A DNA stretch of 64,000 nt from a virus. Lineage: Duplodnaviria; Caudoviricetes. The stretch is from positions 128,001-192,000 of the IMG/VR virus record IMGVR_UViG_3300021979_000003, one strand, 5' to 3'. Positions 1 to 64,000 of this stretch are shown here, in pieces (within the stretch, counting starts at the first letter, position 1; every line of letters starts with the position of its first letter). The notes under the pieces are model-generated. The model worked only from the letters and a program-made list of their open reading frames with translations. It did not search any database and was not told where the DNA came from. The translations under genes were made by a program, and so were the position numbers.

Positions 1-1
1 G

Positions 2-1036
2 GTCAACAAGCGAGTTGAAGTATTTGAAAACTTTGTTATGGACACACTAAAGTCTGAACTATCTGAGTTCGCTCAAGATCGTCAGCAACTAGAAGAAAAC
101 ATGGCAAAGGAAAGAATGAAGCTTGTGAAAGAACAAATGCGTACTAAGAAGCTAGCGGAAAGCAAAGAAAAGGCGCTTAACCTATTGGTTAAAGATGTTC
201 TTAAGGAAGAAATCAGCGAATTCCAAAATGATCGTAAACACTTTGTAGAAAGTATTGGTAAAATGGAAAACCTAATGGTTAGTCAGCTAACCGAAGAGCT
301 AAGCGAATTCCAAGAAGACCGTAAGGAACTTCAGGAACGTCGTGTAGAGCTAGAAAAGGAATACAACCGTAAGCTTGAAGAAGCTAAGAATGTGTTCATT
401 CAACGTGCAAGTAAATCCGCAGAGTCTATCGTTAACGAAACTCTATCAAGCGAACTAGCTTCACTAAAAGAAGACATTCAGGTTGCTAAACAGAACACAT
501 TTGGTAGAAAGCTATTCGAAGCTTTTGCTAGTGAGTTCTACTATTCTCACATGTCTGAGAACACAGAAATTTCTAAAATTCTGAACAAACTCGAAGAAAG
601 TGAGAAAAATGCGCAAAAATTGCAGAAAATTGTTAAAGAACAGGCTGAAACTATAAATAAAACTAGACATGAGCTAAACGAAACTCGTGAGAGTTCTGTA
701 CGTGAAGCTAAGATTGACAAACTTGTACGTCCACTAGCTGCTACTCAGAAGAAGATTATGTCTAAGCTTTTAGAAGGTGTTGAAGCTGAAAAACTAGATG
801 AGGCTTTCGAGCGTTATCTACCAAGTGTACTAGAGCGTAACAGTTCTACCACTAAAAAGGCAGCAAGTAGTGAAGCAAATGGTCGTAAGAAATTGAGCGA
901 AAGTAACGGAAACCGTGAAAAGCGCAAACATATTGCCGAGAGCAAGAGCGCTGGTAAGCCAGAAATCGCAAATGATGAATACGCTGATGAGATTTCTAAA
1001 ATTATCTCTCAAGCAGGCATTAAACACAAAAAATAA
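2..1036 (+). CDS. Prohead core scaffold protein (T4 gp22-like), 5'-truncated by the window edge
   Basis: Frame is open from base 2 (VNKRVEVFENFVM...). E/K-rich coiled coil with many [LI]-x-E motifs, directly upstream of the major capsid gene as in T4-like head modules. Confidence 0.8.
   Translation, partial: VNKRVEVFENFVMDTLKSELSEFAQDRQQLEENMAKERMKLVKEQMRTKKLAESKEKALNLLVKDVLKEEISEFQNDRKHFVESIGKMENLMVSQLTEELSEFQEDRKELQERRVELEKEYNRKLEEAKNVFIQRASKSAESIVNETLSSELASLKEDIQVAKQNTFGRKLFEAFASEFYYSHMSENTEISKILNKLEESEKNAQKLQKIVKEQAETINKTRHELNETRESSVREAKIDKLVRPLAATQKKIMSKLLEGVEAEKLDEAFERYLPSVLERNSSTTKKAASSEANGRKKLSESNGNREKRKHIAESKSAGKPEIANDEYADEISKIISQAGIKHKK
652..659 (+). promoter_or_regulatory. T4-type late promoter inside the scaffold gene, upstream of the major capsid gene
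   Basis: Exact TATAAATA about 400 nt before the capsid ATG. Confidence 0.55.
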
Positions 1037-1062
1037 TAATTTATTAATAGGAGAAAATTAAA

Positions 1063-2247
1063 ATGGCTACTAATTTATTTGAAGGACAAGCGTGGAACCA
1101 AGTGAAAACTGGTCTATGTGAAGGTCTTGAAAACAAAAAGCGTGAGAACTTCGAGAAGGTTCTAGAAAACACTCGTAAGTTCATGATGAACGAATCTGCA
1201 TCTTTCGGTGCAACCAGTTCCGGTAATATCGCGACTCTAAACAAGGTAATTCTACCTATGCTACGTCGTGTAATGCCAAACGTTATTGCGAACGAAATCA
1301 TGGGTGTACAGCCTCTTCCGGGTCCAGTTGCTCAGATTCATACCATGCGTTATGTTTATTCTCAGAACTCTTCTGAAGTAAATGCTGGTACTGAAGCACT
1401 ATCCCCATTCGACGTTGCACGTGCTTACTCTGGTAACGATGACGCTGCTAATCCAGCCGCTGCATCTACTGCAACTCTAGAAGGTCAGCCCGGTAAGAAA
1501 ATCGCTGTTAACATCGTTAAGCAGACCGCTGAAGCGAAGACACGTCGTCTAAGCTCTCGTTGGACTGTTGAAGCTGCTCAGGATGCTGAGAGCCAGTTCG
1601 GTGTTGATATCGAGTCTGAAATCATGGCTGGTCTAGCACAAGAAATTACCACTGAAATCGACCAAGAGCTACTAGGTCGTCTACGTAACCTAGCACGTAC
1701 TGGTGCTATCTACGACATGACTCAGGACGCTGATTTCACTGGTTCCCCAACTTTCGTTGGTGACCGTCACGCGGTTCTAACTACATTGATCAACCAGCAA
1801 GCTAACCTAATCGCTCAGCGTACTCGTCGTGGTCGCGCTAATTGGGTAGTTGTTGATCCAATGGCACTAACTATTCTACAGTCTGCGACAACTTCCGGTT
1901 TCGCACGTACTACTGAAGCAACCTTTGACGATCCAGACAACCAGAAGCTAGTTGGTACTCTAAACAACACCATGAAGGTGTATGTTGATACCTACGCTGA
2001 TGAAGGTACTCCGGTTCTAATCGGTTACAAGGGTCAGAACGAGTTTGACGCTGGCGCATTCTATTGCCCATACGTTCCTCTAACTGCAACTCCTGTGATC
2101 ACTGATCCAAACACCTTCGAGAACGTTGTTGGCTTCATGAGCCGTTACGCTTATGTTGAACTAAGCAACAGCGCTAGCTCCTTCGGTAACGCAGCGGATT
2201 ACGTATCCAAGATCGATATTCCTGCTGGTTCTATCAAGTTTATCTAA
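1063..2247 (+). CDS. gp23: Major capsid protein (T4 gp23 family)
   Basis: Motifs LPMLRRVMP, MGVQPLPGP, KTRRLSSRWTVEAAQD, EITTEIDQE, GAFYCPYVP and GFMSRY; SD GGAG; strong codon bias. Confidence 0.95.
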   Translation: MATNLFEGQAWNQVKTGLCEGLENKKRENFEKVLENTRKFMMNESASFGATSSGNIATLNKVILPMLRRVMPNVIANEIMGVQPLPGPVAQIHTMRYVYSQNSSEVNAGTEALSPFDVARAYSGNDDAANPAAASTATLEGQPGKKIAVNIVKQTAEAKTRRLSSRWTVEAAQDAESQFGVDIESEIMAGLAQEITTEIDQELLGRLRNLARTGAIYDMTQDADFTGSPTFVGDRHAVLTTLINQQANLIAQRTRRGRANWVVVDPMALTILQSATTSGFARTTEATFDDPDNQKLVGTLNNTMKVYVDTYADEGTPVLIGYKGQNEFDAGAFYCPYVPLTATPVITDPNTFENVVGFMSRYAYVELSNSASSFGNAADYVSKIDIPAGSIKFI

Positions 2248-2288
2248 TAGGCTTGAACCGAAAGAAGGTTACGGATGTAACACAGTAA

Positions 2289-2825
2289 TTAAAGACTCTC
2301 TTCGGAGAGTCTTTTTTCTTGCCTGTCAAAAAACTTTTGAAGTCTACGTTGCACTCTTAGAAGCTCAGAATCAAATCCTTCATTTCTCATGGGTGGTGCC
2401 ACTCTAACGAAGTTCTTAGGATAGAGTCTAGCATTTCTTTTCTTATCATCTACCAATACAATATTTTCAATATCATATTTGTCTGTAAATATAGAAATAT
2501 CTTTTACAATGTCACCTTGATAAAACGTAGTACTTTCTGTCCCGTAACATCCAACAATATTGATATCTGAGAAAATTTCCCTACGAACTTTCCTGACATA
2601 GTTTACATTTGCAGTACTAAATAAAACAATATCTGCATCTAATTCATTGGTAATAAACTCTAGAAGCTCAGTAGCACCAGTGCGCTCAAAGCATGAATTA
2701 CCTTCCAATGAATATTGCCATTCGACCAACGTTTCATCAACATCACAAACTACAAGACGTTTTTTCAAATTAATTTCCTCATCATCATAAAACACCATTA
2801 TAGCAAAATCTTCAGGGATTTTCAA
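2289..2825 (-). CDS. HAD-family FCP1/SCP (NIF-domain) phosphatase; start could be ATG at 2798
   Basis: DVDETL (DxDxT) motif, FSTA, and GDIVKDIS...NIVLVDD...YPKNFV, which parallel the SCP1 pattern GxYVKDLS...VxIxDN...PxN. Confidence 0.75.
   Translation of the reverse strand: MKIPEDFAIMVFYDDEEINLKKRLVVCDVDETLVEWQYSLEGNSCFERTGATELLEFITNELDADIVLFSTANVNYVRKVRREIFSDINIVGCYGTESTTFYQGDIVKDISIFTDKYDIENIVLVDDKKRNARLYPKNFVRVAPPMRNEGFDSELLRVQRRLQKFFDRQEKRLSEESL
2291..2318. terminator. Bidirectional intrinsic terminator
   Basis: AAAGACTCTC-TTCG-GAGAGTCTTT plus T-run; C(UUCG)G tetraloop between convergent genes. Confidence 0.9.
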
Positions 2826-2865
2826 GGATAAATAATACTGTTACGTGACACTATAGGAGAACACA

Positions 2866-3294
2866 ATGATTTTATTTTACCACAATAAACCAAAATCATC
2901 TATTCCTTACAATGCAAAAGCTATACGAATTGAAGAAGTAGATGACATAAAACCAAACTTGAAAACCCTATTAGAAGAGAATGAAGGAAAAGAACATGTA
3001 GATGTATGCGTGTTTGATGGAGAGTTTGAAGACTCTACCCTAATGGAATATTTCAAAAAGTACCTAAATCTTTCTGTATTCAGGGTATCTATTATCGACC
3101 CAATGAAAGTATATGATTTATCAAATGCATTAGAAGTTAATACTTTGGTTTCTTTTTCCAAACCTAATGCTATGACTAGAATTAAAAAGATCAAAGAAAG
3201 TATGCCTTATGCTAAAACACATATGATTGACGATTACCGTTACAGCATCATTAATGTTCAACGTCAAGACTTTGATACCAATAAGAATAAATAA
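2866..3294 (+). CDS. Hypothetical protein, 142 aa
   Basis: ORF with SD AGGAG and an upstream late-promoter variant GATAAATA (2827-2834). Confidence 0.7.
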   Translation: MILFYHNKPKSSIPYNAKAIRIEEVDDIKPNLKTLLEENEGKEHVDVCVFDGEFEDSTLMEYFKKYLNLSVFRVSIIDPMKVYDLSNALEVNTLVSFSKPNAMTRIKKIKESMPYAKTHMIDDYRYSIINVQRQDFDTNKNK

Positions 3295-3315
3295 AAATAA
3301 ACGGGATTATTTTCT

Positions 3316-6300
3316 ATGGCAAAGCGACTATATTTTAAAGACTATTATTATTTACAAGGCAATAACGTACACATTCATGGTGTAGGCGGTTTTAAAGTAC
3401 CTACTGGTGACACTAACCAACGTCCTACCGTAATGGAAGGCATTGTGCGTTATAATACTGAAACCAATTCATGGGAGTTAGGTACTCATGATGACATGGT
3501 TATTTTTAATACTAACAATGATGGATCGAGTACTTTCTACACTAAACAAGGTGGTACTTTGTTTGGTGACATCATCATGGATGATGGTAGAAAAATACAG
3601 AATGCCGATGGTTCTTATATTCGTCCAAGCTATGGATTTGCTAATGATCTAGACACTGGTCTTTTTAGAAGTGCAGAAAACACAATTGATGTTGTGGTTG
3701 GTGGTGAGCTAAATTCAAACTCAGTCCCTGCTATTCGTGTTTCACGTAACGGCTCTTCTACTGGTGACTTTGATCAAGTCGTTGAAATAAATGCAGACCT
3801 TGTGATTAATGGTACTGTTACTAATGTGAACAGTGTTGATCTTGAGGTAGAAGATAATACTATAACTTTAAACAAGAATGGTACAAATGCTGGTCGCTCT
3901 GGTATAGAGATAGAAGCAAACGGTAGTATTGCTTCAAGGTTCTACTATGACTTCAGTAAGTCTAAGTGGTCAACTAACAACATTTCTATAACAGATATAC
4001 CTCTCCCGGTAATGGGTACTGACGTTACAAATAAAAACTATGTCGATGTGGAAATTCAAACCCTAGATGATGATCTATCTGCTGTTATTGCACAGAATTA
4101 TCAAACACTTGATCAAAAGATTGATAATGAAATCAACCGTGCAACTACCCGAGAAAATACAATAGAATCTAATCTTAATGCTGAGATTACACGTGCTACT
4201 GGTGAAGAACAGCGCATAGAAGACAAGTTCGACAATGCGGTAACCAACCTTAATAATACAGATGCTAGCTTACAACAGCAAATAAACAATGAAGTAACAC
4301 GTGCTACTGGTGAAGAACAGCGCATAGAAAATAAATTTGATACTGCTGTTACTAATCTTAATAACACTGATGCTGACTTACAACAACAGATAACTGATGA
4401 AGTATCACGAGCAACAACACGTGAAGATGATTTGCAACAACAAATCACTGATGAAGTTAACCGTGCAACTACTCGTGAGAATAATATCGATACAGCACTT
4501 ACTAATGAGATTACACGTGCTACAAACGAAGAGCAGCGAATCGAAACCAAGTTTGATAACGCTATCTCTAGTTCACAAAGTACTGATGCTGACTTACAGC
4601 AACAGATCACTGACGAAGTAACACGTGCTACTGGTGAAGAACAGCGCATAGAAAATAAATTTGATACTTCTGTTACCAATCTTAATAACACTGATGCTGA
4701 CTTACAACAACAGATAACTGATGAAGTATCACGAGCAACAACACGTGAAGATGATTTGCAAACACAAATTGATGGAAAGGAAGATACTTTAGGATTTACC
4801 CCTGAAGATTCGGCTAATAAAAGTCAGCCTAACGGTTATGCAAGCCTAGACTCTAATGGTAAAGTACCAACTTCTGAACTACCCAACTCAGTGTTTGGTG
4901 GTATTGTATATCAAGGAGGTTGGGATGCAATCAACAATACTCCAACGTTACAGTCTGGTGTAGGTACTCGTGGTAATTACTATAAAGTTAATAATGCAAG
5001 TACTAACACGACCTTAAACACTGAACTCGATGGTGTTACTGATTGGGCAGAAGGCGATCTATTGCTATTCAATGGTACAGCTTGGGAAAAGTTTGATCAG
5101 ACAGATAAAGTAACCAGCGTAAGAGGCACGAACAATACAATACCTAAAGTTGGTGATGTAGTTCTTAGCCTACAGGATTTAGGAGCTTCGGCGTATGGAG
5201 CCGATCTTGCAACTGCAACTGATGCCCCAGATGGAAGATCGAAATTAGGTCTGGGAACGGCATCTACGTTGAATACAGGTACGTTAGAAGGCCAGATACC
5301 AGTTAGAGTTGTAAACGGTGACCTTACAGGCAATCTTTTAGGTAATGCTAATACAGCTTCTGAGCTACAAACAGCTAGAACTTTCAACTTCTTAGGTGAT
5401 GCTACAGGGTCTGCATCATTCAAAGGCGACAGTAATATTGACATCACATTAACTGTCCAAGACGACAGCCACAACCATATTATTTCTAATGTGGATGGAC
5501 TACAATCTGTATTGGATGGATTGCAGAACTCTATCGATGGGAAACTAGATGATACTGCAACTGCTACTAACTCTGATTTGCTAGACAATATAAGTTCAGA
5601 GCAATTTTTAAGAAGTGATGTATCTGATCTATTTACTTATACAAATCTAGGATTAGGAACTGGATTGATTCTTGAAGCTAATAGTGATGTGAATGTTACA
5701 CACAGCGGCTTAGTCATGAAAGCTGGTACTAATCCAACTGCCGGTGATAGATTACTTACGGTTAAGTCTGCTGGCGAATCACCACGTTTGATTGTTGAAC
5801 ATGACGGTGCTGTTAAAACTTCTAACAGTGATATGTACGTCGGTGTTGATGTTGCTGGCACAGGCGGAAATCGTGTGTTTCATGAAGGTTTCCACCCAAA
5901 TGCTGATGCATTAACTAATAGTGTGTCATTGAGTCTGAGTGGTGACGTTTCTGGAACTGCAACAACTGATTGGTCTGGTAATGTAGATATTGCTGTTGAA
6001 GTAGTTAATGATTCACATACCCATGAATGGTCTAACATAACAAGTAAGCCAGTAGGTTCTACCGGTGAAGTATATTACTTTGCTAATGACGGAAGTGCGG
6101 TAGAATCATCAATGATTTTACAACAATTGAGAATTGTTGATAACGCGCAAAGACTTTCAGAAGAGCAACAAATTGTCGTTTCGTTTGAGGATGTATTTAA
6201 TACATGGTATAGATTCTCTCATGGTGCATCAGAAACATATCCATCTGATGGAACCGAGACAAACGCTTGGAGTTATCAAAGTGCTACTGATACAGTCGAG

Positions 6301-7416
6301 TGTACTATAAACTCAGCGACCCATGTCGGCTTTGTAAGTGAAGAAAAGTATAGTACTTATATTCACGAAGCAACTCTTACTTCTGCTGGTGCAGACAATG
6401 ATATGTTAGGTGTTGTGATAGCATTTGATTTTGATGAAAATGACTTGGTTACTAACAATGCATATAATGATGATCCAAGTAATTATAGTTGGGATATTAA
6501 TACAACAGATGCTTTAATACCTAACGAACATACACTTACATTAATACGTACTAGAAGCACTGAGGCTCATTTAAACGTTAATAGCACACCAGTACAATAC
6601 GCTGTAGTTTATAACTATAACAAGCCCGACGAAAAAGTTATTGCAAATGGTGATGCTTTAATCAATGATACGGTTGGAAACTTTTCAGGAGTAGAAGCTA
6701 AAGTACGTGTTGAAAGAAACGGCGATATCATAAACGTGTGGACAACTGAGTGGTCAGACTCAACTAGTTATGATGGTACTCTTAAAGGTAACATGACTAT
6801 TGACTTAACTTCTGATCCAGACTTAGAGAAGTTCCGTGGTGATAAATCGTATGGTTATTCAGCGCTATCACAACCAAGCGCTACGTACAAAGATATCTTA
6901 TTCACTGATCCCTCTGGTAGAATTTATGATGTAAGTACTGATACCTCATGGTATTATGATGGTACACAATGGATTCAGGACAGTAATACTAACGTTCAAA
7001 GTGAGATTGGTGTAGGAAGACTTATACAAAATCCAACTGATAAGAATATATATTTCGTTAAAAGTCAAGATGAAGTTGTTAAGATATATGATTATGATGA
7101 TCCTAATAATTACTACACTAAAACTGAAGTTGGAAATTTATTAGAATCGTTGAAATGGAACACAGAAGTTACACTTAGTGGTGGTGGAACACAGGTGTTT
7201 GATCTTAATACCATATTTGGAACTAACCTTGGGGATTCTAGAGACGTAATAGTTGATATCAAAGTTCTAGATAATACTTCAGGAAGCCCAACAAATGGAA
7301 TGTGGATAGATGCAAGTGCGGTAGCAACATATGGAATTAATACGACTAATGAAACCGTAACTATTATCAACGAATATACCAACAGTTTGACATTTTACAT
7401 TAGGATATCTCTATAA
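3316..7416 (+). CDS. Long tail fibre-like virion protein, 1366 aa
   Basis: N-terminal KVPTGDTNQRP, 18-aa coiled-coil repeats, GYASLDSNGKVP fibre motif, LSGDVSG repeats and a C-terminal lectin-like domain. Confidence 0.75.
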   Translation: MAKRLYFKDYYYLQGNNVHIHGVGGFKVPTGDTNQRPTVMEGIVRYNTETNSWELGTHDDMVIFNTNNDGSSTFYTKQGGTLFGDIIMDDGRKIQNADGSYIRPSYGFANDLDTGLFRSAENTIDVVVGGELNSNSVPAIRVSRNGSSTGDFDQVVEINADLVINGTVTNVNSVDLEVEDNTITLNKNGTNAGRSGIEIEANGSIASRFYYDFSKSKWSTNNISITDIPLPVMGTDVTNKNYVDVEIQTLDDDLSAVIAQNYQTLDQKIDNEINRATTRENTIESNLNAEITRATGEEQRIEDKFDNAVTNLNNTDASLQQQINNEVTRATGEEQRIENKFDTAVTNLNNTDADLQQQITDEVSRATTREDDLQQQITDEVNRATTRENNIDTALTNEITRATNEEQRIETKFDNAISSSQSTDADLQQQITDEVTRATGEEQRIENKFDTSVTNLNNTDADLQQQITDEVSRATTREDDLQTQIDGKEDTLGFTPEDSANKSQPNGYASLDSNGKVPTSELPNSVFGGIVYQGGWDAINNTPTLQSGVGTRGNYYKVNNASTNTTLNTELDGVTDWAEGDLLLFNGTAWEKFDQTDKVTSVRGTNNTIPKVGDVVLSLQDLGASAYGADLATATDAPDGRSKLGLGTASTLNTGTLEGQIPVRVVNGDLTGNLLGNANTASELQTARTFNFLGDATGSASFKGDSNIDITLTVQDDSHNHIISNVDGLQSVLDGLQNSIDGKLDDTATATNSDLLDNISSEQFLRSDVSDLFTYTNLGLGTGLILEANSDVNVTHSGLVMKAGTNPTAGDRLLTVKSAGESPRLIVEHDGAVKTSNSDMYVGVDVAGTGGNRVFHEGFHPNADALTNSVSLSLSGDVSGTATTDWSGNVDIAVEVVNDSHTHEWSNITSKPVGSTGEVYYFANDGSAVESSMILQQLRIVDNAQRLSEEQQIVVSFEDVFNTWYRFSHGASETYPSDGTETNAWSYQSATDTVECTINSATHVGFVSEEKYSTYIHEATLTSAGADNDMLGVVIAFDFDENDLVTNNAYNDDPSNYSWDINTTDALIPNEHTLTLIRTRSTEAHLNVNSTPVQYAVVYNYNKPDEKVIANGDALINDTVGNFSGVEAKVRVERNGDIINVWTTEWSDSTSYDGTLKGNMTIDLTSDPDLEKFRGDKSYGYSALSQPSATYKDILFTDPSGRIYDVSTDTSWYYDGTQWIQDSNTNVQSEIGVGRLIQNPTDKNIYFVKSQDEVVKIYDYDDPNNYYTKTEVGNLLESLKWNTEVTLSGGGTQVFDLNTIFGTNLGDSRDVIVDIKVLDNTSGSPTNGMWIDASAVATYGINTTNETVTIINEYTNSLTFYIRISL
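4129..4776 (+). repeat. Intragenic tandem 54-nt (18-aa) repeat array including a near-perfect 147-bp duplication
   Basis: E[IV]xRAT units at 18/36-aa spacing; 4291-4437 and 4615-4761 differ at 2 positions by my alignment. Confidence 0.9.
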
Positions 7417-10361
7417 TGTCAGTTAATGTACCTGCTTATAATTTAAACGGGCAACAAATAAAAGAACTTTACGGCACCACTGAAACTGCAACTCAGTTTT
7501 ATTATGGTACGGGTTCTACAAACCAGCCATCTTTTGAATTAATTCAGGAAGACTCGTTTAATATCTATTTTTATAGAAAAACAAATACTGGACAGTTATA
7601 CCTTATGGTGGTATTCAATAAGTATACACCAAGTAGAGTAGGACAACCGGGAGGTAGTATATCATTTAGTATCTCCGGTTTAAGCTCTGGGTATAATATA
7701 GAGTTTTCAGATGACTCTACTGAATCTTTTACTATAGTCGATTCGGATACTATATCTAATTCTTATGCATGGCAACGTGACTTGACAGATGGTTTTGCTA
7801 TAGAGCTTATTGAGCCTATTAATACTTTAACCATTGATGTAACCGCGTACAGTAATATTAATCAGTTTAGTTTTATTGATAATAACGAACAATTATATAC
7901 TATCCCATTCTCTTCAACAACGCAGTTGACTATAGAACCAACTCAAATTACATACAGTGGTGACATATATCTTGATCCACCTGCCGGTATCTATCAGGTT
8001 CCTAAAACGGTCAACGTATACCTTTCTGGGAACGTACAGGATGCTATTACGACAAATGATGGTACAACACCAACGTTAGCAGAATATATCGCATATGATA
8101 ACTTGCAACCACCAAACCCTTTTATTGCGGTTGTTCAAGACGGTAAAGGTAATGTTACCTTCGATGGTGGTTTTCCAAAACTTTATAACTATCAACATGA
8201 CCCTGCGTGGACAACATTTAATGATTTGAGTCCTACTTTTAAGTATGCATATAATGTGTTGGATTATATTTCTAACGATGATAAAGTTCAAGCTGGTAAC
8301 AATAAGATATTAATTCTTGGTGATGCGAACACCGGAGCTAACTATTGTATTAAAGAGACTGCTACAAATGACTTCTACCTTTCTTTGGAAAAGCTTTCTG
8401 AGGTTAGTGGCTATGAGTTTGTTTATAGAACTACTGAAGACTATGGTACTGAACTAAATCCCTCGTATGCCTTCTTAGAAGAACACGTAGCAGTAGTTTT
8501 ATTTTCCACATTAAGTCTTTCTGAAGGTGCAGGAAAATTATCAACTCAAGCAATAGCAAACCTTGTCGCTTTTCGTGAGAATGGTAATGGTATTTTCATT
8601 ATAACCGATCATGGTTCAGGCCCTAGTGGGTTTTATGTAACTGCAAACCAATTAGCATCTGAATATGGCGCATACTTTGAAGGTAATTATAATCGAACTT
8701 CAGTTAATGTAGGTTTTCTTCGTTCTACCTATGGTGACCATCCTTTGTATAACAACCTACTAGATACTGATGATATATATGCGGGTGGTTCTGAGTCTCG
8801 TGTATTCGTTACAGAATACCCAACATATAATAATAGCACTATTCCTGATCAAGACCTTAGCACTCCCGGTTATACAAGTTATAAGTATCTATTGCGTGAT
8901 ACTAATGGTGATTTACAGTCTTTAAACTATACTTATGGATTACAGGTTGCTGAGATTGTAAATTTCTTAAATGAGCAAGATCAAATTATAACTATTAAAA
9001 ATATTGGTGTTGAAAATCGTGCGGCAATTGACTTTCAAATTAATGATGCGGGTCTAGGGGATATAAATGGTCTGGTTAAAAGAAACGGTATCGTAGTTGG
9101 TGATGTATTCTTTGATGGAACAACTCAAGAAGTACAATACTATCGTCATGATGGTAATCAAATAATCGTTGATGATGGTGACATTATTAGTGTTGAGATA
9201 ACATCCCCACTACAATATACTAAAAATTTACAAATAGAAAGGTTTCAACCATCAGTAGATGACATATATTCATATTCAAGGTTCTTATCAGAAATTAATA
9301 ACCCAGAATGGTTTACTCAGAAAGTCAACCGAAATGAGTTTTCTGTGTTAGATAATATGAACTATAACCGTTCATATCGAAGAGCCTATAACATTGAGCG
9401 TATACGTGGTTACGTTAACAACACAGGCGAGTTACCTGAAGCTACTGCACTGGTGTACTCTAATCCAACTGACGCTCAGAACGCGTTAGCGACCGTCGCA
9501 GAGCCAACACAACAAGATATATTCAACCAGTTTGGAATATTTGCGATGGCAGGCGCAACCCAATCGTATTATCCTACTAAGTCTGATGCCCCTAATACTG
9601 ATCCATATTCTACATGGGTTTATGATACTAATTTAAATGCTATAGTACAGACTGCTAATACTGGTTTCTATACAGGTTTCGTAAGTCCAGAATACCTAGA
9701 TAGGTATGTATTGGAAGTGACTGTAACTTCACCGGGAGGTGATGATGATGTTATTGGTGTAGTAGCGGCACATTATTGGGATGCTACTAATGGAGAAAAC
9801 TATACATTATCATTTGATGTGAACAATGGTGGTATATTTGGAAACCTTGGTCCTATTGTTGCTAATAAAAATCATAGAGGAATTGGAGAAAAAGTACTTG
9901 GTGTTAGTAATCATGATGTTACTTATGCCAATGCAGCAAGTGGCAATGGTTGGTCAGGAAGACGTATGCGTGTTAAAGTCGAACGTAACCAAAATATAAT
10001 TAAAATGGTCGCCACGAAATGGGATGTGTTAGATACTTACGATCCTGCAAGTGAAATTATTATAGACATAAATTCAGACCCAGATTTGAGTATGTTTGCT
10101 GGACCCAAGTCTTATGGTTATTCTTCTAGGTCACAGGCCAATAGTACATTTGAAAACATAAGCTTTACCGGTGGTGTTAACTATGATTTCGTTGTTGACA
10201 TGCAGCAACAGATTGTATATCGTTACAACGTTGTGACACTTCAATGGGAAAGTACTGGTATAACTGTTCAAGACCTTTACGGGTATCCGAGAACCGTTCG
10301 AAACCCCAACACAGGAGAAACTTTCTACATAACTGAAACGTCAGTCACACAAATCTCTTAA
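7416..10361 (+). CDS. Virion/fibre-associated protein, 981 aa, with a C-terminal domain paralogous to the 1366-aa fibre
   Basis: TAATG stop/start coupling; shared motifs GFVS, DxDxxGVV, KVERN, SDPDL and SYGYS. Confidence 0.7.
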   Translation: MSVNVPAYNLNGQQIKELYGTTETATQFYYGTGSTNQPSFELIQEDSFNIYFYRKTNTGQLYLMVVFNKYTPSRVGQPGGSISFSISGLSSGYNIEFSDDSTESFTIVDSDTISNSYAWQRDLTDGFAIELIEPINTLTIDVTAYSNINQFSFIDNNEQLYTIPFSSTTQLTIEPTQITYSGDIYLDPPAGIYQVPKTVNVYLSGNVQDAITTNDGTTPTLAEYIAYDNLQPPNPFIAVVQDGKGNVTFDGGFPKLYNYQHDPAWTTFNDLSPTFKYAYNVLDYISNDDKVQAGNNKILILGDANTGANYCIKETATNDFYLSLEKLSEVSGYEFVYRTTEDYGTELNPSYAFLEEHVAVVLFSTLSLSEGAGKLSTQAIANLVAFRENGNGIFIITDHGSGPSGFYVTANQLASEYGAYFEGNYNRTSVNVGFLRSTYGDHPLYNNLLDTDDIYAGGSESRVFVTEYPTYNNSTIPDQDLSTPGYTSYKYLLRDTNGDLQSLNYTYGLQVAEIVNFLNEQDQIITIKNIGVENRAAIDFQINDAGLGDINGLVKRNGIVVGDVFFDGTTQEVQYYRHDGNQIIVDDGDIISVEITSPLQYTKNLQIERFQPSVDDIYSYSRFLSEINNPEWFTQKVNRNEFSVLDNMNYNRSYRRAYNIERIRGYVNNTGELPEATALVYSNPTDAQNALATVAEPTQQDIFNQFGIFAMAGATQSYYPTKSDAPNTDPYSTWVYDTNLNAIVQTANTGFYTGFVSPEYLDRYVLEVTVTSPGGDDDVIGVVAAHYWDATNGENYTLSFDVNNGGIFGNLGPIVANKNHRGIGEKVLGVSNHDVTYANAASGNGWSGRRMRVKVERNQNIIKMVATKWDVLDTYDPASEIIIDINSDPDLSMFAGPKSYGYSSRSQANSTFENISFTGGVNYDFVVDMQQQIVYRYNVVTLQWESTGITVQDLYGYPRTVRNPNTGETFYITETSVTQIS

Positions 10362-10386
10362 TTATCTTGTACCTTAATTTTGTAGC

Positions 10387-10394
10387 TATAAATA
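10387..10394 (+). promoter_or_regulatory. T4-type late promoter
   Basis: Exact TATAAATA 30 nt before the giant gene's ATG, within a GCTATA...TATAGC inverted repeat. Confidence 0.85.
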
Positions 10395-10423
10395 GTTTAT
10401 ATAGCAATATTATGGAGTAATAA

Positions 10424-13400
10424 ATGGCTGATAAAAATATCAAGAATTTCCTTCCTTCGGTATTCCGTACAAATAAAATTAAAAACTTCATGGATTCAAC
10501 TTCGGAGACATTGTTCAGTGACAATAACTCCGAGAATAAATCTTATTTTGTTGGTAGACGTGTAGGTGGACTTTACGATCCACTAAGCGATTACTATGCT
10601 CAAGAAATTAATAAGATCAGGGAAAACTATCAGCTTGAACCATCGCTTGTTATTCGTGATAAAGACACCAGTGAAGTAAATGATGTTCTATTTTACGAAG
10701 ACCTTCTAAGAAGTCTTGAAAACTCAGGATCACAAGTAAGTGATCATTCTCGTCTATTTGCTTCTACGAAGTTTTCTTATGCACCACCTATCGACATGGA
10801 TATGTTTATCAATTACTCAGACTACTACTGGTATCCAGAAGGTGGTTTCGAAATTCGTGTTGATGCTAATCCATCTGATTTAGAAGGAAGAATTGCAGCC
10901 ACTGTACGTATCATCGAAACTAGTGAACCACTAGAAGTATCTACGGGTATGCATTTAGAGCTAAACGACAATAACATTTATATTGTTGAAGGTGTTGGTA
11001 CATATATTCGCTTGATTGAGTTTGATCCAGATAATAATAAGCCATTCAAAATAGACCGTGTGTACAATGTCACACAGACTTCCAATGATGTTATTGAAAG
11101 GTTCCCTGCTGAATACATCACTATGGAGCGTGGTGCAAATGATAAAAACCCATGGTCCAGAAATAATTCTTGGTATCACAAGGATGTTATTAATAAAATA
11201 ATCGGTCAGAGCAGATTCCTAGCAGAAAGAAGCCGTAGGGCACAGCGTCCAATAATTTGTTTTAGACGCGACCTTGAGCTTTATAACTATGGTAATCATT
11301 TTGATTTTGTTAAATCAATTGATACTACTTTATCTACATCTATGGATGGCGCAAACATTGAATCTGGTGATAAAGTAATAATCAACGGTGATTCTAACAT
11401 ATATCAATATGATGGTTCTGCATTCTTGAGCGTAGCGCAAGCAAACCATGATGATAAAGTTACTATCTATGATGGAAATAACAAAGCTGATGAATTTAAG
11501 TGGGATTCTATTGAAGATGATTGGGTTCTATGTCAACGAAAGTTAGAAGTAAACCAACCGATCCTTTTCAATATTTACGATTCGAATGATGAGAACGCTA
11601 CGCTAATTTCTGATGAGTTCAAGTACCCGAACAGTTCATTTGATGGCTGTGAAATATTCCGTTACGCTAGGTCTTCTACTAGTCTTGAAGACCCTGTTCT
11701 TGGATTTGGTATTAGATATAAAGCTTTCCGTGAATCCTCAGATATTGTATTTGAGAACGCTATGTCTGATACTTGTACATACGAAATCGGTGGCGAAACG
11801 CGTACAATACAAAATGGTTTCTATAAAGTAAACAACCCCAATAACATTGAAAGAAATAATATTATTAAATTTACTATCGGAAAAGATTATACTACTGGTA
11901 ATCCTGTAGTTTATATCAATGGTAGACAGCAACGTAATATTGTTTTGAAGGCCAACACACAATACCGTTTGGATTATACCGACAGTAGTACTACTGTACG
12001 TGGATGGTATGAAAATTACAGTCCTATTGAAATTTTGGATGAGACTGGAAGTCAGGTTATTCGCCCAACACATGCAGATTCCTCAAAGAATGATGTTCTT
12101 TATACATTTAATGAAACTTCTGCTGGTGGATATGTCTATAAGACCTCTTATTACGAAGGTCGTATCTATGTAGTTAATGAGACAGTAGAAGATTTTTATT
12201 TCGAAAACTCATGGATTGAATCAGAAGACACAAATATAACATTAAAATTAGAAAAACTAGTTACTGATGAAAATGATTTAGAAGTTAAGCTTTCATATAC
12301 TCCAAGAAATGATAACGCAATTCGTGTTACATACAATGGCGATGTATTGGGTAAATCATCTTATTACTTTTCAGTAGATAGTGTGTTCATTACAGATATT
12401 GAGGGTGAAGTTGAGAAAGGCGATTATATTGAAGTCTTTTACACTACTAATGATCCGGTGAGTAATGAATCTGAAGAAATTCAGATGGTTCACCCTAGTT
12501 TGAATAATAACCCCAATAACGATGATATTGAAGATTTCGCTTTCTCTGAAGTGTTTGATCAGTTCCGTTCTATTATTAGAAACCAACCGTTTCTTAAAGG
12601 TACGGCTCTAACTGATAACAATTTCCGAGATACTATCAAGGATGGCTCTTTAGGTACTTCTATTCTAAAACACAGTGCGCCAATGGTCCCACTAATGTTT
12701 GCAAACCTATCAGATGAAGCTGACGTTGTTGAAGCAATCATCAGCGCAAAGGATTACTATAATAACTTTAAAAATTCATTGATCGTTGAATCAGATGAGT
12801 TTAACAGAAACAACGATATAACAAACGAGAATGTTAGAGATATCTTTGATGATATTGTTGCGTCTATTAACTCTGGTCGTCGTAAAACAGACCCTTATGC
12901 ATATTCATACATGTTTGCAACATACAACAAATATACAAACGTTACCTTTGATGCATCTGGTGTCGCTAGTGAGTACCTTGACATAGATATTGATTCGAAC
13001 GAGTTATATATCTACACGCAAGACGGTTTAAGATTAATTGATATCGATTACCGTATTGAAAACGATAGCTCTACCTTAACAACTACACTAGTTCCATTAA
13101 CGTTCAGTATAGAAGATATTATTGAATCTCGTTATTACCAAGAAATGGAACCATCCTTCTGTGCGCCCACTCCTATGAAGTTTGGTCTTGATCGTCCAAA
13201 GCGCCCAGAAATTATTAAAGATGAAACTTATCTTTCTGACAAGTACTTTATTATAGGCCATGATGGATCGAAATTCTTAGCATACTCATCTGAAGATCAA
13301 ATTAACTCAGGTGAGCTAGACGGTAGAGACTTGTTGGTGCTTGAACTTGAGAAAAGAATCTATAATGGTATACGTCCTGAGTTCAAAGACGAAAGTAAGT

Positions 13401-16400
13401 TTATCATTAACTTAAGTGATGTAACACCTTCTTACTATAAAGAATTGTCAGTAACTAAACAGTTTGTTGAAGATGTAGAGTTCAGATTCTTCAGCAAATG
13501 GTGTAATGATAATAATATCAACTATACTGCTAATGATACGTTCGATATCAACAATGAATTAACTTATAACATACCAAGATTTGAAACTGATAATGGCGTT
13601 GTAATAAGCGGTCATTGGAAATCTATCTATCAATATTTCTATGGTACTGTTACTCCTAATAAAACACCGTGGGAAATGCTTGAGTTTAAGATAAAGCCTT
13701 CATGGTGGGAATCAGAATATGGCACTGACTATTCAAGCAATAACACTCAGATGTGGAGTGATATCGAACAGGGTATTGTGAGACAAGGTGTGCGTGAGAA
13801 CCTAGCGTTTGATGCGTATAAATCTTCCACAAACCGTCTAAGAAAAGATGGGTTGATGCAAATTCTCCCTGTAGATTCCAATGGTGATTTACGTACAGTG
13901 AGTGATATAGGACTGGTTGATAGTTCTACCTTTAATTATTATCAAATTAAACGTGAATGGTCATTCGGTGAATATGGACCGGTAGAACAGGCATGGAGAA
14001 ATAGTTCAGATTACAGCTTCGTTAAGCAAGCGCTGTTTTATATTTCTAAACCTCTACAGTATATCACAGAGGCTTGGGATACTGAACTAAGCTTTAATCT
14101 TCCAGTGGGTAACGTTCATAAGCCTTCTGAAATGGGCGTACACTCTTTTGTGGAGAATAGCACTAATTTTAATTACGTTGCTGGTGTGTCACAGTGGCTA
14201 TACTCTTACCTACAGGTAAAGAATCTTTCTGGTGAAAGATTGCTACGTGATAGATTTTATGAATCAGATATTCAACTGTCACATAAAGCTGGTGGATTTA
14301 TCGATTCAACTAATATTAATATTTCTACAGAAACGTTCAACCCACGTTCTGATAGTACGGTCACTAATATTCCAACAGAAGACATTAGTGTCCTTTTACA
14401 TGAAAGTAAAGACATTAAAACTGAAACTTATAGTGGTGTTCTAGTTGAGCGTGTGGACGCAGACAAAACTTTCTATAATTTCAATGAAGGTCAAATTTAT
14501 GATATCAATGAAGTAGTTTATAATACAAATGATAAAAACTATTATAAGCTGGTTTCAGATCATAAAAGCTATCCTGATTTTGAACCATTTACTCTATATG
14601 TCACTGGACGCGTAGTTAAGTATGCAAATAGATTATATGTCTGTCTGGAAGACTATAGAAGCGATGATCAAGAGTTCCCCAATAATAGTTCTAAGTGGAA
14701 ACTAAGAGGTTTCGTAGCAAATGATTGGGCACTATTAACAGGTAAGCCTTCTGCGAAAACTACATACTTCAAGGTATATGGTTACGATCTATATGATTCT
14801 GGATTTAGAACAATACCAGCTAGTGATACGTCACGCGATATTGAAATTACTGTACCAACCGTGGACAGTAAGCAAGTTCCTGTAGTTAATTGGGAACCAA
14901 ATAAGCAATTCTATACTGGTCAATATGTAAGAATTAATGACGGTAACCTTTTTGCGTGTAGAAGGGATCATGTATCTTCTGAAGTTTTTGACACTCAGCT
15001 ATGGGTTAGAAGTGATAAACTACCATTTACTAATATGGCTAGTGTGAATGTTAAAACTGAAGGTTCTAATAAAGTTTCTTACGTTCCTTATGGTACTGTG
15101 TTTAGAACCACACGAGAAGTATCAGAATTCCTTATGGCTTATGGAAGATATCTAGAGAGTCGTGGATGGAAATTTGATTCTTTCGACTCAAGCAGAAATA
15201 AATTTAAAAATTGGAAATTATCCGTAGAAGAGTTTATTCGTTGGGCTTATGAAAATCAATCTGCTGGAAGTGTAATTGGTTTATCTCCTATCTCAGAAGA
15301 TATTAAATTCTCTGCGAGTCACGGTGTTCCAAGTATCACCCGCAATAAAATCAATACTCCGGTAACTCTTATTGGACCAAAGGGTAATATTATTGACCCT
15401 AAGAACGCTGAATATAACCGCTCTGGTGGTATCTACCACGTAATGGCTGGCGAACCAGTGTTCTTCTGTAAGCTCTCTATTAAAGAGTATGAGCATATCA
15501 TTACGGTTAACAATAGAACTGTGTTCAATGATGTAATTTATGATCCAGAATTGGGTATACGTAAAGACCGTCTAAAAATCCGCACCCTTAAGACTAAAGG
15601 ATGGGATGGACGTTTACGTGCAGAAGGTTTCATTGTGACCGGTGATAAAATTTTACCTAACTTTGAAACGTCTGTTTCCGATATTAAATCTATTTCGGAT
15701 AAAGATGTCATTTCTATCCAAGATATATACAACCGCCTGAAGTATCACAACTTTGGTTACGAACAGCGTTCATACCTTGAAGGTCTTTCTATGGACGCCA
15801 AGGCACAGATATCCTTCTATGAAGGGTTTGTGCGTCAGAAAGGCACCTCAGAAGCGTTCCAGAGGCTATTACGATCTTCTGAGCTAGATGTTAGTGGTGA
15901 TATGAAAATCAACGAAGAGTGGGCGTTTAAGCAAGGCACATTCGGTTCTGTTGAGACTGATCAGCGTGTGGAAATTCTATTCGATAACACAGATATGAAA
16001 TCCACACCACAGGCAGTGTATCTTGAATATAAGCAAGAATTTGAAAACAAAAAAGCGACAGATGTATATGTAGACATTGAAGATAGAGATAAGTGGATCA
16101 CAAAACCAAAATCTCTGGTTGATGGAAATATATTCGTTGAAACGAAATTCAATAACGTCAAAAAGTATCCAACCGCTGGATATGTCCGCTGGTCAGATGC
16201 TGACTTTAAAGCATTTACTTTAAAAGGATTGGGGGCATCTATTAGAGAATCGAATCGTTCTATTGTGGAAGGTATGAGAGCTTGGATTGCTAAAGATAGT
16301 TCAGAGCAGTATGGATGGAACGTTTACCATAGCTCTTTTGTTAATGTAACGGTTGACGAAATTATTACACTTGGTAGAAATTCCGTTTCCAGTGCGGTGC

Positions 16401-19400
16401 TAAGACTTTCTGGTGATGTTAATGAAGATTATGTGTATGGTATATATGACGGTGGATACAACTATACATTTAAATTAACTAAAATTGATCCAAACGATAA
16501 CGTTTATATCATGTTAAGCTTCGATGAAGAAATGTATACAACATTTGAATCATCCGAAGATTTGACTTCACTAAATCAATTGCAGTTTGTGCGTTGGGTT
16601 CCAAGTCGAATCAATATGTTCTATCACCAGTTCTTTGATGATGTACAAGATACTATTGATACTTTTATTGGTAATATTGCACACTCTCCAAGTGATGGTT
16701 ATAGACTATACATTGATATAACCAACAGCCCTGTTTCTTACAAGGCAGAAGTTATGAATAGTAACCCTTATGAATACTGGTCTTTTGATAGTAATTCATA
16801 TGCAGGTATGAATGGCAATAACTTTAGTCAACAGGATTCATCATCTGTACCGTCTGACGTTATCAACAACTATAATTCACTGGTGAGTGATGGAACTACG
16901 TTTAGTCCAGCTAGTGATGAATGGCCTAATATGATTTGGTCAGATTTAGGCTCAACCACAGAAAACACTAAAACAATCGAGTTTTGGTTTGAATATGATG
17001 AGACTGTTAGATTTACCGAAGATATGTCCCATAGCTATCCGATTGCTGCGATAGTTCAGAGAGATACTACTGGTGAAGTTGTCTCTACCCATATTGGCGT
17101 ATATCCAGATACGGATAATGAAACTAACGATTATCGTGTGATTCATACAATTGATGGAAACCTAGAATACAGTTCTTCTATACCTCTAGAAAACGGTATG
17201 AACCATTGTGTACTTACTGTAGATAATGGTCCTTCTGGTAATACAATTAAAACTGTAATTAATGGTACAGTAGTTGATGAGGTAAGTTCAATTAACGGTA
17301 TTGTACAGAACACCACCCATAGTGTATTTGTCGCTTGTGTTGATAATCATCAAAGCGGCGATGACATGCCAATGGTTGATGAACTAGCATTCTATGAAAG
17401 CTCACTTTCTATTATCGATATACAATCGCACTATCGCTCTGGTATTGCAGGACTGGTAGCGTCGAACGAAGAAAAATGGGGAGTATTTGAATATAACTCT
17501 GGTTCTTGGTCTGTCGTTTATGAAGAGAAACCTGTTATTGATACTGACATGATCCATGAGTGTTTAATATACAACACTGAAGATAGCTCATATATCGACA
17601 ATGTTAAGATACATGATCCAGTTAAAGGATACTTTGCTGGTGCACCTATTCAAGACATCGATTACATCACTGAGTACGATCCTGTAGACTACAATTCTGG
17701 TACAGAAAATTACAGTGCGTGGGGTAGCAACAAAGTAGGTACTGTATGGTGGGATACATCTACCATGAGATACCTAGAGTATGAAAACGGTACTAGTGAA
17801 GACAGAATAAACTTCTGGGGTACATTATTCCCACAGAGTACTATAGATGTATATGAGTGGAGACAATCTACTGTAGTTCCTTCTGAATACGAAGGAACTG
17901 GTACACCATACACAACTGAAGAATATGTGTTTGAAGATGTTTATGATGAAGAAACTAATGAAACTACGAGATTCTACTTCTTCTGGGTTAAGAACACCAG
18001 TGGTATTCCTGAGAATACAAATAGAACTAGTAGCATCGTTAATATTTCAAACTCAATTAGGTATCCTGATAACAATGGTGTTCCTTATATCAATTTTATT
18101 AATAATGAATGCATTCTACTAAACGATAACACAAATGTTATGGTTCAGAATGACTTTGTACTTCAGATTGAATATGAAACCAATAAAGATGATATTGACA
18201 CACATACTCAATGGACTCTAGTATCTGAAGATGAAAGAGAAGATGAAATTCCAGATTTCCTATTCAACAAAATGATTGATAGCATTCTTGGATACACTGA
18301 AGAAGATGTGAACGGTATTGTACATCAAATACCTGACGTGAACCTTTCTGAGTCAAAGAAATATGGAAACCTACAATTCCCTCGTCAAACATGGTTTATT
18401 AATACTAAAGAGGCACGTAGAAACTTCTTTGAAGCTATCAACGAAGCTTTAGAGGGTATTAACATTTGGGATGTCGAACTATTCTGGGAAGAATTAAATG
18501 AAGATGTCCTACGTGATACGAAATACTTTGGACTAATTGATTGGTATAAAGAAGGCTATGACCCGTTAACTATAGTTTCCAACTTGGTTAATAAACGTGT
18601 TGATATTCTAACAACACCACTAAATGATGGTGAGTATATCAAAGTGAACGAATCTGTAGGAAGAATGCCTTCAGTATACGAAAGTGGATTTACTATCTAT
18701 CAGTATCATTCTGATATTAATAGTTATGAAAAAGTAGGACAATCTCGTGCAGAATTGAAGTTCAAAGAAGCCTTCTATGTTGATGATATAAGTCAAGAAG
18801 ATGCTGCTAAAATACGCGATATTCTAGGAATTGTTTTCGAAACGTTCTTGGGTAAACAACGTCCAGAGTTTATTAATAAGATTTTCTACACTATGGTTAG
18901 ATATGTAATCAGTGAACAGCCAACAAATGATTGGGTGTTCCCAACGACTTACATAAACATCAACCAAGAGTCTAGAAGCTTAATTAAGAAGCGTGTTTAT
19001 CAGGATGACAAAGAAGAAGAAATTATTGGATATGTTACTGAAGCAAAACCTTTCCATACTAAGCTAAGGGAAATTAATAAAATTGCTACAGGTGATATTG
19101 AATACAATGGTTTCTATGTTACTGATTTTGATAAACCCCCGTATCTAACTGATTCGAGAGAAATTATCAATATTCAAGAAGAAACTATTGATACTATTCC
19201 GTACAAGAAAGACTTGTACTACAACCTAAGCATTCGAAATGCAAAACCTGTTGAATACTGGCCGATGAATGTGAAGTATTCACCAAGCACTATCGAAGGT
19301 GAATTTGGCGTTAACTTCTATAACAGAGATAGTGATTTCGTTGCTAAACCTAGTGGTATCTGTTTCAACAACGGTTTCGAACTGCTTGGACCATATAGCA

Positions 19401-21787
19401 CTGATCCTATTACACTTGAATCCAGTAAGATAACGATGGAAGCTTGGTTATATGGTCATGACATTGATATTCTAAACGGTCAGAGTTCATATGAAGTGAT
19501 GTCTATAAACGTCACTAACAGCGATAATCCATCCGATAGCGTGGTTTATAAAGTAGTGATGCTAGACAACGCAGGCACAGTAGAATATCGCGTACAGGCG
19601 TTCAGAGGCAACGTACCGTACCTTGATGAGGTTGTTACCCTGACACCAAACGTCATGAACTACTTCGTTTTTGGTATTGATAATTCATCAACTAATACTA
19701 AGTTGAATCTATCAATAAACCGTGATAACTATGTTACATATAACTTAGGAAACTTTATCAATGTTAATGGATTCTATGATGTATCACTTAATATAGGTAG
19801 TACTGATGTTCATTATTTCTATGATGAATTCGCACTTTATGATAGACCGCTTGATATTCAAACGGTAGAAGACCATTACGATTATGCAAGTGAGTCTGTA
19901 CCTCAAAGAGTGTTTAAGCTTGAAAACTACCATGATCCTGATAGTACAAACGTGTTTATCGAAGGCGTTCTTCTCCCGAAGAATGAGTACAGTATCATTA
20001 ACAATGAACTACGATTAGTTAATGAGCCACCACGTGCTTACAGACATGTTTCTAACGTGGTTGTTAAATCAACTAATATTGCCGATGATAGAATATTGTC
20101 TGAATATGATCAGGCACGTGGCTACTATGGTGTGAACAAAAACGATTTAAATGAATGGATGATGACTGTTAACCAGAAGCGTACACACGCCATGTTTGAC
20201 CGTATTTCTGTCTTACCTTCTCTTCCATTAGAAGACTTGGTGACACGCTATAATGATGTGTTAAGTTCAGAAACACCACTAGAAGAATTCAGTAACCAGT
20301 CTTACAAGTTCAAGGGATTCAATGGACGTAAGTTTACTGAAACTGATCGTATAGTGACAAACATGTACTTTGATGATCTAACTGTGTTAGTTAGCGAGTC
20401 GTATGTTGAAACAGTAAACGCTCCTATAAAGAAGAACTTCAACATTGGTGATTCTTTCTCTGAGGATAATATTGCTGTATTTGTTAACGATGATCTTGTA
20501 GAACCAAGACATTACAACACTTCAATCGATTCTGGTACATCTGAAATCACCGTATCAATGTTATTTGATGTGAAAAAGAATAGTAAGTTTACGGTTAGAC
20601 CTAAAGACAAATATGAAGACCTTATGTTCAAGGTCGCACATCACCGTGGAGTGGGTATACCGTTCAGAAATCTTGATGAAATAAAAGAAATAGGTTTCAA
20701 GGTAGACGAAAATACTTATCCAGTTAAAATTGATACCAATGGAGAGTTAATTCTTGACTCTGATTATATCGAAATGGTTGAAGACACAGGTCATGATGTT
20801 AGCTTAGACGTTCTATATTCTGAGTTCGATGATGTGACCGCAGATATTAAAAATGCTGATAAGTTCCTTCGAAATGCTGAAGAAGCTATACCCGAAGAAA
20901 GAACTGACTTGAACTTAAAAGAAGCACTTGTGTTTACGTTCAAGACTAACTTGAAGATAATTCAGAGAGGATATGAAACAGGATCAGGCTTTGATATATT
21001 TGACACAGTAAGCTTTACAGCGTCTGGTGGAGAAACCGAATACCCAATCACACTAGGATCAATACCTAAAGAACAAATCCTTGTATTGGTTAATGAAGAC
21101 GAATGGGTTATGGACGGTGAATATACCAACGATCAGCATCATTATAGTGTTGAGCCTGATAAAATTGTTTTCAATAAGCAGTTGAGAAATAATGACAAGG
21201 TTATTATTACTGATAGGTATTCTGCGTTTGATCAATATCGCGGTACGCAAATGTTTATTCATAAAAATATTCAAGCGGGCGGTTACGATGGCGACATGGT
21301 TATGCCTGACTTCATGAATGATAGTGAAGATCGCCGTGAATTTATCATCTATACACAGGATGGTAGAGTACATGCGTTTGAATGTCCAGAATCTGAGGCA
21401 ATAACAGTTAATGGTTCGGTAACATATGCACAAGAATCTATCGAACTAACAGGCAATGTTTCTGATAGCATGAAACTTGCTAATAAAGATCAAGGTAAAA
21501 TTGCCGTGGTTTATGGCGAGGAAATAGATGGTTCAGGAAAGCTAGTTAGTAGTCGATGTGAATTCATCCACTATACACAAGCAGATGGCAATGTTATTGA
21601 AGGAATAAAGCGTGGCCTGTTTGGTAAAAATCCAAAGGATTTCGATAGCAATAAATATAATATAAAGGTATATCCATTAACAATTGATGATAGCCTACCA
21701 AGTTTCACAATAACAGAGCCTTATCTAGGAGTTAGAGGAAAAGCATCTTATCCTAAATATGGTCATATAATGAGTGGTAAAGATTAA
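10424..21787 (+). CDS. Giant virion structural protein, 3787 aa, probably baseplate-associated, with chitin-binding-type and LamG-like modules
   Basis: Uninterrupted 11.4-kb ORF with SD GGAG and a late promoter; W/Y-rich ChtBD3-like repeats at about 14480-15010; two D-E-x-A-x-Y...L...I..HY LamG-like ends. Confidence 0.75.
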   Translation: MADKNIKNFLPSVFRTNKIKNFMDSTSETLFSDNNSENKSYFVGRRVGGLYDPLSDYYAQEINKIRENYQLEPSLVIRDKDTSEVNDVLFYEDLLRSLENSGSQVSDHSRLFASTKFSYAPPIDMDMFINYSDYYWYPEGGFEIRVDANPSDLEGRIAATVRIIETSEPLEVSTGMHLELNDNNIYIVEGVGTYIRLIEFDPDNNKPFKIDRVYNVTQTSNDVIERFPAEYITMERGANDKNPWSRNNSWYHKDVINKIIGQSRFLAERSRRAQRPIICFRRDLELYNYGNHFDFVKSIDTTLSTSMDGANIESGDKVIINGDSNIYQYDGSAFLSVAQANHDDKVTIYDGNNKADEFKWDSIEDDWVLCQRKLEVNQPILFNIYDSNDENATLISDEFKYPNSSFDGCEIFRYARSSTSLEDPVLGFGIRYKAFRESSDIVFENAMSDTCTYEIGGETRTIQNGFYKVNNPNNIERNNIIKFTIGKDYTTGNPVVYINGRQQRNIVLKANTQYRLDYTDSSTTVRGWYENYSPIEILDETGSQVIRPTHADSSKNDVLYTFNETSAGGYVYKTSYYEGRIYVVNETVEDFYFENSWIESEDTNITLKLEKLVTDENDLEVKLSYTPRNDNAIRVTYNGDVLGKSSYYFSVDSVFITDIEGEVEKGDYIEVFYTTNDPVSNESEEIQMVHPSLNNNPNNDDIEDFAFSEVFDQFRSIIRNQPFLKGTALTDNNFRDTIKDGSLGTSILKHSAPMVPLMFANLSDEADVVEAIISAKDYYNNFKNSLIVESDEFNRNNDITNENVRDIFDDIVASINSGRRKTDPYAYSYMFATYNKYTNVTFDASGVASEYLDIDIDSNELYIYTQDGLRLIDIDYRIENDSSTLTTTLVPLTFSIEDIIESRYYQEMEPSFCAPTPMKFGLDRPKRPEIIKDETYLSDKYFIIGHDGSKFLAYSSEDQINSGELDGRDLLVLELEKRIYNGIRPEFKDESKFIINLSDVTPSYYKELSVTKQFVEDVEFRFFSKWCNDNNINYTANDTFDINNELTYNIPRFETDNGVVISGHWKSIYQYFYGTVTPNKTPWEMLEFKIKPSWWESEYGTDYSSNNTQMWSDIEQGIVRQGVRENLAFDAYKSSTNRLRKDGLMQILPVDSNGDLRTVSDIGLVDSSTFNYYQIKREWSFGEYGPVEQAWRNSSDYSFVKQALFYISKPLQYITEAWDTELSFNLPVGNVHKPSEMGVHSFVENSTNFNYVAGVSQWLYSYLQVKNLSGERLLRDRFYESDIQLSHKAGGFIDSTNINISTETFNPRSDSTVTNIPTEDISVLLHESKDIKTETYSGVLVERVDADKTFYNFNEGQIYDINEVVYNTNDKNYYKLVSDHKSYPDFEPFTLYVTGRVVKYANRLYVCLEDYRSDDQEFPNNSSKWKLRGFVANDWALLTGKPSAKTTYFKVYGYDLYDSGFRTIPASDTSRDIEITVPTVDSKQVPVVNWEPNKQFYTGQYVRINDGNLFACRRDHVSSEVFDTQLWVRSDKLPFTNMASVNVKTEGSNKVSYVPYGTVFRTTREVSEFLMAYGRYLESRGWKFDSFDSSRNKFKNWKLSVEEFIRWAYENQSAGSVIGLSPISEDIKFSASHGVPSITRNKINTPVTLIGPKGNIIDPKNAEYNRSGGIYHVMAGEPVFFCKLSIKEYEHIITVNNRTVFNDVIYDPELGIRKDRLKIRTLKTKGWDGRLRAEGFIVTGDKILPNFETSVSDIKSISDKDVISIQDIYNRLKYHNFGYEQRSYLEGLSMDAKAQISFYEGFVRQKGTSEAFQRLLRSSELDVSGDMKINEEWAFKQGTFGSVETDQRVEILFDNTDMKSTPQAVYLEYKQEFENKKATDVYVDIEDRDKWITKPKSLVDGNIFVETKFNNVKKYPTAGYVRWSDADFKAFTLKGLGASIRESNRSIVEGMRAWIAKDSSEQYGWNVYHSSFVNVTVDEIITLGRNSVSSAVLRLSGDVNEDYVYGIYDGGYNYTFKLTKIDPNDNVYIMLSFDEEMYTTFESSEDLTSLNQLQFVRWVPSRINMFYHQFFDDVQDTIDTFIGNIAHSPSDGYRLYIDITNSPVSYKAEVMNSNPYEYWSFDSNSYAGMNGNNFSQQDSSSVPSDVINNYNSLVSDGTTFSPASDEWPNMIWSDLGSTTENTKTIEFWFEYDETVRFTEDMSHSYPIAAIVQRDTTGEVVSTHIGVYPDTDNETNDYRVIHTIDGNLEYSSSIPLENGMNHCVLTVDNGPSGNTIKTVINGTVVDEVSSINGIVQNTTHSVFVACVDNHQSGDDMPMVDELAFYESSLSIIDIQSHYRSGIAGLVASNEEKWGVFEYNSGSWSVVYEEKPVIDTDMIHECLIYNTEDSSYIDNVKIHDPVKGYFAGAPIQDIDYITEYDPVDYNSGTENYSAWGSNKVGTVWWDTSTMRYLEYENGTSEDRINFWGTLFPQSTIDVYEWRQSTVVPSEYEGTGTPYTTEEYVFEDVYDEETNETTRFYFFWVKNTSGIPENTNRTSSIVNISNSIRYPDNNGVPYINFINNECILLNDNTNVMVQNDFVLQIEYETNKDDIDTHTQWTLVSEDEREDEIPDFLFNKMIDSILGYTEEDVNGIVHQIPDVNLSESKKYGNLQFPRQTWFINTKEARRNFFEAINEALEGINIWDVELFWEELNEDVLRDTKYFGLIDWYKEGYDPLTIVSNLVNKRVDILTTPLNDGEYIKVNESVGRMPSVYESGFTIYQYHSDINSYEKVGQSRAELKFKEAFYVDDISQEDAAKIRDILGIVFETFLGKQRPEFINKIFYTMVRYVISEQPTNDWVFPTTYININQESRSLIKKRVYQDDKEEEIIGYVTEAKPFHTKLREINKIATGDIEYNGFYVTDFDKPPYLTDSREIINIQEETIDTIPYKKDLYYNLSIRNAKPVEYWPMNVKYSPSTIEGEFGVNFYNRDSDFVAKPSGICFNNGFELLGPYSTDPITLESSKITMEAWLYGHDIDILNGQSSYEVMSINVTNSDNPSDSVVYKVVMLDNAGTVEYRVQAFRGNVPYLDEVVTLTPNVMNYFVFGIDNSSTNTKLNLSINRDNYVTYNLGNFINVNGFYDVSLNIGSTDVHYFYDEFALYDRPLDIQTVEDHYDYASESVPQRVFKLENYHDPDSTNVFIEGVLLPKNEYSIINNELRLVNEPPRAYRHVSNVVVKSTNIADDRILSEYDQARGYYGVNKNDLNEWMMTVNQKRTHAMFDRISVLPSLPLEDLVTRYNDVLSSETPLEEFSNQSYKFKGFNGRKFTETDRIVTNMYFDDLTVLVSESYVETVNAPIKKNFNIGDSFSEDNIAVFVNDDLVEPRHYNTSIDSGTSEITVSMLFDVKKNSKFTVRPKDKYEDLMFKVAHHRGVGIPFRNLDEIKEIGFKVDENTYPVKIDTNGELILDSDYIEMVEDTGHDVSLDVLYSEFDDVTADIKNADKFLRNAEEAIPEERTDLNLKEALVFTFKTNLKIIQRGYETGSGFDIFDTVSFTASGGETEYPITLGSIPKEQILVLVNEDEWVMDGEYTNDQHHYSVEPDKIVFNKQLRNNDKVIITDRYSAFDQYRGTQMFIHKNIQAGGYDGDMVMPDFMNDSEDRREFIIYTQDGRVHAFECPESEAITVNGSVTYAQESIELTGNVSDSMKLANKDQGKIAVVYGEEIDGSGKLVSSRCEFIHYTQADGNVIEGIKRGLFGKNPKDFDSNKYNIKVYPLTIDDSLPSFTITEPYLGVRGKASYPKYGHIMSGKD

Positions 21788-21798
21788 CAGGAGAATAT

Positions 21799-22407
21799 AT
21801 GAAAGACCTAATGGGTTTGGGTGTCACAGGGCATTTGAAGATTAACAGTTGGGAAGTGGATAGTGAAGGTAACAAAATCGACTTCACTAACCATGTTGAT
21901 AAAAAGAATGCTATTCATGACGGTAACATGGTCTTTGCAATTGCAAAGGCTATGATTGGTCAAGATAGTGCAAATACCTTCTCAATTGGATGGATCGCAT
22001 TTGGTGATGGCGGTTCTGAAATTGCAGAAACAGGCACTGTGACTTATCGTCCCACTAACACGCAAAATAACCGAAACGAGCTTGCTGATCTTCATCAACG
22101 TGTGTATCAGAAAAAGATAGAAGATGAAGGCTTTACTATGGAAGTTAGCCCTATAATTTATAATAGAGCGATAGCTGATATTAATACAAACATTGTTCTA
22201 CAACAGGGTGAGCCATTTGGTCAGTTACCTATGGACAATGCTGTAGAGTTTAGTGACAGGTTTGTTTTTGATGAGTTGGGATTTTTTACAAATGCAAACA
22301 ACATAGAAGATTCTTATATGTTGACCCATATTGTTTTTCATCCTATCCAAAAATCATTAAATCGTGTGTTTGAAATAGACTACACAATTAGATTTGAAAT
22401 TTTATAA
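21799..22407 (+). CDS. Putative baseplate/tail-collar fibre-attachment protein
   Basis: IAFGDGG...FDELGFF...THIVFHPIQKSLNR pattern; SD AGGAG; lies between the giant protein and fibre genes. Confidence 0.5.
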   Translation: MKDLMGLGVTGHLKINSWEVDSEGNKIDFTNHVDKKNAIHDGNMVFAIAKAMIGQDSANTFSIGWIAFGDGGSEIAETGTVTYRPTNTQNNRNELADLHQRVYQKKIEDEGFTMEVSPIIYNRAIADINTNIVLQQGEPFGQLPMDNAVEFSDRFVFDELGFFTNANNIEDSYMLTHIVFHPIQKSLNRVFEIDYTIRFEIL

Positions 22408-22419
22408 GGGTTAAATTAA

Positions 22420-23883
22420 ATGAGTTATAGAGTTGATAGAACTGACGAAACAAACGTTCCTATTAATGTTGATATGTCAGTTACTAAAAGACAGTTGGGC
22501 CTTACATGGGTAGGTCAATACTATTCCCGATATGGCGAAGTACAGAGTGAAAACTTTCTAAGGCTCCTAGAAAACTTTGCCAGTGATACGCAGCCTAACT
22601 CAAATGATGATCCCGGCCTAGCATTGAATAATGTTCTAGGTCAGCTTTGGTATCATACTGACGACACTGGAACAAACCTTAGAACAACATTAAAGGTTTT
22701 TAATGATAATCGACATAATGGGACTGATGGTTGGAAGCGCTTAGAACCTATTATCAATAATCTAGAACCTAGCGTACATACTGAAGGCGAAATGTGGTAT
22801 CAACCCTCAACAAATACTCTTAAAATTTCTAGGGGTAATCGTTGGGAAGAAACAACTGTTCTTTTAGCTCAAGACTCTGAACGTTTAGGCGGATTCACCC
22901 CTGATCAATATGTTAGAAGTGACATTAATGATACCATCTATGGTGAGTTACGTACTAATGTGATTATGCCAGATCGTCACAATGAATTCGATTTGGGTAA
23001 GAGTAACCTACGATGGGAGACAATCTATGGTAACACATTGGATGTGAACTCTTCCCATACTATTCTTCCTGAATTTACAGACAGTTATGATCTAGGTGTT
23101 AGTTCTCGCAGATGGAGAAATGGTTATTTCTCTTTGATGGACTCTATTAACTACACTAACGTTTCACCACTTACTACTAATCAATATTCTTTAGGTAACT
23201 CTGCTAAATGGTGGAATGATGCATATGTAAGAACGCTTAACGTTAATAAAATAAGTACGTTTGAACCAATAAACTCATCTGCATCTGTTGGTACTTCAAC
23301 TGTTCGTTGGGGATATACTTACTTTGATATTCTTGATACAAATTATTCAAAAAGTCTAATACCTTTGACTGGTTTGCAGCACGATCTTGGCTCAAATGCA
23401 AGGAAATGGCGCGAATTACATGTGGATGTAATAAAGCAAGCAAAGACTGAAAGACTATATCCGAGGTTAGATAATACCTACGATCTAGGCTCAGTATCAA
23501 ATAAATATAGAGATATATATGTAAACAATATTGCCAGTGATGTGAAAGTCGAAGGTGATGTAACATTTGAAATCGTTAGAAATGGTGCGTCAAAGGGAAT
23601 ATCATGGACTGGACTTACGGATAACCATGCAATCTACGTTGAAGAATTTGCGAATGCTGAAAACACGCGTCTTGTAATTCACAACCAAGATAATACCTCA
23701 GATTATACTGTTTTCCGTGGTGATAGTGGCGATATTGCATACTTTAAACACAATGAACTGGAAGTTGTTGGTGGAGTCTTAAAAACGAAAGGTAGCTTGA
23801 AAGTTGAAGATCAATCTACAACAAGCGGCTGTGAAATGGTATATAATGAAGCCAACGAAACACTTGATTTTATATTTTACTAA
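22420..23883 (+). CDS. Short tail fibre/baseplate pin-like protein with six DLG-x4-W repeats
   Basis: N-terminal YGEVQSENFLRLLENFA; repeats such as YDLGVSSRRWR, HDLGSNARKWR and YDLGSVSNKYR. Confidence 0.6.
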   Translation: MSYRVDRTDETNVPINVDMSVTKRQLGLTWVGQYYSRYGEVQSENFLRLLENFASDTQPNSNDDPGLALNNVLGQLWYHTDDTGTNLRTTLKVFNDNRHNGTDGWKRLEPIINNLEPSVHTEGEMWYQPSTNTLKISRGNRWEETTVLLAQDSERLGGFTPDQYVRSDINDTIYGELRTNVIMPDRHNEFDLGKSNLRWETIYGNTLDVNSSHTILPEFTDSYDLGVSSRRWRNGYFSLMDSINYTNVSPLTTNQYSLGNSAKWWNDAYVRTLNVNKISTFEPINSSASVGTSTVRWGYTYFDILDTNYSKSLIPLTGLQHDLGSNARKWRELHVDVIKQAKTERLYPRLDNTYDLGSVSNKYRDIYVNNIASDVKVEGDVTFEIVRNGASKGISWTGLTDNHAIYVEEFANAENTRLVIHNQDNTSDYTVFRGDSGDIAYFKHNELEVVGGVLKTKGSLKVEDQSTTSGCEMVYNEANETLDFIFY

Positions 23884-23895
23884 TAGAGAGAGTTT

Positions 23896-25461
23896 ATGCA
23901 GATTAAAAGGCTATCTGGTCTAGGTGGGAACATATTAACAAATAATACGTTACAAATCGTAGAGTTGGAAGGATCAAATATTGATGCACCCGGATTCGGA
24001 AATATGATTATTAATAATAATCAAGTTACTTCTATAACATCCAACTCTGGATTATTTGTTGTTGTGATGGATGAATTTTTAAATGTTCTTGAAACAAGAC
24101 GTTTCACATTGACTAGCAATGCAGCAGCAGGAAGAAGAGACACAGACTTTATTAATTTCGTTGGCTCTCTACCACCAAGACGTTATTACGCGTTTGTTAG
24201 CAATGGACAAATTGGCCGATCAACATCTGTTGATAGTTTCTTTCGCGACGTTCTAAACAGTAATGTTTGGGATAATATGTGGACACTATATAACACTGCC
24301 TATAGCAATCCCCAGACTTTGGGTAAAATTTCATATTCTGCATTCGGATCAACTGAACTTGGGGTTACACATGAAAACTTCTTCAATGGATCGTCAGAAG
24401 CACATCTATCAGTAAGCATAAGCGAATACGATTACTTCATGAACACTGGATATGGATCACCAGTATATAGCTTAGGTTCACAAACATATGGATCAACTTA
24501 TACAACAGAAACGGTTCCTGCATCTTTATTTAATTCAGTCGGTGCGTACTTTACAGTAAGGTATAGAGGTAGTTTACAGTCAGATGATATAGTTATTGAG
24601 AAAGTATATACTAATGCTACAGTAGATACATTTAACCTTTCTGAGGTTAACACTAATATGTTTAAATCCAACTCACTACGCTTGTCAAATAGCAATGTTA
24701 GTGAATATCGCATTAAAGTTAAAAATGTAGAACTGCTATATCTAGATGTTTATCGTTCCAGTCCTAATAGTATACCTAATCCAGTATCATCTATATCGAA
24801 ACGGGGTGATGGCCTATCCGTATCAAATATAAAGTTTGGTATGAATGGTTACGACTTTGAAAATAATAACCACCTAAGTAACTTTTCTAACTTAAATAAA
24901 GTTTACACATGTAACAACACAGTAAGTGTCAATAATGTAAACATGGATTCATTTACATTAACTGGAACTCAAGAAAGCAACTTTATAGCGGTAGATAGTA
25001 ACATAGATTATTTTGTTTCATTTTTTGGAAAAAATAATACCACCAACAGTACGTCAGCCATTATTGCTGTAAAGACATTTGATTCTTCATTTAACCCTAT
25101 ATCGACTGTTTCTCTAATGAGTTTAAGTAGCTCAGAAATTCATAATATGGGTAGCATATCTAATAGTACACAAGATGTATTCTATCAAGAATACTATGTA
25201 TTGTCGTCTAAGCAATCCACATCTGATGTAACAAATGCTTCTTATTTAGTTAGTGATATATATGGAAGTATAGTATCTGGTGGCTGGTCTTCTGAAACTA
25301 ATACTGTAAATGATATTGTAATCATGAACAGCGACGTGGCATTTATAAAAGTTGAAATAACAACTGATAATAGTCTAGAGATAATTAATCCTGTATGTGA
25401 TGTTGTTAAATTTTCTTTAACAAAAGATTCAACATATATTGGAAATATTAACGAGTCTTAA
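23896..25461 (+). CDS. Tail fibre hinge-like protein with N-terminal GG/ILEI (gp35-like) domain
   Basis: SGLFVVVMDEFLNVLETRRF...FINFVGSLPPRRYYAFVS matches the GG/ILEI pattern found in T4 gp35. Confidence 0.55.
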   Translation: MQIKRLSGLGGNILTNNTLQIVELEGSNIDAPGFGNMIINNNQVTSITSNSGLFVVVMDEFLNVLETRRFTLTSNAAAGRRDTDFINFVGSLPPRRYYAFVSNGQIGRSTSVDSFFRDVLNSNVWDNMWTLYNTAYSNPQTLGKISYSAFGSTELGVTHENFFNGSSEAHLSVSISEYDYFMNTGYGSPVYSLGSQTYGSTYTTETVPASLFNSVGAYFTVRYRGSLQSDDIVIEKVYTNATVDTFNLSEVNTNMFKSNSLRLSNSNVSEYRIKVKNVELLYLDVYRSSPNSIPNPVSSISKRGDGLSVSNIKFGMNGYDFENNNHLSNFSNLNKVYTCNNTVSVNNVNMDSFTLTGTQESNFIAVDSNIDYFVSFFGKNNTTNSTSAIIAVKTFDSSFNPISTVSLMSLSSSEIHNMGSISNSTQDVFYQEYYVLSSKQSTSDVTNASYLVSDIYGSIVSGGWSSETNTVNDIVIMNSDVAFIKVEITTDNSLEIINPVCDVVKFSLTKDSTYIGNINES

Positions 25462-25931
25462 AACAGACTCGTTATAAAGTTGTACATAGCTTCAGCTTCA
25501 GTTAATAAAGCTTGCTGTTCAGTCTCAGTTAAGTTTTCGTAATTACTATCTAGGTAGGTAGCAATGGCTACTAGGTTTTCGTTGGAAGGGGTTTCGGAAA
25601 CTGCTACATATCCATCTGGAAGAACTAAACCATCCTTATACGTGTTCACATACTGAACTATTCCATTTAACTCAGCAGGTCCAGAAGCTTCATTGAGTAT
25701 ATCATTAAAGCTTCTATCCCAAGACTTGGTATAGTTGACATAGTTATTAGCTTCACCTGTGTTCTCAAAAACAGTGAATGAATCTTTACGCTTAAGGTAT
25801 AAAGCATTCTCTCCCCAATCACCTTTTCCTTTCACAAAGTCTTTTATATCAGACTCTGGCACATCCGAGCTTATATTAATTTCTTGTTTTGGAAGTTGTA
25901 CAGTCCAAACATCATTTATAAACTTTTTCAT
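25458..25931 (-). CDS. Hypothetical protein, 157 aa
   Basis: ORF at the end of a minus-strand operon; overlaps the convergent gene's stop codon. Confidence 0.65.
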   Translation of the reverse strand: MKKFINDVWTVQLPKQEINISSDVPESDIKDFVKGKGDWGENALYLKRKDSFTVFENTGEANNYVNYTKSWDRSFNDILNEASGPAELNGIVQYVNTYKDGLVLPDGYVAVSETPSNENLVAIATYLDSNYENLTETEQQALLTEAEAMYNFITSLF

Positions 25932-25940
25932 ATGTTATAA

Positions 25941-26231
25941 TTACCTTTGGTCCAAAAACAACATAAGCTTACGTCTTATATCATTTACGTCTACATCAAC
26001 AAACCATTCACCCTCTGCACGTTGTTCGCTGAAACAATTATGTAAATACTTTTCAGCTTTATTTGCCTCGGTTCTTTCCTCTACCCACTCGACATTTATT
26101 TTATGTGGGTTTCCGGTTTGCAATGACTTAATCCTTTTATATAAATTATCATTTTTACAAACACCAATCTTATGAAACTTTTTGTCTTGGCAACTTAATA
26201 TATAAAGAACATTATATGTAAATTTTCTCAA
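25941..26231 (-). CDS. T5orf172/GIY-YIG-superfamily domain protein
   Basis: YIL...KIG...RIKSLQTGNP...E..LH..F...R..GEWF. Confidence 0.85.
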   Translation of the reverse strand: MRKFTYNVLYILSCQDKKFHKIGVCKNDNLYKRIKSLQTGNPHKINVEWVEERTEANKAEKYLHNCFSEQRAEGEWFVDVDVNDIRRKLMLFLDQR

Positions 26232-27028
26232 AACCTTTCTCCATCGTTATATCTATTTATAACATTTTGAAATAGCTCGATTGGAGTTTTTCTTGACTTA
26301 GCTATGATTTTCTTTTTGTTAAGCAACAAGTAGCTTTTGGAAACTACCATAATTTCATTATTAGTCTTTGATAAACTGGTAGGAAGTTCGCCCATGTTAT
26401 CGGCAACTTCATATGTTGAGAGAAGCTTAGTAATTTGCTTTTTAATTTCGTCAAAAATACTTTTAGTTAAATCTTTAGAATCTTCTTTACTAAACCCTTT
26501 CTTTATAAAGGCTCTGTATAGATCATTAGATATTTCAGATATAGATTTCTCGTTACTCTCCAATACCTTGAAAACAATATCAGCAACCTTATTTTCATCA
26601 TACTTGGTGTCTATACGATGCATTACAATATCAATTATTTCTTTACGCCATGTCATGTACCAGTCATAAATTTCTTCAGAGTAACACATCTTATAATTAC
26701 CAGTGGGTAATAATATAAAAGGTGACCCGTAAGACGATGAACCGTTTAGGGTAGTATATATGGCATCTTTTCTAAAATTTATTCCATAGTTTTCATTGAA
26801 AAAGTCATCAAGATAATTACCAAAATAATTATGTGCACCTTCCTGTGGTGATTTATGATCTTCGGTGACAACGATAAAATCAGTATCTAAAGAACCACTG
26901 TTATGATGTAGGACTGTGTTGGACTTAACACAGTCTTCCATGTACTTAAGCATTTCAGGGTACTTATCGATATGAAATAAAAGTATATCTATAAAGTTCG
27001 ATGGTTCGTATATTTCATCTATTTTCAT
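26228..27028 (-). CDS. Hypothetical (possibly virion) protein, 266 aa
   Basis: ATGA overlap with the next gene; N-terminus MKIDEI. Confidence 0.65.
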   Translation of the reverse strand: MKIDEIYEPSNFIDILLFHIDKYPEMLKYMEDCVKSNTVLHHNSGSLDTDFIVVTEDHKSPQEGAHNYFGNYLDDFFNENYGINFRKDAIYTTLNGSSSYGSPFILLPTGNYKMCYSEEIYDWYMTWRKEIIDIVMHRIDTKYDENKVADIVFKVLESNEKSISEISNDLYRAFIKKGFSKEDSKDLTKSIFDEIKKQITKLLSTYEVADNMGELPTSLSKTNNEIMVVSKSYLLLNKKKIIAKSRKTPIELFQNVINRYNDGERF

Positions 27029-27031
27029 GAA

Positions 27032-27826
27032 TTATTTCTTGTCTTTTTTATATTTTCTTAATAAGTTAAGAGTGTAGTACTTCATATTGTGTGTTTTTAC
27101 AGCAGTAAATAGCTTATAAAACATTTTTATTTTTGCTAAGAATAGTAATGGTGCAATAAATCCTTTTCTGTCTTCAGTATCTATCACCACATTGCCACGC
27201 TTAAGAAGAAGTTCTTCACCGAAGATATCTTCATAAAATAAAGATGGAAACATAGGAATTAAGTCACCATCCATACGATATTTATATACTTTTGTTTGTT
27301 TGCAATTGTCGTAAAAGTCAGACTTTGCTAGACATGGTGCGCCAAAACTTATTACAGTAGTATCTACATGACTCATACAGCCAACGTATTTTGCTAACAC
27401 ACCACCTAGAGAATGACCTGTAAGAATAATATCGTAGCCTTTCAGCTTTGCTTCTTTAAGATCGTGCTTCATTATGGAATACATATGGTTGCCTGCTCTG
27501 ACATAACCATTATGAGCCTTAGTTCCATTCACCTTCTTAGGCCACATACGTAAGCTTATAATAAGGTCCATCCACTCATCCTTGAATCTTTTTATATCAG
27601 TACCACGTATTACAAAGTAAGCCTTTTTGCTATGATCATCAAACGCTACATAATACTGAAGTGTTTCATATTCAGATGATTTAAAGTAATTCATGTTGAA
27701 TCTACTTGAAAGCCACTTTTCTTGCTCTTTATCAGATTTGTATGATAAAGTACAAAGGTAGCTACAAAGTAAAGCTACCTGATCTACGTTTTCGTAGTCT
27801 AAGTTGTTTATATCGTTTCTATTCAT
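27032..27826 (-). CDS. Class-3 lipase / alpha-beta hydrolase
   Basis: FVIRGTD, AHNGY, ILTGHSLGG nucleophile elbow, SFGAP, DLIPMFP; SD GGAGG favours the ATG at 27826. Confidence 0.9.
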   Translation of the reverse strand: MNRNDINNLDYENVDQVALLCSYLCTLSYKSDKEQEKWLSSRFNMNYFKSSEYETLQYYVAFDDHSKKAYFVIRGTDIKRFKDEWMDLIISLRMWPKKVNGTKAHNGYVRAGNHMYSIMKHDLKEAKLKGYDIILTGHSLGGVLAKYVGCMSHVDTTVISFGAPCLAKSDFYDNCKQTKVYKYRMDGDLIPMFPSLFYEDIFGEELLLKRGNVVIDTEDRKGFIAPLLFLAKIKMFYKLFTAVKTHNMKYYTLNLLRKYKKDKK

Positions 27827-27828
27827 TT

Positions 27829-28860
27829 TTAATCCTCCATTGGACAACGTTTGTTTAGGTATCTTGTTACTGATGACTTAGAAGAATGTATCGCATAACG
27901 GTTTGGTGCGTACTCTGGTACACTCCCTACAGTTCCATGACCGCACATACCACCTAATAGATAAATGCCAGTAGAAACGCTGTCAGAGCCACTTAAGGAC
28001 TTAATATTCTTCTTCTTCATTGAATCGTAACCTTTATAAACTGTGTTCTCTCTGAACCAGTTTTCTTTTCTGTATTTGCAGCACATACCTTTATCTTTTA
28101 ACTTCTTATTTAGTTCGCGCAGTGACTTATTAGCACTCGCTTTAAGTTTTTGTCTGGCTTGTGCCTGAGACTTAGCATTAGTAACGAGAACGTTTTTAAA
28201 GTTTTTGTGTGGTACTTTTTCAGACTTGTTGTTATCGTAGAGTGATAGTTCGACAACCATGTAATATTGGTCAGGGTCCATCTTGCGACCTTCGTTAAGC
28301 TCTTCCGCACCATAGTTCGCTTCGATCATTTCAAGAACACACTCAGAGACAGATTTTGAATCTTTTGTGTTTCTATCATAAAAGTTATCTATTTGATCCT
28401 TGACTACTTCGTCCATGTCTAGGATTTCACGAATAAATCCCGCACCTTTGTATTGCTCATTGCGATCAAGGGTACGCTGTAGTGCAGATTTAAAGTACTG
28501 GTGGTTTGCCTTAAGCTTTTCATTAGGTTCTATTACTTTCTTTTCGAATTCCTTCAACTCTTTTAGAGTTTCAGTTTCGTTAGAGTGTAGTAGTTTACTA
28601 ATACCCATCATAGACGGTCTGTCTGGGTCAGTTTTCTTAGATGCTTTGTCGTAGGCGAGAATGGTTCTTATTGTTGGTATAATATCGAAATATTTCCCAA
28701 TGAACTCTTTGATTTCCTTTTCCACCACAAGCTTTGGGCGTTTATTTTCTATACGTTCATGAATGTATTGGGCCTCATTCACCATTTTTCCGTATAGATT
28801 TTCAATGCTTTCATCCAGAATATATTTTTCTTTTTGTTTGTTTATTTGATGTAAGCGCAT
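27829..28860 (-). CDS. Hypothetical, probably late/virion protein, 343 aa
   Basis: Start reassigned to MRLHQIN at 28860 (SD AAGGA, late promoter upstream). Confidence 0.7.
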   Translation of the reverse strand: MRLHQINKQKEKYILDESIENLYGKMVNEAQYIHERIENKRPKLVVEKEIKEFIGKYFDIIPTIRTILAYDKASKKTDPDRPSMMGISKLLHSNETETLKELKEFEKKVIEPNEKLKANHQYFKSALQRTLDRNEQYKGAGFIREILDMDEVVKDQIDNFYDRNTKDSKSVSECVLEMIEANYGAEELNEGRKMDPDQYYMVVELSLYDNNKSEKVPHKNFKNVLVTNAKSQAQARQKLKASANKSLRELNKKLKDKGMCCKYRKENWFRENTVYKGYDSMKKKNIKSLSGSDSVSTGIYLLGGMCGHGTVGSVPEYAPNRYAIHSSKSSVTRYLNKRCPMED

Positions 28861-28896
28861 ACAGTTATCCTTTATGTTTAATTTTAGAATTATAGT

Positions 28897-28912
28897 TATA
28901 AATATATTTATA
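28897..28912. promoter_or_regulatory. Palindromic back-to-back late promoters
   Basis: TATAAATATATTTATA is its own reverse complement, giving TATAAATA on both strands between divergent genes. Confidence 0.75.
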
Positions 28913-28981
28913 TTACATAGATAAACGAATGGATAAAAGTAAGCAATGTGGTCACCATTCTCTATAAAAATCGGACACAAT

Positions 28982-29305
28982 ATGAAAGAACACTTAACAT
29001 TAGATCAAATAAAAAAAATTCTAGAAAAAATAGATGGCGAGTGTGTACCTTTAGTTTTCATAGATCACATTGATATTTTCTATAACAATGGTTCTGTAAA
29101 AACCGTTGATGGTGCACGTATTAAAAGATTATTCCCAGAAATAAGAAATACTACGATGGGTATACTTAAGCATAACAATGATATCTCTGAAATCAATGTT
29201 AAAGTTGATATGGCTAAGATACATGGTTATCTTAATGCTTTATGTAATCAGCTTGATATTCTTAAGAATAAAGAAGTGAAGAGAATTCTTGAAGGGAATG
29301 AATAA
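28982..29305 (+). CDS. Hypothetical protein (start 28982 or 28946)
   Basis: ORF downstream of a late promoter, followed by a hairpin terminator. Confidence 0.65.
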   Translation: MKEHLTLDQIKKILEKIDGECVPLVFIDHIDIFYNNGSVKTVDGARIKRLFPEIRNTTMGILKHNNDISEINVKVDMAKIHGYLNALCNQLDILKNKEVKRILEGNE

Positions 29306-29327
29306 AGGGAGCGTGTTGCTCCCCTTT
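29304..29327. terminator. Hairpin terminator between convergent genes
   Basis: AAA-GGGAGC-GTGTT-GCTCCC-CTTT. Confidence 0.65.
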
Positions 29328-29328
29328 A

Positions 29329-30309
29329 TTACGACTTGCTTGTATCTTCTTTTTTACGCTCTTTCTCTGCTTTCTTTTGCTTACGCTTTCCAGCAGACTC
29401 TAAAGCTTTAACTGCTTCAGCCTCAGTCAAATCATAGCGATTGATTAGGCGTGTAATAACAGTGTCCTTAGAACGGCTCTTAATAGCTTTTTCTAGTGCA
29501 TCGAAGCGCTCATCAAGATAGTTATTATCTGCCGCAGGCTGTGTAGCACCGGGAAGTTCTGAAACCTCTGTACCTTTCCCTTCACTGTCAGGTGTAGGCC
29601 CGAAGTCTACTGTTTCAGTACCAGACTCATTCACATCAGGCGTATAATCACCACCCTCTAGAATAGTAACACCGGGAACCTTACTTAGATCAACGGCATC
29701 CGCAGGTTGTTGATAGCCCTGTTCTGGCGCAGGCTGATCTACTGCTTCTGGGATTGGTTCAGGAGAAACCGACTCGTTAACCTGCTTTGGTTCTTGTGGG
29801 TATTGATTGCCACTACGCTCAATAGTTGCAGGCTGAATATTATCTTCGTTCATACTGGAATCAGTATATGTAGAAGAAATTTGGTTTTGCTCAGCAAGCT
29901 TCTTTTCATTCGCAGAACGAATCTCACGGTTGATATCAGTCATAGGAATCTTTTGCTGATGCCCACCTTGGCCTACAACAACGCTTACATCAGAAGCAGG
30001 AACACGACTGATTTGCTTCATACGGTGTAGCCATTGTAGAACATTCTCACCATTACGGAACACGGTTTTTGTAGCATATGACATAAACGTGGTATGTCCT
30101 TGAAGTTCACGGTTTTGAATCATTTCTTCAAGCTGCGACTTGAAATCAAATTCCATAGTCTGAAGATCAACGACTAGCGAATGATCATAGTCAATATCCC
30201 TTAGATTTTCTGAAGTTTGCACGTATGGAGATAGGATTAGAACCCTACGTGCTTGTCGTGATTTGTCACTAAAAGTAATGACTGCCTCACCAATAAAACG
30301 ATCTAACAT
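29329..30309 (-). CDS. Hypothetical protein, 326 aa, with an acidic P/Q/E-rich disordered middle
   Basis: SD GAGG; globular N-terminus, low-complexity linker and basic C-terminal helix. Confidence 0.7.
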   Translation of the reverse strand: MLDRFIGEAVITFSDKSRQARRVLILSPYVQTSENLRDIDYDHSLVVDLQTMEFDFKSQLEEMIQNRELQGHTTFMSYATKTVFRNGENVLQWLHRMKQISRVPASDVSVVVGQGGHQQKIPMTDINREIRSANEKKLAEQNQISSTYTDSSMNEDNIQPATIERSGNQYPQEPKQVNESVSPEPIPEAVDQPAPEQGYQQPADAVDLSKVPGVTILEGGDYTPDVNESGTETVDFGPTPDSEGKGTEVSELPGATQPAADNNYLDERFDALEKAIKSRSKDTVITRLINRYDLTEAEAVKALESAGKRKQKKAEKERKKEDTSKS

Positions 30310-30354
30310 ATTTGTAACCTCTTGTTTTTATTCTTTAATACTACGTAATAACAA

Positions 30355-30377
30355 GATAGTGGCACGAGGCCACTATC
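30355..30377 (-). terminator. Hairpin, possible weak terminator
   Basis: GATAGTGGC-N5-GCCACTATC 9-bp stem just after the 85-aa gene. Confidence 0.5.
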
Positions 30378-30378
30378 A

Positions 30379-30636
30379 TTAACCTTCAGATGAACCAGCG
30401 TCTTCAGTAGACTCACCTTCAGCTTCGGCTTCAGGCTTTTTGTTTGCTTCTGGCGCATTGTGAGAAACGAAAGCACTCACACGATCATATACGCGACCAA
30501 CTGAACTCATTTCTTCAGCGCGGAAAGCACCACGTGAGCTAGCAGTAGCAATGATACGTTGAACCATAACAATATCCTCAATAGTGATCTTTGGTTCTTC
30601 AACTTGTTGGTTTTCAGTGTTTTGCTCTTCAGCCAT
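30379..30636 (-). CDS. Hypothetical protein, 85 aa
   Basis: SD AGGAG; highly expressed-type codon usage; own promoter. Confidence 0.75.
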   Translation of the reverse strand: MAEEQNTENQQVEEPKITIEDIVMVQRIIATASSRGAFRAEEMSSVGRVYDRVSAFVSHNAPEANKKPEAEAEGESTEDAGSSEG

Positions 30637-30678
30637 TTTTTTTTCTCCTAGTTTTTATTATTTTGAATAACAGCTTTA

Positions 30679-30706
30679 ATAATCTCATTGATTTCTATTT
30701 TGTCAA
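30679..30706 (-). promoter_or_regulatory. Sigma70-like promoter overlapping the rIIA 3' end
   Basis: TTGACA-N16-(TGa)GATTAT; the -10 element is imperfect. Confidence 0.45.
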
Positions 30707-33385
30707 GTAGGAATTTAAAATATTTCTTACTCCTGCTTGATCTACAAGGTGATTGATCAATTGATCAACAACCTCTTCAGACTCAATTCTCACTGATGAC
30801 ATATTTATAGAACGGATCATAGCTCTAGCAAGAGGTCTGTCCAGAAGCTTTTTAAACATTTCATCAGCAATGTCTATGTTTTCTATATTAGACGAAATAT
30901 CAGATACGTCAATCATTACTTTTTCAAAATGATCACTAGCGGTGCTAGAAATATTGCTTTCAATCTCAAGGAACCCATGTGTTCTAAGATGATGCAACAA
31001 AGTAGTACAACAATTGTACGTTTGGTTATTCACTGCAATGGCATCACGGCCATTTTTGTCTGTTTCATCTATATTGCTGTTTAACTTATCTTTGAGAAGG
31101 TCGATGTTTTCTCTGATAGAAGTAACAGTTACAGGTTCCTGAACCTTCAAACTAGTGGTTTTGATCCTGTCAATAATATAGTCATTGAAAGAATATATAT
31201 TGTCATTATTGATATAATCAACAATTTTGTCGTATTTATTTTCGTCACATACCATAATAATAGTATCTTTAGGCAAAAGCTTAGTAATATCTGCGTCAGA
31301 TATATTTTTAGTGTGCAGAGTCTGTCCAATAGAATCAGTAACGGTTATAACGCCACTGAATTCTTTCCATGTATCGTTATCAAAGAATTTTACTTTAAAA
31401 TCAATACTCACGTTTTTACCATCCAATGTAGTAGCATTGATTGATGCTGACTTATCATTCAATTTTAGAACATAAACAGAGTCAACACTTTCAGTACACT
31501 CCAATAGTACATCAGACATTACAGTCCTTTTTGTAGCAGGCTGTATTTCATAGTCATAGCTACCTTGGGTCATCTTATTGAAACGATAAATCCCGCCAAT
31601 TCGTTTATGCACTTTATTTCTTTTCTGATCTTTACGATCTTCTTTAATCAATTCGATAGTTTCCGAATATTTTTCTTGAAGCTCACTAACTTTGACGACG
31701 GTTCTAACACCTTCGTCAATGAGGGTCTTATAGACGTGTTCATTACCTTCATATTCGATAAGGTATGCTTTATCGAATGTAAGCTCATCATCATAATGAA
31801 TCAAGCCACAAGGAAGCTTAAAGGATTTCTTCATATCTTTAAAAATAAAAACACAGTTAGATGAACCAAGATATCCCTTGAGTGCACGTTTAAAGTTAGA
31901 CAAAGAATCGTAAAAATACCTTACCTTGTCTGCTTCTTCTGATTTTTCAGCGTTACTAACCTGACGGTTAATAGCACCTACGTCATAAAGATGTTTGAGC
32001 TTCTTTTCACTCTCAGATTCGATGGTGTTAAAGATACGGTCGAATTGTGGAATGAAACAGAAGCCATACGCATCAAGGATTTTACCCGCCAAGTCACGAT
32101 CAATACCAGATGTAAGCTCTGCAATATCAAATGCTTCTTCAGGCTTTTTAATCTTAAAGATGTCGATGAGCGTTTGAAACTCATTCTTATATCGGTAAGT
32201 TTTCGGCAACACCTTTTTATTAATAAGTGTTTCAATGTGACATGAAAGGGTCGGTGAGTAGGTTTGAGTTACCCCACAGTCAATAATCTGTTTCATCACA
32301 TAATTAAGCTTGATAAGGTTTGTGATCGAGGATGATGTGACCAGTGAAGACACAAAGTCCCTAACTTTATCAAAAAGCTCAGTGTATGTGCTTAGAGCTT
32401 CGTCATTGATCTGCTCTTCTTCAGCATATTCCATATCAATACGATCACGTGAACGATTGACTGAAAGCTTTTTGTTAAGGCTGCTCACATCAATATTGAA
32501 GTATGGCTTATGCTTACTTGCAGTAATACAATAGTTAGAAAGGCCCCAACCTTCAAACGGATAGATGATATTTTTGTATTTAACAGAGAACGCCTTGTCG
32601 TTAATCTTATTCTGTCTGTCCAGCATGTTGTAATCAATGAAGTAAAGATTTTTGTAATTGAATACACCGTCTAGGACACTTTTTAATTGTTCAATGAAAA
32701 GTGTATTAGTGCCTTGTATATCAATAGTAGTCGCGTTTTGATTATGGACATAAAAAGGAACCAACACTTTGACAAGCTCTTCAGTATCACCATCCATAAC
32801 ATTGATATTTGAAGTGAGGTTATATGCGAATGGTAGAGAAACTTCAGTACCGCTTTCTTCGTCGGTTTCCTTTGAATCAATCAAGTCATAAGATGGAATT
32901 CCTTGTTCGGAAAGGTACATGATGTACATATAAGCAACACCATCATAAATGGTCTTAACCAGATAGTAATCAATTTCATAAGGCCAAAAATGATCAGCCG
33001 TTGCAGAAGTTGCGATACGAATATTACGAATATTCTTTTGTTCAAGATCATAAAGAACACCATAAGGTGCTTTAGAACCAATGCCGAACTCACCGTCACG
33101 GTCTGTGATTTCGTCTTCGTCTGTGGCACGTTTGGTACTTTGATACATAGACCCATAAATATCGGCAATGATAGAAGGACTCATACCAGTCCCAAAATCA
33201 CGAACAATGGTTGAATCGTAGTTGAAGGTTACAATTACTGGCTTAGTAGCTTTGTTGTCTTTATTAGCATCTACGGCGTTAGCGATGATTTCACGAATAG
33301 ACGCTTTCTTTGGGTCTGCGTAGATACTCTTTACAACGGTTTCGTATACTTCCCGGTTAAGTTCTGGGATTTTGACTGAAGGCAT
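30695..33385 (-). CDS. rIIA: rIIA-like protein with N-terminal GHKL ATPase
   Basis: IREIIANAVDA, VRDFGTGMS, YQSTKR and GEFGIGSKAPY. Confidence 0.8.
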   Translation of the reverse strand: MPSVKIPELNREVYETVVKSIYADPKKASIREIIANAVDANKDNKATKPVIVTFNYDSTIVRDFGTGMSPSIIADIYGSMYQSTKRATDEDEITDRDGEFGIGSKAPYGVLYDLEQKNIRNIRIATSATADHFWPYEIDYYLVKTIYDGVAYMYIMYLSEQGIPSYDLIDSKETDEESGTEVSLPFAYNLTSNINVMDGDTEELVKVLVPFYVHNQNATTIDIQGTNTLFIEQLKSVLDGVFNYKNLYFIDYNMLDRQNKINDKAFSVKYKNIIYPFEGWGLSNYCITASKHKPYFNIDVSSLNKKLSVNRSRDRIDMEYAEEEQINDEALSTYTELFDKVRDFVSSLVTSSSITNLIKLNYVMKQIIDCGVTQTYSPTLSCHIETLINKKVLPKTYRYKNEFQTLIDIFKIKKPEEAFDIAELTSGIDRDLAGKILDAYGFCFIPQFDRIFNTIESESEKKLKHLYDVGAINRQVSNAEKSEEADKVRYFYDSLSNFKRALKGYLGSSNCVFIFKDMKKSFKLPCGLIHYDDELTFDKAYLIEYEGNEHVYKTLIDEGVRTVVKVSELQEKYSETIELIKEDRKDQKRNKVHKRIGGIYRFNKMTQGSYDYEIQPATKRTVMSDVLLECTESVDSVYVLKLNDKSASINATTLDGKNVSIDFKVKFFDNDTWKEFSGVITVTDSIGQTLHTKNISDADITKLLPKDTIIMVCDENKYDKIVDYINNDNIYSFNDYIIDRIKTTSLKVQEPVTVTSIRENIDLLKDKLNSNIDETDKNGRDAIAVNNQTYNCCTTLLHHLRTHGFLEIESNISSTASDHFEKVMIDVSDISSNIENIDIADEMFKKLLDRPLARAMIRSINMSSVRIESEEVVDQLINHLVDQAGVRNILNSYLTK

Positions 33386-33406
33386 ATAGTTCCTCTGTTT
33401 TAGCTA

Positions 33407-33434
33407 TTGACGAAATTTCTATTTGAGATACTAT
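33407..33434 (+). promoter_or_regulatory. Sigma70-like early promoter
   Basis: TTGACG-N16-TACTAT. Confidence 0.65.
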
Positions 33435-33473
33435 ACCACTCTAATCATTGAAAATCAAATTGTGGAGAACAAA

Positions 33474-33857
33474 ATGAGTAAGAAAAAATATGGCCTCATG
33501 ATTTACGTTGTGCACCCTCGTGTATTGTCCAAGAAAGCTGAAAAGAAGTGGGACGTGTACGAGGAAGTTTATATTCGTAACGGTATTCGTAAAAACCTTC
33601 TAGAACAATCTACTATTGTATTAGACTGTGCCAATATGGAAGTTTACAAGAACCGTTCTGAACGTAAAGATGACTTTTACACTATTGTATCATACCTAGC
33701 TAAGAGCCACCAACAGGTAGCTGAATTTAAAGAAGTGTACGACACCTTTATGACACAGATGGAGAAAGTAGAAGAGGAAATGCGTAAAGCCGCAGAAGAG
33801 CCTACTACGGAATCTACTGATACTACCGAAGACGAAGAAGGCGAAGGCAAAGCCTAA
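33474..33857 (+). CDS. Hypothetical protein with acidic tail
   Basis: Start reassigned to MSKKKY (SD GGAG). Confidence 0.7.
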   Translation: MSKKKYGLMIYVVHPRVLSKKAEKKWDVYEEVYIRNGIRKNLLEQSTIVLDCANMEVYKNRSERKDDFYTIVSYLAKSHQQVAEFKEVYDTFMTQMEKVEEEMRKAAEEPTTESTDTTEDEEGEGKA

Positions 33858-33886
33858 ATAGAACTGTGAGAATGGTGTAAAAAATG

Positions 33887-33914
33887 TTGACGTTCTCACA
33901 ATTCATGATAAGTT
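33887..33914 (+). promoter_or_regulatory. Sigma70-like early promoter
   Basis: TTGACG-N16-(TGa)TAAGTT, with the -35 flanked by a TGTGAGAA/TTCTCACA inverted repeat. Confidence 0.6.
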
Positions 33915-33956
33915 ATAATTTCATTGTTAAATATAATAATAAGAGGAAAATGTGAA

Positions 33957-34340
33957 ATGACTAGTAAAGTTATTATTCGTATCGGTGAGAAATCTGATCA
34001 AATTGAAAAAGAAAATATTTTCGAACGTGGGAACTACCGTTTCTGTAAGCAACTTTCTGTAGTATTTGTACAAGCTGGTATTTATTACCTTATCGTTACC
34101 GATGAAGAAATGATTAACAGTCTGTATGATGCAACCGCAGAAGCAGTAGAAGACGGTGACTATTCAGAAGCCGATGAAATCGTAGAAGGAATGATTAAGA
34201 ATTACATTGCACAAAACTTCGATGACTTTAATAGTCGTGTTGAGAAAGCAGTTAAAACAGCACATGGAATTGGTGTTAAGAAGATGTCTTCCAAGACATC
34301 GAAAAAGCCTAAGATTCAAAAGAGACGAATCACAGCATAA
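33957..34340 (+). CDS. Hypothetical protein with basic C-terminus
   Basis: Start reassigned to MTSKV (SD GAGG). Confidence 0.7.
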   Translation: MTSKVIIRIGEKSDQIEKENIFERGNYRFCKQLSVVFVQAGIYYLIVTDEEMINSLYDATAEAVEDGDYSEADEIVEGMIKNYIAQNFDDFNSRVEKAVKTAHGIGVKKMSSKTSKKPKIQKRRITA

Positions 34341-34344
34341 TATT

Positions 34345-34367
34345 AAGCGCCTACGGGCGCTTTTTTT
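34345..34367 (+). terminator. Intrinsic terminator
   Basis: AAGCGCC-TACG-GGCGC-TTTTTTT with a C(UACG)G tetraloop. Confidence 0.9.
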
Positions 34368-34368
34368 G

Positions 34369-34376
34369 TATAAATA
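34369..34376 (+). promoter_or_regulatory. T4-type late promoter
   Basis: Exact TATAAATA immediately after the terminator, 22 nt before the ATG. Confidence 0.85.
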
Positions 34377-34398
34377 TTCTTAAACGGGAGAATATTGT

Positions 34399-34947
34399 AT
34401 GAAAATTCTAGAAAATGAAGCACATCCTTACGAAGAAGGTATGAATGCATTTAGTGAAGGTAAGGGATTGGAAGCTTGTGATTATAGACCTTACTCACTA
34501 GGCGAAGATGAATGGATTCGCGGTTGGCGTTATGCCAAGCAGGAATCTGTTATGGAAGATTCAGACCTTTGTGAAGATGAAGTTTATGAAAATACTGATG
34601 ATTTTTATCTAAACTATGGTTGGATGCCTCTTGACGAAGATAAGTACGGATACTATGATGGTTCTAGAGTTAAGTTAGATAATCCTCGTTACAGTGGGGA
34701 TGATGAAGATAAACGCTTTGTTGTTTACGTAGACAGCGAAAAGAAAACATCTGATGGTAAGGTGAAAGCTAAAAAGATTACTTTTGGTTCAGAAAAAGGT
34801 TCCGACTTACGTGTCAATAAAGACGACGAAGAGGCTAGGAAAAATTTCGTAGCCAGACATAATTGCAAATCAGCGAATGACAAGAAAACCGCTAGGTACT
34901 GGTCTTGTCGTGCACCATTAAGTAAAGGCGATGGAAAGTATTGGTAA
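34399..34947 (+). CDS. Two-domain protein: RMF-like N-terminus and a basic C-terminal domain with RHNC...YWSCR
   Basis: G..A...G...E.C.Y...W..GWR.A pattern shared with ribosome modulation factor; SD GGAG. Confidence 0.6.
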   Translation: MKILENEAHPYEEGMNAFSEGKGLEACDYRPYSLGEDEWIRGWRYAKQESVMEDSDLCEDEVYENTDDFYLNYGWMPLDEDKYGYYDGSRVKLDNPRYSGDDEDKRFVVYVDSEKKTSDGKVKAKKITFGSEKGSDLRVNKDDEEARKNFVARHNCKSANDKKTARYWSCRAPLSKGDGKYW

Positions 34948-35630
34948 TGACTGTATTTGAAACACTGGAAAGCAAATTCAAAACCGAAAGAATTGAACCA
35001 ATGTCATCTGTATTTGTAAAAGATATCCCAGAAGATATCTTTTATTACATTAAGGATTCAGTTCAGAATATTACAGATACAATGAAAATGTATCAAAAAA
35101 ATAATAATCCCGTATATGAAACTTTGGGCCTAACATACAATCCAACATTAAAAATACCGGGACATGAACAATATAGTAGAAATATAAGCTTGGGTGATAA
35201 CGGTAGGGATGACACTCATTCGTTTGTACATCCACTTGCTAACTCCGAGTTTTTATATGACATATGTGAATACACACCGGTAAGAGCCAAGATAACTCGT
35301 ATGGAAGGGCGTTATAAGCAATCTGAATGGCATTATGATGAGCCTTTGAACGAGTGTATTAAAGTCATTATACCAATAGAAACAGACCCACAATGCCTTT
35401 TCCAGATTGATGACAAGAAACCAGTCAACTTGGAAATAGGACGTGCGTACTTCTTTGACTCCATATTCCATCACCGCTATTTGTATGGTAATTGTACCAA
35501 GCCCATTACTCATCTTGTGTTTGGACTTTCTACCAAATATCAATACGACTATTCAAAAGGCGAATGGTATAATCCAGACAGAAATATATCAGATATAACT
35601 CAGGTCATTGACAGTTCAGTAGTCTTTTGA
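34941..35630 (+). CDS. 2OG-Fe(II) dioxygenase, aspartyl/asparaginyl beta-hydroxylase-like
   Basis: WHYD (HxD), IIPIET, GRAYFFD..FHH, and ITHLVF. Confidence 0.75.
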   Translation: MVMTVFETLESKFKTERIEPMSSVFVKDIPEDIFYYIKDSVQNITDTMKMYQKNNNPVYETLGLTYNPTLKIPGHEQYSRNISLGDNGRDDTHSFVHPLANSEFLYDICEYTPVRAKITRMEGRYKQSEWHYDEPLNECIKVIIPIETDPQCLFQIDDKKPVNLEIGRAYFFDSIFHHRYLYGNCTKPITHLVFGLSTKYQYDYSKGEWYNPDRNISDITQVIDSSVVF

Positions 35631-35660
35631 TATCCTTCTATTTCAATATAAGGGTATGAC

Positions 35661-36242
35661 ATGAAAAAAATTATTGTAGATATTGACGATACTTCATTAA
35701 ATTACGCAAATGGCTTGTTTGATTTTGTCGGGGTCGATTATCCGCATGGCAAAGAGTACGGAAGTATTAGCGACTATTTAATTGGTGAACATAACTTTTC
35801 TAGTCAAAAAGTTTGGGACGTGATCGCAGAATTTAATGAGTCCGAAGGATTTCGTCACCTACAACCTCTCAACAACTCCGATGAAGTTTTAAAAGCCTTA
35901 CACGACGAGGGTGTAAAAATTTCTGTCATTTCATCTTGTGGCGATTCCAATATCACTAAAGAACACCGATACTATAACTTGTACAAGGTATTCGGTAACA
36001 TATTTGAGTCTGTAACAATGCTCCCATTGGGTTCAAGAAAAACTAATGCGTTATTGAAATTCATTGATCGCGAACCTATTCTGGTAGAAGATACACTTAC
36101 TCATTACCATGATGCTATTATTTTAGGAATGGATAGTTATATTGTAAAAGGCGAAATGAATGCAACAGAAGTAAATGACTCTATTGACCACTTTGTAGAC
36201 TGGAATGAATTTTACAAGATGTATCATACCATCCATAAATAA
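35661..36242 (+). CDS. HAD-family 5'(3')-nucleotidase-like protein
   Basis: IVDIDDT, VISS, and K....ILVED motifs. Confidence 0.8.
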   Translation: MKKIIVDIDDTSLNYANGLFDFVGVDYPHGKEYGSISDYLIGEHNFSSQKVWDVIAEFNESEGFRHLQPLNNSDEVLKALHDEGVKISVISSCGDSNITKEHRYYNLYKVFGNIFESVTMLPLGSRKTNALLKFIDREPILVEDTLTHYHDAIILGMDSYIVKGEMNATEVNDSIDHFVDWNEFYKMYHTIHK

Positions 36243-36253
36243 CCATATATAAT

Positions 36254-36829
36254 ATGGAGTTTGTGGATATGAATGATATAAAAATAATTTCAAAAAATGA
36301 ACTTTCCGTAAGTGATATTAAAACAGTTATTCGAGTTATTAATGACGCTTCTGGAAAGCAACTTATTACTATTTCCAAAGATAAGCCCTTGGCTAAAAAA
36401 TACACACTGGATGACGGTTATACTGTCTACTGCTTTGCTTTTGATGAAGCCATTGATGGTGATGAAGCTGATAGTATTGTTGGTGGTTTATACAATACTC
36501 TTACTTTCGACTTTGTTGCTGAAATAAATTCAGATGTTGTAGACTATGAAGATGACATCGAAGAGTCAATTGAGGAATCCGATCCAATCAAACATGCAAG
36601 ATGGGTACAAGAACAAGTAGACGAGGGTTGGTCTTATGGTCTTGAGTTTGATGAATCTAATAAAAAGAATCCTTATATCAGACCTTATCACCAGTTAACT
36701 AAAACTCAAAAGAAAATGATCGATAAAAGCAAGTCAAAGCTTGGTCATTATGGTCTATATTTCCCATACATTTCTGGTAATAATAACGATGATTCAGGAG
36801 CCGGTGTTGGAGGCGATGGCGGCGAATGA
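36254..36829 (+). CDS. RyR-domain protein
   Basis: HARW....EGWSYG..D...K.NP.I.PY..L matches the RyR repeat; CATAAATA at 36234-36241 upstream. Confidence 0.8.
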   Translation: MEFVDMNDIKIISKNELSVSDIKTVIRVINDASGKQLITISKDKPLAKKYTLDDGYTVYCFAFDEAIDGDEADSIVGGLYNTLTFDFVAEINSDVVDYEDDIEESIEESDPIKHARWVQEQVDEGWSYGLEFDESNKKNPYIRPYHQLTKTQKKMIDKSKSKLGHYGLYFPYISGNNNDDSGAGVGGDGGE

Positions 36830-37821
36830 GTTACGACTTCGACTATGATTCTGAATCAGGACTAACGCCTTGGCCTATGGTCTGGACAGTGGCACCCGCT
36901 CAATATAATTGGGAAGGGACACTTGGTGATGCGTTGAACTTTAGCGTAGAAGCGATTCCCGATCCTGCCTATCCTGCCGCTTGGGATGAGCATTACACTA
37001 GCTCTGGTGATACTGGTGGTGGTCTGGGAGGCGGTACTGTATCTGCCCCCCCACTACCGCCACAACCGGTCATTCAGGAATACATTTATGAATCATCTTC
37101 GACATTAGAGCCTGATTACTTCTCAATTACAAATGCGGACGGTCTTGTTATAAATGATGCCGATACTGAGCTATTCTTTCCTTATGCAAGGATTGTTTAT
37201 TTTAAAAACGATGTCAAAAAACAAGCACAATTCCCTCAAGAAGTAATTGATGATGACTACGATTACGTATCTGCGTTGGTTCCAGATGACAGAGAATTTA
37301 TTGTAAAAAAATCAAACTTAAGAGCAGTATCCACCTCAAAGACTGATCTAACTGGAAGTTTCCAATTTAAAATTAATAATGATTGGAGTAAGTCGAAGCT
37401 TACATTAGAAGCAATGGCGGAAAGATCAAAAGAATACTTCGATGATTTAGTTGGTGACAGTACACAACAACCACCACAAGGACAAAATTCAGATTCGCCT
37501 ACAGAGACAACATTAGAGCCTAGTCTACCAGACACCTCTTCATCCGATGAAACATTCGAAGAAGAAAACCAACAGACATATGATGAGTTATTCAGAGAGG
37601 GTGATAGAGACAAGATAAATAATATAATAAGTGATGAAGAAGAGTTTTACAATAATCTCAAGAACGAAACTCAAACTACATCACAAGTAATAGATGACGA
37701 AGAACTAGGAACCGAAGAATCACCAATCGACAAGGCCATACGTGATGGAAACATTGATGAGCTTATGAATGAACATGGTTATTCTTATAATGAGGTTCTA
37801 GATTTAATTAGGGGTATATGA
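36826..37821 (+). CDS. Acidic hypothetical protein preceding PAAR
   Basis: ATGA coupling on both sides; D/E-rich. Confidence 0.7.
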   Translation: MSYDFDYDSESGLTPWPMVWTVAPAQYNWEGTLGDALNFSVEAIPDPAYPAAWDEHYTSSGDTGGGLGGGTVSAPPLPPQPVIQEYIYESSSTLEPDYFSITNADGLVINDADTELFFPYARIVYFKNDVKKQAQFPQEVIDDDYDYVSALVPDDREFIVKKSNLRAVSTSKTDLTGSFQFKINNDWSKSKLTLEAMAERSKEYFDDLVGDSTQQPPQGQNSDSPTETTLEPSLPDTSSSDETFEEENQQTYDELFREGDRDKINNIISDEEEFYNNLKNETQTTSQVIDDEELGTEESPIDKAIRDGNIDELMNEHGYSYNEVLDLIRGI

Positions 37822-38120
37822 TGTCCAATCCAACAGCACAACTATCATCACCTACAACAGGTCACGGCTGTTGGCCTTCTACCACAATTTGCGAAGCAGC
37901 AGAGACTGTGATAGCTGAAGGGCTACCTGTGGCATGTCTAGGTCATGCCGCGATACCACATGTGTGTGTTGTTCTTCCATTTCCAGTACATGGTTTAGTA
38001 GTGGCAGAAGGTTCAGAGACTGTCATAGTCGAGGGTGTTTCAGCGGCTAGGATTGGCGACAGTATGTCATGTGGAGACATAATTGCTTCAGGTTCACCAA
38101 CTGTTATAACAGGAGACTAA
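37818..38120 (+). CDS. PAAR-repeat spike tip protein (gp5.4-like)
   Basis: HGC, PVACLGH, PHVC and SAARIGD..SCG..IASGSPTV. Confidence 0.92.
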   Translation: MMSNPTAQLSSPTTGHGCWPSTTICEAAETVIAEGLPVACLGHAAIPHVCVVLPFPVHGLVVAEGSETVIVEGVSAARIGDSMSCGDIIASGSPTVITGD

Positions 38121-38128
38121 CAAAAGAA

Positions 38129-39232
38129 ATGCGTTTACATGAATTGAATAATAATAAAAATACCATATACTTTATGATGGTTTATGCTAATCCCCCAACG
38201 TATGGTTATAAGCTAGCTTATGAAAAGCTTCTAAAGGTTTCTAAAGATGCAAACCATGTCGTCTTTATCAACCCTATGGTTGATAGTGAAATTAATCCTT
38301 TGAGCTTTAAAAAGAATCTAAGCTACAACAAAGCACTGTTTCCTTCTGTTAACTTCAATGAGGCGGGAAATATTAAAACACCATTAGAAGCTTTAAAGTA
38401 CCTTTCTAATGAATACGATATTATATACTTGGTCACAAAAGATGAAAATATAGAAGAGTACCGCCGATATACAAAGTATGCTGAAAATTGGGGTGTATAT
38501 GATTTTGACGTAATTGGCCTTGGTGATAGCAAAAGTGACGACACTAAAGGAAGAACAAATAAGCTGGCTAGAAAATATGTTTTAGATAATAATTACCAAG
38601 ACTTTAAAAATACAATTCCAACTGATAATGAGCGCTTAATGTCGAGCCTATACCTTGACTTAAGAAAAGCTATGCTTACAGACTCAAAGAAAAAGAACGA
38701 TGAGATTACTGAACAAGTAAACAAGGTTATTGAGACAATCAGAGAAAAGAACTCTGGATTTTCCGTAATAGAAGAATATTTTAGTACTGATCAAGAGGGC
38801 AATAGATATATCATGCTAAATGAAATAAACAACTTCTTTAAGAATATTAAATTAGTTGTATCAAATAAGTATAAGGACTATTCAATCGCAAAAGATAAAG
38901 ACAAGAATTATGTTATCTTTATTAATTCTTCATTGAAAAGTATCGATAAAAAATTAACTGAAGATGCTGATCTTTTTGAAAAGACTATTAGAAATACTCA
39001 GCGTTTAGATGAAACAACTGCCGGTGCAATTGCCAGTTCAAATGCTGTTCTCGGGCAACCAATCAAACGTATACCTAATTCAGATGAGTCGGCATTTGAG
39101 TTTGTTAAAAAGATAAAGTATGACAGAAGCTGTCGTGACAAACTAAATGCATCTATGGGTGAGTTTATTAATAGAAACGGTTATATCGATCAAAACGTTA
39201 TTAAAAAGATTAAAGAAATACTGGAAAAGTAA
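38129..39232 (+). CDS. Degenerate HIGH-superfamily nucleotidyltransferase (phage cytidyltransferase-like)
   Basis: ANPPTYGY in place of FNPPTxGH; overall layout matches the family; start reassigned to MRLHEL. Confidence 0.6.
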   Translation: MRLHELNNNKNTIYFMMVYANPPTYGYKLAYEKLLKVSKDANHVVFINPMVDSEINPLSFKKNLSYNKALFPSVNFNEAGNIKTPLEALKYLSNEYDIIYLVTKDENIEEYRRYTKYAENWGVYDFDVIGLGDSKSDDTKGRTNKLARKYVLDNNYQDFKNTIPTDNERLMSSLYLDLRKAMLTDSKKKNDEITEQVNKVIETIREKNSGFSVIEEYFSTDQEGNRYIMLNEINNFFKNIKLVVSNKYKDYSIAKDKDKNYVIFINSSLKSIDKKLTEDADLFEKTIRNTQRLDETTAGAIASSNAVLGQPIKRIPNSDESAFEFVKKIKYDRSCRDKLNASMGEFINRNGYIDQNVIKKIKEILEK

Positions 39233-39597
39233 TGGCTAGAATATATAAGTCTTTTAGTACTACCTCCCCTAATGCAACTAAAAACGGCAATCTATATGAT
39301 ATGGATGTTGTTGTAGACGACATTAGAAATCTTCTTTCAATTAAGAAAGGGGATTTCCCTATGTTATATGAACTAGGTAGTATTGCACATGAATATGTTC
39401 ACCAACCATCATTAACAAATTCAGAAAAGTCAATTATAGTCAGCGATACGATAGAATTATTATCAAATGACCCTAGACTAAATAATATTAACGTTTATAT
39501 AGAAGAATTATCTAATGGGTATTATATAATTATTAATGCCAATGTTAGTCCACAGGATCAAGAAGTAAACCTGTCAGTCAATCTTAACGATATTTAA
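39232..39597 (+). CDS. Baseplate wedge subunit (gp25-like)
   Basis: D..V.DDIRNLLSIKKGD.PM..ELGS...DPR. Confidence 0.85.
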   Translation: MARIYKSFSTTSPNATKNGNLYDMDVVVDDIRNLLSIKKGDFPMLYELGSIAHEYVHQPSLTNSEKSIIVSDTIELLSNDPRLNNINVYIEELSNGYYIIINANVSPQDQEVNLSVNLNDI

Positions 39598-39606
39598 GGG
39601 GTTCTA

Positions 39607-42600
39607 ATGTCAGAAAGTATAAGACAAAACAATTTATTCGCTGCCGAAGATTGGAAAGTAGTATACAACGCTTTCCGTAATGTTTCTCTTCAAGCATACG
39701 ATTACAACACAATATATAATGCTCTTATCGATTATTTAAGAACTAATAATCCAGATGAGTTCAACGACTATGTTCAGCATTCAGAAATGCTTGCACATAT
39801 TAATATGCTGGCATATCTAGGTCAGTCATATGCTTTTCGTATTGACCTAAACGCAAGGGAAAACTTCTTTGACACAGCAGAACGTCGTGAAAGTGTTTTA
39901 AAGCTTGCACAGGGTTTATCTTACAAACCCAAGCGTAATAGAACAGCAAACGGTCTATGTAAAATTGTGTCTGTACAAACAACAGAACCACTATTAGATT
40001 CACAAGGTAATAACATTTCAAATACTGAAATATCTTGGGAACAGATCAACAATTCAAGCTGGTATGAAAACTTCATAAAGGTTTTAAATAGAGCATTCCT
40101 ATCCACTAACCGTTTTGGTGAGCCAGTCAAATCAGGTTCTGTCAACAATATCGACACACAGGTTTATTCCATAAACAACCTTAGTGTTAATAACAGCGAT
40201 ATTGTATATAACTTTAGTTCTTCTGTTAATGGTGAGAACATGTCATTCGAAGTGGTATCCGCTGATATTGATGAAAACGTTATCAAGGAAAGATCACCTC
40301 GTCCAGAATCCAGTATTAATATTCTTTACAGAAATGATCAACTAGGAAGCTCATCACCGGATACTGGTTTCTTCGTATACTTCAAAGAAGGTGAATTAAA
40401 CTTTACCAACTTGGAATACAACACACCAGTACCTGACAGGGAAGAGCTTATTGATGTGGCTAATATCAACGAAACCGATGTGTGGTTACAGGAGCTTGAT
40501 ACTGATACTGGTAATGTAACTACTGAATGGACGCCTATCTCAAGTCTGGTTGGACAGAATATTATCTATAATGATGTTTATCTTGACCGTAGAAAAGTAT
40601 ATTCAGTAAACACGGAGTCTGGTAACCGCGTAAGACTTAAGTTCAGTGATGGTAACTTCGGTGAAGTGCCTATCGGTAGCTTCCGAGTTATGTATAGAAC
40701 ATCAAGAAACCAGTCATTCATAATCAGACCTAACGACATTCAAAAGCGTACTATAAACATTCGTTACGTTGGTAAGGATAATCAGAACTATATTTTAACA
40801 CTAAAATTCTCCCTTCAGTACACAATTGATAATGCTGAAGCAGAAGAAACTACCAATGAAATAAAGCGTAACGCGCCTCTGGTACACTACACACAGGATC
40901 GTATGATTAACGGTGAAGACTACAACGTCTTCCCATTAACACAGTCAAACCTTGTGAGGAAGGTCAAGGCGGTTAACCGTACACACGCTGGTCACAGTCG
41001 CTATATTGATATTACTGACCCAACCGGTGCACACTCCAATACTACTGTTGTTGGTGATGATGCATACATGTATAAAGACTATGGTTTGAATTCCGATGGT
41101 TTCAAAATAGAAAGTAATACTAATTATGCATCACTAGTAAGAACTCGTATCGAGCCTTTATTAAACAGCTATGGTATCGATAACTACTATTTCCACGACA
41201 TTCGTTCTGTCATACTTTCAGAACAGATAGACAACCTTGGTGGGTACGGTAGCGATTATCTAAGCTATGATAATGGACGCTACGTATGGAAAACATTACC
41301 AATGAATATGTATGCTACAACTGGCTATGTTTATGACACGCAAACTTCACAGAACGTCGAAATTGGGGTTGAGTCACCAGACAATAAGCTAAAGCTTCTA
41401 AGAGAAAATTCCAAGGTTCTGTTTAAAAATAACAATGGTCAAAGTAAATGGGTTACTATTCGTGGCCTAGAAGAAGGCGGTATTGTGAACTTACAAGTTG
41501 ATACTACAGGAACTGTAGAGTTAAGTGATGATGTTGATGATGGATGGTATATCAAAGAAGTCATCCCCGGCATCCGTAAGAGTCTTAACACCGATGAAAA
41601 GATTGCAGTTCAAACAGAAATAGAGAACAACCGATCATTTGGTTTAAGATATGATTTTATCAATGATTCATGGTTGATCATTGCACAAGAAAATATTGTA
41701 AACACCGATAACAATACGTTTGACCTGAATGCACCTGCATTGCCTAACGCGCCAGATAACCGTTGGGTTCTAAAAGCTACCTTTATCAATGAACAGGGTG
41801 AAAAGAGATACAATATTATAACAAGACAGTTACGATATATATTCGGTTCAGATAAGCAAGTACGCTTCTTCTTCAAGAACAATGATAAAGTCATTGATTA
41901 CGAAACAGGAAAGTTTGTTCAGGATTACATAAAGATTCTTTCTTCAAACTCTGATAGAAAAGATATTAAAGAGCAAACAACTACCGCTCGTGCAGTAGTT
42001 GGACACATGTATACGTCTGCTACTCATAGTTCAACAACTGAATATGACATCACTAGTAGCATTCCATATAATGCTAATATTGGTGATGTGAAGCTTTTAA
42101 CTGTTGATAAAAAGATTATCAACAATTGGGAAATAACATTCGATAACAACCGAACTATACTTACTATCAACGATAGTTTAATTCCTGACAATACTGTTAC
42201 TGCTTTTAAAATAACAGATGTTATTGAAGTATATGACTTAGAAGGCGGTAACGATACGTTGACGCAGAGTTACAACTTCTCAGTGGTTGACAACTTCATT
42301 CAGAATGATGGTATTGTGGATTACTCTAAGGTTCTTATTGAGCCACAAGATAGTGATGACGATGAGATACAGGATTATCCACTGGCGTTCGAGGATATTG
42401 TTAATCTAAACGAATATGTGTTCTTTAAAACATACTCAGATATTGATAATATCATCTATAACCGTGTTGATAGCAGTGTTCTTCTATTAAATGATAACAC
42501 TACAAGGATTAATGAAGGCGTAGTTTATTATTGTAGTTCCGATATTACTATCAATGATAATTATGGAAATCCAATAAACTATGTAGCTGGAAACTTTTAT

Positions 42601-43338
42601 GAAGGTGATGATGTCGATGGAAGTGGTGTTCGCCCAAATAGTGCTACGCTTCTAGTTAATGACTCAGACGATGATGGTAATACATATAGCGCCTTTATCG
42701 GTAGAACATTTACTAAAGATGATCCATTCTTCTTCCAGTGGAAACATTATGCTGGTGGTAAGGATCGTATTGACCCAAGTATATCAAATATCATTGACAC
42801 ATATGTACTTACTCGCTCATATGATAATGCAGTTAGAACGTGGTTGAACAACAGAGAGAGTGTTGAAACATTCCCTTCGCTGCCAACGTCTAATGAAATC
42901 AAAAGCAACTTGCAAATGATTGAAAATAATAAGTCCACTTCGGATCAAATTATTTACATTCCTGCATCATACAAACTATTGTTTGGTGTATCTGCGTTGC
43001 CTGAGTATAGAGCGAAATTCAAGATTGTTAAAACAACTGGAAGTTATTTAACAGATAATGAAATAAAGTCACAGGTCATTGAAGCAGTAAACGAATTCTT
43101 TAATATAGACAATTGGGACTTTGGATCAGGTTTCTACTTTACTGAACTATCCACATATGTTCATACAAAACTTACTGGTAATATCGCTTCGGTTGTTATT
43201 GTACCTGAAGATGAGAACTCTAGGTTTGGTGAGCTATTTGAAATACGTTCTGAACCAAATGAACTGTTCTTGTCTACTGCGACGGTAGATAATATCGAGA
43301 TTGTTAGAACTTACACTGATGCAAACTTAAGGAAGTAA
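39607..43338 (+). CDS. Baseplate wedge subunit (gp6-like), 1243 aa
   Basis: ENFFDTAERRESVLKLAQGLSYKP, FSDGNFG, AP..YTQDRMINGEDY; follows the gp25-like gene. Confidence 0.8.
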   Translation: MSESIRQNNLFAAEDWKVVYNAFRNVSLQAYDYNTIYNALIDYLRTNNPDEFNDYVQHSEMLAHINMLAYLGQSYAFRIDLNARENFFDTAERRESVLKLAQGLSYKPKRNRTANGLCKIVSVQTTEPLLDSQGNNISNTEISWEQINNSSWYENFIKVLNRAFLSTNRFGEPVKSGSVNNIDTQVYSINNLSVNNSDIVYNFSSSVNGENMSFEVVSADIDENVIKERSPRPESSINILYRNDQLGSSSPDTGFFVYFKEGELNFTNLEYNTPVPDREELIDVANINETDVWLQELDTDTGNVTTEWTPISSLVGQNIIYNDVYLDRRKVYSVNTESGNRVRLKFSDGNFGEVPIGSFRVMYRTSRNQSFIIRPNDIQKRTINIRYVGKDNQNYILTLKFSLQYTIDNAEAEETTNEIKRNAPLVHYTQDRMINGEDYNVFPLTQSNLVRKVKAVNRTHAGHSRYIDITDPTGAHSNTTVVGDDAYMYKDYGLNSDGFKIESNTNYASLVRTRIEPLLNSYGIDNYYFHDIRSVILSEQIDNLGGYGSDYLSYDNGRYVWKTLPMNMYATTGYVYDTQTSQNVEIGVESPDNKLKLLRENSKVLFKNNNGQSKWVTIRGLEEGGIVNLQVDTTGTVELSDDVDDGWYIKEVIPGIRKSLNTDEKIAVQTEIENNRSFGLRYDFINDSWLIIAQENIVNTDNNTFDLNAPALPNAPDNRWVLKATFINEQGEKRYNIITRQLRYIFGSDKQVRFFFKNNDKVIDYETGKFVQDYIKILSSNSDRKDIKEQTTTARAVVGHMYTSATHSSTTEYDITSSIPYNANIGDVKLLTVDKKIINNWEITFDNNRTILTINDSLIPDNTVTAFKITDVIEVYDLEGGNDTLTQSYNFSVVDNFIQNDGIVDYSKVLIEPQDSDDDEIQDYPLAFEDIVNLNEYVFFKTYSDIDNIIYNRVDSSVLLLNDNTTRINEGVVYYCSSDITINDNYGNPINYVAGNFYEGDDVDGSGVRPNSATLLVNDSDDDGNTYSAFIGRTFTKDDPFFFQWKHYAGGKDRIDPSISNIIDTYVLTRSYDNAVRTWLNNRESVETFPSLPTSNEIKSNLQMIENNKSTSDQIIYIPASYKLLFGVSALPEYRAKFKIVKTTGSYLTDNEIKSQVIEAVNEFFNIDNWDFGSGFYFTELSTYVHTKLTGNIASVVIVPEDENSRFGELFEIRSEPNELFLSTATVDNIEIVRTYTDANLRK

Positions 43339-43339
43339 T

Positions 43340-44710
43340 ATGTACAGTAGAGATTATTTTTACGATAAGCAACTTAGAAGATACCTTTTACAAATAATTA
43401 GGTTATTCTCTGGATTCAAAGTTTATGATGGAAAGCGTAATGGTGCTGACAGATATAAGTTAGTACCATGCACATATGCTGATATGTCCAGACTAGGTGC
43501 AACATATCTCAACAAAAACAGTGAGAATATTCTTACGTCTGCACCTATGCTGTCATTACATATATCAGACTTCCAGCCACTTCCTGAGTATAGACATACA
43601 CCACATTACGAAGGTGTGAGTCATATAACTGAAAAACAAAAGAATAGTTCTGGTGATTATATTAATAAACCAGCTAGCAAGTACACAATATCTCAATTGA
43701 TGCCTGTTCCGTTTACTATGAACGTGAACGTTGATGTTTTCACTACATCAACTGATCAGAAAATGGAACTTATGGAGCAGATATTAGTGTGGTACAACCC
43801 CGGCTTTGAATTTAGAGTTAATTCTTCTCCTATGGATATGGGTAACGTTGCCAATATTCAACTGGATAACATTCAATGGACCTCACGTAGCGTACCACAA
43901 GGCACAAGTACTGAGATTGACGTTATGACTCTAACGTTTAGAGTATACCCTGTGTTTATTACCAGTCCTGCTAAGATTCGAAAACAAACCAAGATACATA
44001 GTATCTACACTAATATGCATCTAACCACTGGTGATGAAAACACGCTTCTTAGTAACTCTTTAGATGACATCTTTACCCGAGAAAACTACCTACTTGAACC
44101 GGTTGTTGCTACTCCTAATGGCTATGATTTAGAAGTTTATAAGAAGCAAGACAATAACTATTATGCTAAAATAATAAACACGTCTGGTGGATATGATAAC
44201 TGGAATACATTATTTGACAAATATGGTAAAGTCGATGAGGGCGTTACCACAATCAGGATTGGGCAGTCTAATAACCCTGAAGACGATAATAGTTTCATAT
44301 TTGGTACGTTCCTATATACCAATAGTGAGGAAGAAATACAATTAGAGTTTGATGTAGATACATTCTCTACTCCTACGCTTGATCCTGTAGATGCAATAAT
44401 TAACCCGAATGCAACAACGATACCCACACCTAACACCGAAACAAGATTTTTGATCGCTAGTGATATAAAAGATTCTTCAAGATGGGGTGGACTTGTAGCC
44501 TCACAATGGGATATAATAGAAACTGTAGATGGTGGAGCAACATGGTCTATAGCATTTGATGCATCTGAAACGACAAGTGAAGAATATGTTATTAATTTAA
44601 CAAAAGACGATCTGTATAAGTTTCACAATGGACAATGGATATCTGCTATATCCGGTAGGTATACCGAAGGCTTTTGGGCCTTTGATGTTGAAAAGCTTGA
44701 AGGTACATGA
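43340..44710 (+). CDS. Tail sheath stabiliser / tail completion protein (gp15-like)
   Basis: YFYDKQLRRY, VP..Y, PVPF, QKMELMEQIL..YNP. Confidence 0.8.
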   Translation: MYSRDYFYDKQLRRYLLQIIRLFSGFKVYDGKRNGADRYKLVPCTYADMSRLGATYLNKNSENILTSAPMLSLHISDFQPLPEYRHTPHYEGVSHITEKQKNSSGDYINKPASKYTISQLMPVPFTMNVNVDVFTTSTDQKMELMEQILVWYNPGFEFRVNSSPMDMGNVANIQLDNIQWTSRSVPQGTSTEIDVMTLTFRVYPVFITSPAKIRKQTKIHSIYTNMHLTTGDENTLLSNSLDDIFTRENYLLEPVVATPNGYDLEVYKKQDNNYYAKIINTSGGYDNWNTLFDKYGKVDEGVTTIRIGQSNNPEDDNSFIFGTFLYTNSEEEIQLEFDVDTFSTPTLDPVDAIINPNATTIPTPNTETRFLIASDIKDSSRWGGLVASQWDIIETVDGGATWSIAFDASETTSEEYVINLTKDDLYKFHNGQWISAISGRYTEGFWAFDVEKLEGT

Positions 44711-44713
44711 TAC

Positions 44714-44739
44714 AATGCTCCTATATAGGAGCATTTTTT
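44714..44739 (+). terminator. Perfect 22-bp palindrome plus T-run that contains the next gene's SD
   Basis: AATGCTCC-TATATA-GGAGCATT-TTTT-ATG. Confidence 0.7.
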
Positions 44740-45156
44740 ATGAGTCAATTTAAACTAAAAAAGTCTGGTCTAGTACTTTACCGCAAAACCAAAGATGATG
44801 TTTTGTTTCGTTGTATGATCCCTAGTGATCCTATGTATGGTGGATCATCCCCCCAAATTCCCAAAGGTGGAATTGATGAAGGTGACAGTGTTAAGTTTAC
44901 GGCAGTGAAAGAATGCTGTGAAGAATGTGGCCTTATACCTACAAACCTTGAAAGCATCGAAGAATTTAAAATCTATCCTAAAATGAAGATGGCAATTTTT
45001 ATTGGAACCGTTGATGATCCCGACGATTTTGTTGAACCACATTGGGAATCTAAATGGTCTGGTTGGGTCAGCTATAATACTGAAAGAGAACGTCTACGAG
45101 ACATTCAAAGACATATTTTCGATGATATTTACGAACATGTAACGGGTAAGGAATAG
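44740..45156 (+). CDS. Nudix hydrolase
   Basis: PKGGIDEGDSVKFTAVKECCEECGL is a variant Nudix box. Confidence 0.85.
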   Translation: MSQFKLKKSGLVLYRKTKDDVLFRCMIPSDPMYGGSSPQIPKGGIDEGDSVKFTAVKECCEECGLIPTNLESIEEFKIYPKMKMAIFIGTVDDPDDFVEPHWESKWSGWVSYNTERERLRDIQRHIFDDIYEHVTGKE

Positions 45157-45158
45157 GT

Positions 45159-46052
45159 ATGGAAATGTATACGTCAGAAGATGAAGAACTAATGATTAAT
45201 GGTCAGCGGTTTACTGATTTTCTGAGTACTATCGAACTGAAGATTATGGACTTAGAATATCAGGTAGGTAATCAACAGGTTCGCATTGATAACTTAGAAT
45301 CAGATAACGTAATGATTGAAGGTAATCTAAATGAACAGGTTGTTATTAATAATAACTTCAGAGACTTCATAACTTACATTATTGATGCAGAAATGTTTTA
45401 TACCATGTCTTACAACTTTGCAAAGAAGCTCTGTTATGATAATAAAGTTACTGGTGATCACCTTATTAGTAACGCATCTATGGTTTCGTCAACCATTTCC
45501 AACACCGTTAACTATGGTGACGAAGCATACAGCCTTGAATATTGGAGCCTCATTTTTGAAAGGGCAATAGAAATGGGCGTCTCTAAAGACATCTTATATA
45601 ATCGTCTGATTGAGTATTCTAAAAATGTGACACGGTATTCGGCACATACTATTACTGGTTATGACCTTAATAGTCAACGTCCGAAGTTGTCTTCATTTCT
45701 TCAACGAAGATTTAATTATTACGATATTCTTACACTTTTTACATCAAACTGTTCAGATAAAAATTGTCTTGCTAAGATTGTAATTCAGTCACTGTGTCCA
45801 TACTACAAAGTTGAATACATTAATTATCTCTTTAAACAATGGACTCCTAATATGATTGTTCAACATTGGCAGTATATTAGAAGTGTCGATTGTAGTTCAT
45901 TGAGGGATTCATATTTCGACAATATGTATAAAATTCTTTCTAGTAAATCCGGGGAGCATTATGAGGCATTTAAAGATGACAAACGGTTCATTGAGTCTTT
46001 GAGAAATGCATCTTCTAGGATAGACAACTATTATAAGTTAAGGAACCAATGA
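45159..46052 (+). CDS. Hypothetical protein with N-terminal coiled coil
   Basis: SD AAGGA; heptad-like pattern at residues ~20-60. Confidence 0.65.
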   Translation: MEMYTSEDEELMINGQRFTDFLSTIELKIMDLEYQVGNQQVRIDNLESDNVMIEGNLNEQVVINNNFRDFITYIIDAEMFYTMSYNFAKKLCYDNKVTGDHLISNASMVSSTISNTVNYGDEAYSLEYWSLIFERAIEMGVSKDILYNRLIEYSKNVTRYSAHTITGYDLNSQRPKLSSFLQRRFNYYDILTLFTSNCSDKNCLAKIVIQSLCPYYKVEYINYLFKQWTPNMIVQHWQYIRSVDCSSLRDSYFDNMYKILSSKSGEHYEAFKDDKRFIESLRNASSRIDNYYKLRNQ

Positions 46053-46062
46053 GGTTCCTTAA

Positions 46063-46584
46063 TTATCTTATACATTTTACTCTTACTAATTTAGCGTTAT
46101 CCAAAGATTTGACAGTCACATGTTGAGATTTTGATGAAGTTACTGACCCTAAGTTTTCTAAAATTTTTGATCCAGAGTTGTGTATGAGTTCCGCCTTCCC
46201 CTCAAAGCAAATTATTGTTTCATCTTTACTTATAGGAATTATTTTTTGTTCGCCCGTATTCAGCCACATATCAGATACAGATTGAATTTCAATGTTATCT
46301 TTTCTTATAAACATTAGGTAATCAATAGTATCTTCTGATAAGGCATGATACTCTAACGTTTTATATTCAAAACGTGATATATTCTCAATATATCTACTAA
46401 TAGTATCAGGGTGAACCTTCTCATTCATTTCTGGACAATAAACATAACCATCGCCTCGTATTCCATAAAAAAATATGTGAACACCATATTTGTCATTGTT
46501 TTCATGTACTAAAACATCGCCCTTACGCATAGACCCATAACATAAGTTGAAGTTATTAAATTTTTTCAAGCTTGTTGCAATCAT
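46063..46584 (-). CDS. Hypothetical protein (possible cupin-like beta fold) in the fibre cassette
   Basis: ATGA coupling with the upstream small gene. Confidence 0.6.
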   Translation of the reverse strand: MIATSLKKFNNFNLCYGSMRKGDVLVHENNDKYGVHIFFYGIRGDGYVYCPEMNEKVHPDTISRYIENISRFEYKTLEYHALSEDTIDYLMFIRKDNIEIQSVSDMWLNTGEQKIIPISKDETIICFEGKAELIHNSGSKILENLGSVTSSKSQHVTVKSLDNAKLVRVKCIR

Positions 46585-46847
46585 ATTACATCCTCGCCAT
46601 TATCTGTATCTGAATATGGGTCTTCTGGTTGATTACTTTTTTCATAGAGCGTTTTCAAAACCGTTGGAATTTCAATAGGTTCAGGTTCTTCTGGTCGTAA
46701 CTTTTCTATAATTTCTATAACTTCATTTTCAGTAAGATTACTATTATTAATTATCTCTTCCGGTATATAATGGTTGAGTCTAATCCATCCCCAATCAATA
46801 ACCATGGTTCTTTCTTTTTCATTAAATCTTAAAATTTTAAAATTCAT
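46581..46847 (-). CDS. Small hypothetical protein, possible fibre assembly factor
   Basis: SD GAGAGG; own late promoter at 46890-46897. Confidence 0.6.
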   Translation of the reverse strand: MNFKILRFNEKERTMVIDWGWIRLNHYIPEEIINNSNLTENEVIEIIEKLRPEEPEPIEIPTVLKTLYEKSNQPEDPYSDTDNGEDVI

Positions 46848-46860
46848 AAATTCCTCTCAA

Positions 46861-49209
46861 TTAAACATCACTTCTACCTATCACTGTACTATTTATATTA
46901 GTAAATGATTGTATATTTCCACCACTATCTTGTATAGCATATCCAGCAGCACCGCCCACACCTAAGTCACCTGAACGTCCACTACTAGATGTCACGGCAC
47001 CGCCTACTAATTGATAAGAAACCGTTTCTACATTACTTGATCCTGTCGAACTCGCACCGGGGCTTCCATAGGCACCACCATTTCCTCCATATAAATCAAA
47101 AGTATGATTTACTGTATATGGATTATTGTTGGAGTCATATCTAGTTTCTTCTTCAGTGTGTCGTGCACTACCACCTACACCAGCGCTACTACTCGTTCCT
47201 TGTGTAGCATTTGTTGTTGAAACGTTACCGATAGCGTCAGTAACAGTTGCAACTCGACCTGTAATAGACCTACCACCACCACCGGGGCCTAGCGCATTAG
47301 TTGAATAGCTTGTGTCACCACCCTTACCTGCGTTACTTGATGTGGCAGTATAGCGCACGGCACCGCCACCACCACCACCACCAGCGCGGACGGTACAACC
47401 ATTTATTGTTAAGTTAGTAGGCACTGCCGACACGTATATACACGTTCCACCGGGGCTTCCGTCATTACTACGATAATTTCCACCACCAGAGCCACCATGT
47501 GAAGTTATATTTGCATTGTAAATATTGAGTGTTAATTCACTACCTTCAGTAAAAAGAAAATAATTTTCTGTACGTATTGCAGCGTAAATAAGTCCGCCTT
47601 CAACTGTACTATAATTTCCGTATACATTAACAGTATAATGTAACCCCGGCTCAGGCATTCCAATTGCATCATATATAACAAGATTGCCGCCACTAAAATC
47701 AGTTATGTCTATTGGGTCTGGCTTTCCTAAAATAGTTATTGTTTTTTCGACTACAATTGATCCACTTGTAACACTAAGTGTTTCTGTATATTCATTCTCA
47801 GTTCCCGGTGGGACCGAAATAGTTATAATACCACCTGAAAAGGTATAAGGAAACGATGTACTTATGTTATAAGTCATTGTAGAGTCATATGGATCGATTG
47901 TATATTGAAAATCAGCCCCCGGCCAAACTTCATCACGCCCTACTACGTCATAAGGTGGAACTGCTAGTATAAGGGTGTTTATACTATCACTAGAACCTTC
48001 TCTAGTAACTGTAATAGTAGCCGTTACATCGTTCTCTAACGTGGCAGGTGTAATTAATGTAATAATATCATCTGTCCTAGACACAGTACCGTGTGTGGTT
48101 GTAACAGTATATGTATAATCTGGGTTATAGTTTCCAATTGTATATTGATAATTTCCACCGCCTGAATTTATTTCTGTAGGACCAGAAATCGTAACAGAAG
48201 GGTCTGCAACCAGAGTTATTGTAAATACATTTTCAAAACCATCTTTTAATACAACTAAATCTGTTTGTGTTTCAAATGGAATTGTATTAGGACCAATAAC
48301 CTCAATTATGTCTTCTGAAGAAAAGCTTACCCCAAATCCTGCATCTGAAGGTGGTAGTTCATACTCACTAAAGCTATTGTAGTTTGTTATTAAATAACTA
48401 AAAGTTCCACCAGAAGAGATTTCGGTTGGACCGTTTAAGGTAACTAATGTCTCCCCACGTGCGCCATATATCCATGCATTATCTATTTTTCCATTACTGT
48501 CAGAGACTGGTATAGCATATTCCTTTGGTGTGTTAGATAACATATATCTTCCTACACCTACTCTTCCAATACCACTTATAGGAGTGTATGTATCTATTGA
48601 TGTTGCATTGGTTTCTAGTGTGCCTATGAAAATTTTATTATCTTCATTTACTTCAAAGTTTTCCTTTATTCGTATGTCAGCAATACCAGCTTCTATTTGA
48701 ACATAGGTATAAAAAACTTTATTTTCAAAATTAGCATTAACGTCTCGAATGTCAAATGTATCAGTCGGAATGGTATACTTGGAGCCGTTTATCAGACATT
48801 CCATTTCACTAAAACGAATATTATACGAATCCAGAACTGAGTAGTCATATGTAGTTGAGCTTTGGTCACCAATAGACGTTATCCCATAAAACTCCCCACT
48901 TCTGACATTCTGTGGTATACTGTTCTGTAGATATAGTCTTGATACCGCATTTCTATTCTGTGTTGGATGATTAGCTAGTATTAGTTCAGGTATAGTGTCG
49001 TTTTCAGTTAAAAGAAACTCGTTACTTAGATCACCATAAGTATTACCTGATAATACATTAGCGTCTATTCCACCACCATCACCTTGTGATCCAGTTGCTA
49101 ATGTATTGAGTCCATCAATGTCACTAGCACTATGTCTATGATTGTTTGCAATACCTTTGTGTATTATTTTCTTACCACCAATGGTAGTACCGTTTGGTAA
49201 ATCTGCCAT
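46861..49209 (-). CDS. Tail fibre/adhesin-like protein with Ig-like repeats and a Gly-rich C-terminus
   Basis: HRH..SDI fibre motif, three repeats of the V...GP.E...G..Y.Y.I..Y type, and AGGGGGGG / GGAAGYAI motifs as in T-even gp38 adhesins. Confidence 0.7.
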   Translation of the reverse strand: MADLPNGTTIGGKKIIHKGIANNHRHSASDIDGLNTLATGSQGDGGGIDANVLSGNTYGDLSNEFLLTENDTIPELILANHPTQNRNAVSRLYLQNSIPQNVRSGEFYGITSIGDQSSTTYDYSVLDSYNIRFSEMECLINGSKYTIPTDTFDIRDVNANFENKVFYTYVQIEAGIADIRIKENFEVNEDNKIFIGTLETNATSIDTYTPISGIGRVGVGRYMLSNTPKEYAIPVSDSNGKIDNAWIYGARGETLVTLNGPTEISSGGTFSYLITNYNSFSEYELPPSDAGFGVSFSSEDIIEVIGPNTIPFETQTDLVVLKDGFENVFTITLVADPSVTISGPTEINSGGGNYQYTIGNYNPDYTYTVTTTHGTVSRTDDIITLITPATLENDVTATITVTREGSSDSINTLILAVPPYDVVGRDEVWPGADFQYTIDPYDSTMTYNISTSFPYTFSGGIITISVPPGTENEYTETLSVTSGSIVVEKTITILGKPDPIDITDFSGGNLVIYDAIGMPEPGLHYTVNVYGNYSTVEGGLIYAAIRTENYFLFTEGSELTLNIYNANITSHGGSGGGNYRSNDGSPGGTCIYVSAVPTNLTINGCTVRAGGGGGGGAVRYTATSSNAGKGGDTSYSTNALGPGGGGRSITGRVATVTDAIGNVSTTNATQGTSSSAGVGGSARHTEEETRYDSNNNPYTVNHTFDLYGGNGGAYGSPGASSTGSSNVETVSYQLVGGAVTSSSGRSGDLGVGGAAGYAIQDSGGNIQSFTNINSTVIGRSDV
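46890..46897 (-). promoter_or_regulatory. T4-type late promoter
   Basis: TATAAATA on the minus strand inside the adhesin gene's 3' end. Confidence 0.6.
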
Positions 49210-49249
49210 TTCTAAGACCTTTTCCTATTAATAGTATCGTGTTATAATG

Positions 49250-49257
49250 TATTTATA
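49250..49257 (-). promoter_or_regulatory. T4-type late promoter
   Basis: TATAAATA on the minus strand 40 nt upstream of the adhesin ATG. Confidence 0.75.
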
Positions 49258-49278
49258 CAGTTATAAATGGAGCGCTTA

Positions 49279-50343
49279 ATGAGTACTTTTTACGATCCTC
49301 AAGATGAAATTGATGAGCTTTCACATAGAGTTAATGAGCTTGAAAATTGTATCAATGATCTTGAAGCTTCGGCATCGACACTAGAGACTGAAAATAATAA
49401 CCTTAAAACCGAGATTGAAGAGCTTAATGAAAAGCACAAAGAAAAAGTAAGCAACCTTTTAGATGAGGTTAGTGGGAAACAATCAGAAACATTTAACATA
49501 TTCTACGAACTCTATGTCTCACCTTTGATCGAAAAGCTTGAGTCTAAAGAATTGCCAGCGATTGAAGTATTTGAGGAAAGTGTTGATCACCACATTTTTT
49601 GTGACCTTATCAACGAAACCATGGAAATGAACTTGGGATTCTTCCATGAAGATGAAGACGAAAGTATTTTGAAAAACTCTTATTCCCTAGCATGTGAAGG
49701 TATCCAAAGGCTTCTCAAAGAAATAAATTCAGTTATCGACTCAGAATCATATTTTGAGTTTATCAATGAACTTTGCAAGCATGTTTCTCTATGTCCTACA
49801 AACATACTGGCATTCTTAAACGAATATACATGCGGGAACATAACATGTGATTTTGTACAGTCACTACCAGAAAAGGTAAAAAATTCTTTGGCTCGTAGTC
49901 TGATGAGCAACTTTTATGTTTCTAGATCATATATCCCAAACACTATGATGAACAGTATTACTTCTTATTCAGTTGGTATGCCTTACACTAGTGCTATCAA
50001 AGAATTGTTTGTTGTTCTATGGGACCATTTAAATCAAGACAAACTCAAAGTTAAAATGAAAGATCATAGTGATGTTGCAAGTAAGATCAATGCAGTAGTG
50101 AACTATAAGAAAGGCTATCGAAAGAGTACGGGTAAAACCAGAGGTTTGCTTGAAGACATTATGGATAGGGATATCTCTGTTTCTGATGATTTTTGGGAAA
50201 CATATTTTACTAAAAACCAAGAATCCTTTAAATCATTTTATAAGAATATCGTATCAAAAGAGGATGGAAGTGACTATATTGAGAAAATTCCATCCTCTAT
50301 ACGGAAAGAGGTTAATAAGCTAAAGATAAAAGGGGATTTTTAA
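49279..50343 (+). CDS. Hypothetical protein with N-terminal coiled coil
   Basis: SD GGAG favours the ATG at 49279. Confidence 0.65.
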   Translation: MSTFYDPQDEIDELSHRVNELENCINDLEASASTLETENNNLKTEIEELNEKHKEKVSNLLDEVSGKQSETFNIFYELYVSPLIEKLESKELPAIEVFEESVDHHIFCDLINETMEMNLGFFHEDEDESILKNSYSLACEGIQRLLKEINSVIDSESYFEFINELCKHVSLCPTNILAFLNEYTCGNITCDFVQSLPEKVKNSLARSLMSNFYVSRSYIPNTMMNSITSYSVGMPYTSAIKELFVVLWDHLNQDKLKVKMKDHSDVASKINAVVNYKKGYRKSTGKTRGLLEDIMDRDISVSDDFWETYFTKNQESFKSFYKNIVSKEDGSDYIEKIPSSIRKEVNKLKIKGDF

Positions 50344-50780
50344 ACAAATCCCTTGAACTCTATGTCATCTTCGGTGACTTCAAAATATGCATTTAGATAT
50401 TCATCGAACTCATTTTTGCATTTAAAAACAACAACAAGACCATTCTCAAGGGTAAATCCCATGATCATATAGCTGTCACATTCATATGTGTCACCATCAT
50501 TAATATAACCTGTAATACCTTCTCGAACCATGTCATTAACCTTAGTTACGTGCTTTTTAACTTTCGATAAGAATGACATAGACTCCGATAGATCAATTTC
50601 TTTACCATCAACGGACTCAGTTACTTTGTTGCAACCACAATCACAATCAGAAGGGCAGTCACAAGGTTTTGTTCCATCGCAATCACATTTACTCTCTTCT
50701 ACTGATTCTTCACTTTCAGCTTCTTTCTTTTCGACCGATTTCATCATTCTCATGTAATCGCCCATTGTTTTACTTGACAT
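50340..50780 (-). CDS. Hypothetical protein with a Cys-rich metallothionein-like segment
   Basis: CDCDGTKPCDCPSDCDCGC; SD AAGGAG. Confidence 0.7.
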   Translation of the reverse strand: MSSKTMGDYMRMMKSVEKKEAESEESVEESKCDCDGTKPCDCPSDCDCGCNKVTESVDGKEIDLSESMSFLSKVKKHVTKVNDMVREGITGYINDGDTYECDSYMIMGFTLENGLVVVFKCKNEFDEYLNAYFEVTEDDIEFKGFV

Positions 50781-50792
50781 TATATTCTCCTT

Positions 50793-51287
50793 TTACTTCC
50801 CACATATATCTGCAAATGGTACTAAGTTATCGTCAAAAAATGTATCATAATCAAAAAAGTACCATCCTTTGTACTCCAAACCACGCTCTAGGTTTAGGTT
50901 TTCATTCTTCTCAATACAAATAAACTTCCCTTTTCTATTTACTTTTATTGCTATAATATTAATATCACCATCGTCAGCAGCATCATATGTTTGACCAATC
51001 CATGTATCTAGTTGGCTACAGTTACCTTGAAAAATCTGGTGAAATAGCAAGTCTGAGTAAAACTTACATTCCATGTTCATTCTATAAAAACTATCAGGTG
51101 GAGTAACATCACCTTTATGATGACGTGCTTGATTCTCGGTTAAAGAATCTTTTCTGAATCTATTGCTACCACCAGTGAATGCACCAGACCCAATAGTTCT
51201 AACAAAATTTTCACCATATCGTTCTGTTAAATCTTTTGCAATTTCCCTTTCAAATCCACTTCCTTTAGTTTTTTGTTTACTTGGCAT
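50793..51287 (-). CDS. Holliday junction resolvase-like PD-(D/E)xK nuclease
   Basis: KGSGFERE.AK.L, GSGA, GDV, and ECKFY. Confidence 0.8.
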   Translation of the reverse strand: MPSKQKTKGSGFEREIAKDLTERYGENFVRTIGSGAFTGGSNRFRKDSLTENQARHHKGDVTPPDSFYRMNMECKFYSDLLFHQIFQGNCSQLDTWIGQTYDAADDGDINIIAIKVNRKGKFICIEKNENLNLERGLEYKGWYFFDYDTFFDDNLVPFADICGK

Positions 51288-51308
51288 AATACTTCCTCTT
51301 AAAAATAA

Positions 51309-51345
51309 TATTTATACCTTGAAAAATATACAGTTAATCCGATAT
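51309..51345. promoter_or_regulatory. Divergent promoter block: late TATAAATA (minus) and sigma32-like promoter (plus)
   Basis: TATTTATA at 51309-51316; CTTGAAA-N13-TCCGATAT at 51318-51345. Confidence 0.55.
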
Positions 51346-51417
51346 ATACTATTGAGGGCGCTCAACGGTAGGCTCTCCACAACTATATTTCTAGCTTAAA
51401 CGTAAGGAGAATATATT

Positions 51418-51885
51418 ATGACAAATAAAATGCCTAGAAGAATAACAAGCGACATGCTTTTTGATAACTCATTTAAAGATTTATTTAATATCTTTGATAG
51501 TGCACCTGCTTTTGGTATGAACAAAAGTGTGCCTCCATACCCACATTTTAACTTGACTAACCTAGACGAAGATGGACGCTATACAGTAGAAGTGGCTCTT
51601 GCTGGATTTGATAAAGATGATATTGCTGTTCGTTTTGAACCATATCAACAAAATCCAAACAGTGGTGTAAAAGTTCTTAAAATAGAAGCTTTACATAGCC
51701 ATAGCGAAGAAGAGGAAGGTTCTGGATACCTTCATCAAGGTATCGCAAAAAGGGATGCTAAGTTGTCTTTACTAACACATAAAACCGATAAGGTTGAGAA
51801 CTGTACTTATGAAAATGGTGTATTGTATATAACCATTAAAAAGACCGAGCCTGATAGTCAGGTCGAAAACATAGATATAATGTAA
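51418..51885 (+). CDS. Small heat-shock protein (Hsp20, IbpA-like)
   Basis: PPYPHFNL...YTVEVALAGF, YLHQGIA.R, and ENGVLYI.I. Confidence 0.92.
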   Translation: MTNKMPRRITSDMLFDNSFKDLFNIFDSAPAFGMNKSVPPYPHFNLTNLDEDGRYTVEVALAGFDKDDIAVRFEPYQQNPNSGVKVLKIEALHSHSEEEEGSGYLHQGIAKRDAKLSLLTHKTDKVENCTYENGVLYITIKKTEPDSQVENIDIM

Positions 51886-51890
51886 AAAGA

Positions 51891-51916
51891 AAAAGAGGGC
51901 AATGCCCTCTTTTTTA
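51891..51916. terminator. Bidirectional intrinsic terminator
   Basis: AAAAGAGGGC-AAT-GCCCTCTTTTTT. Confidence 0.9.
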
Positions 51917-52471
51917 TTGTTCCAAGAACCTATGCTCTCCAACGTCTCCTACTAAAATATAATGCTCTGCCCATGATGGGTTTGCAGTTTTATAGTTATA
52001 GTAGTGAGTGGCTTCACCAACCAACGGCTCGTACAAATCATGGTATGCATAAAATGATGCCAAGATAGATTCCCTCCAAGCATTCTTTTCAAGAACATTC
52101 ACTTCACCTGACTTAGTATGAAGTTGAATAGTATCAGGGACACCATCACAATACCAGCTATACCAGCACTCGTTTTTAATTGGATTACCTTTTGAATCAA
52201 TATTAGAGCGCTTTACAATACCACAGACATTTGAATAACGGCGAAACTCACCTTCTTCGTCATGTACGCGATTCATTACCGCTTGGGCTACTGCCACCTT
52301 ACTCTCAAAATCTTCACCACGTGTTTCATGGTATGTATTGATAGTGAGACAGTAAAGCTCTTGTGCATACTGCGGTTCTGGTGAGTAATTATGCATTGGC
52401 TCTACGTCTGTAAGAAACGCCTGCCCAAAGATTGTAATCAAATTAAAAAACATAGCTTCTGCAAGATTCAT
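51914..52471 (-). CDS. SleB-family cell wall hydrolase (Hydrolase_2)
   Basis: CL..NTYHETRGE, AVAQAVMNRV, YSW.CDG, GEATHYY, P.WA and GEHRF; hydrophobic N-terminus; TTGTAA-N17-TATAAT upstream (52497-52525). Confidence 0.9.
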   Translation of the reverse strand: MNLAEAMFFNLITIFGQAFLTDVEPMHNYSPEPQYAQELYCLTINTYHETRGEDFESKVAVAQAVMNRVHDEEGEFRRYSNVCGIVKRSNIDSKGNPIKNECWYSWYCDGVPDTIQLHTKSGEVNVLEKNAWRESILASFYAYHDLYEPLVGEATHYYNYKTANPSWAEHYILVGDVGEHRFLEQ

Positions 52472-52528
52472 AAGTCTCTCCATCAGTAATATAATTATTA
52501 TACTACCTTGGTTTTAAAATTACAATAC

Positions 52529-53002
52529 TTAGAGTGGTTTTGCTTCAATAGAAACGATTTCATACTCAATAGTATTGGGTCCAATATTGATTTCAAATGC
52601 GTCATCAACACGAAGCCCCATCATTTCACGTCCAACTGGACTAGTGTAACTAATCATGCCTTTCGAAGGATCGCTTTCTACACTACCTACGAGGCGGTAA
52701 ACAACTTCCTGATCTGTATCAATGTTAACAAGGGTTACGACAGAACCCACTGTTACTTTGTCCGTTTGAATAGTAGTGACATCAACGACTGTTGCATTAG
52801 ACATGATGTCTTTTAGTTCACTATATTGCTTTTGTAATGAATCATAACGCTGGTTATATTCATTGGTTTCTGTGTTGTCTTCGGTAGAAAGGGAGTTATC
52901 ACGAACCTCTTTCATTTCCACCATAACGTTTTTCATTTCTTCCTGTAGGGCGTCCATACGCTTTTTCAAAATACCAACACCATACTGTGTAATAACATTC
53001 AT
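52529..53002 (-). CDS. GreA/GreB-family RNA polymerase secondary-channel factor with atypical tip
   Basis: SNATVVD, V.VGS.VTL.N.D, YRLVG..E.D....IS..SP.G..MMG...D align with GreA. Confidence 0.85.
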   Translation of the reverse strand: MNVITQYGVGILKKRMDALQEEMKNVMVEMKEVRDNSLSTEDNTETNEYNQRYDSLQKQYSELKDIMSNATVVDVTTIQTDKVTVGSVVTLVNIDTDQEVVYRLVGSVESDPSKGMISYTSPVGREMMGLRVDDAFEINIGPNTIEYEIVSIEAKPL

Positions 53003-53039
53003 AAAGTTTTTCTCCAATTTAAAGATTATATTTATTGAA

Positions 53040-53858
53040 TTAAATCAATTTTAGATAATTTACAATTTCGGGTTTGATTTCTTCGTTAATAACGGTAAAC
53101 GATTCATCAAGTATGTCACTTTTCATTAATCTGAGAAGTGTTTTATTTTTAGATTGTTTCACTGATTCAATGAATGAATAGAAAGATTTGTTATAGTCTT
53201 CAATTGCAATCTTAAGCATTTCGTTTGTATTCTTTCCATCATTGACAATAGACGAAGTAAACGATTCAAGGTGGGTTTTACCTTCAGTTTCAACATTTTC
53301 ATCACGTAAGGATTCTAGTTCACCAATACTAGAATAGGTATACTCTAGTACTTCAAAAGCTAAACGTGCTATATCTTCACAGTCATACGATGAAATTTGA
53401 AACACTTTTGCTAGTTGTGGAGTGAATGCAATTAAAGCGGATACTTTTGCCACATTAGCGTCTTTTGTTGATGCATATATGGTATACCCAACGACGTTGA
53501 TTGCAAAAGACAAACCTTCTATTGCATCACCGGTTTCTGTCACATGTTTGAAATTCTGGTAGTATTCAGAATCCACATGAGAAGGAAATAGGAATTTAAA
53601 AATCTGTAGGAAGCGAAATACTTCATAACCATTTGGATCACCCTGCTTACTTACTACAGCTTGGGCTAGAATCCTTTTCTTATGGTTATTAAGAACAAAG
53701 AAACATGAATGCAAAATAAACTCATCGACCATTTCAGTTTCTGAGATAGATTTTTCAAACATATATGACGTGATTTTCGATTTGATGTTTTGTGGTGTCA
53801 GCCTTGCTGTATAAATCAGCTTGCCCCAAAAGTCTTTACTCTCTTCATTAAAATTCAT
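53040..53858 (-). CDS. Hypothetical protein, 272 aa
   Basis: SD GAGG; long ORF. Confidence 0.7.
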   Translation of the reverse strand: MNFNEESKDFWGKLIYTARLTPQNIKSKITSYMFEKSISETEMVDEFILHSCFFVLNNHKKRILAQAVVSKQGDPNGYEVFRFLQIFKFLFPSHVDSEYYQNFKHVTETGDAIEGLSFAINVVGYTIYASTKDANVAKVSALIAFTPQLAKVFQISSYDCEDIARLAFEVLEYTYSSIGELESLRDENVETEGKTHLESFTSSIVNDGKNTNEMLKIAIEDYNKSFYSFIESVKQSKNKTLLRLMKSDILDESFTVINEEIKPEIVNYLKLI

Positions 53859-53872
53859 ATAACAACCTCATT

Positions 53873-53896
53873 AAAAAAGAACCGCATTGCGGTTCT
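53873..53896 (-). terminator. Intrinsic terminator
   Basis: Minus strand AGAACCGC-AAT-GCGGTTCT followed by a T-run. Confidence 0.85.
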
Positions 53897-53929
53897 ATAA
53901 ACAAATAATTATCTCATGTCCTTATGGAA

Positions 53930-55159
53930 TCACTTCTTATCATAGATATCTGATTCTGTAACGTTATAGCCATTGTAACCTTTAACGTCCTGTAGGTCAA
54001 CCTTCATTCCATGAATTTCTCCGTTACGACCAACAACATAAATATTCTGAGAAGCCTTACCAGCAAGGTCTAGAGCATTCTGTGAATAGTTGTTTGATCC
54101 CGGCAGACCCGAAGACCTAGCAAATAGATCACTAATCACAGCACTGTGAATATGACCAAAGATTGTGTAGTTAATGAAAATACCTTTCTGAGCATATTGT
54201 CCATACTTTGCCGCAATCTTTTTATCAGTATCACGAGCAAAGCCATTGTGACCATGAAGTAGTAGAAACTTTTGACCAGCCACTTCAATAACTTTCTCCA
54301 CGAAAGTGTCATCAGGACCATGAAAGTATACACCTTTGCTACCTTTGAAAAGATAAGCTAGGGTATTGTATATTACAAAGTCGAAGTTGTCTTGTGCAAT
54401 TTCGTTAATCCAGCCCACGTCTTTTTCAATACGTGATTCATTACCAGTTACGTTAGCACACTCAACATTGAAGTCTTCGTTAATGTCTAGAATAGCTTGT
54501 TGAAGAATATCAACAGCAACGAATGTTGCATTAGCTCGGTTGGTCGCATTCAGTAGTAATTCATCAGGACGACGGTTAGAGTTCATTAGATCGCCTGTAA
54601 AGGCAAAGATGACCTTCGACACACCGTAAGCCTTAAACACCCTCTTAGCGTGTTGTACGTGCTTCTGGATACGCTTAGATGCAATGTCTACATCAAACTT
54701 GTTATTGGCAAGTAGAACTTGCTCGTTAATATGCAAGTCGCTTAGGTGTATCACACCCTCATACTCACCTTGTACATTTTGATGAACCTGAGTAAGACCA
54801 GAAAGATTTTTACTTTTAAATACCTTTAGTAGGCTTTCAGAGTATTCTTCTAGTGCATTTACAATCCTAGACTTCTCACGGAAATACTTTCTTTCAACTC
54901 GCATAACATCAGCTTGACGCTGTTTAGTTTTTGCTAGCTTGATCAAAGTATTTTTAATGTCGTCGTTAGGAGCTTTTTCAATTTGTTCGATCAGGTCTTG
55001 ATCTTCCTTACTAAACCCAACTTTCTTTAGTCCACGACGTAAAGTGGTTCTAGGAACACCAAGTTCTTTTGCGAGTTTACGGACTGATAAACCTTCTTCG
55101 GTTTTTAAACGGTCTGCGCACTCTTCAAAAAATTCATCACTATAATTTGATTTTGACAT
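53930..55159 (-). CDS. HTH plus calcineurin-like metallophosphoesterase
   Basis: LSVRKLAKELGVPRTTLRR HTH; SDLH, GD, GNE, HGH and GHIH motifs. Confidence 0.85.
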   Translation of the reverse strand: MSKSNYSDEFFEECADRLKTEEGLSVRKLAKELGVPRTTLRRGLKKVGFSKEDQDLIEQIEKAPNDDIKNTLIKLAKTKQRQADVMRVERKYFREKSRIVNALEEYSESLLKVFKSKNLSGLTQVHQNVQGEYEGVIHLSDLHINEQVLLANNKFDVDIASKRIQKHVQHAKRVFKAYGVSKVIFAFTGDLMNSNRRPDELLLNATNRANATFVAVDILQQAILDINEDFNVECANVTGNESRIEKDVGWINEIAQDNFDFVIYNTLAYLFKGSKGVYFHGPDDTFVEKVIEVAGQKFLLLHGHNGFARDTDKKIAAKYGQYAQKGIFINYTIFGHIHSAVISDLFARSSGLPGSNNYSQNALDLAGKASQNIYVVGRNGEIHGMKVDLQDVKGYNGYNVTESDIYDKK

Positions 55160-55200
55160 GAGATATTATTCTCCGATTTATTTTTGTAATAATTACAGAC

Positions 55201-55229
55201 ATACTATCATGGGATTGACATATGTCAAT
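55201..55229 (-). promoter_or_regulatory. Sigma70-like promoter with a 16-bp palindrome overlapping the -35
   Basis: TTGACA-N16-(TGa)TAGTAT; ATTGACATATGTCAAT at 55214-55229. Confidence 0.75.
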
Positions 55230-55242
55230 ATATTTATCACAT

Positions 55243-55264
55243 AAAAAAGCCCCTTTTCGGGGCT
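55243..55264 (-). terminator. Intrinsic terminator after the VWA gene
   Basis: Minus strand AGCCCC-GAAAA-GGGGCT-TTTTT. Confidence 0.85.
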
Positions 55265-55281
55265 AATCGGAGCATTTTCGA

Positions 55282-56649
55282 TTAATTTGCATAATCGTCG
55301 TAATAGAGAGTAGTACCGAAGGGAGCTTTTACCTTATTGCTGATCGCATAGCGGTCATGAATAAGGAAAACCGTTTCACAGTACTCAGGATCGCCCCAAG
55401 AGTCCCATGGCATACCATCTGTGAGCATGATAAAGGTTTCAGGCTGAATATCTTCTTCTTCGAAGAACCTCCAACAGCACATGAAATCAGTACCACCACC
55501 ACCTTTCGGGTTGTATGACAGAAGGTCATCAATAGTGTCCTGTGTAAACTCTTCATAGTTGTACACCTTAGTATCGAAAGTGAAGATACCAATCTTGAAG
55601 GACATGAACGCGTCTGCAATAGAGTAGATTTCACTCAGGAAGTCCCGCAATTGCTCATTGCTCATAGAGCCAGAAGCATCGATACCAATGACAAAATCAA
55701 AGTGATCATCAACGGTCAGGCTTGGCAGCATGATACGCTGTGACATGTAACGACGGTTTAGACGCTTCCATGTGTAATCACTAGTAACCTGTGACTTGGC
55801 AGTTTCACGAACAATGTCACGCCAGTTCATTTTAGGTTCAACAAGCTGTTCGATTAGGCGTTCTACCTCGGCAGGAACCTTACCAGCCTTCTTGCCGACA
55901 TCAGCAGCCTGCATAATGGTAGACGTAATTTCGTTTTCGATTTCAGACGCTTCACTTTCGCTGATAGTCATAGAGCCACCAGAACCATCCTGATCGCCAT
56001 CACCGTCTTCACCGTCACCGGAACCATCACCAGATACGTCTACTTCAATATGATCATCGAAGTTACCACCGGCACCGGGGCCGCTACCAGCATTGCCAGA
56101 ACCGCCACCTTCGCCGGAACCACCGCCGCCGTTTTGCTGAGCTTGTTGGTACAGTTCTTCATACAGGTCTTCAGTTGTACGGTTACCATAGCTTTCTTCG
56201 TACAGGCCACCTACGGAAGGGAAACGACCAACATTATCACGTACAAGAATGTAGTTAATGATGTAGTCACCTGCATAGTTCCAGATTTTCGGATCACGCT
56301 TACCACGACGTGTAAGGTGGCGAAGAACACAATGCATAACCTCGTGTGCTACAAGAAACACAAGCTCTTCGTCATCCAGAGCATCAATGAAGCACGGATT
56401 GTAATAGAAGTTGCGGCCATCTACAGCGGCAGTTTTAATAACCTTGTGGTCCTTCTCAACGCCTTTAAGCTGTAGGTTAATTGCGATAGTGCCATAGAAA
56501 GGCTCTTTCTGTAGTAGACGAATACGGGTTACAAGAAGACGAGAATGAACCGCACGTTCATCAACATCCTTTTCGTAATCGACTTCTTTGGTTGCTTCAC
56601 CAATCTTGGCATGAAGCATTGCCGATTTGTTACTTAGTACGTTATGCAT
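55282..56649 (-). CDS. Metallopeptidase-like (HExxH) plus VWA-domain protein (DUF2201-type MoxR partner)
   Basis: TAAVDG, AHEVMHCVLRH, WNYAGDY.IN, MIDAS DxSxS (DASGS), GGGGTDF, MLTDG; start at MHNV (SD GGAG). Confidence 0.88.
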   Translation of the reverse strand: MHNVLSNKSAMLHAKIGEATKEVDYEKDVDERAVHSRLLVTRIRLLQKEPFYGTIAINLQLKGVEKDHKVIKTAAVDGRNFYYNPCFIDALDDEELVFLVAHEVMHCVLRHLTRRGKRDPKIWNYAGDYIINYILVRDNVGRFPSVGGLYEESYGNRTTEDLYEELYQQAQQNGGGGSGEGGGSGNAGSGPGAGGNFDDHIEVDVSGDGSGDGEDGDGDQDGSGGSMTISESEASEIENEITSTIMQAADVGKKAGKVPAEVERLIEQLVEPKMNWRDIVRETAKSQVTSDYTWKRLNRRYMSQRIMLPSLTVDDHFDFVIGIDASGSMSNEQLRDFLSEIYSIADAFMSFKIGIFTFDTKVYNYEEFTQDTIDDLLSYNPKGGGGTDFMCCWRFFEEEDIQPETFIMLTDGMPWDSWGDPEYCETVFLIHDRYAISNKVKAPFGTTLYYDDYAN

Positions 56650-56710
56650 AGTTATCTCCAACTTTTGTTTCAACTACTATGGTGTATTTAAACATAGTTT
56701 AGACTTGATG

Positions 56711-56968
56711 TCAAACTACTTTGCAAATAATGGCATCTTCAGCCACACGATAAACGGTTTCATCAACAACATCATCTAACTTTTTCACAGCATCGGAAAA
56801 CCAGATAATGTCACCTTCTTTAATAAACTCAAGGTCAGGTCCAACACTTAGAACCTCACCCCTTAGATTTTTCTTATCAGTCAAATCTACGTGAATGATA
56901 GTATCATCCTCATAGTCGTCAACTAATTTTACAATACAATGATTCTGCAACGCTTTCAAATGCGACAT
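56711..56968 (-). CDS. groES: GroES/Cpn10-like co-chaperonin
   Basis: LKAL....IVK, GEVLSVGP, IKEGD.I.F, YR..EDAIICKV; shortened mobile loop. Confidence 0.8.
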   Translation of the reverse strand: MSHLKALQNHCIVKLVDDYEDDTIIHVDLTDKKNLRGEVLSVGPDLEFIKEGDIIWFSDAVKKLDDVVDETVYRVAEDAIICKVV

Positions 56969-56980
56969 TTTATACCTCTA

Positions 56981-57847
56981 TTATTGTAGTCGTTTTGTAC
57001 TTAAATCAATTACTTTTTCTTCTTTGTTCAGGCACCCAAATTTATCTTTAGAATACTTCACACCATCAACCTTGTCGTAAACTTCAATGTTCATGCTCAA
57101 AGACTCAAAAGTTTCAATAATGAAATCTTCAAGCGGCTCAAGTGGTGCGTTATGGTCCTTATAGATATATCGTGCCAAATCAGGGAATCTCAATGCGGCA
57201 TCCCTTTTACAGAATACATCTATGTCATGCACCAGTCCGTACAACTGGATAAACATAAACGCAATATCCTTTACAATTTCAACATCAGGTAACTTTTTGT
57301 TAAAAGTTTCTACTGAAGAAATTCCATTTTGAGATACCACCTTAAGAATAAATTCAAGTCTTTCTTTAAAAGAACCTTTCTTAAGAAGATATTTAACTTC
57401 TTCCCTATAAGAAGTTCTGGATAAAAATGTCAGAAGCGTTCGAACTACTTTGACAATCTTAAATGAAACATTTTGTTCAAGCTTGAGCTTAATAGGATTT
57501 TTCCCATAAAGCACATTGTTGTTATAAGCATGATGATCAAATGTGTAATAAAGAGCGTTGTTACACTCTTCAAGATCATCGTATTCACACCAATCTACTA
57601 CACCATCCTTCGATATATGGATGAATGAAAAATCAACGGTCTTATCAGAGTTTGAAAATTGTCCTGAATAGCGAAGAGTATAATCAATAGTTTCATGAAT
57701 TTCATCCATCATGATACGGTCATCTTCATCATCCATATCAGGTACACGACTAAGACCAATGAAAACATCAATATCATCAGAATCGTTCGAGCCGTATCGG
57801 TAAATTCCAGTTATGTCTAGTTCTGTTTGTTGGATCATAATAGTCAT
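56981..57847 (-). CDS. Pol-beta-superfamily nucleotidyltransferase-like protein
   Basis: YGSNDSDDIDV (GS...DxD) followed by a helical C-terminal region. Confidence 0.6.
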   Translation of the reverse strand: MTIMIQQTELDITGIYRYGSNDSDDIDVFIGLSRVPDMDDEDDRIMMDEIHETIDYTLRYSGQFSNSDKTVDFSFIHISKDGVVDWCEYDDLEECNNALYYTFDHHAYNNNVLYGKNPIKLKLEQNVSFKIVKVVRTLLTFLSRTSYREEVKYLLKKGSFKERLEFILKVVSQNGISSVETFNKKLPDVEIVKDIAFMFIQLYGLVHDIDVFCKRDAALRFPDLARYIYKDHNAPLEPLEDFIIETFESLSMNIEVYDKVDGVKYSKDKFGCLNKEEKVIDLSTKRLQ

Positions 57848-57892
57848 CCTTTTTTTAATATCTTACTATAGTTATACTTTTTAAGCAAGTAT

Positions 57893-57919
57893 AAAAAAGG
57901 GAACCTTAAGGTTCCCTTT
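57893..57919 (-). terminator. Intrinsic terminator after MoxR
   Basis: Minus strand AAAGGGAACC-TTAA-GGTTCCC-TTTTTT. Confidence 0.88.
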
Positions 57920-57993
57920 AAGTTTGGCATTCTGACATGCTTTACAGCATATCGAGAATGTCCTGATGACGGTCCAGCAGAGTAGACAGAGAG

Positions 57994-59265
57994 TCACAGG
58001 TGATCAATGTCAAGCTCGTACTGATCCAGAGCGATAGTAGCACCCATGATGATGAAATCTTCTTGGAATGCCATGTTTTCCATCAGGAAGTCAAGGTAGT
58101 GATTACCAAGCTTGCGCATTACGGAATCATACTTGTCTTCATCCTCATCCTTGGTACGACCCTGAAGGTCACGCATGACGTAGCACAGGTTGACGATCAG
58201 ACTGTAAGATGCAGACAGCTTAACATCCTCAAGGTTGAACTTCTTAACACGACCTTCCAGAATATCCATCACATCCGGCAGCTTACCGATGATTTCGATA
58301 GAAGCCAGCAGCGCAGCAGCGATACCAGTGCCTACCAGAGCCGCAACGTTACGAGTAACGAAAGCGTTGGATACAGACTTCTGAATACGACCGTTCTCAT
58401 CAGAGATAGACCACAGGAAGTCAGAGACGAAAGACCAGCTACGCGGAGTAGCGAAGGCATATGCAGCCTTGTTCTTCGCATCGAACTCGTTCAGATGTCC
58501 ACGGTTACCCTTGATGTAACCAACAACTACAGGGTGAATACGTGCGCCTACAGCCCAATCCAGCCATGCATCAGCATCAACCTCTAGGGTACGGTGACCA
58601 AAGCGGTTACGCAGCGGAGTAGGCATTGAGAAGTGCTGTGTAGCATCTTCTGCACGGTTACCGGCAGCTACGATAGCAACACCGTCAGCAAGCTCGTAAG
58701 TACCGATACGGCGCTCAAGTACAAGCTGTAGTGCAGCCGCCTGTACGGCAGGAGTAGCACTTGAAAGCTCGTCAAGCAGTACGATTGCCTTACCCTGAAT
58801 AACCAGATGCATCAGGTAGGACTTTTCAGTATCGTCAAGGTCTTCGTCAGCCTGCACCTTACGCATTACAGAGTTGATCTGATATACGTCAGGCTCTTGC
58901 TCGGAAGGACTAACGACGTTATCACCGCCGATTGCACGAAGGTACGCGCTAAGCTCTTGCTTGGAAGGCGGCAGTTCATCAGGAGCCGCGTAAAGCATAC
59001 GCTTGTGTTCTTCGTTGTAGTACGGAATACCAGAAAGATCAGTAGGGTCTTTCAGAAGTAGACGAATGTCGATAACGGGACGGTCAAGCTCATCACCAAC
59101 TTGGCGAATAACTTCCGACTTACCTACACCCGGCTGGCCCCAGATCATCATAGGCTGCGGACGACGACCCATTTTAGGCATGGTATCGATGGCGTGAATG
59201 ATGTCTTCCTTTAGTTGTACAGTAGTAACAACCGGATGAGTGTAATTGTTGTCTTTCTTAGCCAT
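57994..59265 (-). CDS. MoxR-type AAA+ ATPase (true C-terminus may extend to 57942 in a shifted frame)
   Basis: GQPGVGKS Walker A, D.TDL.G.P, LLDEL Walker B, AAGNR, L.NRF, and TPRSW. Confidence 0.9.
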   Translation of the reverse strand: MAKKDNNYTHPVVTTVQLKEDIIHAIDTMPKMGRRPQPMMIWGQPGVGKSEVIRQVGDELDRPVIDIRLLLKDPTDLSGIPYYNEEHKRMLYAAPDELPPSKQELSAYLRAIGGDNVVSPSEQEPDVYQINSVMRKVQADEDLDDTEKSYLMHLVIQGKAIVLLDELSSATPAVQAAALQLVLERRIGTYELADGVAIVAAGNRAEDATQHFSMPTPLRNRFGHRTLEVDADAWLDWAVGARIHPVVVGYIKGNRGHLNEFDAKNKAAYAFATPRSWSFVSDFLWSISDENGRIQKSVSNAFVTRNVAALVGTGIAAALLASIEIIGKLPDVMDILEGRVKKFNLEDVKLSASYSLIVNLCYVMRDLQGRTKDEDEDKYDSVMRKLGNHYLDFLMENMAFQEDFIIMGATIALDQYELDIDHL

Positions 59266-59309
59266 AATATTGCTCCTGTTTACAATTTGATTTGCGATTT
59301 GTGTGAACC

Positions 59310-59339
59310 ATTATAAGGCTTAACTCTTCGATCTGTCAA
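59310..59339 (-). promoter_or_regulatory. Strong sigma70-like promoter for MoxR
   Basis: TTGACA-N18-TATAAT. Confidence 0.75.
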
Positions 59340-59362
59340 CACCCTTTTGAAAACTTTTTCTG

Positions 59363-59704
59363 CTATCGTTTGTAGGAGTTGGCGACCTTTGTAAAGTCTT
59401 CACCGTATAACTTTATACGATTTACTAAAGCTTTATCCGTGGTGAACAATCTCACTCGGTCTTTATCTTTAGTGTTCGTTAAGTAGTATAGGCCCTTTAT
59501 TCGCTTATGTAAAGCCAAATAATCCAAAACTCTCTTACTAAATTTAAATTCGACCTCATAAAACTCGTACATCTTTGAAAGATGACGATAGCCACAGAAC
59601 CTTAACTTACCATCAGAAGGCGTGATATTGTGGAAAATGTCAATTATTTCAAAGTCGTCGTCAAACTTTTCGTTGATGGCGTCTACGATTTCTTGCTTAA
59701 TCAT
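59363..59704 (-). CDS. Hypothetical protein, 113 aa
   Basis: Overlaps the upstream gene by 8 nt. Confidence 0.6.
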   Translation of the reverse strand: MIKQEIVDAINEKFDDDFEIIDIFHNITPSDGKLRFCGYRHLSKMYEFYEVEFKFSKRVLDYLALHKRIKGLYYLTNTKDKDRVRLFTTDKALVNRIKLYGEDFTKVANSYKR

Positions 59705-59960
59705 AAACTTTTACTGTGAATTCATCCGTATCAAACAGCTTGTTGAGGCGGGATGCTAGATTGTCTGCATGTGCTTTGCTAGTAAATGCAGTCTTCTTAT
59801 AGGCAGGGCACTTGTCTTGTAGTTTGTTAAAGCTTTTTATGTTGATAGGCTTACCTCTATATACCACCGCATATAGTTCAGCACCCTCTATAATCTGTTC
59901 ACACTTACCATCTTTAGGGTTAACATGCTCTAATAGTACTGTAGGCTTTGGTCTAGACAT
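59697..59960 (-). CDS. Hypothetical protein, 87 aa
   Basis: Compact ORF in the replication operon (MSRPKPTVLLE...). Confidence 0.65.
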   Translation of the reverse strand: MSRPKPTVLLEHVNPKDGKCEQIIEGAELYAVVYRGKPINIKSFNKLQDKCPAYKKTAFTSKAHADNLASRLNKLFDTDEFTVKVYD

Positions 59961-60009
59961 CGATTTATCCGTTTTTTATTATTGTAATTATATGTATTGT
60001 TAATTATAT

Positions 60010-60219
60010 TTATTTAAATTTTCCGCCATGTAGAACTATTTTTTCATTTTTTGAAGAAATTTTTTCCTCTCTCTCACTAACACCTTGATTTCCTGCACTT
60101 TCTAATTCATCTATCTCAGAAATTAAATCAGAAATATAGTCAATATCTAGCGTTATTGCCCTCGACCCTTTGATTTTCATGGCCGAGAGCTTCTTTTTTA
60201 GGTCAGTAATTCTACTCAT
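60010..60219 (-). CDS. Hypothetical protein
   Basis: ATG overlaps the RNase H stop region. Confidence 0.55.
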   Translation of the reverse strand: MSRITDLKKKLSAMKIKGSRAITLDIDYISDLISEIDELESAGNQGVSEREEKISSKNEKIVLHGGKFK

Positions 60220-61207
60220 ATATCTTCCCCAAGAACTCAAGATATAGAGCGGGATTATTGCCGATGTTCACAAGATCGTATTTTGAACAGAATTTCATAA
60301 ACTTGAAACCCATATCCGAGTTAGGTATACGCTTTTCCGTTGCGCCATTAATAGATTCTCGAACTTCATCCATAATAAAATCTGGAATCATCTTAAGGTC
60401 TATTAATAGACGGTTAAGCTCATAGACATCCTTGACCTTATGGTTCTGTCCTTTATGATCTTCCCATTCATGGAGCATGACGGTATTCCATTCAAACCCT
60501 TTAGATTTACGATCTTCAAAGCAGTCGATCATACCTACTTTGTTTTTAGTACTTTTTTCTCTAAGTCTAGGGTATGCGGAAGAAATGTTGTCTGACGAAT
60601 CACCCCTGATACATTTTTTAAATAGAATCCACTCAGGATCACCAATTTCCTTTTGCTTTTTAGTCTTACTATCCATGACAGGACGCATACGGTCATCAAA
60701 AATACCTTCAATAGTAATGATATGCCCTTTCATTGCATCATACATTCTCACATTGTGCGTGATAAGTTGATGGAAATCACTGTCAGAAGATACAATGATG
60801 TGTTGTTCATCAGGTCTATCAAGAATGAATGTTGCAATCACATCATCCGCTTCTGCATTCGGTGAAGATATAGCAGGAACATTCGTATACAAGTCAATGT
60901 ACTCAATGAAATCATTAGCTGCTTTTTGAAACTCTTCATCCAGTTCGATTTCAGAAGGCTTTCGCTTTAAACGCTGTGCAACGCGGTTCATTTTATAATC
61001 TGGATACACGTGCTTACGCCAACTTTTTCCCTCTAGTGCAAGAATACAACGATCAGCATCAAATTTTTTCCAAGCAGAACGCATACCTACTAGGATTTGA
61101 TGCATGACCATTCCGATTCTTTCATCATCCGAAGCCCCTTTGATCGTCTGGTGCTTCATTCTATGAAACAAATTATTGAAGTCGATTAGTATATTTGTTT
61201 TACTCAT
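60212..61207 (-). CDS. rnh: T4-type RNase H / 5'-3' flap exonuclease
   Basis: LID..N, SWRK..YPDYK..R, EADDVIA, SSDSDFHQL, and RGDSSDNI. Confidence 0.92.
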   Translation of the reverse strand: MSKTNILIDFNNLFHRMKHQTIKGASDDERIGMVMHQILVGMRSAWKKFDADRCILALEGKSWRKHVYPDYKMNRVAQRLKRKPSEIELDEEFQKAANDFIEYIDLYTNVPAISSPNAEADDVIATFILDRPDEQHIIVSSDSDFHQLITHNVRMYDAMKGHIITIEGIFDDRMRPVMDSKTKKQKEIGDPEWILFKKCIRGDSSDNISSAYPRLREKSTKNKVGMIDCFEDRKSKGFEWNTVMLHEWEDHKGQNHKVKDVYELNRLLIDLKMIPDFIMDEVRESINGATEKRIPNSDMGFKFMKFCSKYDLVNIGNNPALYLEFLGKIYE

Positions 61208-62190
61208 TTGTACATTCTACGGTTTCGTGTTTTATTCGCAATGTCTTGTATTTGTTCTGGTGTTAGTTCATCACCATAGTACTCTTCCAGATTATCTCTA
61301 TCAATTTCTAGATGTTGAACTATAGTTCCCTCGGGTTCGGAAGCCACCACGGAGCGAAACGTGTCACCACCATCGTCAACTAACATGGTTGCGGCTAGTG
61401 ACATCAATGCACCTTTTGCCCATTTTTCAACCAGTAGCTCCGAGTATTCTTCTGAATCAGGATCAACATCTTCGTGTTCAGTACCATCTAGGGTTACACC
61501 AAAATCAACAAGCCAGTTAACGAATTCATCATTAAAATCTACTTGTAGTTCAAATGCTTCAGGTCTATTTTCAGACTCATCAATTTTAATTTGATAATTA
61601 AACCACTTTCTGCCTTCTAGTGAGTACAGTGATTTTTCATAATCAAGAAAGCCAATTTCGCCTTTCTTGTACCTTAGCTCAATTATTTCTTTACGTAGTC
61701 TGAACTCTGCATCTTCACGTTCTTCTTTTGAAGTGTCAGGCATAATGGCTTCCAGATGATTCAACTCGTTTGTTTTTAGCTTGATATCAAACTCAATGGA
61801 TTTGTCACTTCTAAATCCATACTGTGTCCTTTCAAACAAAAGGTTTTCACGAACCATTGTGTATTCGTCAATCTCTCCACAGTCCTTTTTAGCCTGCATA
61901 AAGGCTTTGTGTTTTTCAAGCTGTGTTTGTCCAGAACGTTCACCCTTTGCACTGGTTGCTTTAGCAAACTCATACTCTGCTTGATAACGCTTGGCAAAAT
62001 TCTCAGGCATACCGCAAGCCATCATAAGATGTGTAACTGAGCTTTCATGCATTTCGATAAGCGGTGCTTTATCCTGACCAAAGAACACAACCTTCTCAAG
62101 CATTAATTCAAATGCTTTGCGATAAGCCATCTTATCGATGTAGCTGGTCATATTTTTCTTAGCTTTTTTAAGCTTAAATCCTTCAAACAT
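61204..62190 (-). CDS. Hypothetical protein, 328 aa
   Basis: SD AGGAG; ATGA coupling with rnh. Confidence 0.7.
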   Translation of the reverse strand: MFEGFKLKKAKKNMTSYIDKMAYRKAFELMLEKVVFFGQDKAPLIEMHESSVTHLMMACGMPENFAKRYQAEYEFAKATSAKGERSGQTQLEKHKAFMQAKKDCGEIDEYTMVRENLLFERTQYGFRSDKSIEFDIKLKTNELNHLEAIMPDTSKEEREDAEFRLRKEIIELRYKKGEIGFLDYEKSLYSLEGRKWFNYQIKIDESENRPEAFELQVDFNDEFVNWLVDFGVTLDGTEHEDVDPDSEEYSELLVEKWAKGALMSLAATMLVDDGGDTFRSVVASEPEGTIVQHLEIDRDNLEEYYGDELTPEQIQDIANKTRNRRMYK

Positions 62191-62208
62191 TTTGTTCTCC
62201 TATATCAA

Positions 62209-62226
62209 AGGGGGTGTTATCCCCCT
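62209..62226 (-). terminator. GC hairpin after the clamp gene, weak terminator or processing site
   Basis: AGGGGG-N6-CCCCCT with only a short T-run. Confidence 0.4.
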
Positions 62227-62229
62227 ATA

Positions 62230-63000
62230 TTAAATGCTACTTAGCTGGAATGAGTATACTGCATGATCAGTATCAAGATTGATATTAATCATGGATAGCT
62301 CATCAGAGATATTAAAAGTAACATTTTCAATACTTGGCGCTTGTTTCAAGATCGATAGTACTTGCTTGATCGGCCATGTATTTACAGGGCTGATGTTCTC
62401 GCAGTCTGTTTCGCACACAGGGAAACGTGCTGTGTCATCATCACCAAGGTTCATGTAAAGAACACCTTCATCAATCGAAAAACTAAATTCATTACTAAAC
62501 TTAGCTAGGATCGAAGCAAAAGACTGAAAGTCTTTTAGAAACTGTTCAGATGGTTGGAAACTGATGTCGTATTCCATTTCAGTTCCGCTTGCCAAACGGA
62601 AAGATTTAACTTTTTGCTTTACTGCTTCAGGGTTCATGAAACGATAAGTACATTTATGTCCCTTATCAGAAGCAAACTGAATTTCATTGGGCGACCCACT
62701 AGCTTCTTTGTAGGTTACCTTAAGGCTACTGCCACCTTCTTCGTTAAAGACAGGTGAATTAACATAACCAGAAAGTACGTTTAGACGAGAAAAACCAACA
62801 GTGGTTTTCTTATCATCATCCAATTGCTGATTGAATAGTTCAGGAATTGGATTCTTTAGAGTGGCATTCATGATAATACTTAGGTCTTTTGAAGATGACT
62901 TCACTTTACCATTACCATCTTTATCTACAATCATTTTAAATGCTTCAAATTCACCCAGATCGTGGGTGTATCGAATAACATCTTTAAGAACACTTTGCAT
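62230..63000 (-). CDS. DNA polymerase sliding clamp (gp45-like)
   Basis: About 256 aa, adjacent to the polymerase, with a two/three-domain alpha-beta pattern (YRFMN, F.P, WP...L.IL, Y.F). Confidence 0.65.
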   Translation of the reverse strand: MQSVLKDVIRYTHDLGEFEAFKMIVDKDGNGKVKSSSKDLSIIMNATLKNPIPELFNQQLDDDKKTTVGFSRLNVLSGYVNSPVFNEEGGSSLKVTYKEASGSPNEIQFASDKGHKCTYRFMNPEAVKQKVKSFRLASGTEMEYDISFQPSEQFLKDFQSFASILAKFSNEFSFSIDEGVLYMNLGDDDTARFPVCETDCENISPVNTWPIKQVLSILKQAPSIENVTFNISDELSMININLDTDHAVYSFQLSSI

Positions 63001-63031
63001 ATTTTTTACCTCATAATTTCAATATATGACC

Positions 63032-63059
63032 AGTTTACCACTGATCGTTATAGCGTCAA
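63032..63059 (-). promoter_or_regulatory. Sigma70-like promoter for the clamp operon
   Basis: TTGACG-N16-(TGg)TAAACT. Confidence 0.7.
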
Positions 63060-63062
63060 TAG

Positions 63063-63998
63063 TTAAAAGAATTCATCTTCGTCATCGTCCATAATGAACG
63101 TATTAGTGAACTTAGTACCTTTACGAATAAGGTTCACATCCCAACCTAGAACACCAAATATAGTAATAATTGGCTTGTAGTAGATTGTTTCAAGCATTGT
63201 TTCCGAATCAAATGGCATTGCTTTGAACCATTCTGGAAACTTTGTTTGGTCTGTCAAATAAGATATGTTCTTGTATCCAAAATCATTTGTCTTTAGCTTA
63301 CAAGTTACTACCTTAGATTGATTGCCAATGCGTTCAATATGTTGCTCATTATGAATATCAAGTTGCTCATTCCATGCGATTGCTCCCGATATAGCACCCG
63401 GAATAGCTGGTTTCTTATCAATCTGACCATTTTGATATTTGTAATGTAGATCAGTGTAATGTGAAACCGCATTCGCACCACTTGGTCTACCTAATACCCA
63501 TGGTTCTTTATTAGCAAGATCGTCTTTAAACTTAGTAAAATAGTTGACAACCTCATCTTCTGACGTACCATTCAACAACATATCCATGCCTTCTTTAAGA
63601 CAATCTTGGATCATCTTTGGTGTATCAGAACGCTTGATCTGTAGACCCATGATCTTAAGCTTACCATTCTTTCCATTCTTATCAAGACGAATACCGTCTT
63701 TATCAAATAGATTCATGGCATAACGCTTTTTCTTGATAAACAGTGAGTAGCTTGCAAGGTTTTCACGTCCAGCTTTTATAATAGAACCATTCTCAATTCC
63801 AGTGTTAAAGCGTTGATCCATAAATGATGGGAAACTACTGTTTGTTTTATCAGAAATAGCATTATAAATTTCTACTGCTAAGTCACGATCCTCAAACATA
63901 GCATTAGCCATAGCTTTTTTCTCGGAATCACCAGAAGCCATATATGCTTCATACACTGAGAAATAACTACTATCGGTATCACCGTATACGATAGTATC
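63063..63998 (-). CDS. Family B DNA polymerase, C-terminal part (gene continues beyond the window)
   Basis: YGDTDS motif C at the window edge, KKRY, KIMGL...RSDTP. Confidence 0.93.
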   Translation of the reverse strand, partial: DTIVYGDTDSSYFSVYEAYMASGDSEKKAMANAMFEDRDLAVEIYNAISDKTNSSFPSFMDQRFNTGIENGSIIKAGRENLASYSLFIKKKRYAMNLFDKDGIRLDKNGKNGKLKIMGLQIKRSDTPKMIQDCLKEGMDMLLNGTSEDEVVNYFTKFKDDLANKEPWVLGRPSGANAVSHYTDLHYKYQNGQIDKKPAIPGAISGAIAWNEQLDIHNEQHIERIGNQSKVVTCKLKTNDFGYKNISYLTDQTKFPEWFKAMPFDSETMLETIYYKPIITIFGVLGWDVNLIRKGTKFTNTFIMDDDEDEFF

Positions 63999-64000
63999 AC

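Follow-up and report, generated by a model that had tools for sequence, protein, structure and literature searches.

A jumbo-phage protein joining an RMF-like fold to a Tlr6F-like domain looks more like a phage-head protein than a ribosome hibernation factor

The open reading frame at positions 34399..34947 (+ strand) of the window, the whole 64,000-nucleotide stretch of virus DNA analysed here, raises the question of whether a phage protein that resembles ribosome modulation factor (RMF) also acts as one. The original prediction had described its product as a phage modulator of translation, possibly delivered with the virion, in which an RMF-like domain is followed by an acidic linker and a basic domain, and its gene as insulated by a terminator and served by a late promoter of its own. 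The frame starts with ATG and encodes 182 amino acids plus a stop codon, and full-length orthologs of the protein show identities of 47-99%. The window comes from a 239-kb IMG/VR virus record whose completeness is estimated at 54%. Its T4-type genes comprise an rIIA-like gene (30695-33385, minus strand), a gp6-like baseplate wedge gene and a gp15-like tail-completion gene, and it also carries a PAAR gene. A gene for a Peptidase_S77 protein of the T4 gp21 family (PF03420, 86.6 bits) lies just upstream of the window, at genome position 127105-127536. Among isolates, Salicola phage SCTP-2 (440 kb) is the nearest; its gp15-like protein is 55% identical to that of the window, and the source is a jumbo myovirus related to this phage. 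A megablast search with the locus, run on 50,697 phage records, returned no match, and tblastn returned distant matches to the C-terminal domain only. No second C-terminal domain or second RMF-like domain of this kind was found in the 239-kb record.

The signals upstream of the gene were examined for evidence of late expression. An intrinsic terminator at 34345..34362 (+ strand), with a stem of 7 bp (5 GC pairs), a loop of 4, and then a T run, closes the upstream two-gene unit (33423-34340). It is followed by a T4-type late promoter, TATAAATA, at 34369..34376 (+ strand), 22 nt 5' of the ATG, and by the Shine-Dalgarno-like GGGAGA at 34386..34391 (+ strand), 8 nt 5' of the ATG by direct reading of the sequence. 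The pair of terminator and TATAAATA is kept upstream of the orthologs at loci L011 and L010 (67% and 54% identity), where analogous hairpins with another stem sequence occupy the equivalent position. The raw count of TATAAATA in the window was not over-represented (11 vs 9.2 expected), and the significance of the element lies solely in its position relative to gene starts. When all 35 copies across the 239-kb genome were counted by position, 21 fell 8-50 nt 5' of the start of a gene on the same strand, compared with an expectation of 0.9 (p~5e-25), and the genes behind the element include further likely structural genes besides that of a giant protein of 3787 aa. TATAAATA is a real late promoter element in this genome, and the predicted late expression of the gene of the 182-aa protein is well founded; the promoter proposed for the gene was thus confirmed both by the genome-wide positional enrichment and by the recurrence with a terminator at orthologous loci. 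Matches to sigma-70-type promoters near the gene were no more frequent than in shuffled sequences and were disregarded. The proposed insulation of the gene by a terminator held for the upstream side but not for the downstream side, where the stop codon shares bases with the following ATG (TAATG). On the + strand, nothing 3' of the gene is convincing as a terminator before 44714-44735, which together with the TAATG overlap indicates that the gene opens a long late operon as its first cistron and is not a stand-alone unit. The first part of this operon after the 182-aa frame contains hydroxylase-like, HAD-family and RyR-domain genes, a 331-aa frame and PAAR, and the later part a cytidylyltransferase-like gene, a 121-aa frame, the gp6-like wedge gene and the gp15-like gene.

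Several lines of evidence, from profiles, an AlphaFold2 model and fold searches, place an RMF/CrpP-fold domain at residues 10-51 (34426..34551, + strand), with predicted helices at residues 10-19 and 34-51 and the signature residues G14, A17, C27, Y29, W39, G42 and W43. The Pfam RMF model PF04957 matched residues 10-48 with E=0.0015 and 19 bits over profile positions 12-50 of 53, below its cut-off of 27.9 bits. The best-scoring curated model was NCBIfam NF041886 (Rmf_CrpP_fam; E=1.2e-4, 21.5 bits, cut-off 28), while the phage Rmf-like NCBIfam model scored 13.7 bits and the RMF equivalog PRK14563 scored 16.1 bits, missing its cut-off of 40 bits. Each of these scores is weak because the domain is tiny. 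The resemblance nevertheless goes beyond chance, since PF04957 is matched by 7 of 11 relatives (best 3e-6) and RMF chains took ranks 1-3 among 177,635 PDB sequences (E~0.07-0.1) when a profile of nine orthologous N-terminal domains was used as the query. In a six-frame scan, this frame was the sole RMF match of the 239-kb genome (E=8.5e-5). The AlphaFold2 model had a mean pLDDT of 84.6, with blocks of 88-95 over the RMF-fold domain, and its top Foldseek match in the PDB was 9iot_y, the RMF of an E. coli hibernating ribosome (probability 0.90, TM by target 0.66); the Vibrio RMF 2jrm aligned with an rmsd of 1.8 over 50 columns. VIA-align, which is independent of Foldseek, ranked the RMF 4v8g_AV second (Z 4.6, rmsd 2.2, 48 aligned residues). 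The N-terminal pattern noticed by eye, about 11 identities over 40 aa, fits the 23-28% identity to solved RMFs that Foldseek gave over 50-53 columns, and RMF was returned by PF04957, the PDB profile search, Foldseek and VIA-align alike. Taken together, these data make it a sound prediction that residues 10-51 adopt the RMF/CrpP fold. Among the orthologs, the domain is always part of a larger protein, all 16 (16/16) being fusions of 169-201 aa. Residues 1-56 returned no usable match from the Atlas in a language-model search, and a literature search on CrpP with RMF, phage-encoded RMF and PF04957 found nothing relevant.

The RMF-fold domain is followed by the acidic linker foreseen in the original prediction, residues 52-80 (34552..34638, + strand), which has a net charge of -11, contains a conserved DDFYLNYGW motif and is flanked by the [LIVM]-x-E motifs VME (51-53) and LDE (78-80). 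When the whole protein was searched against PDB sequences with phmmer, segments of the BamA barrel ranked first (E~0.05-0.2), aligning to the linker (YLNYGW...DGSRV); this match was taken as chance because no fold search supports BamA.

Residues 81-182 (34639..34944, + strand) constitute a basic Tlr6F/DUF5754-like domain, modelled with four beta strands and two helices (pLDDT 83). In agreement with what had been read from the sequence, this domain is basic (net +7, pI 9.4-9.5) and carries RHNC at 153-156 and YWSCR at 167-171. Residues V91, V109, G130, R153, H154, C156, W168 and C170 are invariant in a 73-sequence alignment; in both larger alignments R153, C156, W168 and C170 remain invariant, with H154, Y167, S169 and the last Trp close to invariant. 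When clusters were searched without a word index, 2364 matched at E<=1e-3, and the match almost always lies at the C-terminus of proteins of 120-700 aa. The only Pfam model that the domain itself matched, weakly, was PF19058 (DUF5754; E=0.25 and 11.8 bits for the 182-aa protein, below the cut-off of 27.4). The same model is matched by 11 of 90 relatives of the C-terminal domain (best 3.1e-8) and by 13 of 149 full-length relatives (best 1.2e-7), and it is through these relatives that the sequence comparison assigns the domain to the Tlr6F/DUF5754 family. PF19058 is the Tlr6F family (PMC12220804, PMC4642659), which is described as conserved in almost every polinton-like virus, in several virophages and many giant viruses, and in some phages (PMC4642659), and has no similarity to any known domain (PMC4642659, Yutin et al. 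2015). The occurrence of the family in polinton-like viruses, giant viruses and an archaeal spindle virus, which have no T4-type proteases (PMC4642659), is an observation that speaks against packaging. In the particles of PgVV, a polinton-like virus, Tlr6F peptides were seen only below the significance threshold (10.1101/2022.07.28.501842). Against solved structures, the best Foldseek match of the C-terminal domain had an E of 0.26 and no chain reached a Z of 2 in VIA-align, a missing PDB match that does not make the fold new.

The domain occurs both alone and in combination with a variety of partners. Among the matches listed in the ESM Atlas, the clusters are 100% viral, and the Tlr6F-like domain follows RMF, DUF5872, DUF5824, DUF3721, PAP2 or cytidylyltransferase domains; the N-terminal domains of fused relatives include ART-PolyVal, HicA, cytidylyltransferase and DUF5824. 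Cultured phages that carry a protein ending in a Tlr6F-like domain include Pelagibacter phage HTVC008M, Methylophilales phage Melnitz, Flavobacterium phage immuto and Tenacibaculum phage pT24. Across the 16 fusion orthologs its pI is 9.4-11.1, and in stand-alone forms it reaches 11.5. Very basic stand-alone proteins of 79 aa are encoded by Roseobacter phage CRP-738 and Pelagibacter phages HTVC106P and Kolga, and begin with MAKYQGR at the point where fused members have a boundary motif. The stand-alone genes of HTVC106P and Kolga lie among small non-structural genes, a setting that likewise speaks against packaging.

In two phages, the partner of the Tlr6F-like domain is a prohead protease. Gp55 of Roseobacter phage CRP-6, encoded in a structural module, has the domain N-terminal to an XkdF prohead protease (38.5% identity, tblastn). 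Gp125 of phage ICP1 has it at the C-terminus (residues 183-259; hhalign probability 95.4%), with Pfam S78_2 at residues 36-160, and its gene is situated between portal-side genes and the major head protein gene. Gp125 has been described as the putative capsid maturation protease of ICP1 (PMC8096241, PMC9040626). A third match with the name XkdF was found in BFVD.

We further examined the N-termini and domain boundaries of the family. A leader of the form M-[KR]-x-x-[DEQN]-hydrophobic is present in 44 of 161 family members, compared with 16 of 273 genes of this genome (Fisher p=9e-10), and at ~1% of internal Met residues. Five family members begin like MKTFQEYLKEA and the Melnitz protein begins with MKKFSEIIEA, both of which resemble the ten-residue capsid-targeting sequence of T4. 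In the T4 sequence, positions 4 and 7 serve targeting, and positions 8 and 10 serve cleavage (PMC9026906). The 182-aa protein itself has a partial, putatively capsid-targeting-like leader, MKILE (34399..34413, + strand). MKILEN matches the motif at positions 1-5 only and fails its strict form with N at position 6, which is a point against packaging.

The prohead proteases of T4-family and giant phages all cut after Glu in [LIVM]-x-E-like motifs (PMC5694885). In 66 of 87 fused members (76%), an [LIVM]-x-E ends exactly 5 residues before the conserved Gly, compared with ~5% elsewhere; the LDE of the 182-aa protein ends 8 residues, not 5, before this Gly, and this off-register position also counts against packaging. 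In the 16-member clade of RMF fusions, whose counts are not independent because the orthologs are related, the motif recurs at residues 5, 53 and 80, the boundaries between leader and RMF fold, RMF fold and linker, and linker and C-terminal domain, and is absent from the inside of the C-terminal domain. It also recurs within the RMF-like fold, at residues 34-36, and by expectation it is fairly frequent in a glutamate-rich, acidic N-terminal half such as this one.

Building on what was demonstrated above, namely the arrangement of the domains, a T4-type late promoter, conserved motifs and a protease gene, we tentatively favor, with slightly less than even confidence, a late protein that is packaged in the capsid and processed by the gp21-like prohead protease of the phage. 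The 182-aa protein would be built into the prohead in the manner of a T4 internal protein, and the protease would then cut after glutamate at the [LIVM]-x-E motifs near residues 5, 53 and 80. The role of carrier may fall to the basic Tlr6F-like domain, which would stay with the packaged DNA or the capsid interior, the RMF-fold domain may be one among many interchangeable cargo domains, and the protein could possibly be delivered into the host. T4 offers precedents, as its internal proteins are diverse and basic, with the targeting sequence as their only common part (PMC3012670, PMC9026906), and its Alt protein is processed by gp21 (PMC9026906). The virion delivery suggested in the original prediction gains circumstantial support from the partial leader, the [LIVM]-x-E motifs at domain boundaries, the gp21-like protease and the fusions of the C-terminal domain to prohead proteases elsewhere. 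A broader proposal, suggested by these sequence patterns and put forward here as possible but doubtful, is that Tlr6F/DUF5754 is a capsid-interior module for encapsidation or DNA binding. Such a module would act as a shared carrier of packaged, possibly injected effectors that are released by the protease at the boundary [LIVM]-x-E, and elsewhere it would place the prohead protease inside the shell. In T4-like aquatic phages, the effector set on this carrier might include RMF-fold, ADP-ribosyltransferase, HicA, cytidylyltransferase and PAP2 domains.

The explanations that compete with packaging differ in the part of the protein on which they rely. The reading closest to the original prediction takes the RMF-like domain as a working mimic of RMF, which would bind the 30S subunit near the anti-Shine-Dalgarno region and switch off or remodel translation in the host, acting late in infection or once injected with the DNA. 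The fold and the signature residues of the N-terminal domain are in line with this, and a translation effector would not be out of place beside sister proteins that carry HicA and ART-PolyVal domains, which act on host RNA or proteins. RMF occurs in Gammaproteobacteria, and the host of Salicola phage SCTP-2, the nearest cultured relative, is presumably a gammaproteobacterium. However, every curated RMF cut-off is missed, that of the equivalog included, and the best-scoring model is that of the generic Rmf/CrpP superfamily. The RMF-like core is acidic, with a net charge of -4 here and -6 to +1 in the 16 orthologs, whereas the aligned segment of E. coli RMF (residues 11-52) has a net charge of +4. 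Residues 1-50 have a pI of 4.6, and MKILENE stands in place of the basic N-terminal tail of RMF. As the basic, RNA-binding character of RMF is missing here, the protein is not expected to bind the 30S subunit as RMF does. Further, BFVD contains many phage mini-proteins of 44-60 aa with the RMF fold (TM up to 0.88, rmsd 0.8-1.7), from phages of Caulobacter, Gluconobacter, Burkholderia, Delftia, Serratia and Xanthomonas. Because such mini-proteins are common across phages of varied hosts, the fold alone does not predict ribosome hibernation; it is a common phage building block and not a marker of that activity. A working RMF mimic is unlikely on these grounds, as is binding of the ribosome in the style of RMF, and the proposed role as an RMF-like translation modulator was not upheld.

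Two other explanations leave the protein in the cytoplasm or assign its role to a neighboring gene. In a cytoplasmic, unpackaged late protein, the Tlr6F-like domain would bind nucleic acid in replication, packaging or late transcription, the RMF fold and acidic linker would be an appendage that regulates or binds protein and perhaps masks the basic domain, and the conserved [LIVM]-x-E would cap the domain structurally and not mark a cleavage site. Every ortholog shows charge complementarity between an acidic N-terminal half and a basic C-terminal half, the stand-alone genes of Kolga and HTVC106P adjoin ribonucleotide reductase, lysis or small early-type genes, and the family extends to viruses whose capsids are unrelated and which lack a T4-type protease (PMC4642659). 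This account is at odds with the prohead protease fusions in both orientations, with the enrichment of capsid-targeting-like leaders in the family and with the position of the [LIVM]-x-E, which lies outside the stand-alone region, yet is kept in 76% of the fused forms; we regard it as possible but doubtful. The translationally coupled downstream gene (34947..35630, + strand; 227 aa from the ATG at 34947) offers a further alternative. Its product resembles cupins of the viral aspartyl/asparaginyl hydroxylase type, and the 182-aa protein could be its substrate, the pair forming a modified peptide or protein system. The stop/start overlap (TAATG) is consistent with such a pair, as is the homologous partner gene of L010 and L011, which overlaps the ortholog at its end and keeps HxD...H, and the language-model look-alikes of the partner are viral Asp_Arg_Hydrox (PF05118) clusters (score 0.97). 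Alignment-based searches, Pfam included, however, gave no family match for the partner, no partner homolog was shown at the distant ortholog L015 (E=1.0), other Tlr6F-like genes lack such a neighbor, and adjacency alone is weak evidence, so that this alternative appears very improbable.

Compared with these explanations, the packaged, late protein is the reading that we prefer, and by its sequence features the protein looks more like one packed into the phage head than like a ribosome hibernation factor. The resemblance to RMF alone is modest news, as the fold is already annotated in many phages and the features needed for the action of RMF are missing; the RMF part is a variant of a fold that is known and common in phages, and an action like that of RMF is unlikely for it. 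The C-terminal domain may be of wider consequence. Tlr6F is among the few genes common to polinton-like viruses, virophages, giant viruses and tailed phages. Because it is fused to proteases in both orientations, its family is enriched in the leader and a protease-type motif lies exactly at its boundary, a role inside the capsid becomes a testable idea. If this is true, the proteins ending in Tlr6F would be a catalogue of phage-packaged effectors, with the RMF fold as one such cargo.

With RMF (PF04957; PDB 4V8G, 6H4N, 9IOT and 2JRM) the 182-aa protein has in common the two-helix fold and the G..A...G, C-x-Y and W..GW pattern. RMF, however, is a basic, stand-alone protein of ~55-65 aa, whereas here the fold is an acidic domain of a 182-aa fusion without the basic N-terminal tail, falls below all curated thresholds and is expressed, according to the analysis above, from a phage late promoter. 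The Rmf/CrpP mini-proteins of phages and mobile elements (NCBIfam NF041886 and NF041887) have the fold of residues 10-51 as well, but they stand alone, in contrast to the RMF fold here, which is joined to a Tlr6F-like domain via an acidic linker. Like the Tlr6F/DUF5754 proteins (PF19058), the family of the C-terminal domain is virus-only and basic and has no known fold; the phage form is longer than the 49-position PF19058 model, adding an RHNC...YWSC...W tail, and here forms the C-terminus of a multi-domain protein, while PF19058 has been described as a small protein. ICP1 Gp125 and CRP-6 gp55 have the basic domain in common with the 182-aa protein, although their partner domain is the protease itself and the domain of Gp125 has lost its His and Cys residues. 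The T4 internal proteins IPI-III and Alt are alike in late expression, a basic mature part, [LI]-x-E motifs and a gp21-family protease in the genome, as well as in the M-K-x-x-acidic-hydrophobic leader, found in many members of the family, and in a highly diverse cargo. Alt, an ADP-ribosyltransferase, provides a parallel to the fusion of ART-PolyVal with the Tlr6F-like domain. The T4 internal proteins differ from the protein described here in showing no sequence homology and in lacking the conserved C-terminal domain.

The linker of the 182-aa protein contains an acidic-aromatic motif, DDFYLNYGW (window 34594–34620, residues 66–74), which is predicted to be helical. The motif was kept in many fused Tlr6F-like proteins, irrespective of the N-terminal domain, and in such proteins the [LIVM]-x-E boundary motif followed it by about 5–15 residues. 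The stand-alone Tlr6F-like forms were devoid of DDFYLNYGW.

The gene on the 3' side encodes a 227-aa product (window 34947–35630, plus strand), and its ATG start shares bases with the stop codon of the RMF/CrpP-fold gene. No match was obtained when this product was compared with Pfam; its language-model features pointed to a likeness to viral aspartyl/asparaginyl hydroxylase-type cupins, and its HxD...H pattern was kept by the partner genes in two orthologous loci. Two further plus-strand genes belong to the same late operon: window 36254–36829 encodes a RyR-domain protein (Pfam, E = 3.8e-10), and window 37818–38120 encodes a PAAR protein (E = 1.3e-12). The syntenic locus L011 has both of them as well.

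Across the whole genome, the capsid-targeting-like leader M-[KR]-x-x-[DEQN]-hydrophobic opens 16 of the 273 called genes, with starts such as MKINDILNEA, MKIRDILKED, and MKVLQLFEST. Examples recognized by this start motif in the window lie at 26228–27028, 27829–28860, 94935–96248, and 105305–106216, all on the minus strand. Four of the 16 had an exact late promoter motif, TATAAATA, within 60 nt upstream. These 16 genes may encode a set of capsid-targeted proteins. The motif TATAAATA was also found at window 10387–10394, directly ahead of an ORF for a giant 3787-aa protein (10424–21787, plus strand).

Tlr6F-like domains were found joined to prohead proteases, and to other domains, in other phages. 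Gp125 (ORF125) of Vibrio phage ICP1 (locus L013, 7709–8545, minus strand), a putative capsid maturation protease, has an XkdF-type protease at residues 36–160 and, at its C-terminus (residues 183–259), a degenerate Tlr6F-like domain whose His and Cys residues are gone; no description of this C-terminus was found in the literature searched. In gp55 of Roseobacter phage CRP-6 (locus L004, 3974–4663, plus strand), the Tlr6F-like domain is N-terminal and the XkdF prohead protease C-terminal (Pfam S78_2, E = 7e-18), and the gene is placed in the structural module, with tail genes on one side and the capsid gene on the other. A 650-aa protein of Methylophilales phage Melnitz-3 (locus L008, 1827–3779, plus strand) opens with the capsid-targeting-like start MKKFSEIIEA; a cytidylyltransferase-like domain and then DUF5824 follow, and its C-terminus is Tlr6F-like. 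The cytidylyltransferase-like gene of the window (38069–39232) is without the Tlr6F-like end.

Follow-up and report, generated by a model that had tools for sequence, protein, structure and literature searches.

A GreA-type protein with a conserved, apparently rearranged coiled-coil tip, encoded behind a late-promoter-like element in an uncultured giant T4-like phage

The window, a 64,000-nt stretch of DNA, is part of a 239-kb IMG/VR record (36% G+C) that is about 54% complete and represents an uncultured giant T4-like phage with a GreA-type gene of its own. The Gre-family gene occupies positions 52529-53002 on the minus strand (157 codons, with the stop codon at 52529-52531) and encodes an intact product, P0001, of 157 aa, compared with 158 aa for Escherichia coli GreA. 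The ORF finder had listed the gene as 52529-53017 on the minus strand with a TTG start. Since this TTG sits within the ribosome-binding site AAATTGGAG, the true start is, from its sequence context, the ATG at 53002; the homologues all open with M-x-[VI]-I-T-Q, which supports this assignment. A Shine-Dalgarno GGAG (53012-53015, minus strand), read from the sequence and invariant in relatives, lies 9 nt before the ATG.

The neighbors of gre on the same strand encode an orphan 272-aa product, a 409-aa protein with HTH and metallophosphatase regions (PHROG 'exonuclease'), and a DUF2201 metallopeptidase/VWA protein; no neighboring gene suggests a transcription module around gre. The orphan ORF (53040-53858) had no Pfam or PHROG match and no visible promoter of its own. 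It is preceded by a strong terminator-like hairpin (53878-53896, minus strand; AGAACCGCAATGCGGTTCT followed by TTTTTT), and its ribosome-binding site and ATG lie within a few bases of this hairpin. The DUF2201 gene (55282-56673, minus strand) encodes a putative metallopeptidase and VWA-like protein with a Gly/Ser/Asp-rich insert; the PHROGs label 'HNH endonuclease' for this family looks like a mis-annotation. An Hsp20-type small heat-shock protein (51418-51885, plus strand) and a SleB-type cell-wall hydrolase (Pfam Hydrolase_2; 51914-52483, minus strand) are also encoded nearby. A sigma70-like promoter (TTGTAA-17-TATAAT; 52525-52497) belongs to the hydrolase gene and lies immediately behind the gre stop codon.

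A late-promoter-like element, AATAAATA, is located at 53029-53036 (minus strand), with its end 26 nt upstream of the gre ATG; the T4 consensus is TATAAATA. The first-pass annotation had taken this element as a hint of late expression, and our analysis strengthened that view, as the motif was found genome-wide and was conserved in relatives. The ATAAATA core was invariant in five related loci despite diverged flanks, and the two most distant of the five (L004 and L008) carried a perfect TATAAATA, whereas the TATAAT overlapping the element in the window was not conserved in related loci. Across the whole record, the 70 nt before ORF starts were enriched about 17-fold for TATAAATA and about 13-fold for AATAAATA. 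The motif NATAAATA occurred 100 times in the genome, with 54 copies no more than 60 nt upstream of an ORF start and a commonest distance of 20-25 nt. Within the window alone there was no excess of late motifs (11 observed versus 9 expected), indicating that the position of the motif rather than its number carries the signal. Late expression of gre is thus a well-supported prediction from the promoter region, and read-through into gre from the genes upstream is possible.

Late motifs also precede structural genes in the window. One of them is a single ORF of 3787 aa (10424-21787, plus strand; 11.4 kb), with TATAAATA 29 nt upstream. Its first 690 residues match the PHROG category 'virion structural protein' (E 5e-95), and it illustrates how long late transcription units can be in this phage. 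A tail-fibre-like gene in the window bears the motif as well.

The C-terminal domain of P0001 had been described as clearly GreA-like, and the domain searches bore this out. Pfam PF01272 (GreA_GreB C-terminal domain) matched residues 79-153 with 88.3 bits (E 3.3e-25; cut-off 26.9), and the motifs E109-S-D111, S118, and S121-P122 aligned with E112-A-D114, S121, and S124-P125 of GreA. This globular domain comprises residues 76-157 (52532-52777, minus strand), and its invariant columns are common to bacterial GreA. The N-domain model PF03449 scored 20.7 bits, just under its cut-off of 24.5, and the match ran end to end (residues 3-72 on model positions 2-71 of 71); two close homologues, P0007 and P0009, have a precomputed PF03449 match. 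Among proteins of solved structure, phmmer ranked E. coli GreA first (1GRJ; E 3.6e-17) and Gfh1 and GreB next, and Rnk gave a weak match confined to the C-domain (E 0.011). No PHROGs family matched P0001 at E <= 0.001. The C4 zinc finger of DksA/TraR (PF01258) was absent among the Pfam matches of P0001 up to E 1, and zf-dskA_traR had no match anywhere in the 239-kb record. In the representative library, a 2740-aa protein (P0165) contained 14 separate Gre C-domain-like stretches, and several long fusion proteins, P0155 (371 aa), P0156 (488 aa), P0223 (410 aa), and P0236 (905 aa), ended in a C-terminal Gre module.

An AF2 model of P0001 built on 97 sequences had a mean pLDDT of 91.4, with only moderate values (about 79) in the tip region (residues 31-50). 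Residues 1-75 (52778-53002, minus strand) form an antiparallel coiled coil in the model, with DSSP helices at 6-36 and 44-69 and a loop at 37-43. A canonical GreA control with the tip SHGDLKENAEY (P0137), processed in the same pipeline, had helices at 8-37 and 46-70 and a loop at 38-45. Because the helix lengths match those of this control, the finger of the phage protein is predicted to be full length, unlike that of Rnk. Foldseek TM scores of the model were 0.76-0.79 to GreA, 0.78-0.80 to RNAP-bound Gfh1, and 0.73 to GreB; the flipped form that Gfh1 adopts when free scored 0.43.

Sixteen close homologues of P0001 were found, 59-96% identical and all 157-158 aa long; all are metagenomic, and some lie on contigs of 133-462 kb. 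An exhaustive profile search added eight more distant 50%-identity clusters (P0123-P0130), which, from the tree and SCTP-2 only, we infer to be phage genes. The only isolate with the gene was Salicola phage SCTP-2, whose gp168 (ASV44183.1; 41% identity) is annotated as a 'GreA-like protein'. A Megablast search of the 4-kb gre neighborhood against 50,697 phage records returned no match, and SCTP-2 was recovered by protein-level search only. Its gp168 belongs to the same clade, has the tip SLSTEDESE, and likewise has a DUF2201 metallopeptidase/VWA neighbor: the protein encoded in the window is 56% identical to SCTP-2 gp169, whose gene is directly upstream of gre in that phage, whereas the window has two extra genes between the DUF2201 gene and gre. 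The presence of the DUF2201 gene near gre in both phages indicates that a remnant of synteny survives. In a quick maximum-likelihood tree, the clade grouped together with one change for the clade label, and the branch uniting it with the long-branch P0209 had an SH-aLRT of 93.

The sequence RDNSLSTEDNTET that had been quoted for the tip is exact and corresponds to residues 34-46 of P0001 (R-D-N-S-L-S-T-E-D-N-T-E-T); the tip itself spans residues 37-46, S-L-S-T-E-D-N-T-E-T (52865-52894, minus strand), and the clade motif is [LS]-S-[STN]-[ED]-[DE]-x-x-[ED]. Among 12 non-redundant members of the clade, SCTP-2 gp168 included, Ser39 was invariant (12/12), and positions 41, 42, and 45 were acidic in all 12. 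The only other invariant residues of the N-domain were T5 and G8, plus D74 at the domain border. The mean column entropy was 1.26 bits in the tip versus 1.82 and 2.10 bits in the flanking helices; within the N-domain of the clade, no part is better conserved than the tip. The dN/dS ratios of gre versus its relatives were 0.01-0.07, with synonymous sites near saturation; against L005, for example, dN was 0.012 and dS about 1.5. In pairwise terms, the proteins of L005 and L006 are 98% identical to P0001, with pS 0.64 versus pN 0.012. Protein constraint on gre is unusually strong for such divergent DNA, and the tip that the first-pass annotation called rewired is therefore a conserved feature under purifying selection.

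The loop reads SLSTEDN in P0001 and HGDLKEN in GreA, and the GreA equivalent of each tip residue depends on the placement of a one-residue insertion. The register that we favor was obtained by phmmer against 1GRJ and by MAFFT with 27 and with 227 sequences: S39, E41, D42, N43, E45, and T46 correspond to D41, K43, E44, N45, E47, and Y48, respectively, and the loop has one extra residue. One MAFFT run differed, placing E41 under E44 and L38 under D41. The D41 equivalent is non-acidic in both of these registers (S39 or L38), and the E44 equivalent is acidic in both (Asp42 or Glu41). The pairing of N43 with N45 and of D42 with E44 follows from the AF2 models, since helix 2 begins right after the Asn in both the phage protein and the control. 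By eye, helix 2 has its hydrophobic heptad residues at 49, 53, 56, 60, 63, 67, and 70, at a constant offset of 2 from those of GreA (51, 55, 58, 62, 65, 69, and 72). In the favored register, the carboxylate spacing would change from i, i+3, i+6 (D41, E44, E47) to i, i+1, i+4 (E41, D42, E45), and Ser39 would stand in place of Asp41, with Glu41 as an additional carboxylate. Loss of D41, replacement of E44 by Asp, and loss of the conserved Tyr, all proposed from the sequence at the outset, hold in this register, the three positions being an invariant Ser, Asp42, and Thr or an aliphatic residue. The apex does carry acidic residues, though the two canonical positions are not both acidic.

Profile-profile alignment with hhalign, alone among the methods used, instead paired D42xxE45xxE48Y49 with D41xxE44xxE47Y48. 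On this reading nothing is rewired: Asp42-x-x-Glu45 would be Asp41-x-x-Glu44, Glu48-Tyr49 would be Glu47-Tyr48, and P0001 would be an ordinary GreA, with helix 1 one turn longer and helix 2 one turn shorter. Asp42 and Glu/Asp45 are then acidic in 12/12 members at the canonical i, i+3 spacing. However, this register requires a 4-residue insertion and a 3-residue deletion in a region of low column confidence, and Glu48 and Tyr49 are not conserved across the wider clade. Position 46 is I, V, or L in most of the wider clade, which suits the core Tyr48 rather than the invariant N-cap Asn45, and position 43 is N, S, T, or D in 11/12 clade members and is thus N-cap-like. In the AF2 models of both the phage protein and the control, the helix boundaries fit an ungapped helix-2 register and not that of hhalign, and the related P0191, whose tip GSSEDNSEY has no length change, aligns its Ser to D41 and its Asp to E44. 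We therefore consider an unrewired tip unlikely; in functional outcome, it overlaps with the cleavage-competent explanation considered below.

Asp41 is nearly invariant in canonical GreA, and D41/E44 were present in 184 of the 227 Gre-like sequences gathered, among which the serine-at-D41 class is essentially the phage clade. Three proteins in the representative library lack Asp41 and have Glu-Asp-Asn at 43-45, namely P0191 (GSSEDNSEY), P0251 (GCVEDNPEY), and P0269 (GNPEDNFEY). None had relatives among IMG/VR viral contigs, and none was found by tip pattern in 185,579 species genomes; P0191 was found on contigs under 9 kb only, and P0251 had only distant matches among phage records (at most 36% identity). 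Of the 12 Gre loci returned from those 185,579 genomes, the 10 translated were all canonical GDL[SK]ENAEY, matched via the other search pattern, and no bacterium with a G-x-x-E-D-N tip as its sole Gre was found. A metagenome scan used a pattern from the C-domain, and most of what it returned was therefore ordinary GreA of bacteria. A human-gut 'Bacteriophage sp.' match (MT835475) was rejected as clade-type, its tip being canonical.

P0001 shares with GreA (1GRJ) and GreB (2P4V, 6RI7) the two-domain fold, size, coiled-coil length, E-x-D and S..SP motifs, and an acidic residue at the E44 and E47 positions. It differs from GreA in its overall sequence (29% identity), an N-domain below the Pfam cut-off, and the extra loop residue; in the clade-wide changes of Asp41 to an invariant Ser and Tyr48 to Thr or an aliphatic residue; and, in P0001, in the changes of Lys43 to Glu and Glu44 to Asp. 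Unlike GreA and GreB, it is phage-borne and encoded behind a late promoter. Gfh1 (2F23, 3AOH) and Mycobacterium tuberculosis Rv3788 share the Gre fold and an acidic tip, and P0001 resembles Gfh1 in its lack of canonical D-x-x-E chemistry and in its similarity to the RNAP-bound form. However, its tip, S-T-E-D-N-T-E, has no four-Asp cluster like that of Gfh1 (DDYDD), and identity is only 20-23%; Gfh1 has a pH-driven domain flip and is restricted to Deinococcus-Thermus, and Rv3788 keeps both canonical acidic residues. E. coli Rnk (3BMB), which competes for the secondary channel, has a Gre-like C-domain, but its coiled coil is much shorter and cannot reach the active site.

In the acidic hairpin of TFIIS/TFS (RSADE motif), which likewise tips a finger that enters the RNAP pore, a Ser stands two residues before adjacent carboxylates (S-A-D-E, compared with S-x-[ED]-[ED] here); TFIIS is a eukaryotic/archaeal zinc-ribbon protein with a beta-hairpin and no homology to Gre, so the likeness may be read as analogy only. 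The acidic pair of TFIIS, D290/E291, is likewise adjacent. Lambda Orf73 and F TraR are comparable as regulators of host RNAP that are encoded by mobile elements and act through the secondary channel; TraR-like proteins differ in belonging to the DksA family with its zinc finger.

As to which polymerase P0001 would act on, the gene for a gp55-like late sigma of 374 aa lies some 5 kb past the end of the window (G000:C1:197160-198284; L086:1291-2415, minus strand). The protein matched phrog_12791 ('sigma factor for late transcription') with E 4.5e-80 and T4 gp55 weakly. At twice the length of T4 gp55 (185 aa), it has its gp55-like part at residues about 211-332, and its large N-terminal extension had no Pfam match. 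Searches with Pfam models, which very divergent phage RNAPs could escape, gave no Rpb1 or Rpb2 match in the 239-kb record; in SCTP-2, whose complete genome measures 440 kb, no Rpb1 match was obtained. SCTP-2 also has a gp55-like sigma match and has been grouped with Atu_ph07, XacN1, and Rak2-like phages, a group with a T4-like late sigma, in published work (PMC6102473, PMC5852040). Given the gp55-like sigma, the lack of a detected phage RNAP, and the retained C-domain motifs, which all Gre factors have in common, the most likely target of the phage Gre, as we infer it, is host RNAP via the secondary channel.

A site of action elsewhere, either on an undetected divergent phage RNAP or in another role such as that of a packaged virion protein, appears very improbable. 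The record is only about 54% complete, and phiKZ-type phage RNAPs escape Pfam models, which makes the absence of RNAP domains weak evidence. However, P0001 retains the Gre C-domain motifs common to bacterial GreA, a sigma of the gp55 type implies that the host core is employed, and, in the portions of the descriptions of the SCTP-2/Atu_ph07 group that we consulted, the late sigma is named and a phage RNAP is not mentioned (PMC6102473).

The Gre protein would almost certainly dock into the host polymerase. Its C-domain would probably sit on the beta-prime rim helices, and its finger would reach the active site via the secondary channel. There, Glu41, Asp42, and Glu45, together with Ser39, would replace the canonical Asp41/Glu44/Glu47 arrangement. 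Sequence does not decide whether such a tip cleaves, because activity does not follow from which carboxylates a tip has or lacks. Our preferred reading is that cleavage is retained, at somewhat below even odds (a probability of about 0.45): the adjacent Glu-Asp pair might promote transcript cleavage and release from arrest much as the Asp-Glu of TFIIS does, and Gre would keep host RNAP moving along long late units, such as the 11.4-kb virion gene, on replicating DNA. In its favor, the coiled coil is full length, and its apex carries three carboxylates (E41, D42, and E45) in 12/12 members. The acidic pair of Gre factors fixes the second catalytic Mg2+ (PMC3105419, PMC7527559), and the RSADE module of TFIIS enhances cleavage (PMC4100922). 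Against it, the loss of Asp41 argues for altered chemistry, and the E. coli GreA double mutant D41A E44Y is without antipause activity (PMC7527559).

A non-cleaving occupant of the secondary channel is also a serious candidate, to which we give rather less than an even chance; what probability remains falls on other roles. Such a protein would bind host RNAP like GreA and be unable to position the catalytic Mg2+ or water, acting either as an inhibitor of the Gfh1/Rv3788 type or as a competitor that excludes host DksA, GreA, and GreB and so reprograms transcription. The invariant Ser at the D41 position and the changed carboxylate spacing favor it, the fact that a non-canonical tip has been kept for so long suggests that activity has changed, and a plain duplicate seems unnecessary in a host that already has its own Gre factors. 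Gre-fold proteins are able to inhibit or compete: Gfh1 and Rv3788 have conserved acidic tips yet inhibit and do not cleave, and Rnk, whose finger is short, competes for RNAP (PMC4598747). RNAP II is inhibited by a TFIIS mutant deficient in cleavage, an effect for which the authors invoke trigger-loop displacement (PMC3105419), and TraR-like proteins such as lambda Orf73 provide a phage precedent for action through the secondary channel (PMC9239242). In the phmmer alignment, E41-D42 fall at the second of the two Asp-Asp pairs in the tip of Gfh1. However, the four-Asp cluster of Gfh1 is missing from P0001, late transcription of the phage itself depends on host RNAP and would be blocked too by a general catalytic inhibitor expressed late, and a competitor of the Rnk type would not need a full-length finger with the tip as its most conserved segment.

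The first-pass annotation had proposed a secondary-channel modulator of host RNAP rather than a cleavage factor. The secondary channel of host RNAP is indeed the likely target, but the exclusion of cleavage is unsupported, given the three carboxylates conserved 12/12 at the apex, the adjacent pair of TFIIS, and the cost that a late inhibitor would carry. A bolder proposal, which we hold to be improbable, is that Gre proteins with the S-x-[ED]-[ED] tip form a functional class of their own, specific to phages, with either a convergent TFIIS-like cleavage activity or selectivity for particular states of RNAP; a selective factor might rescue late RNAP bound by gp55, gp33, and the clamp, and block RNAP on host genes or exclude host DksA/Gre.

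The GreA-like annotation of SCTP-2 gp168 was already known; the SCTP-2 annotation and the literature searched do not discuss the gene or its tip. Gre factors are the textbook example of proteins supplying RNA polymerase with catalytic residues, and Asp41 and Glu44 are treated as their defining residues. A phage lineage that keeps the Gre scaffold, apparently shifts the carboxylates, and fixes a Ser would constitute a natural experiment on the tip geometries that the bacterial active site accepts. If P0001 is an ordinary cleavage factor, the result is a modest one: a giant phage would carry a gene of housekeeping type, and the variant of the tip would be a tolerated one. Since gp168 comes from a cultured phage isolate with a known host, SCTP-2, these readings are directly testable. 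The protein would add a Gre-fold member to the short list of phage secondary-channel factors, of which TraR-like proteins are the known examples.
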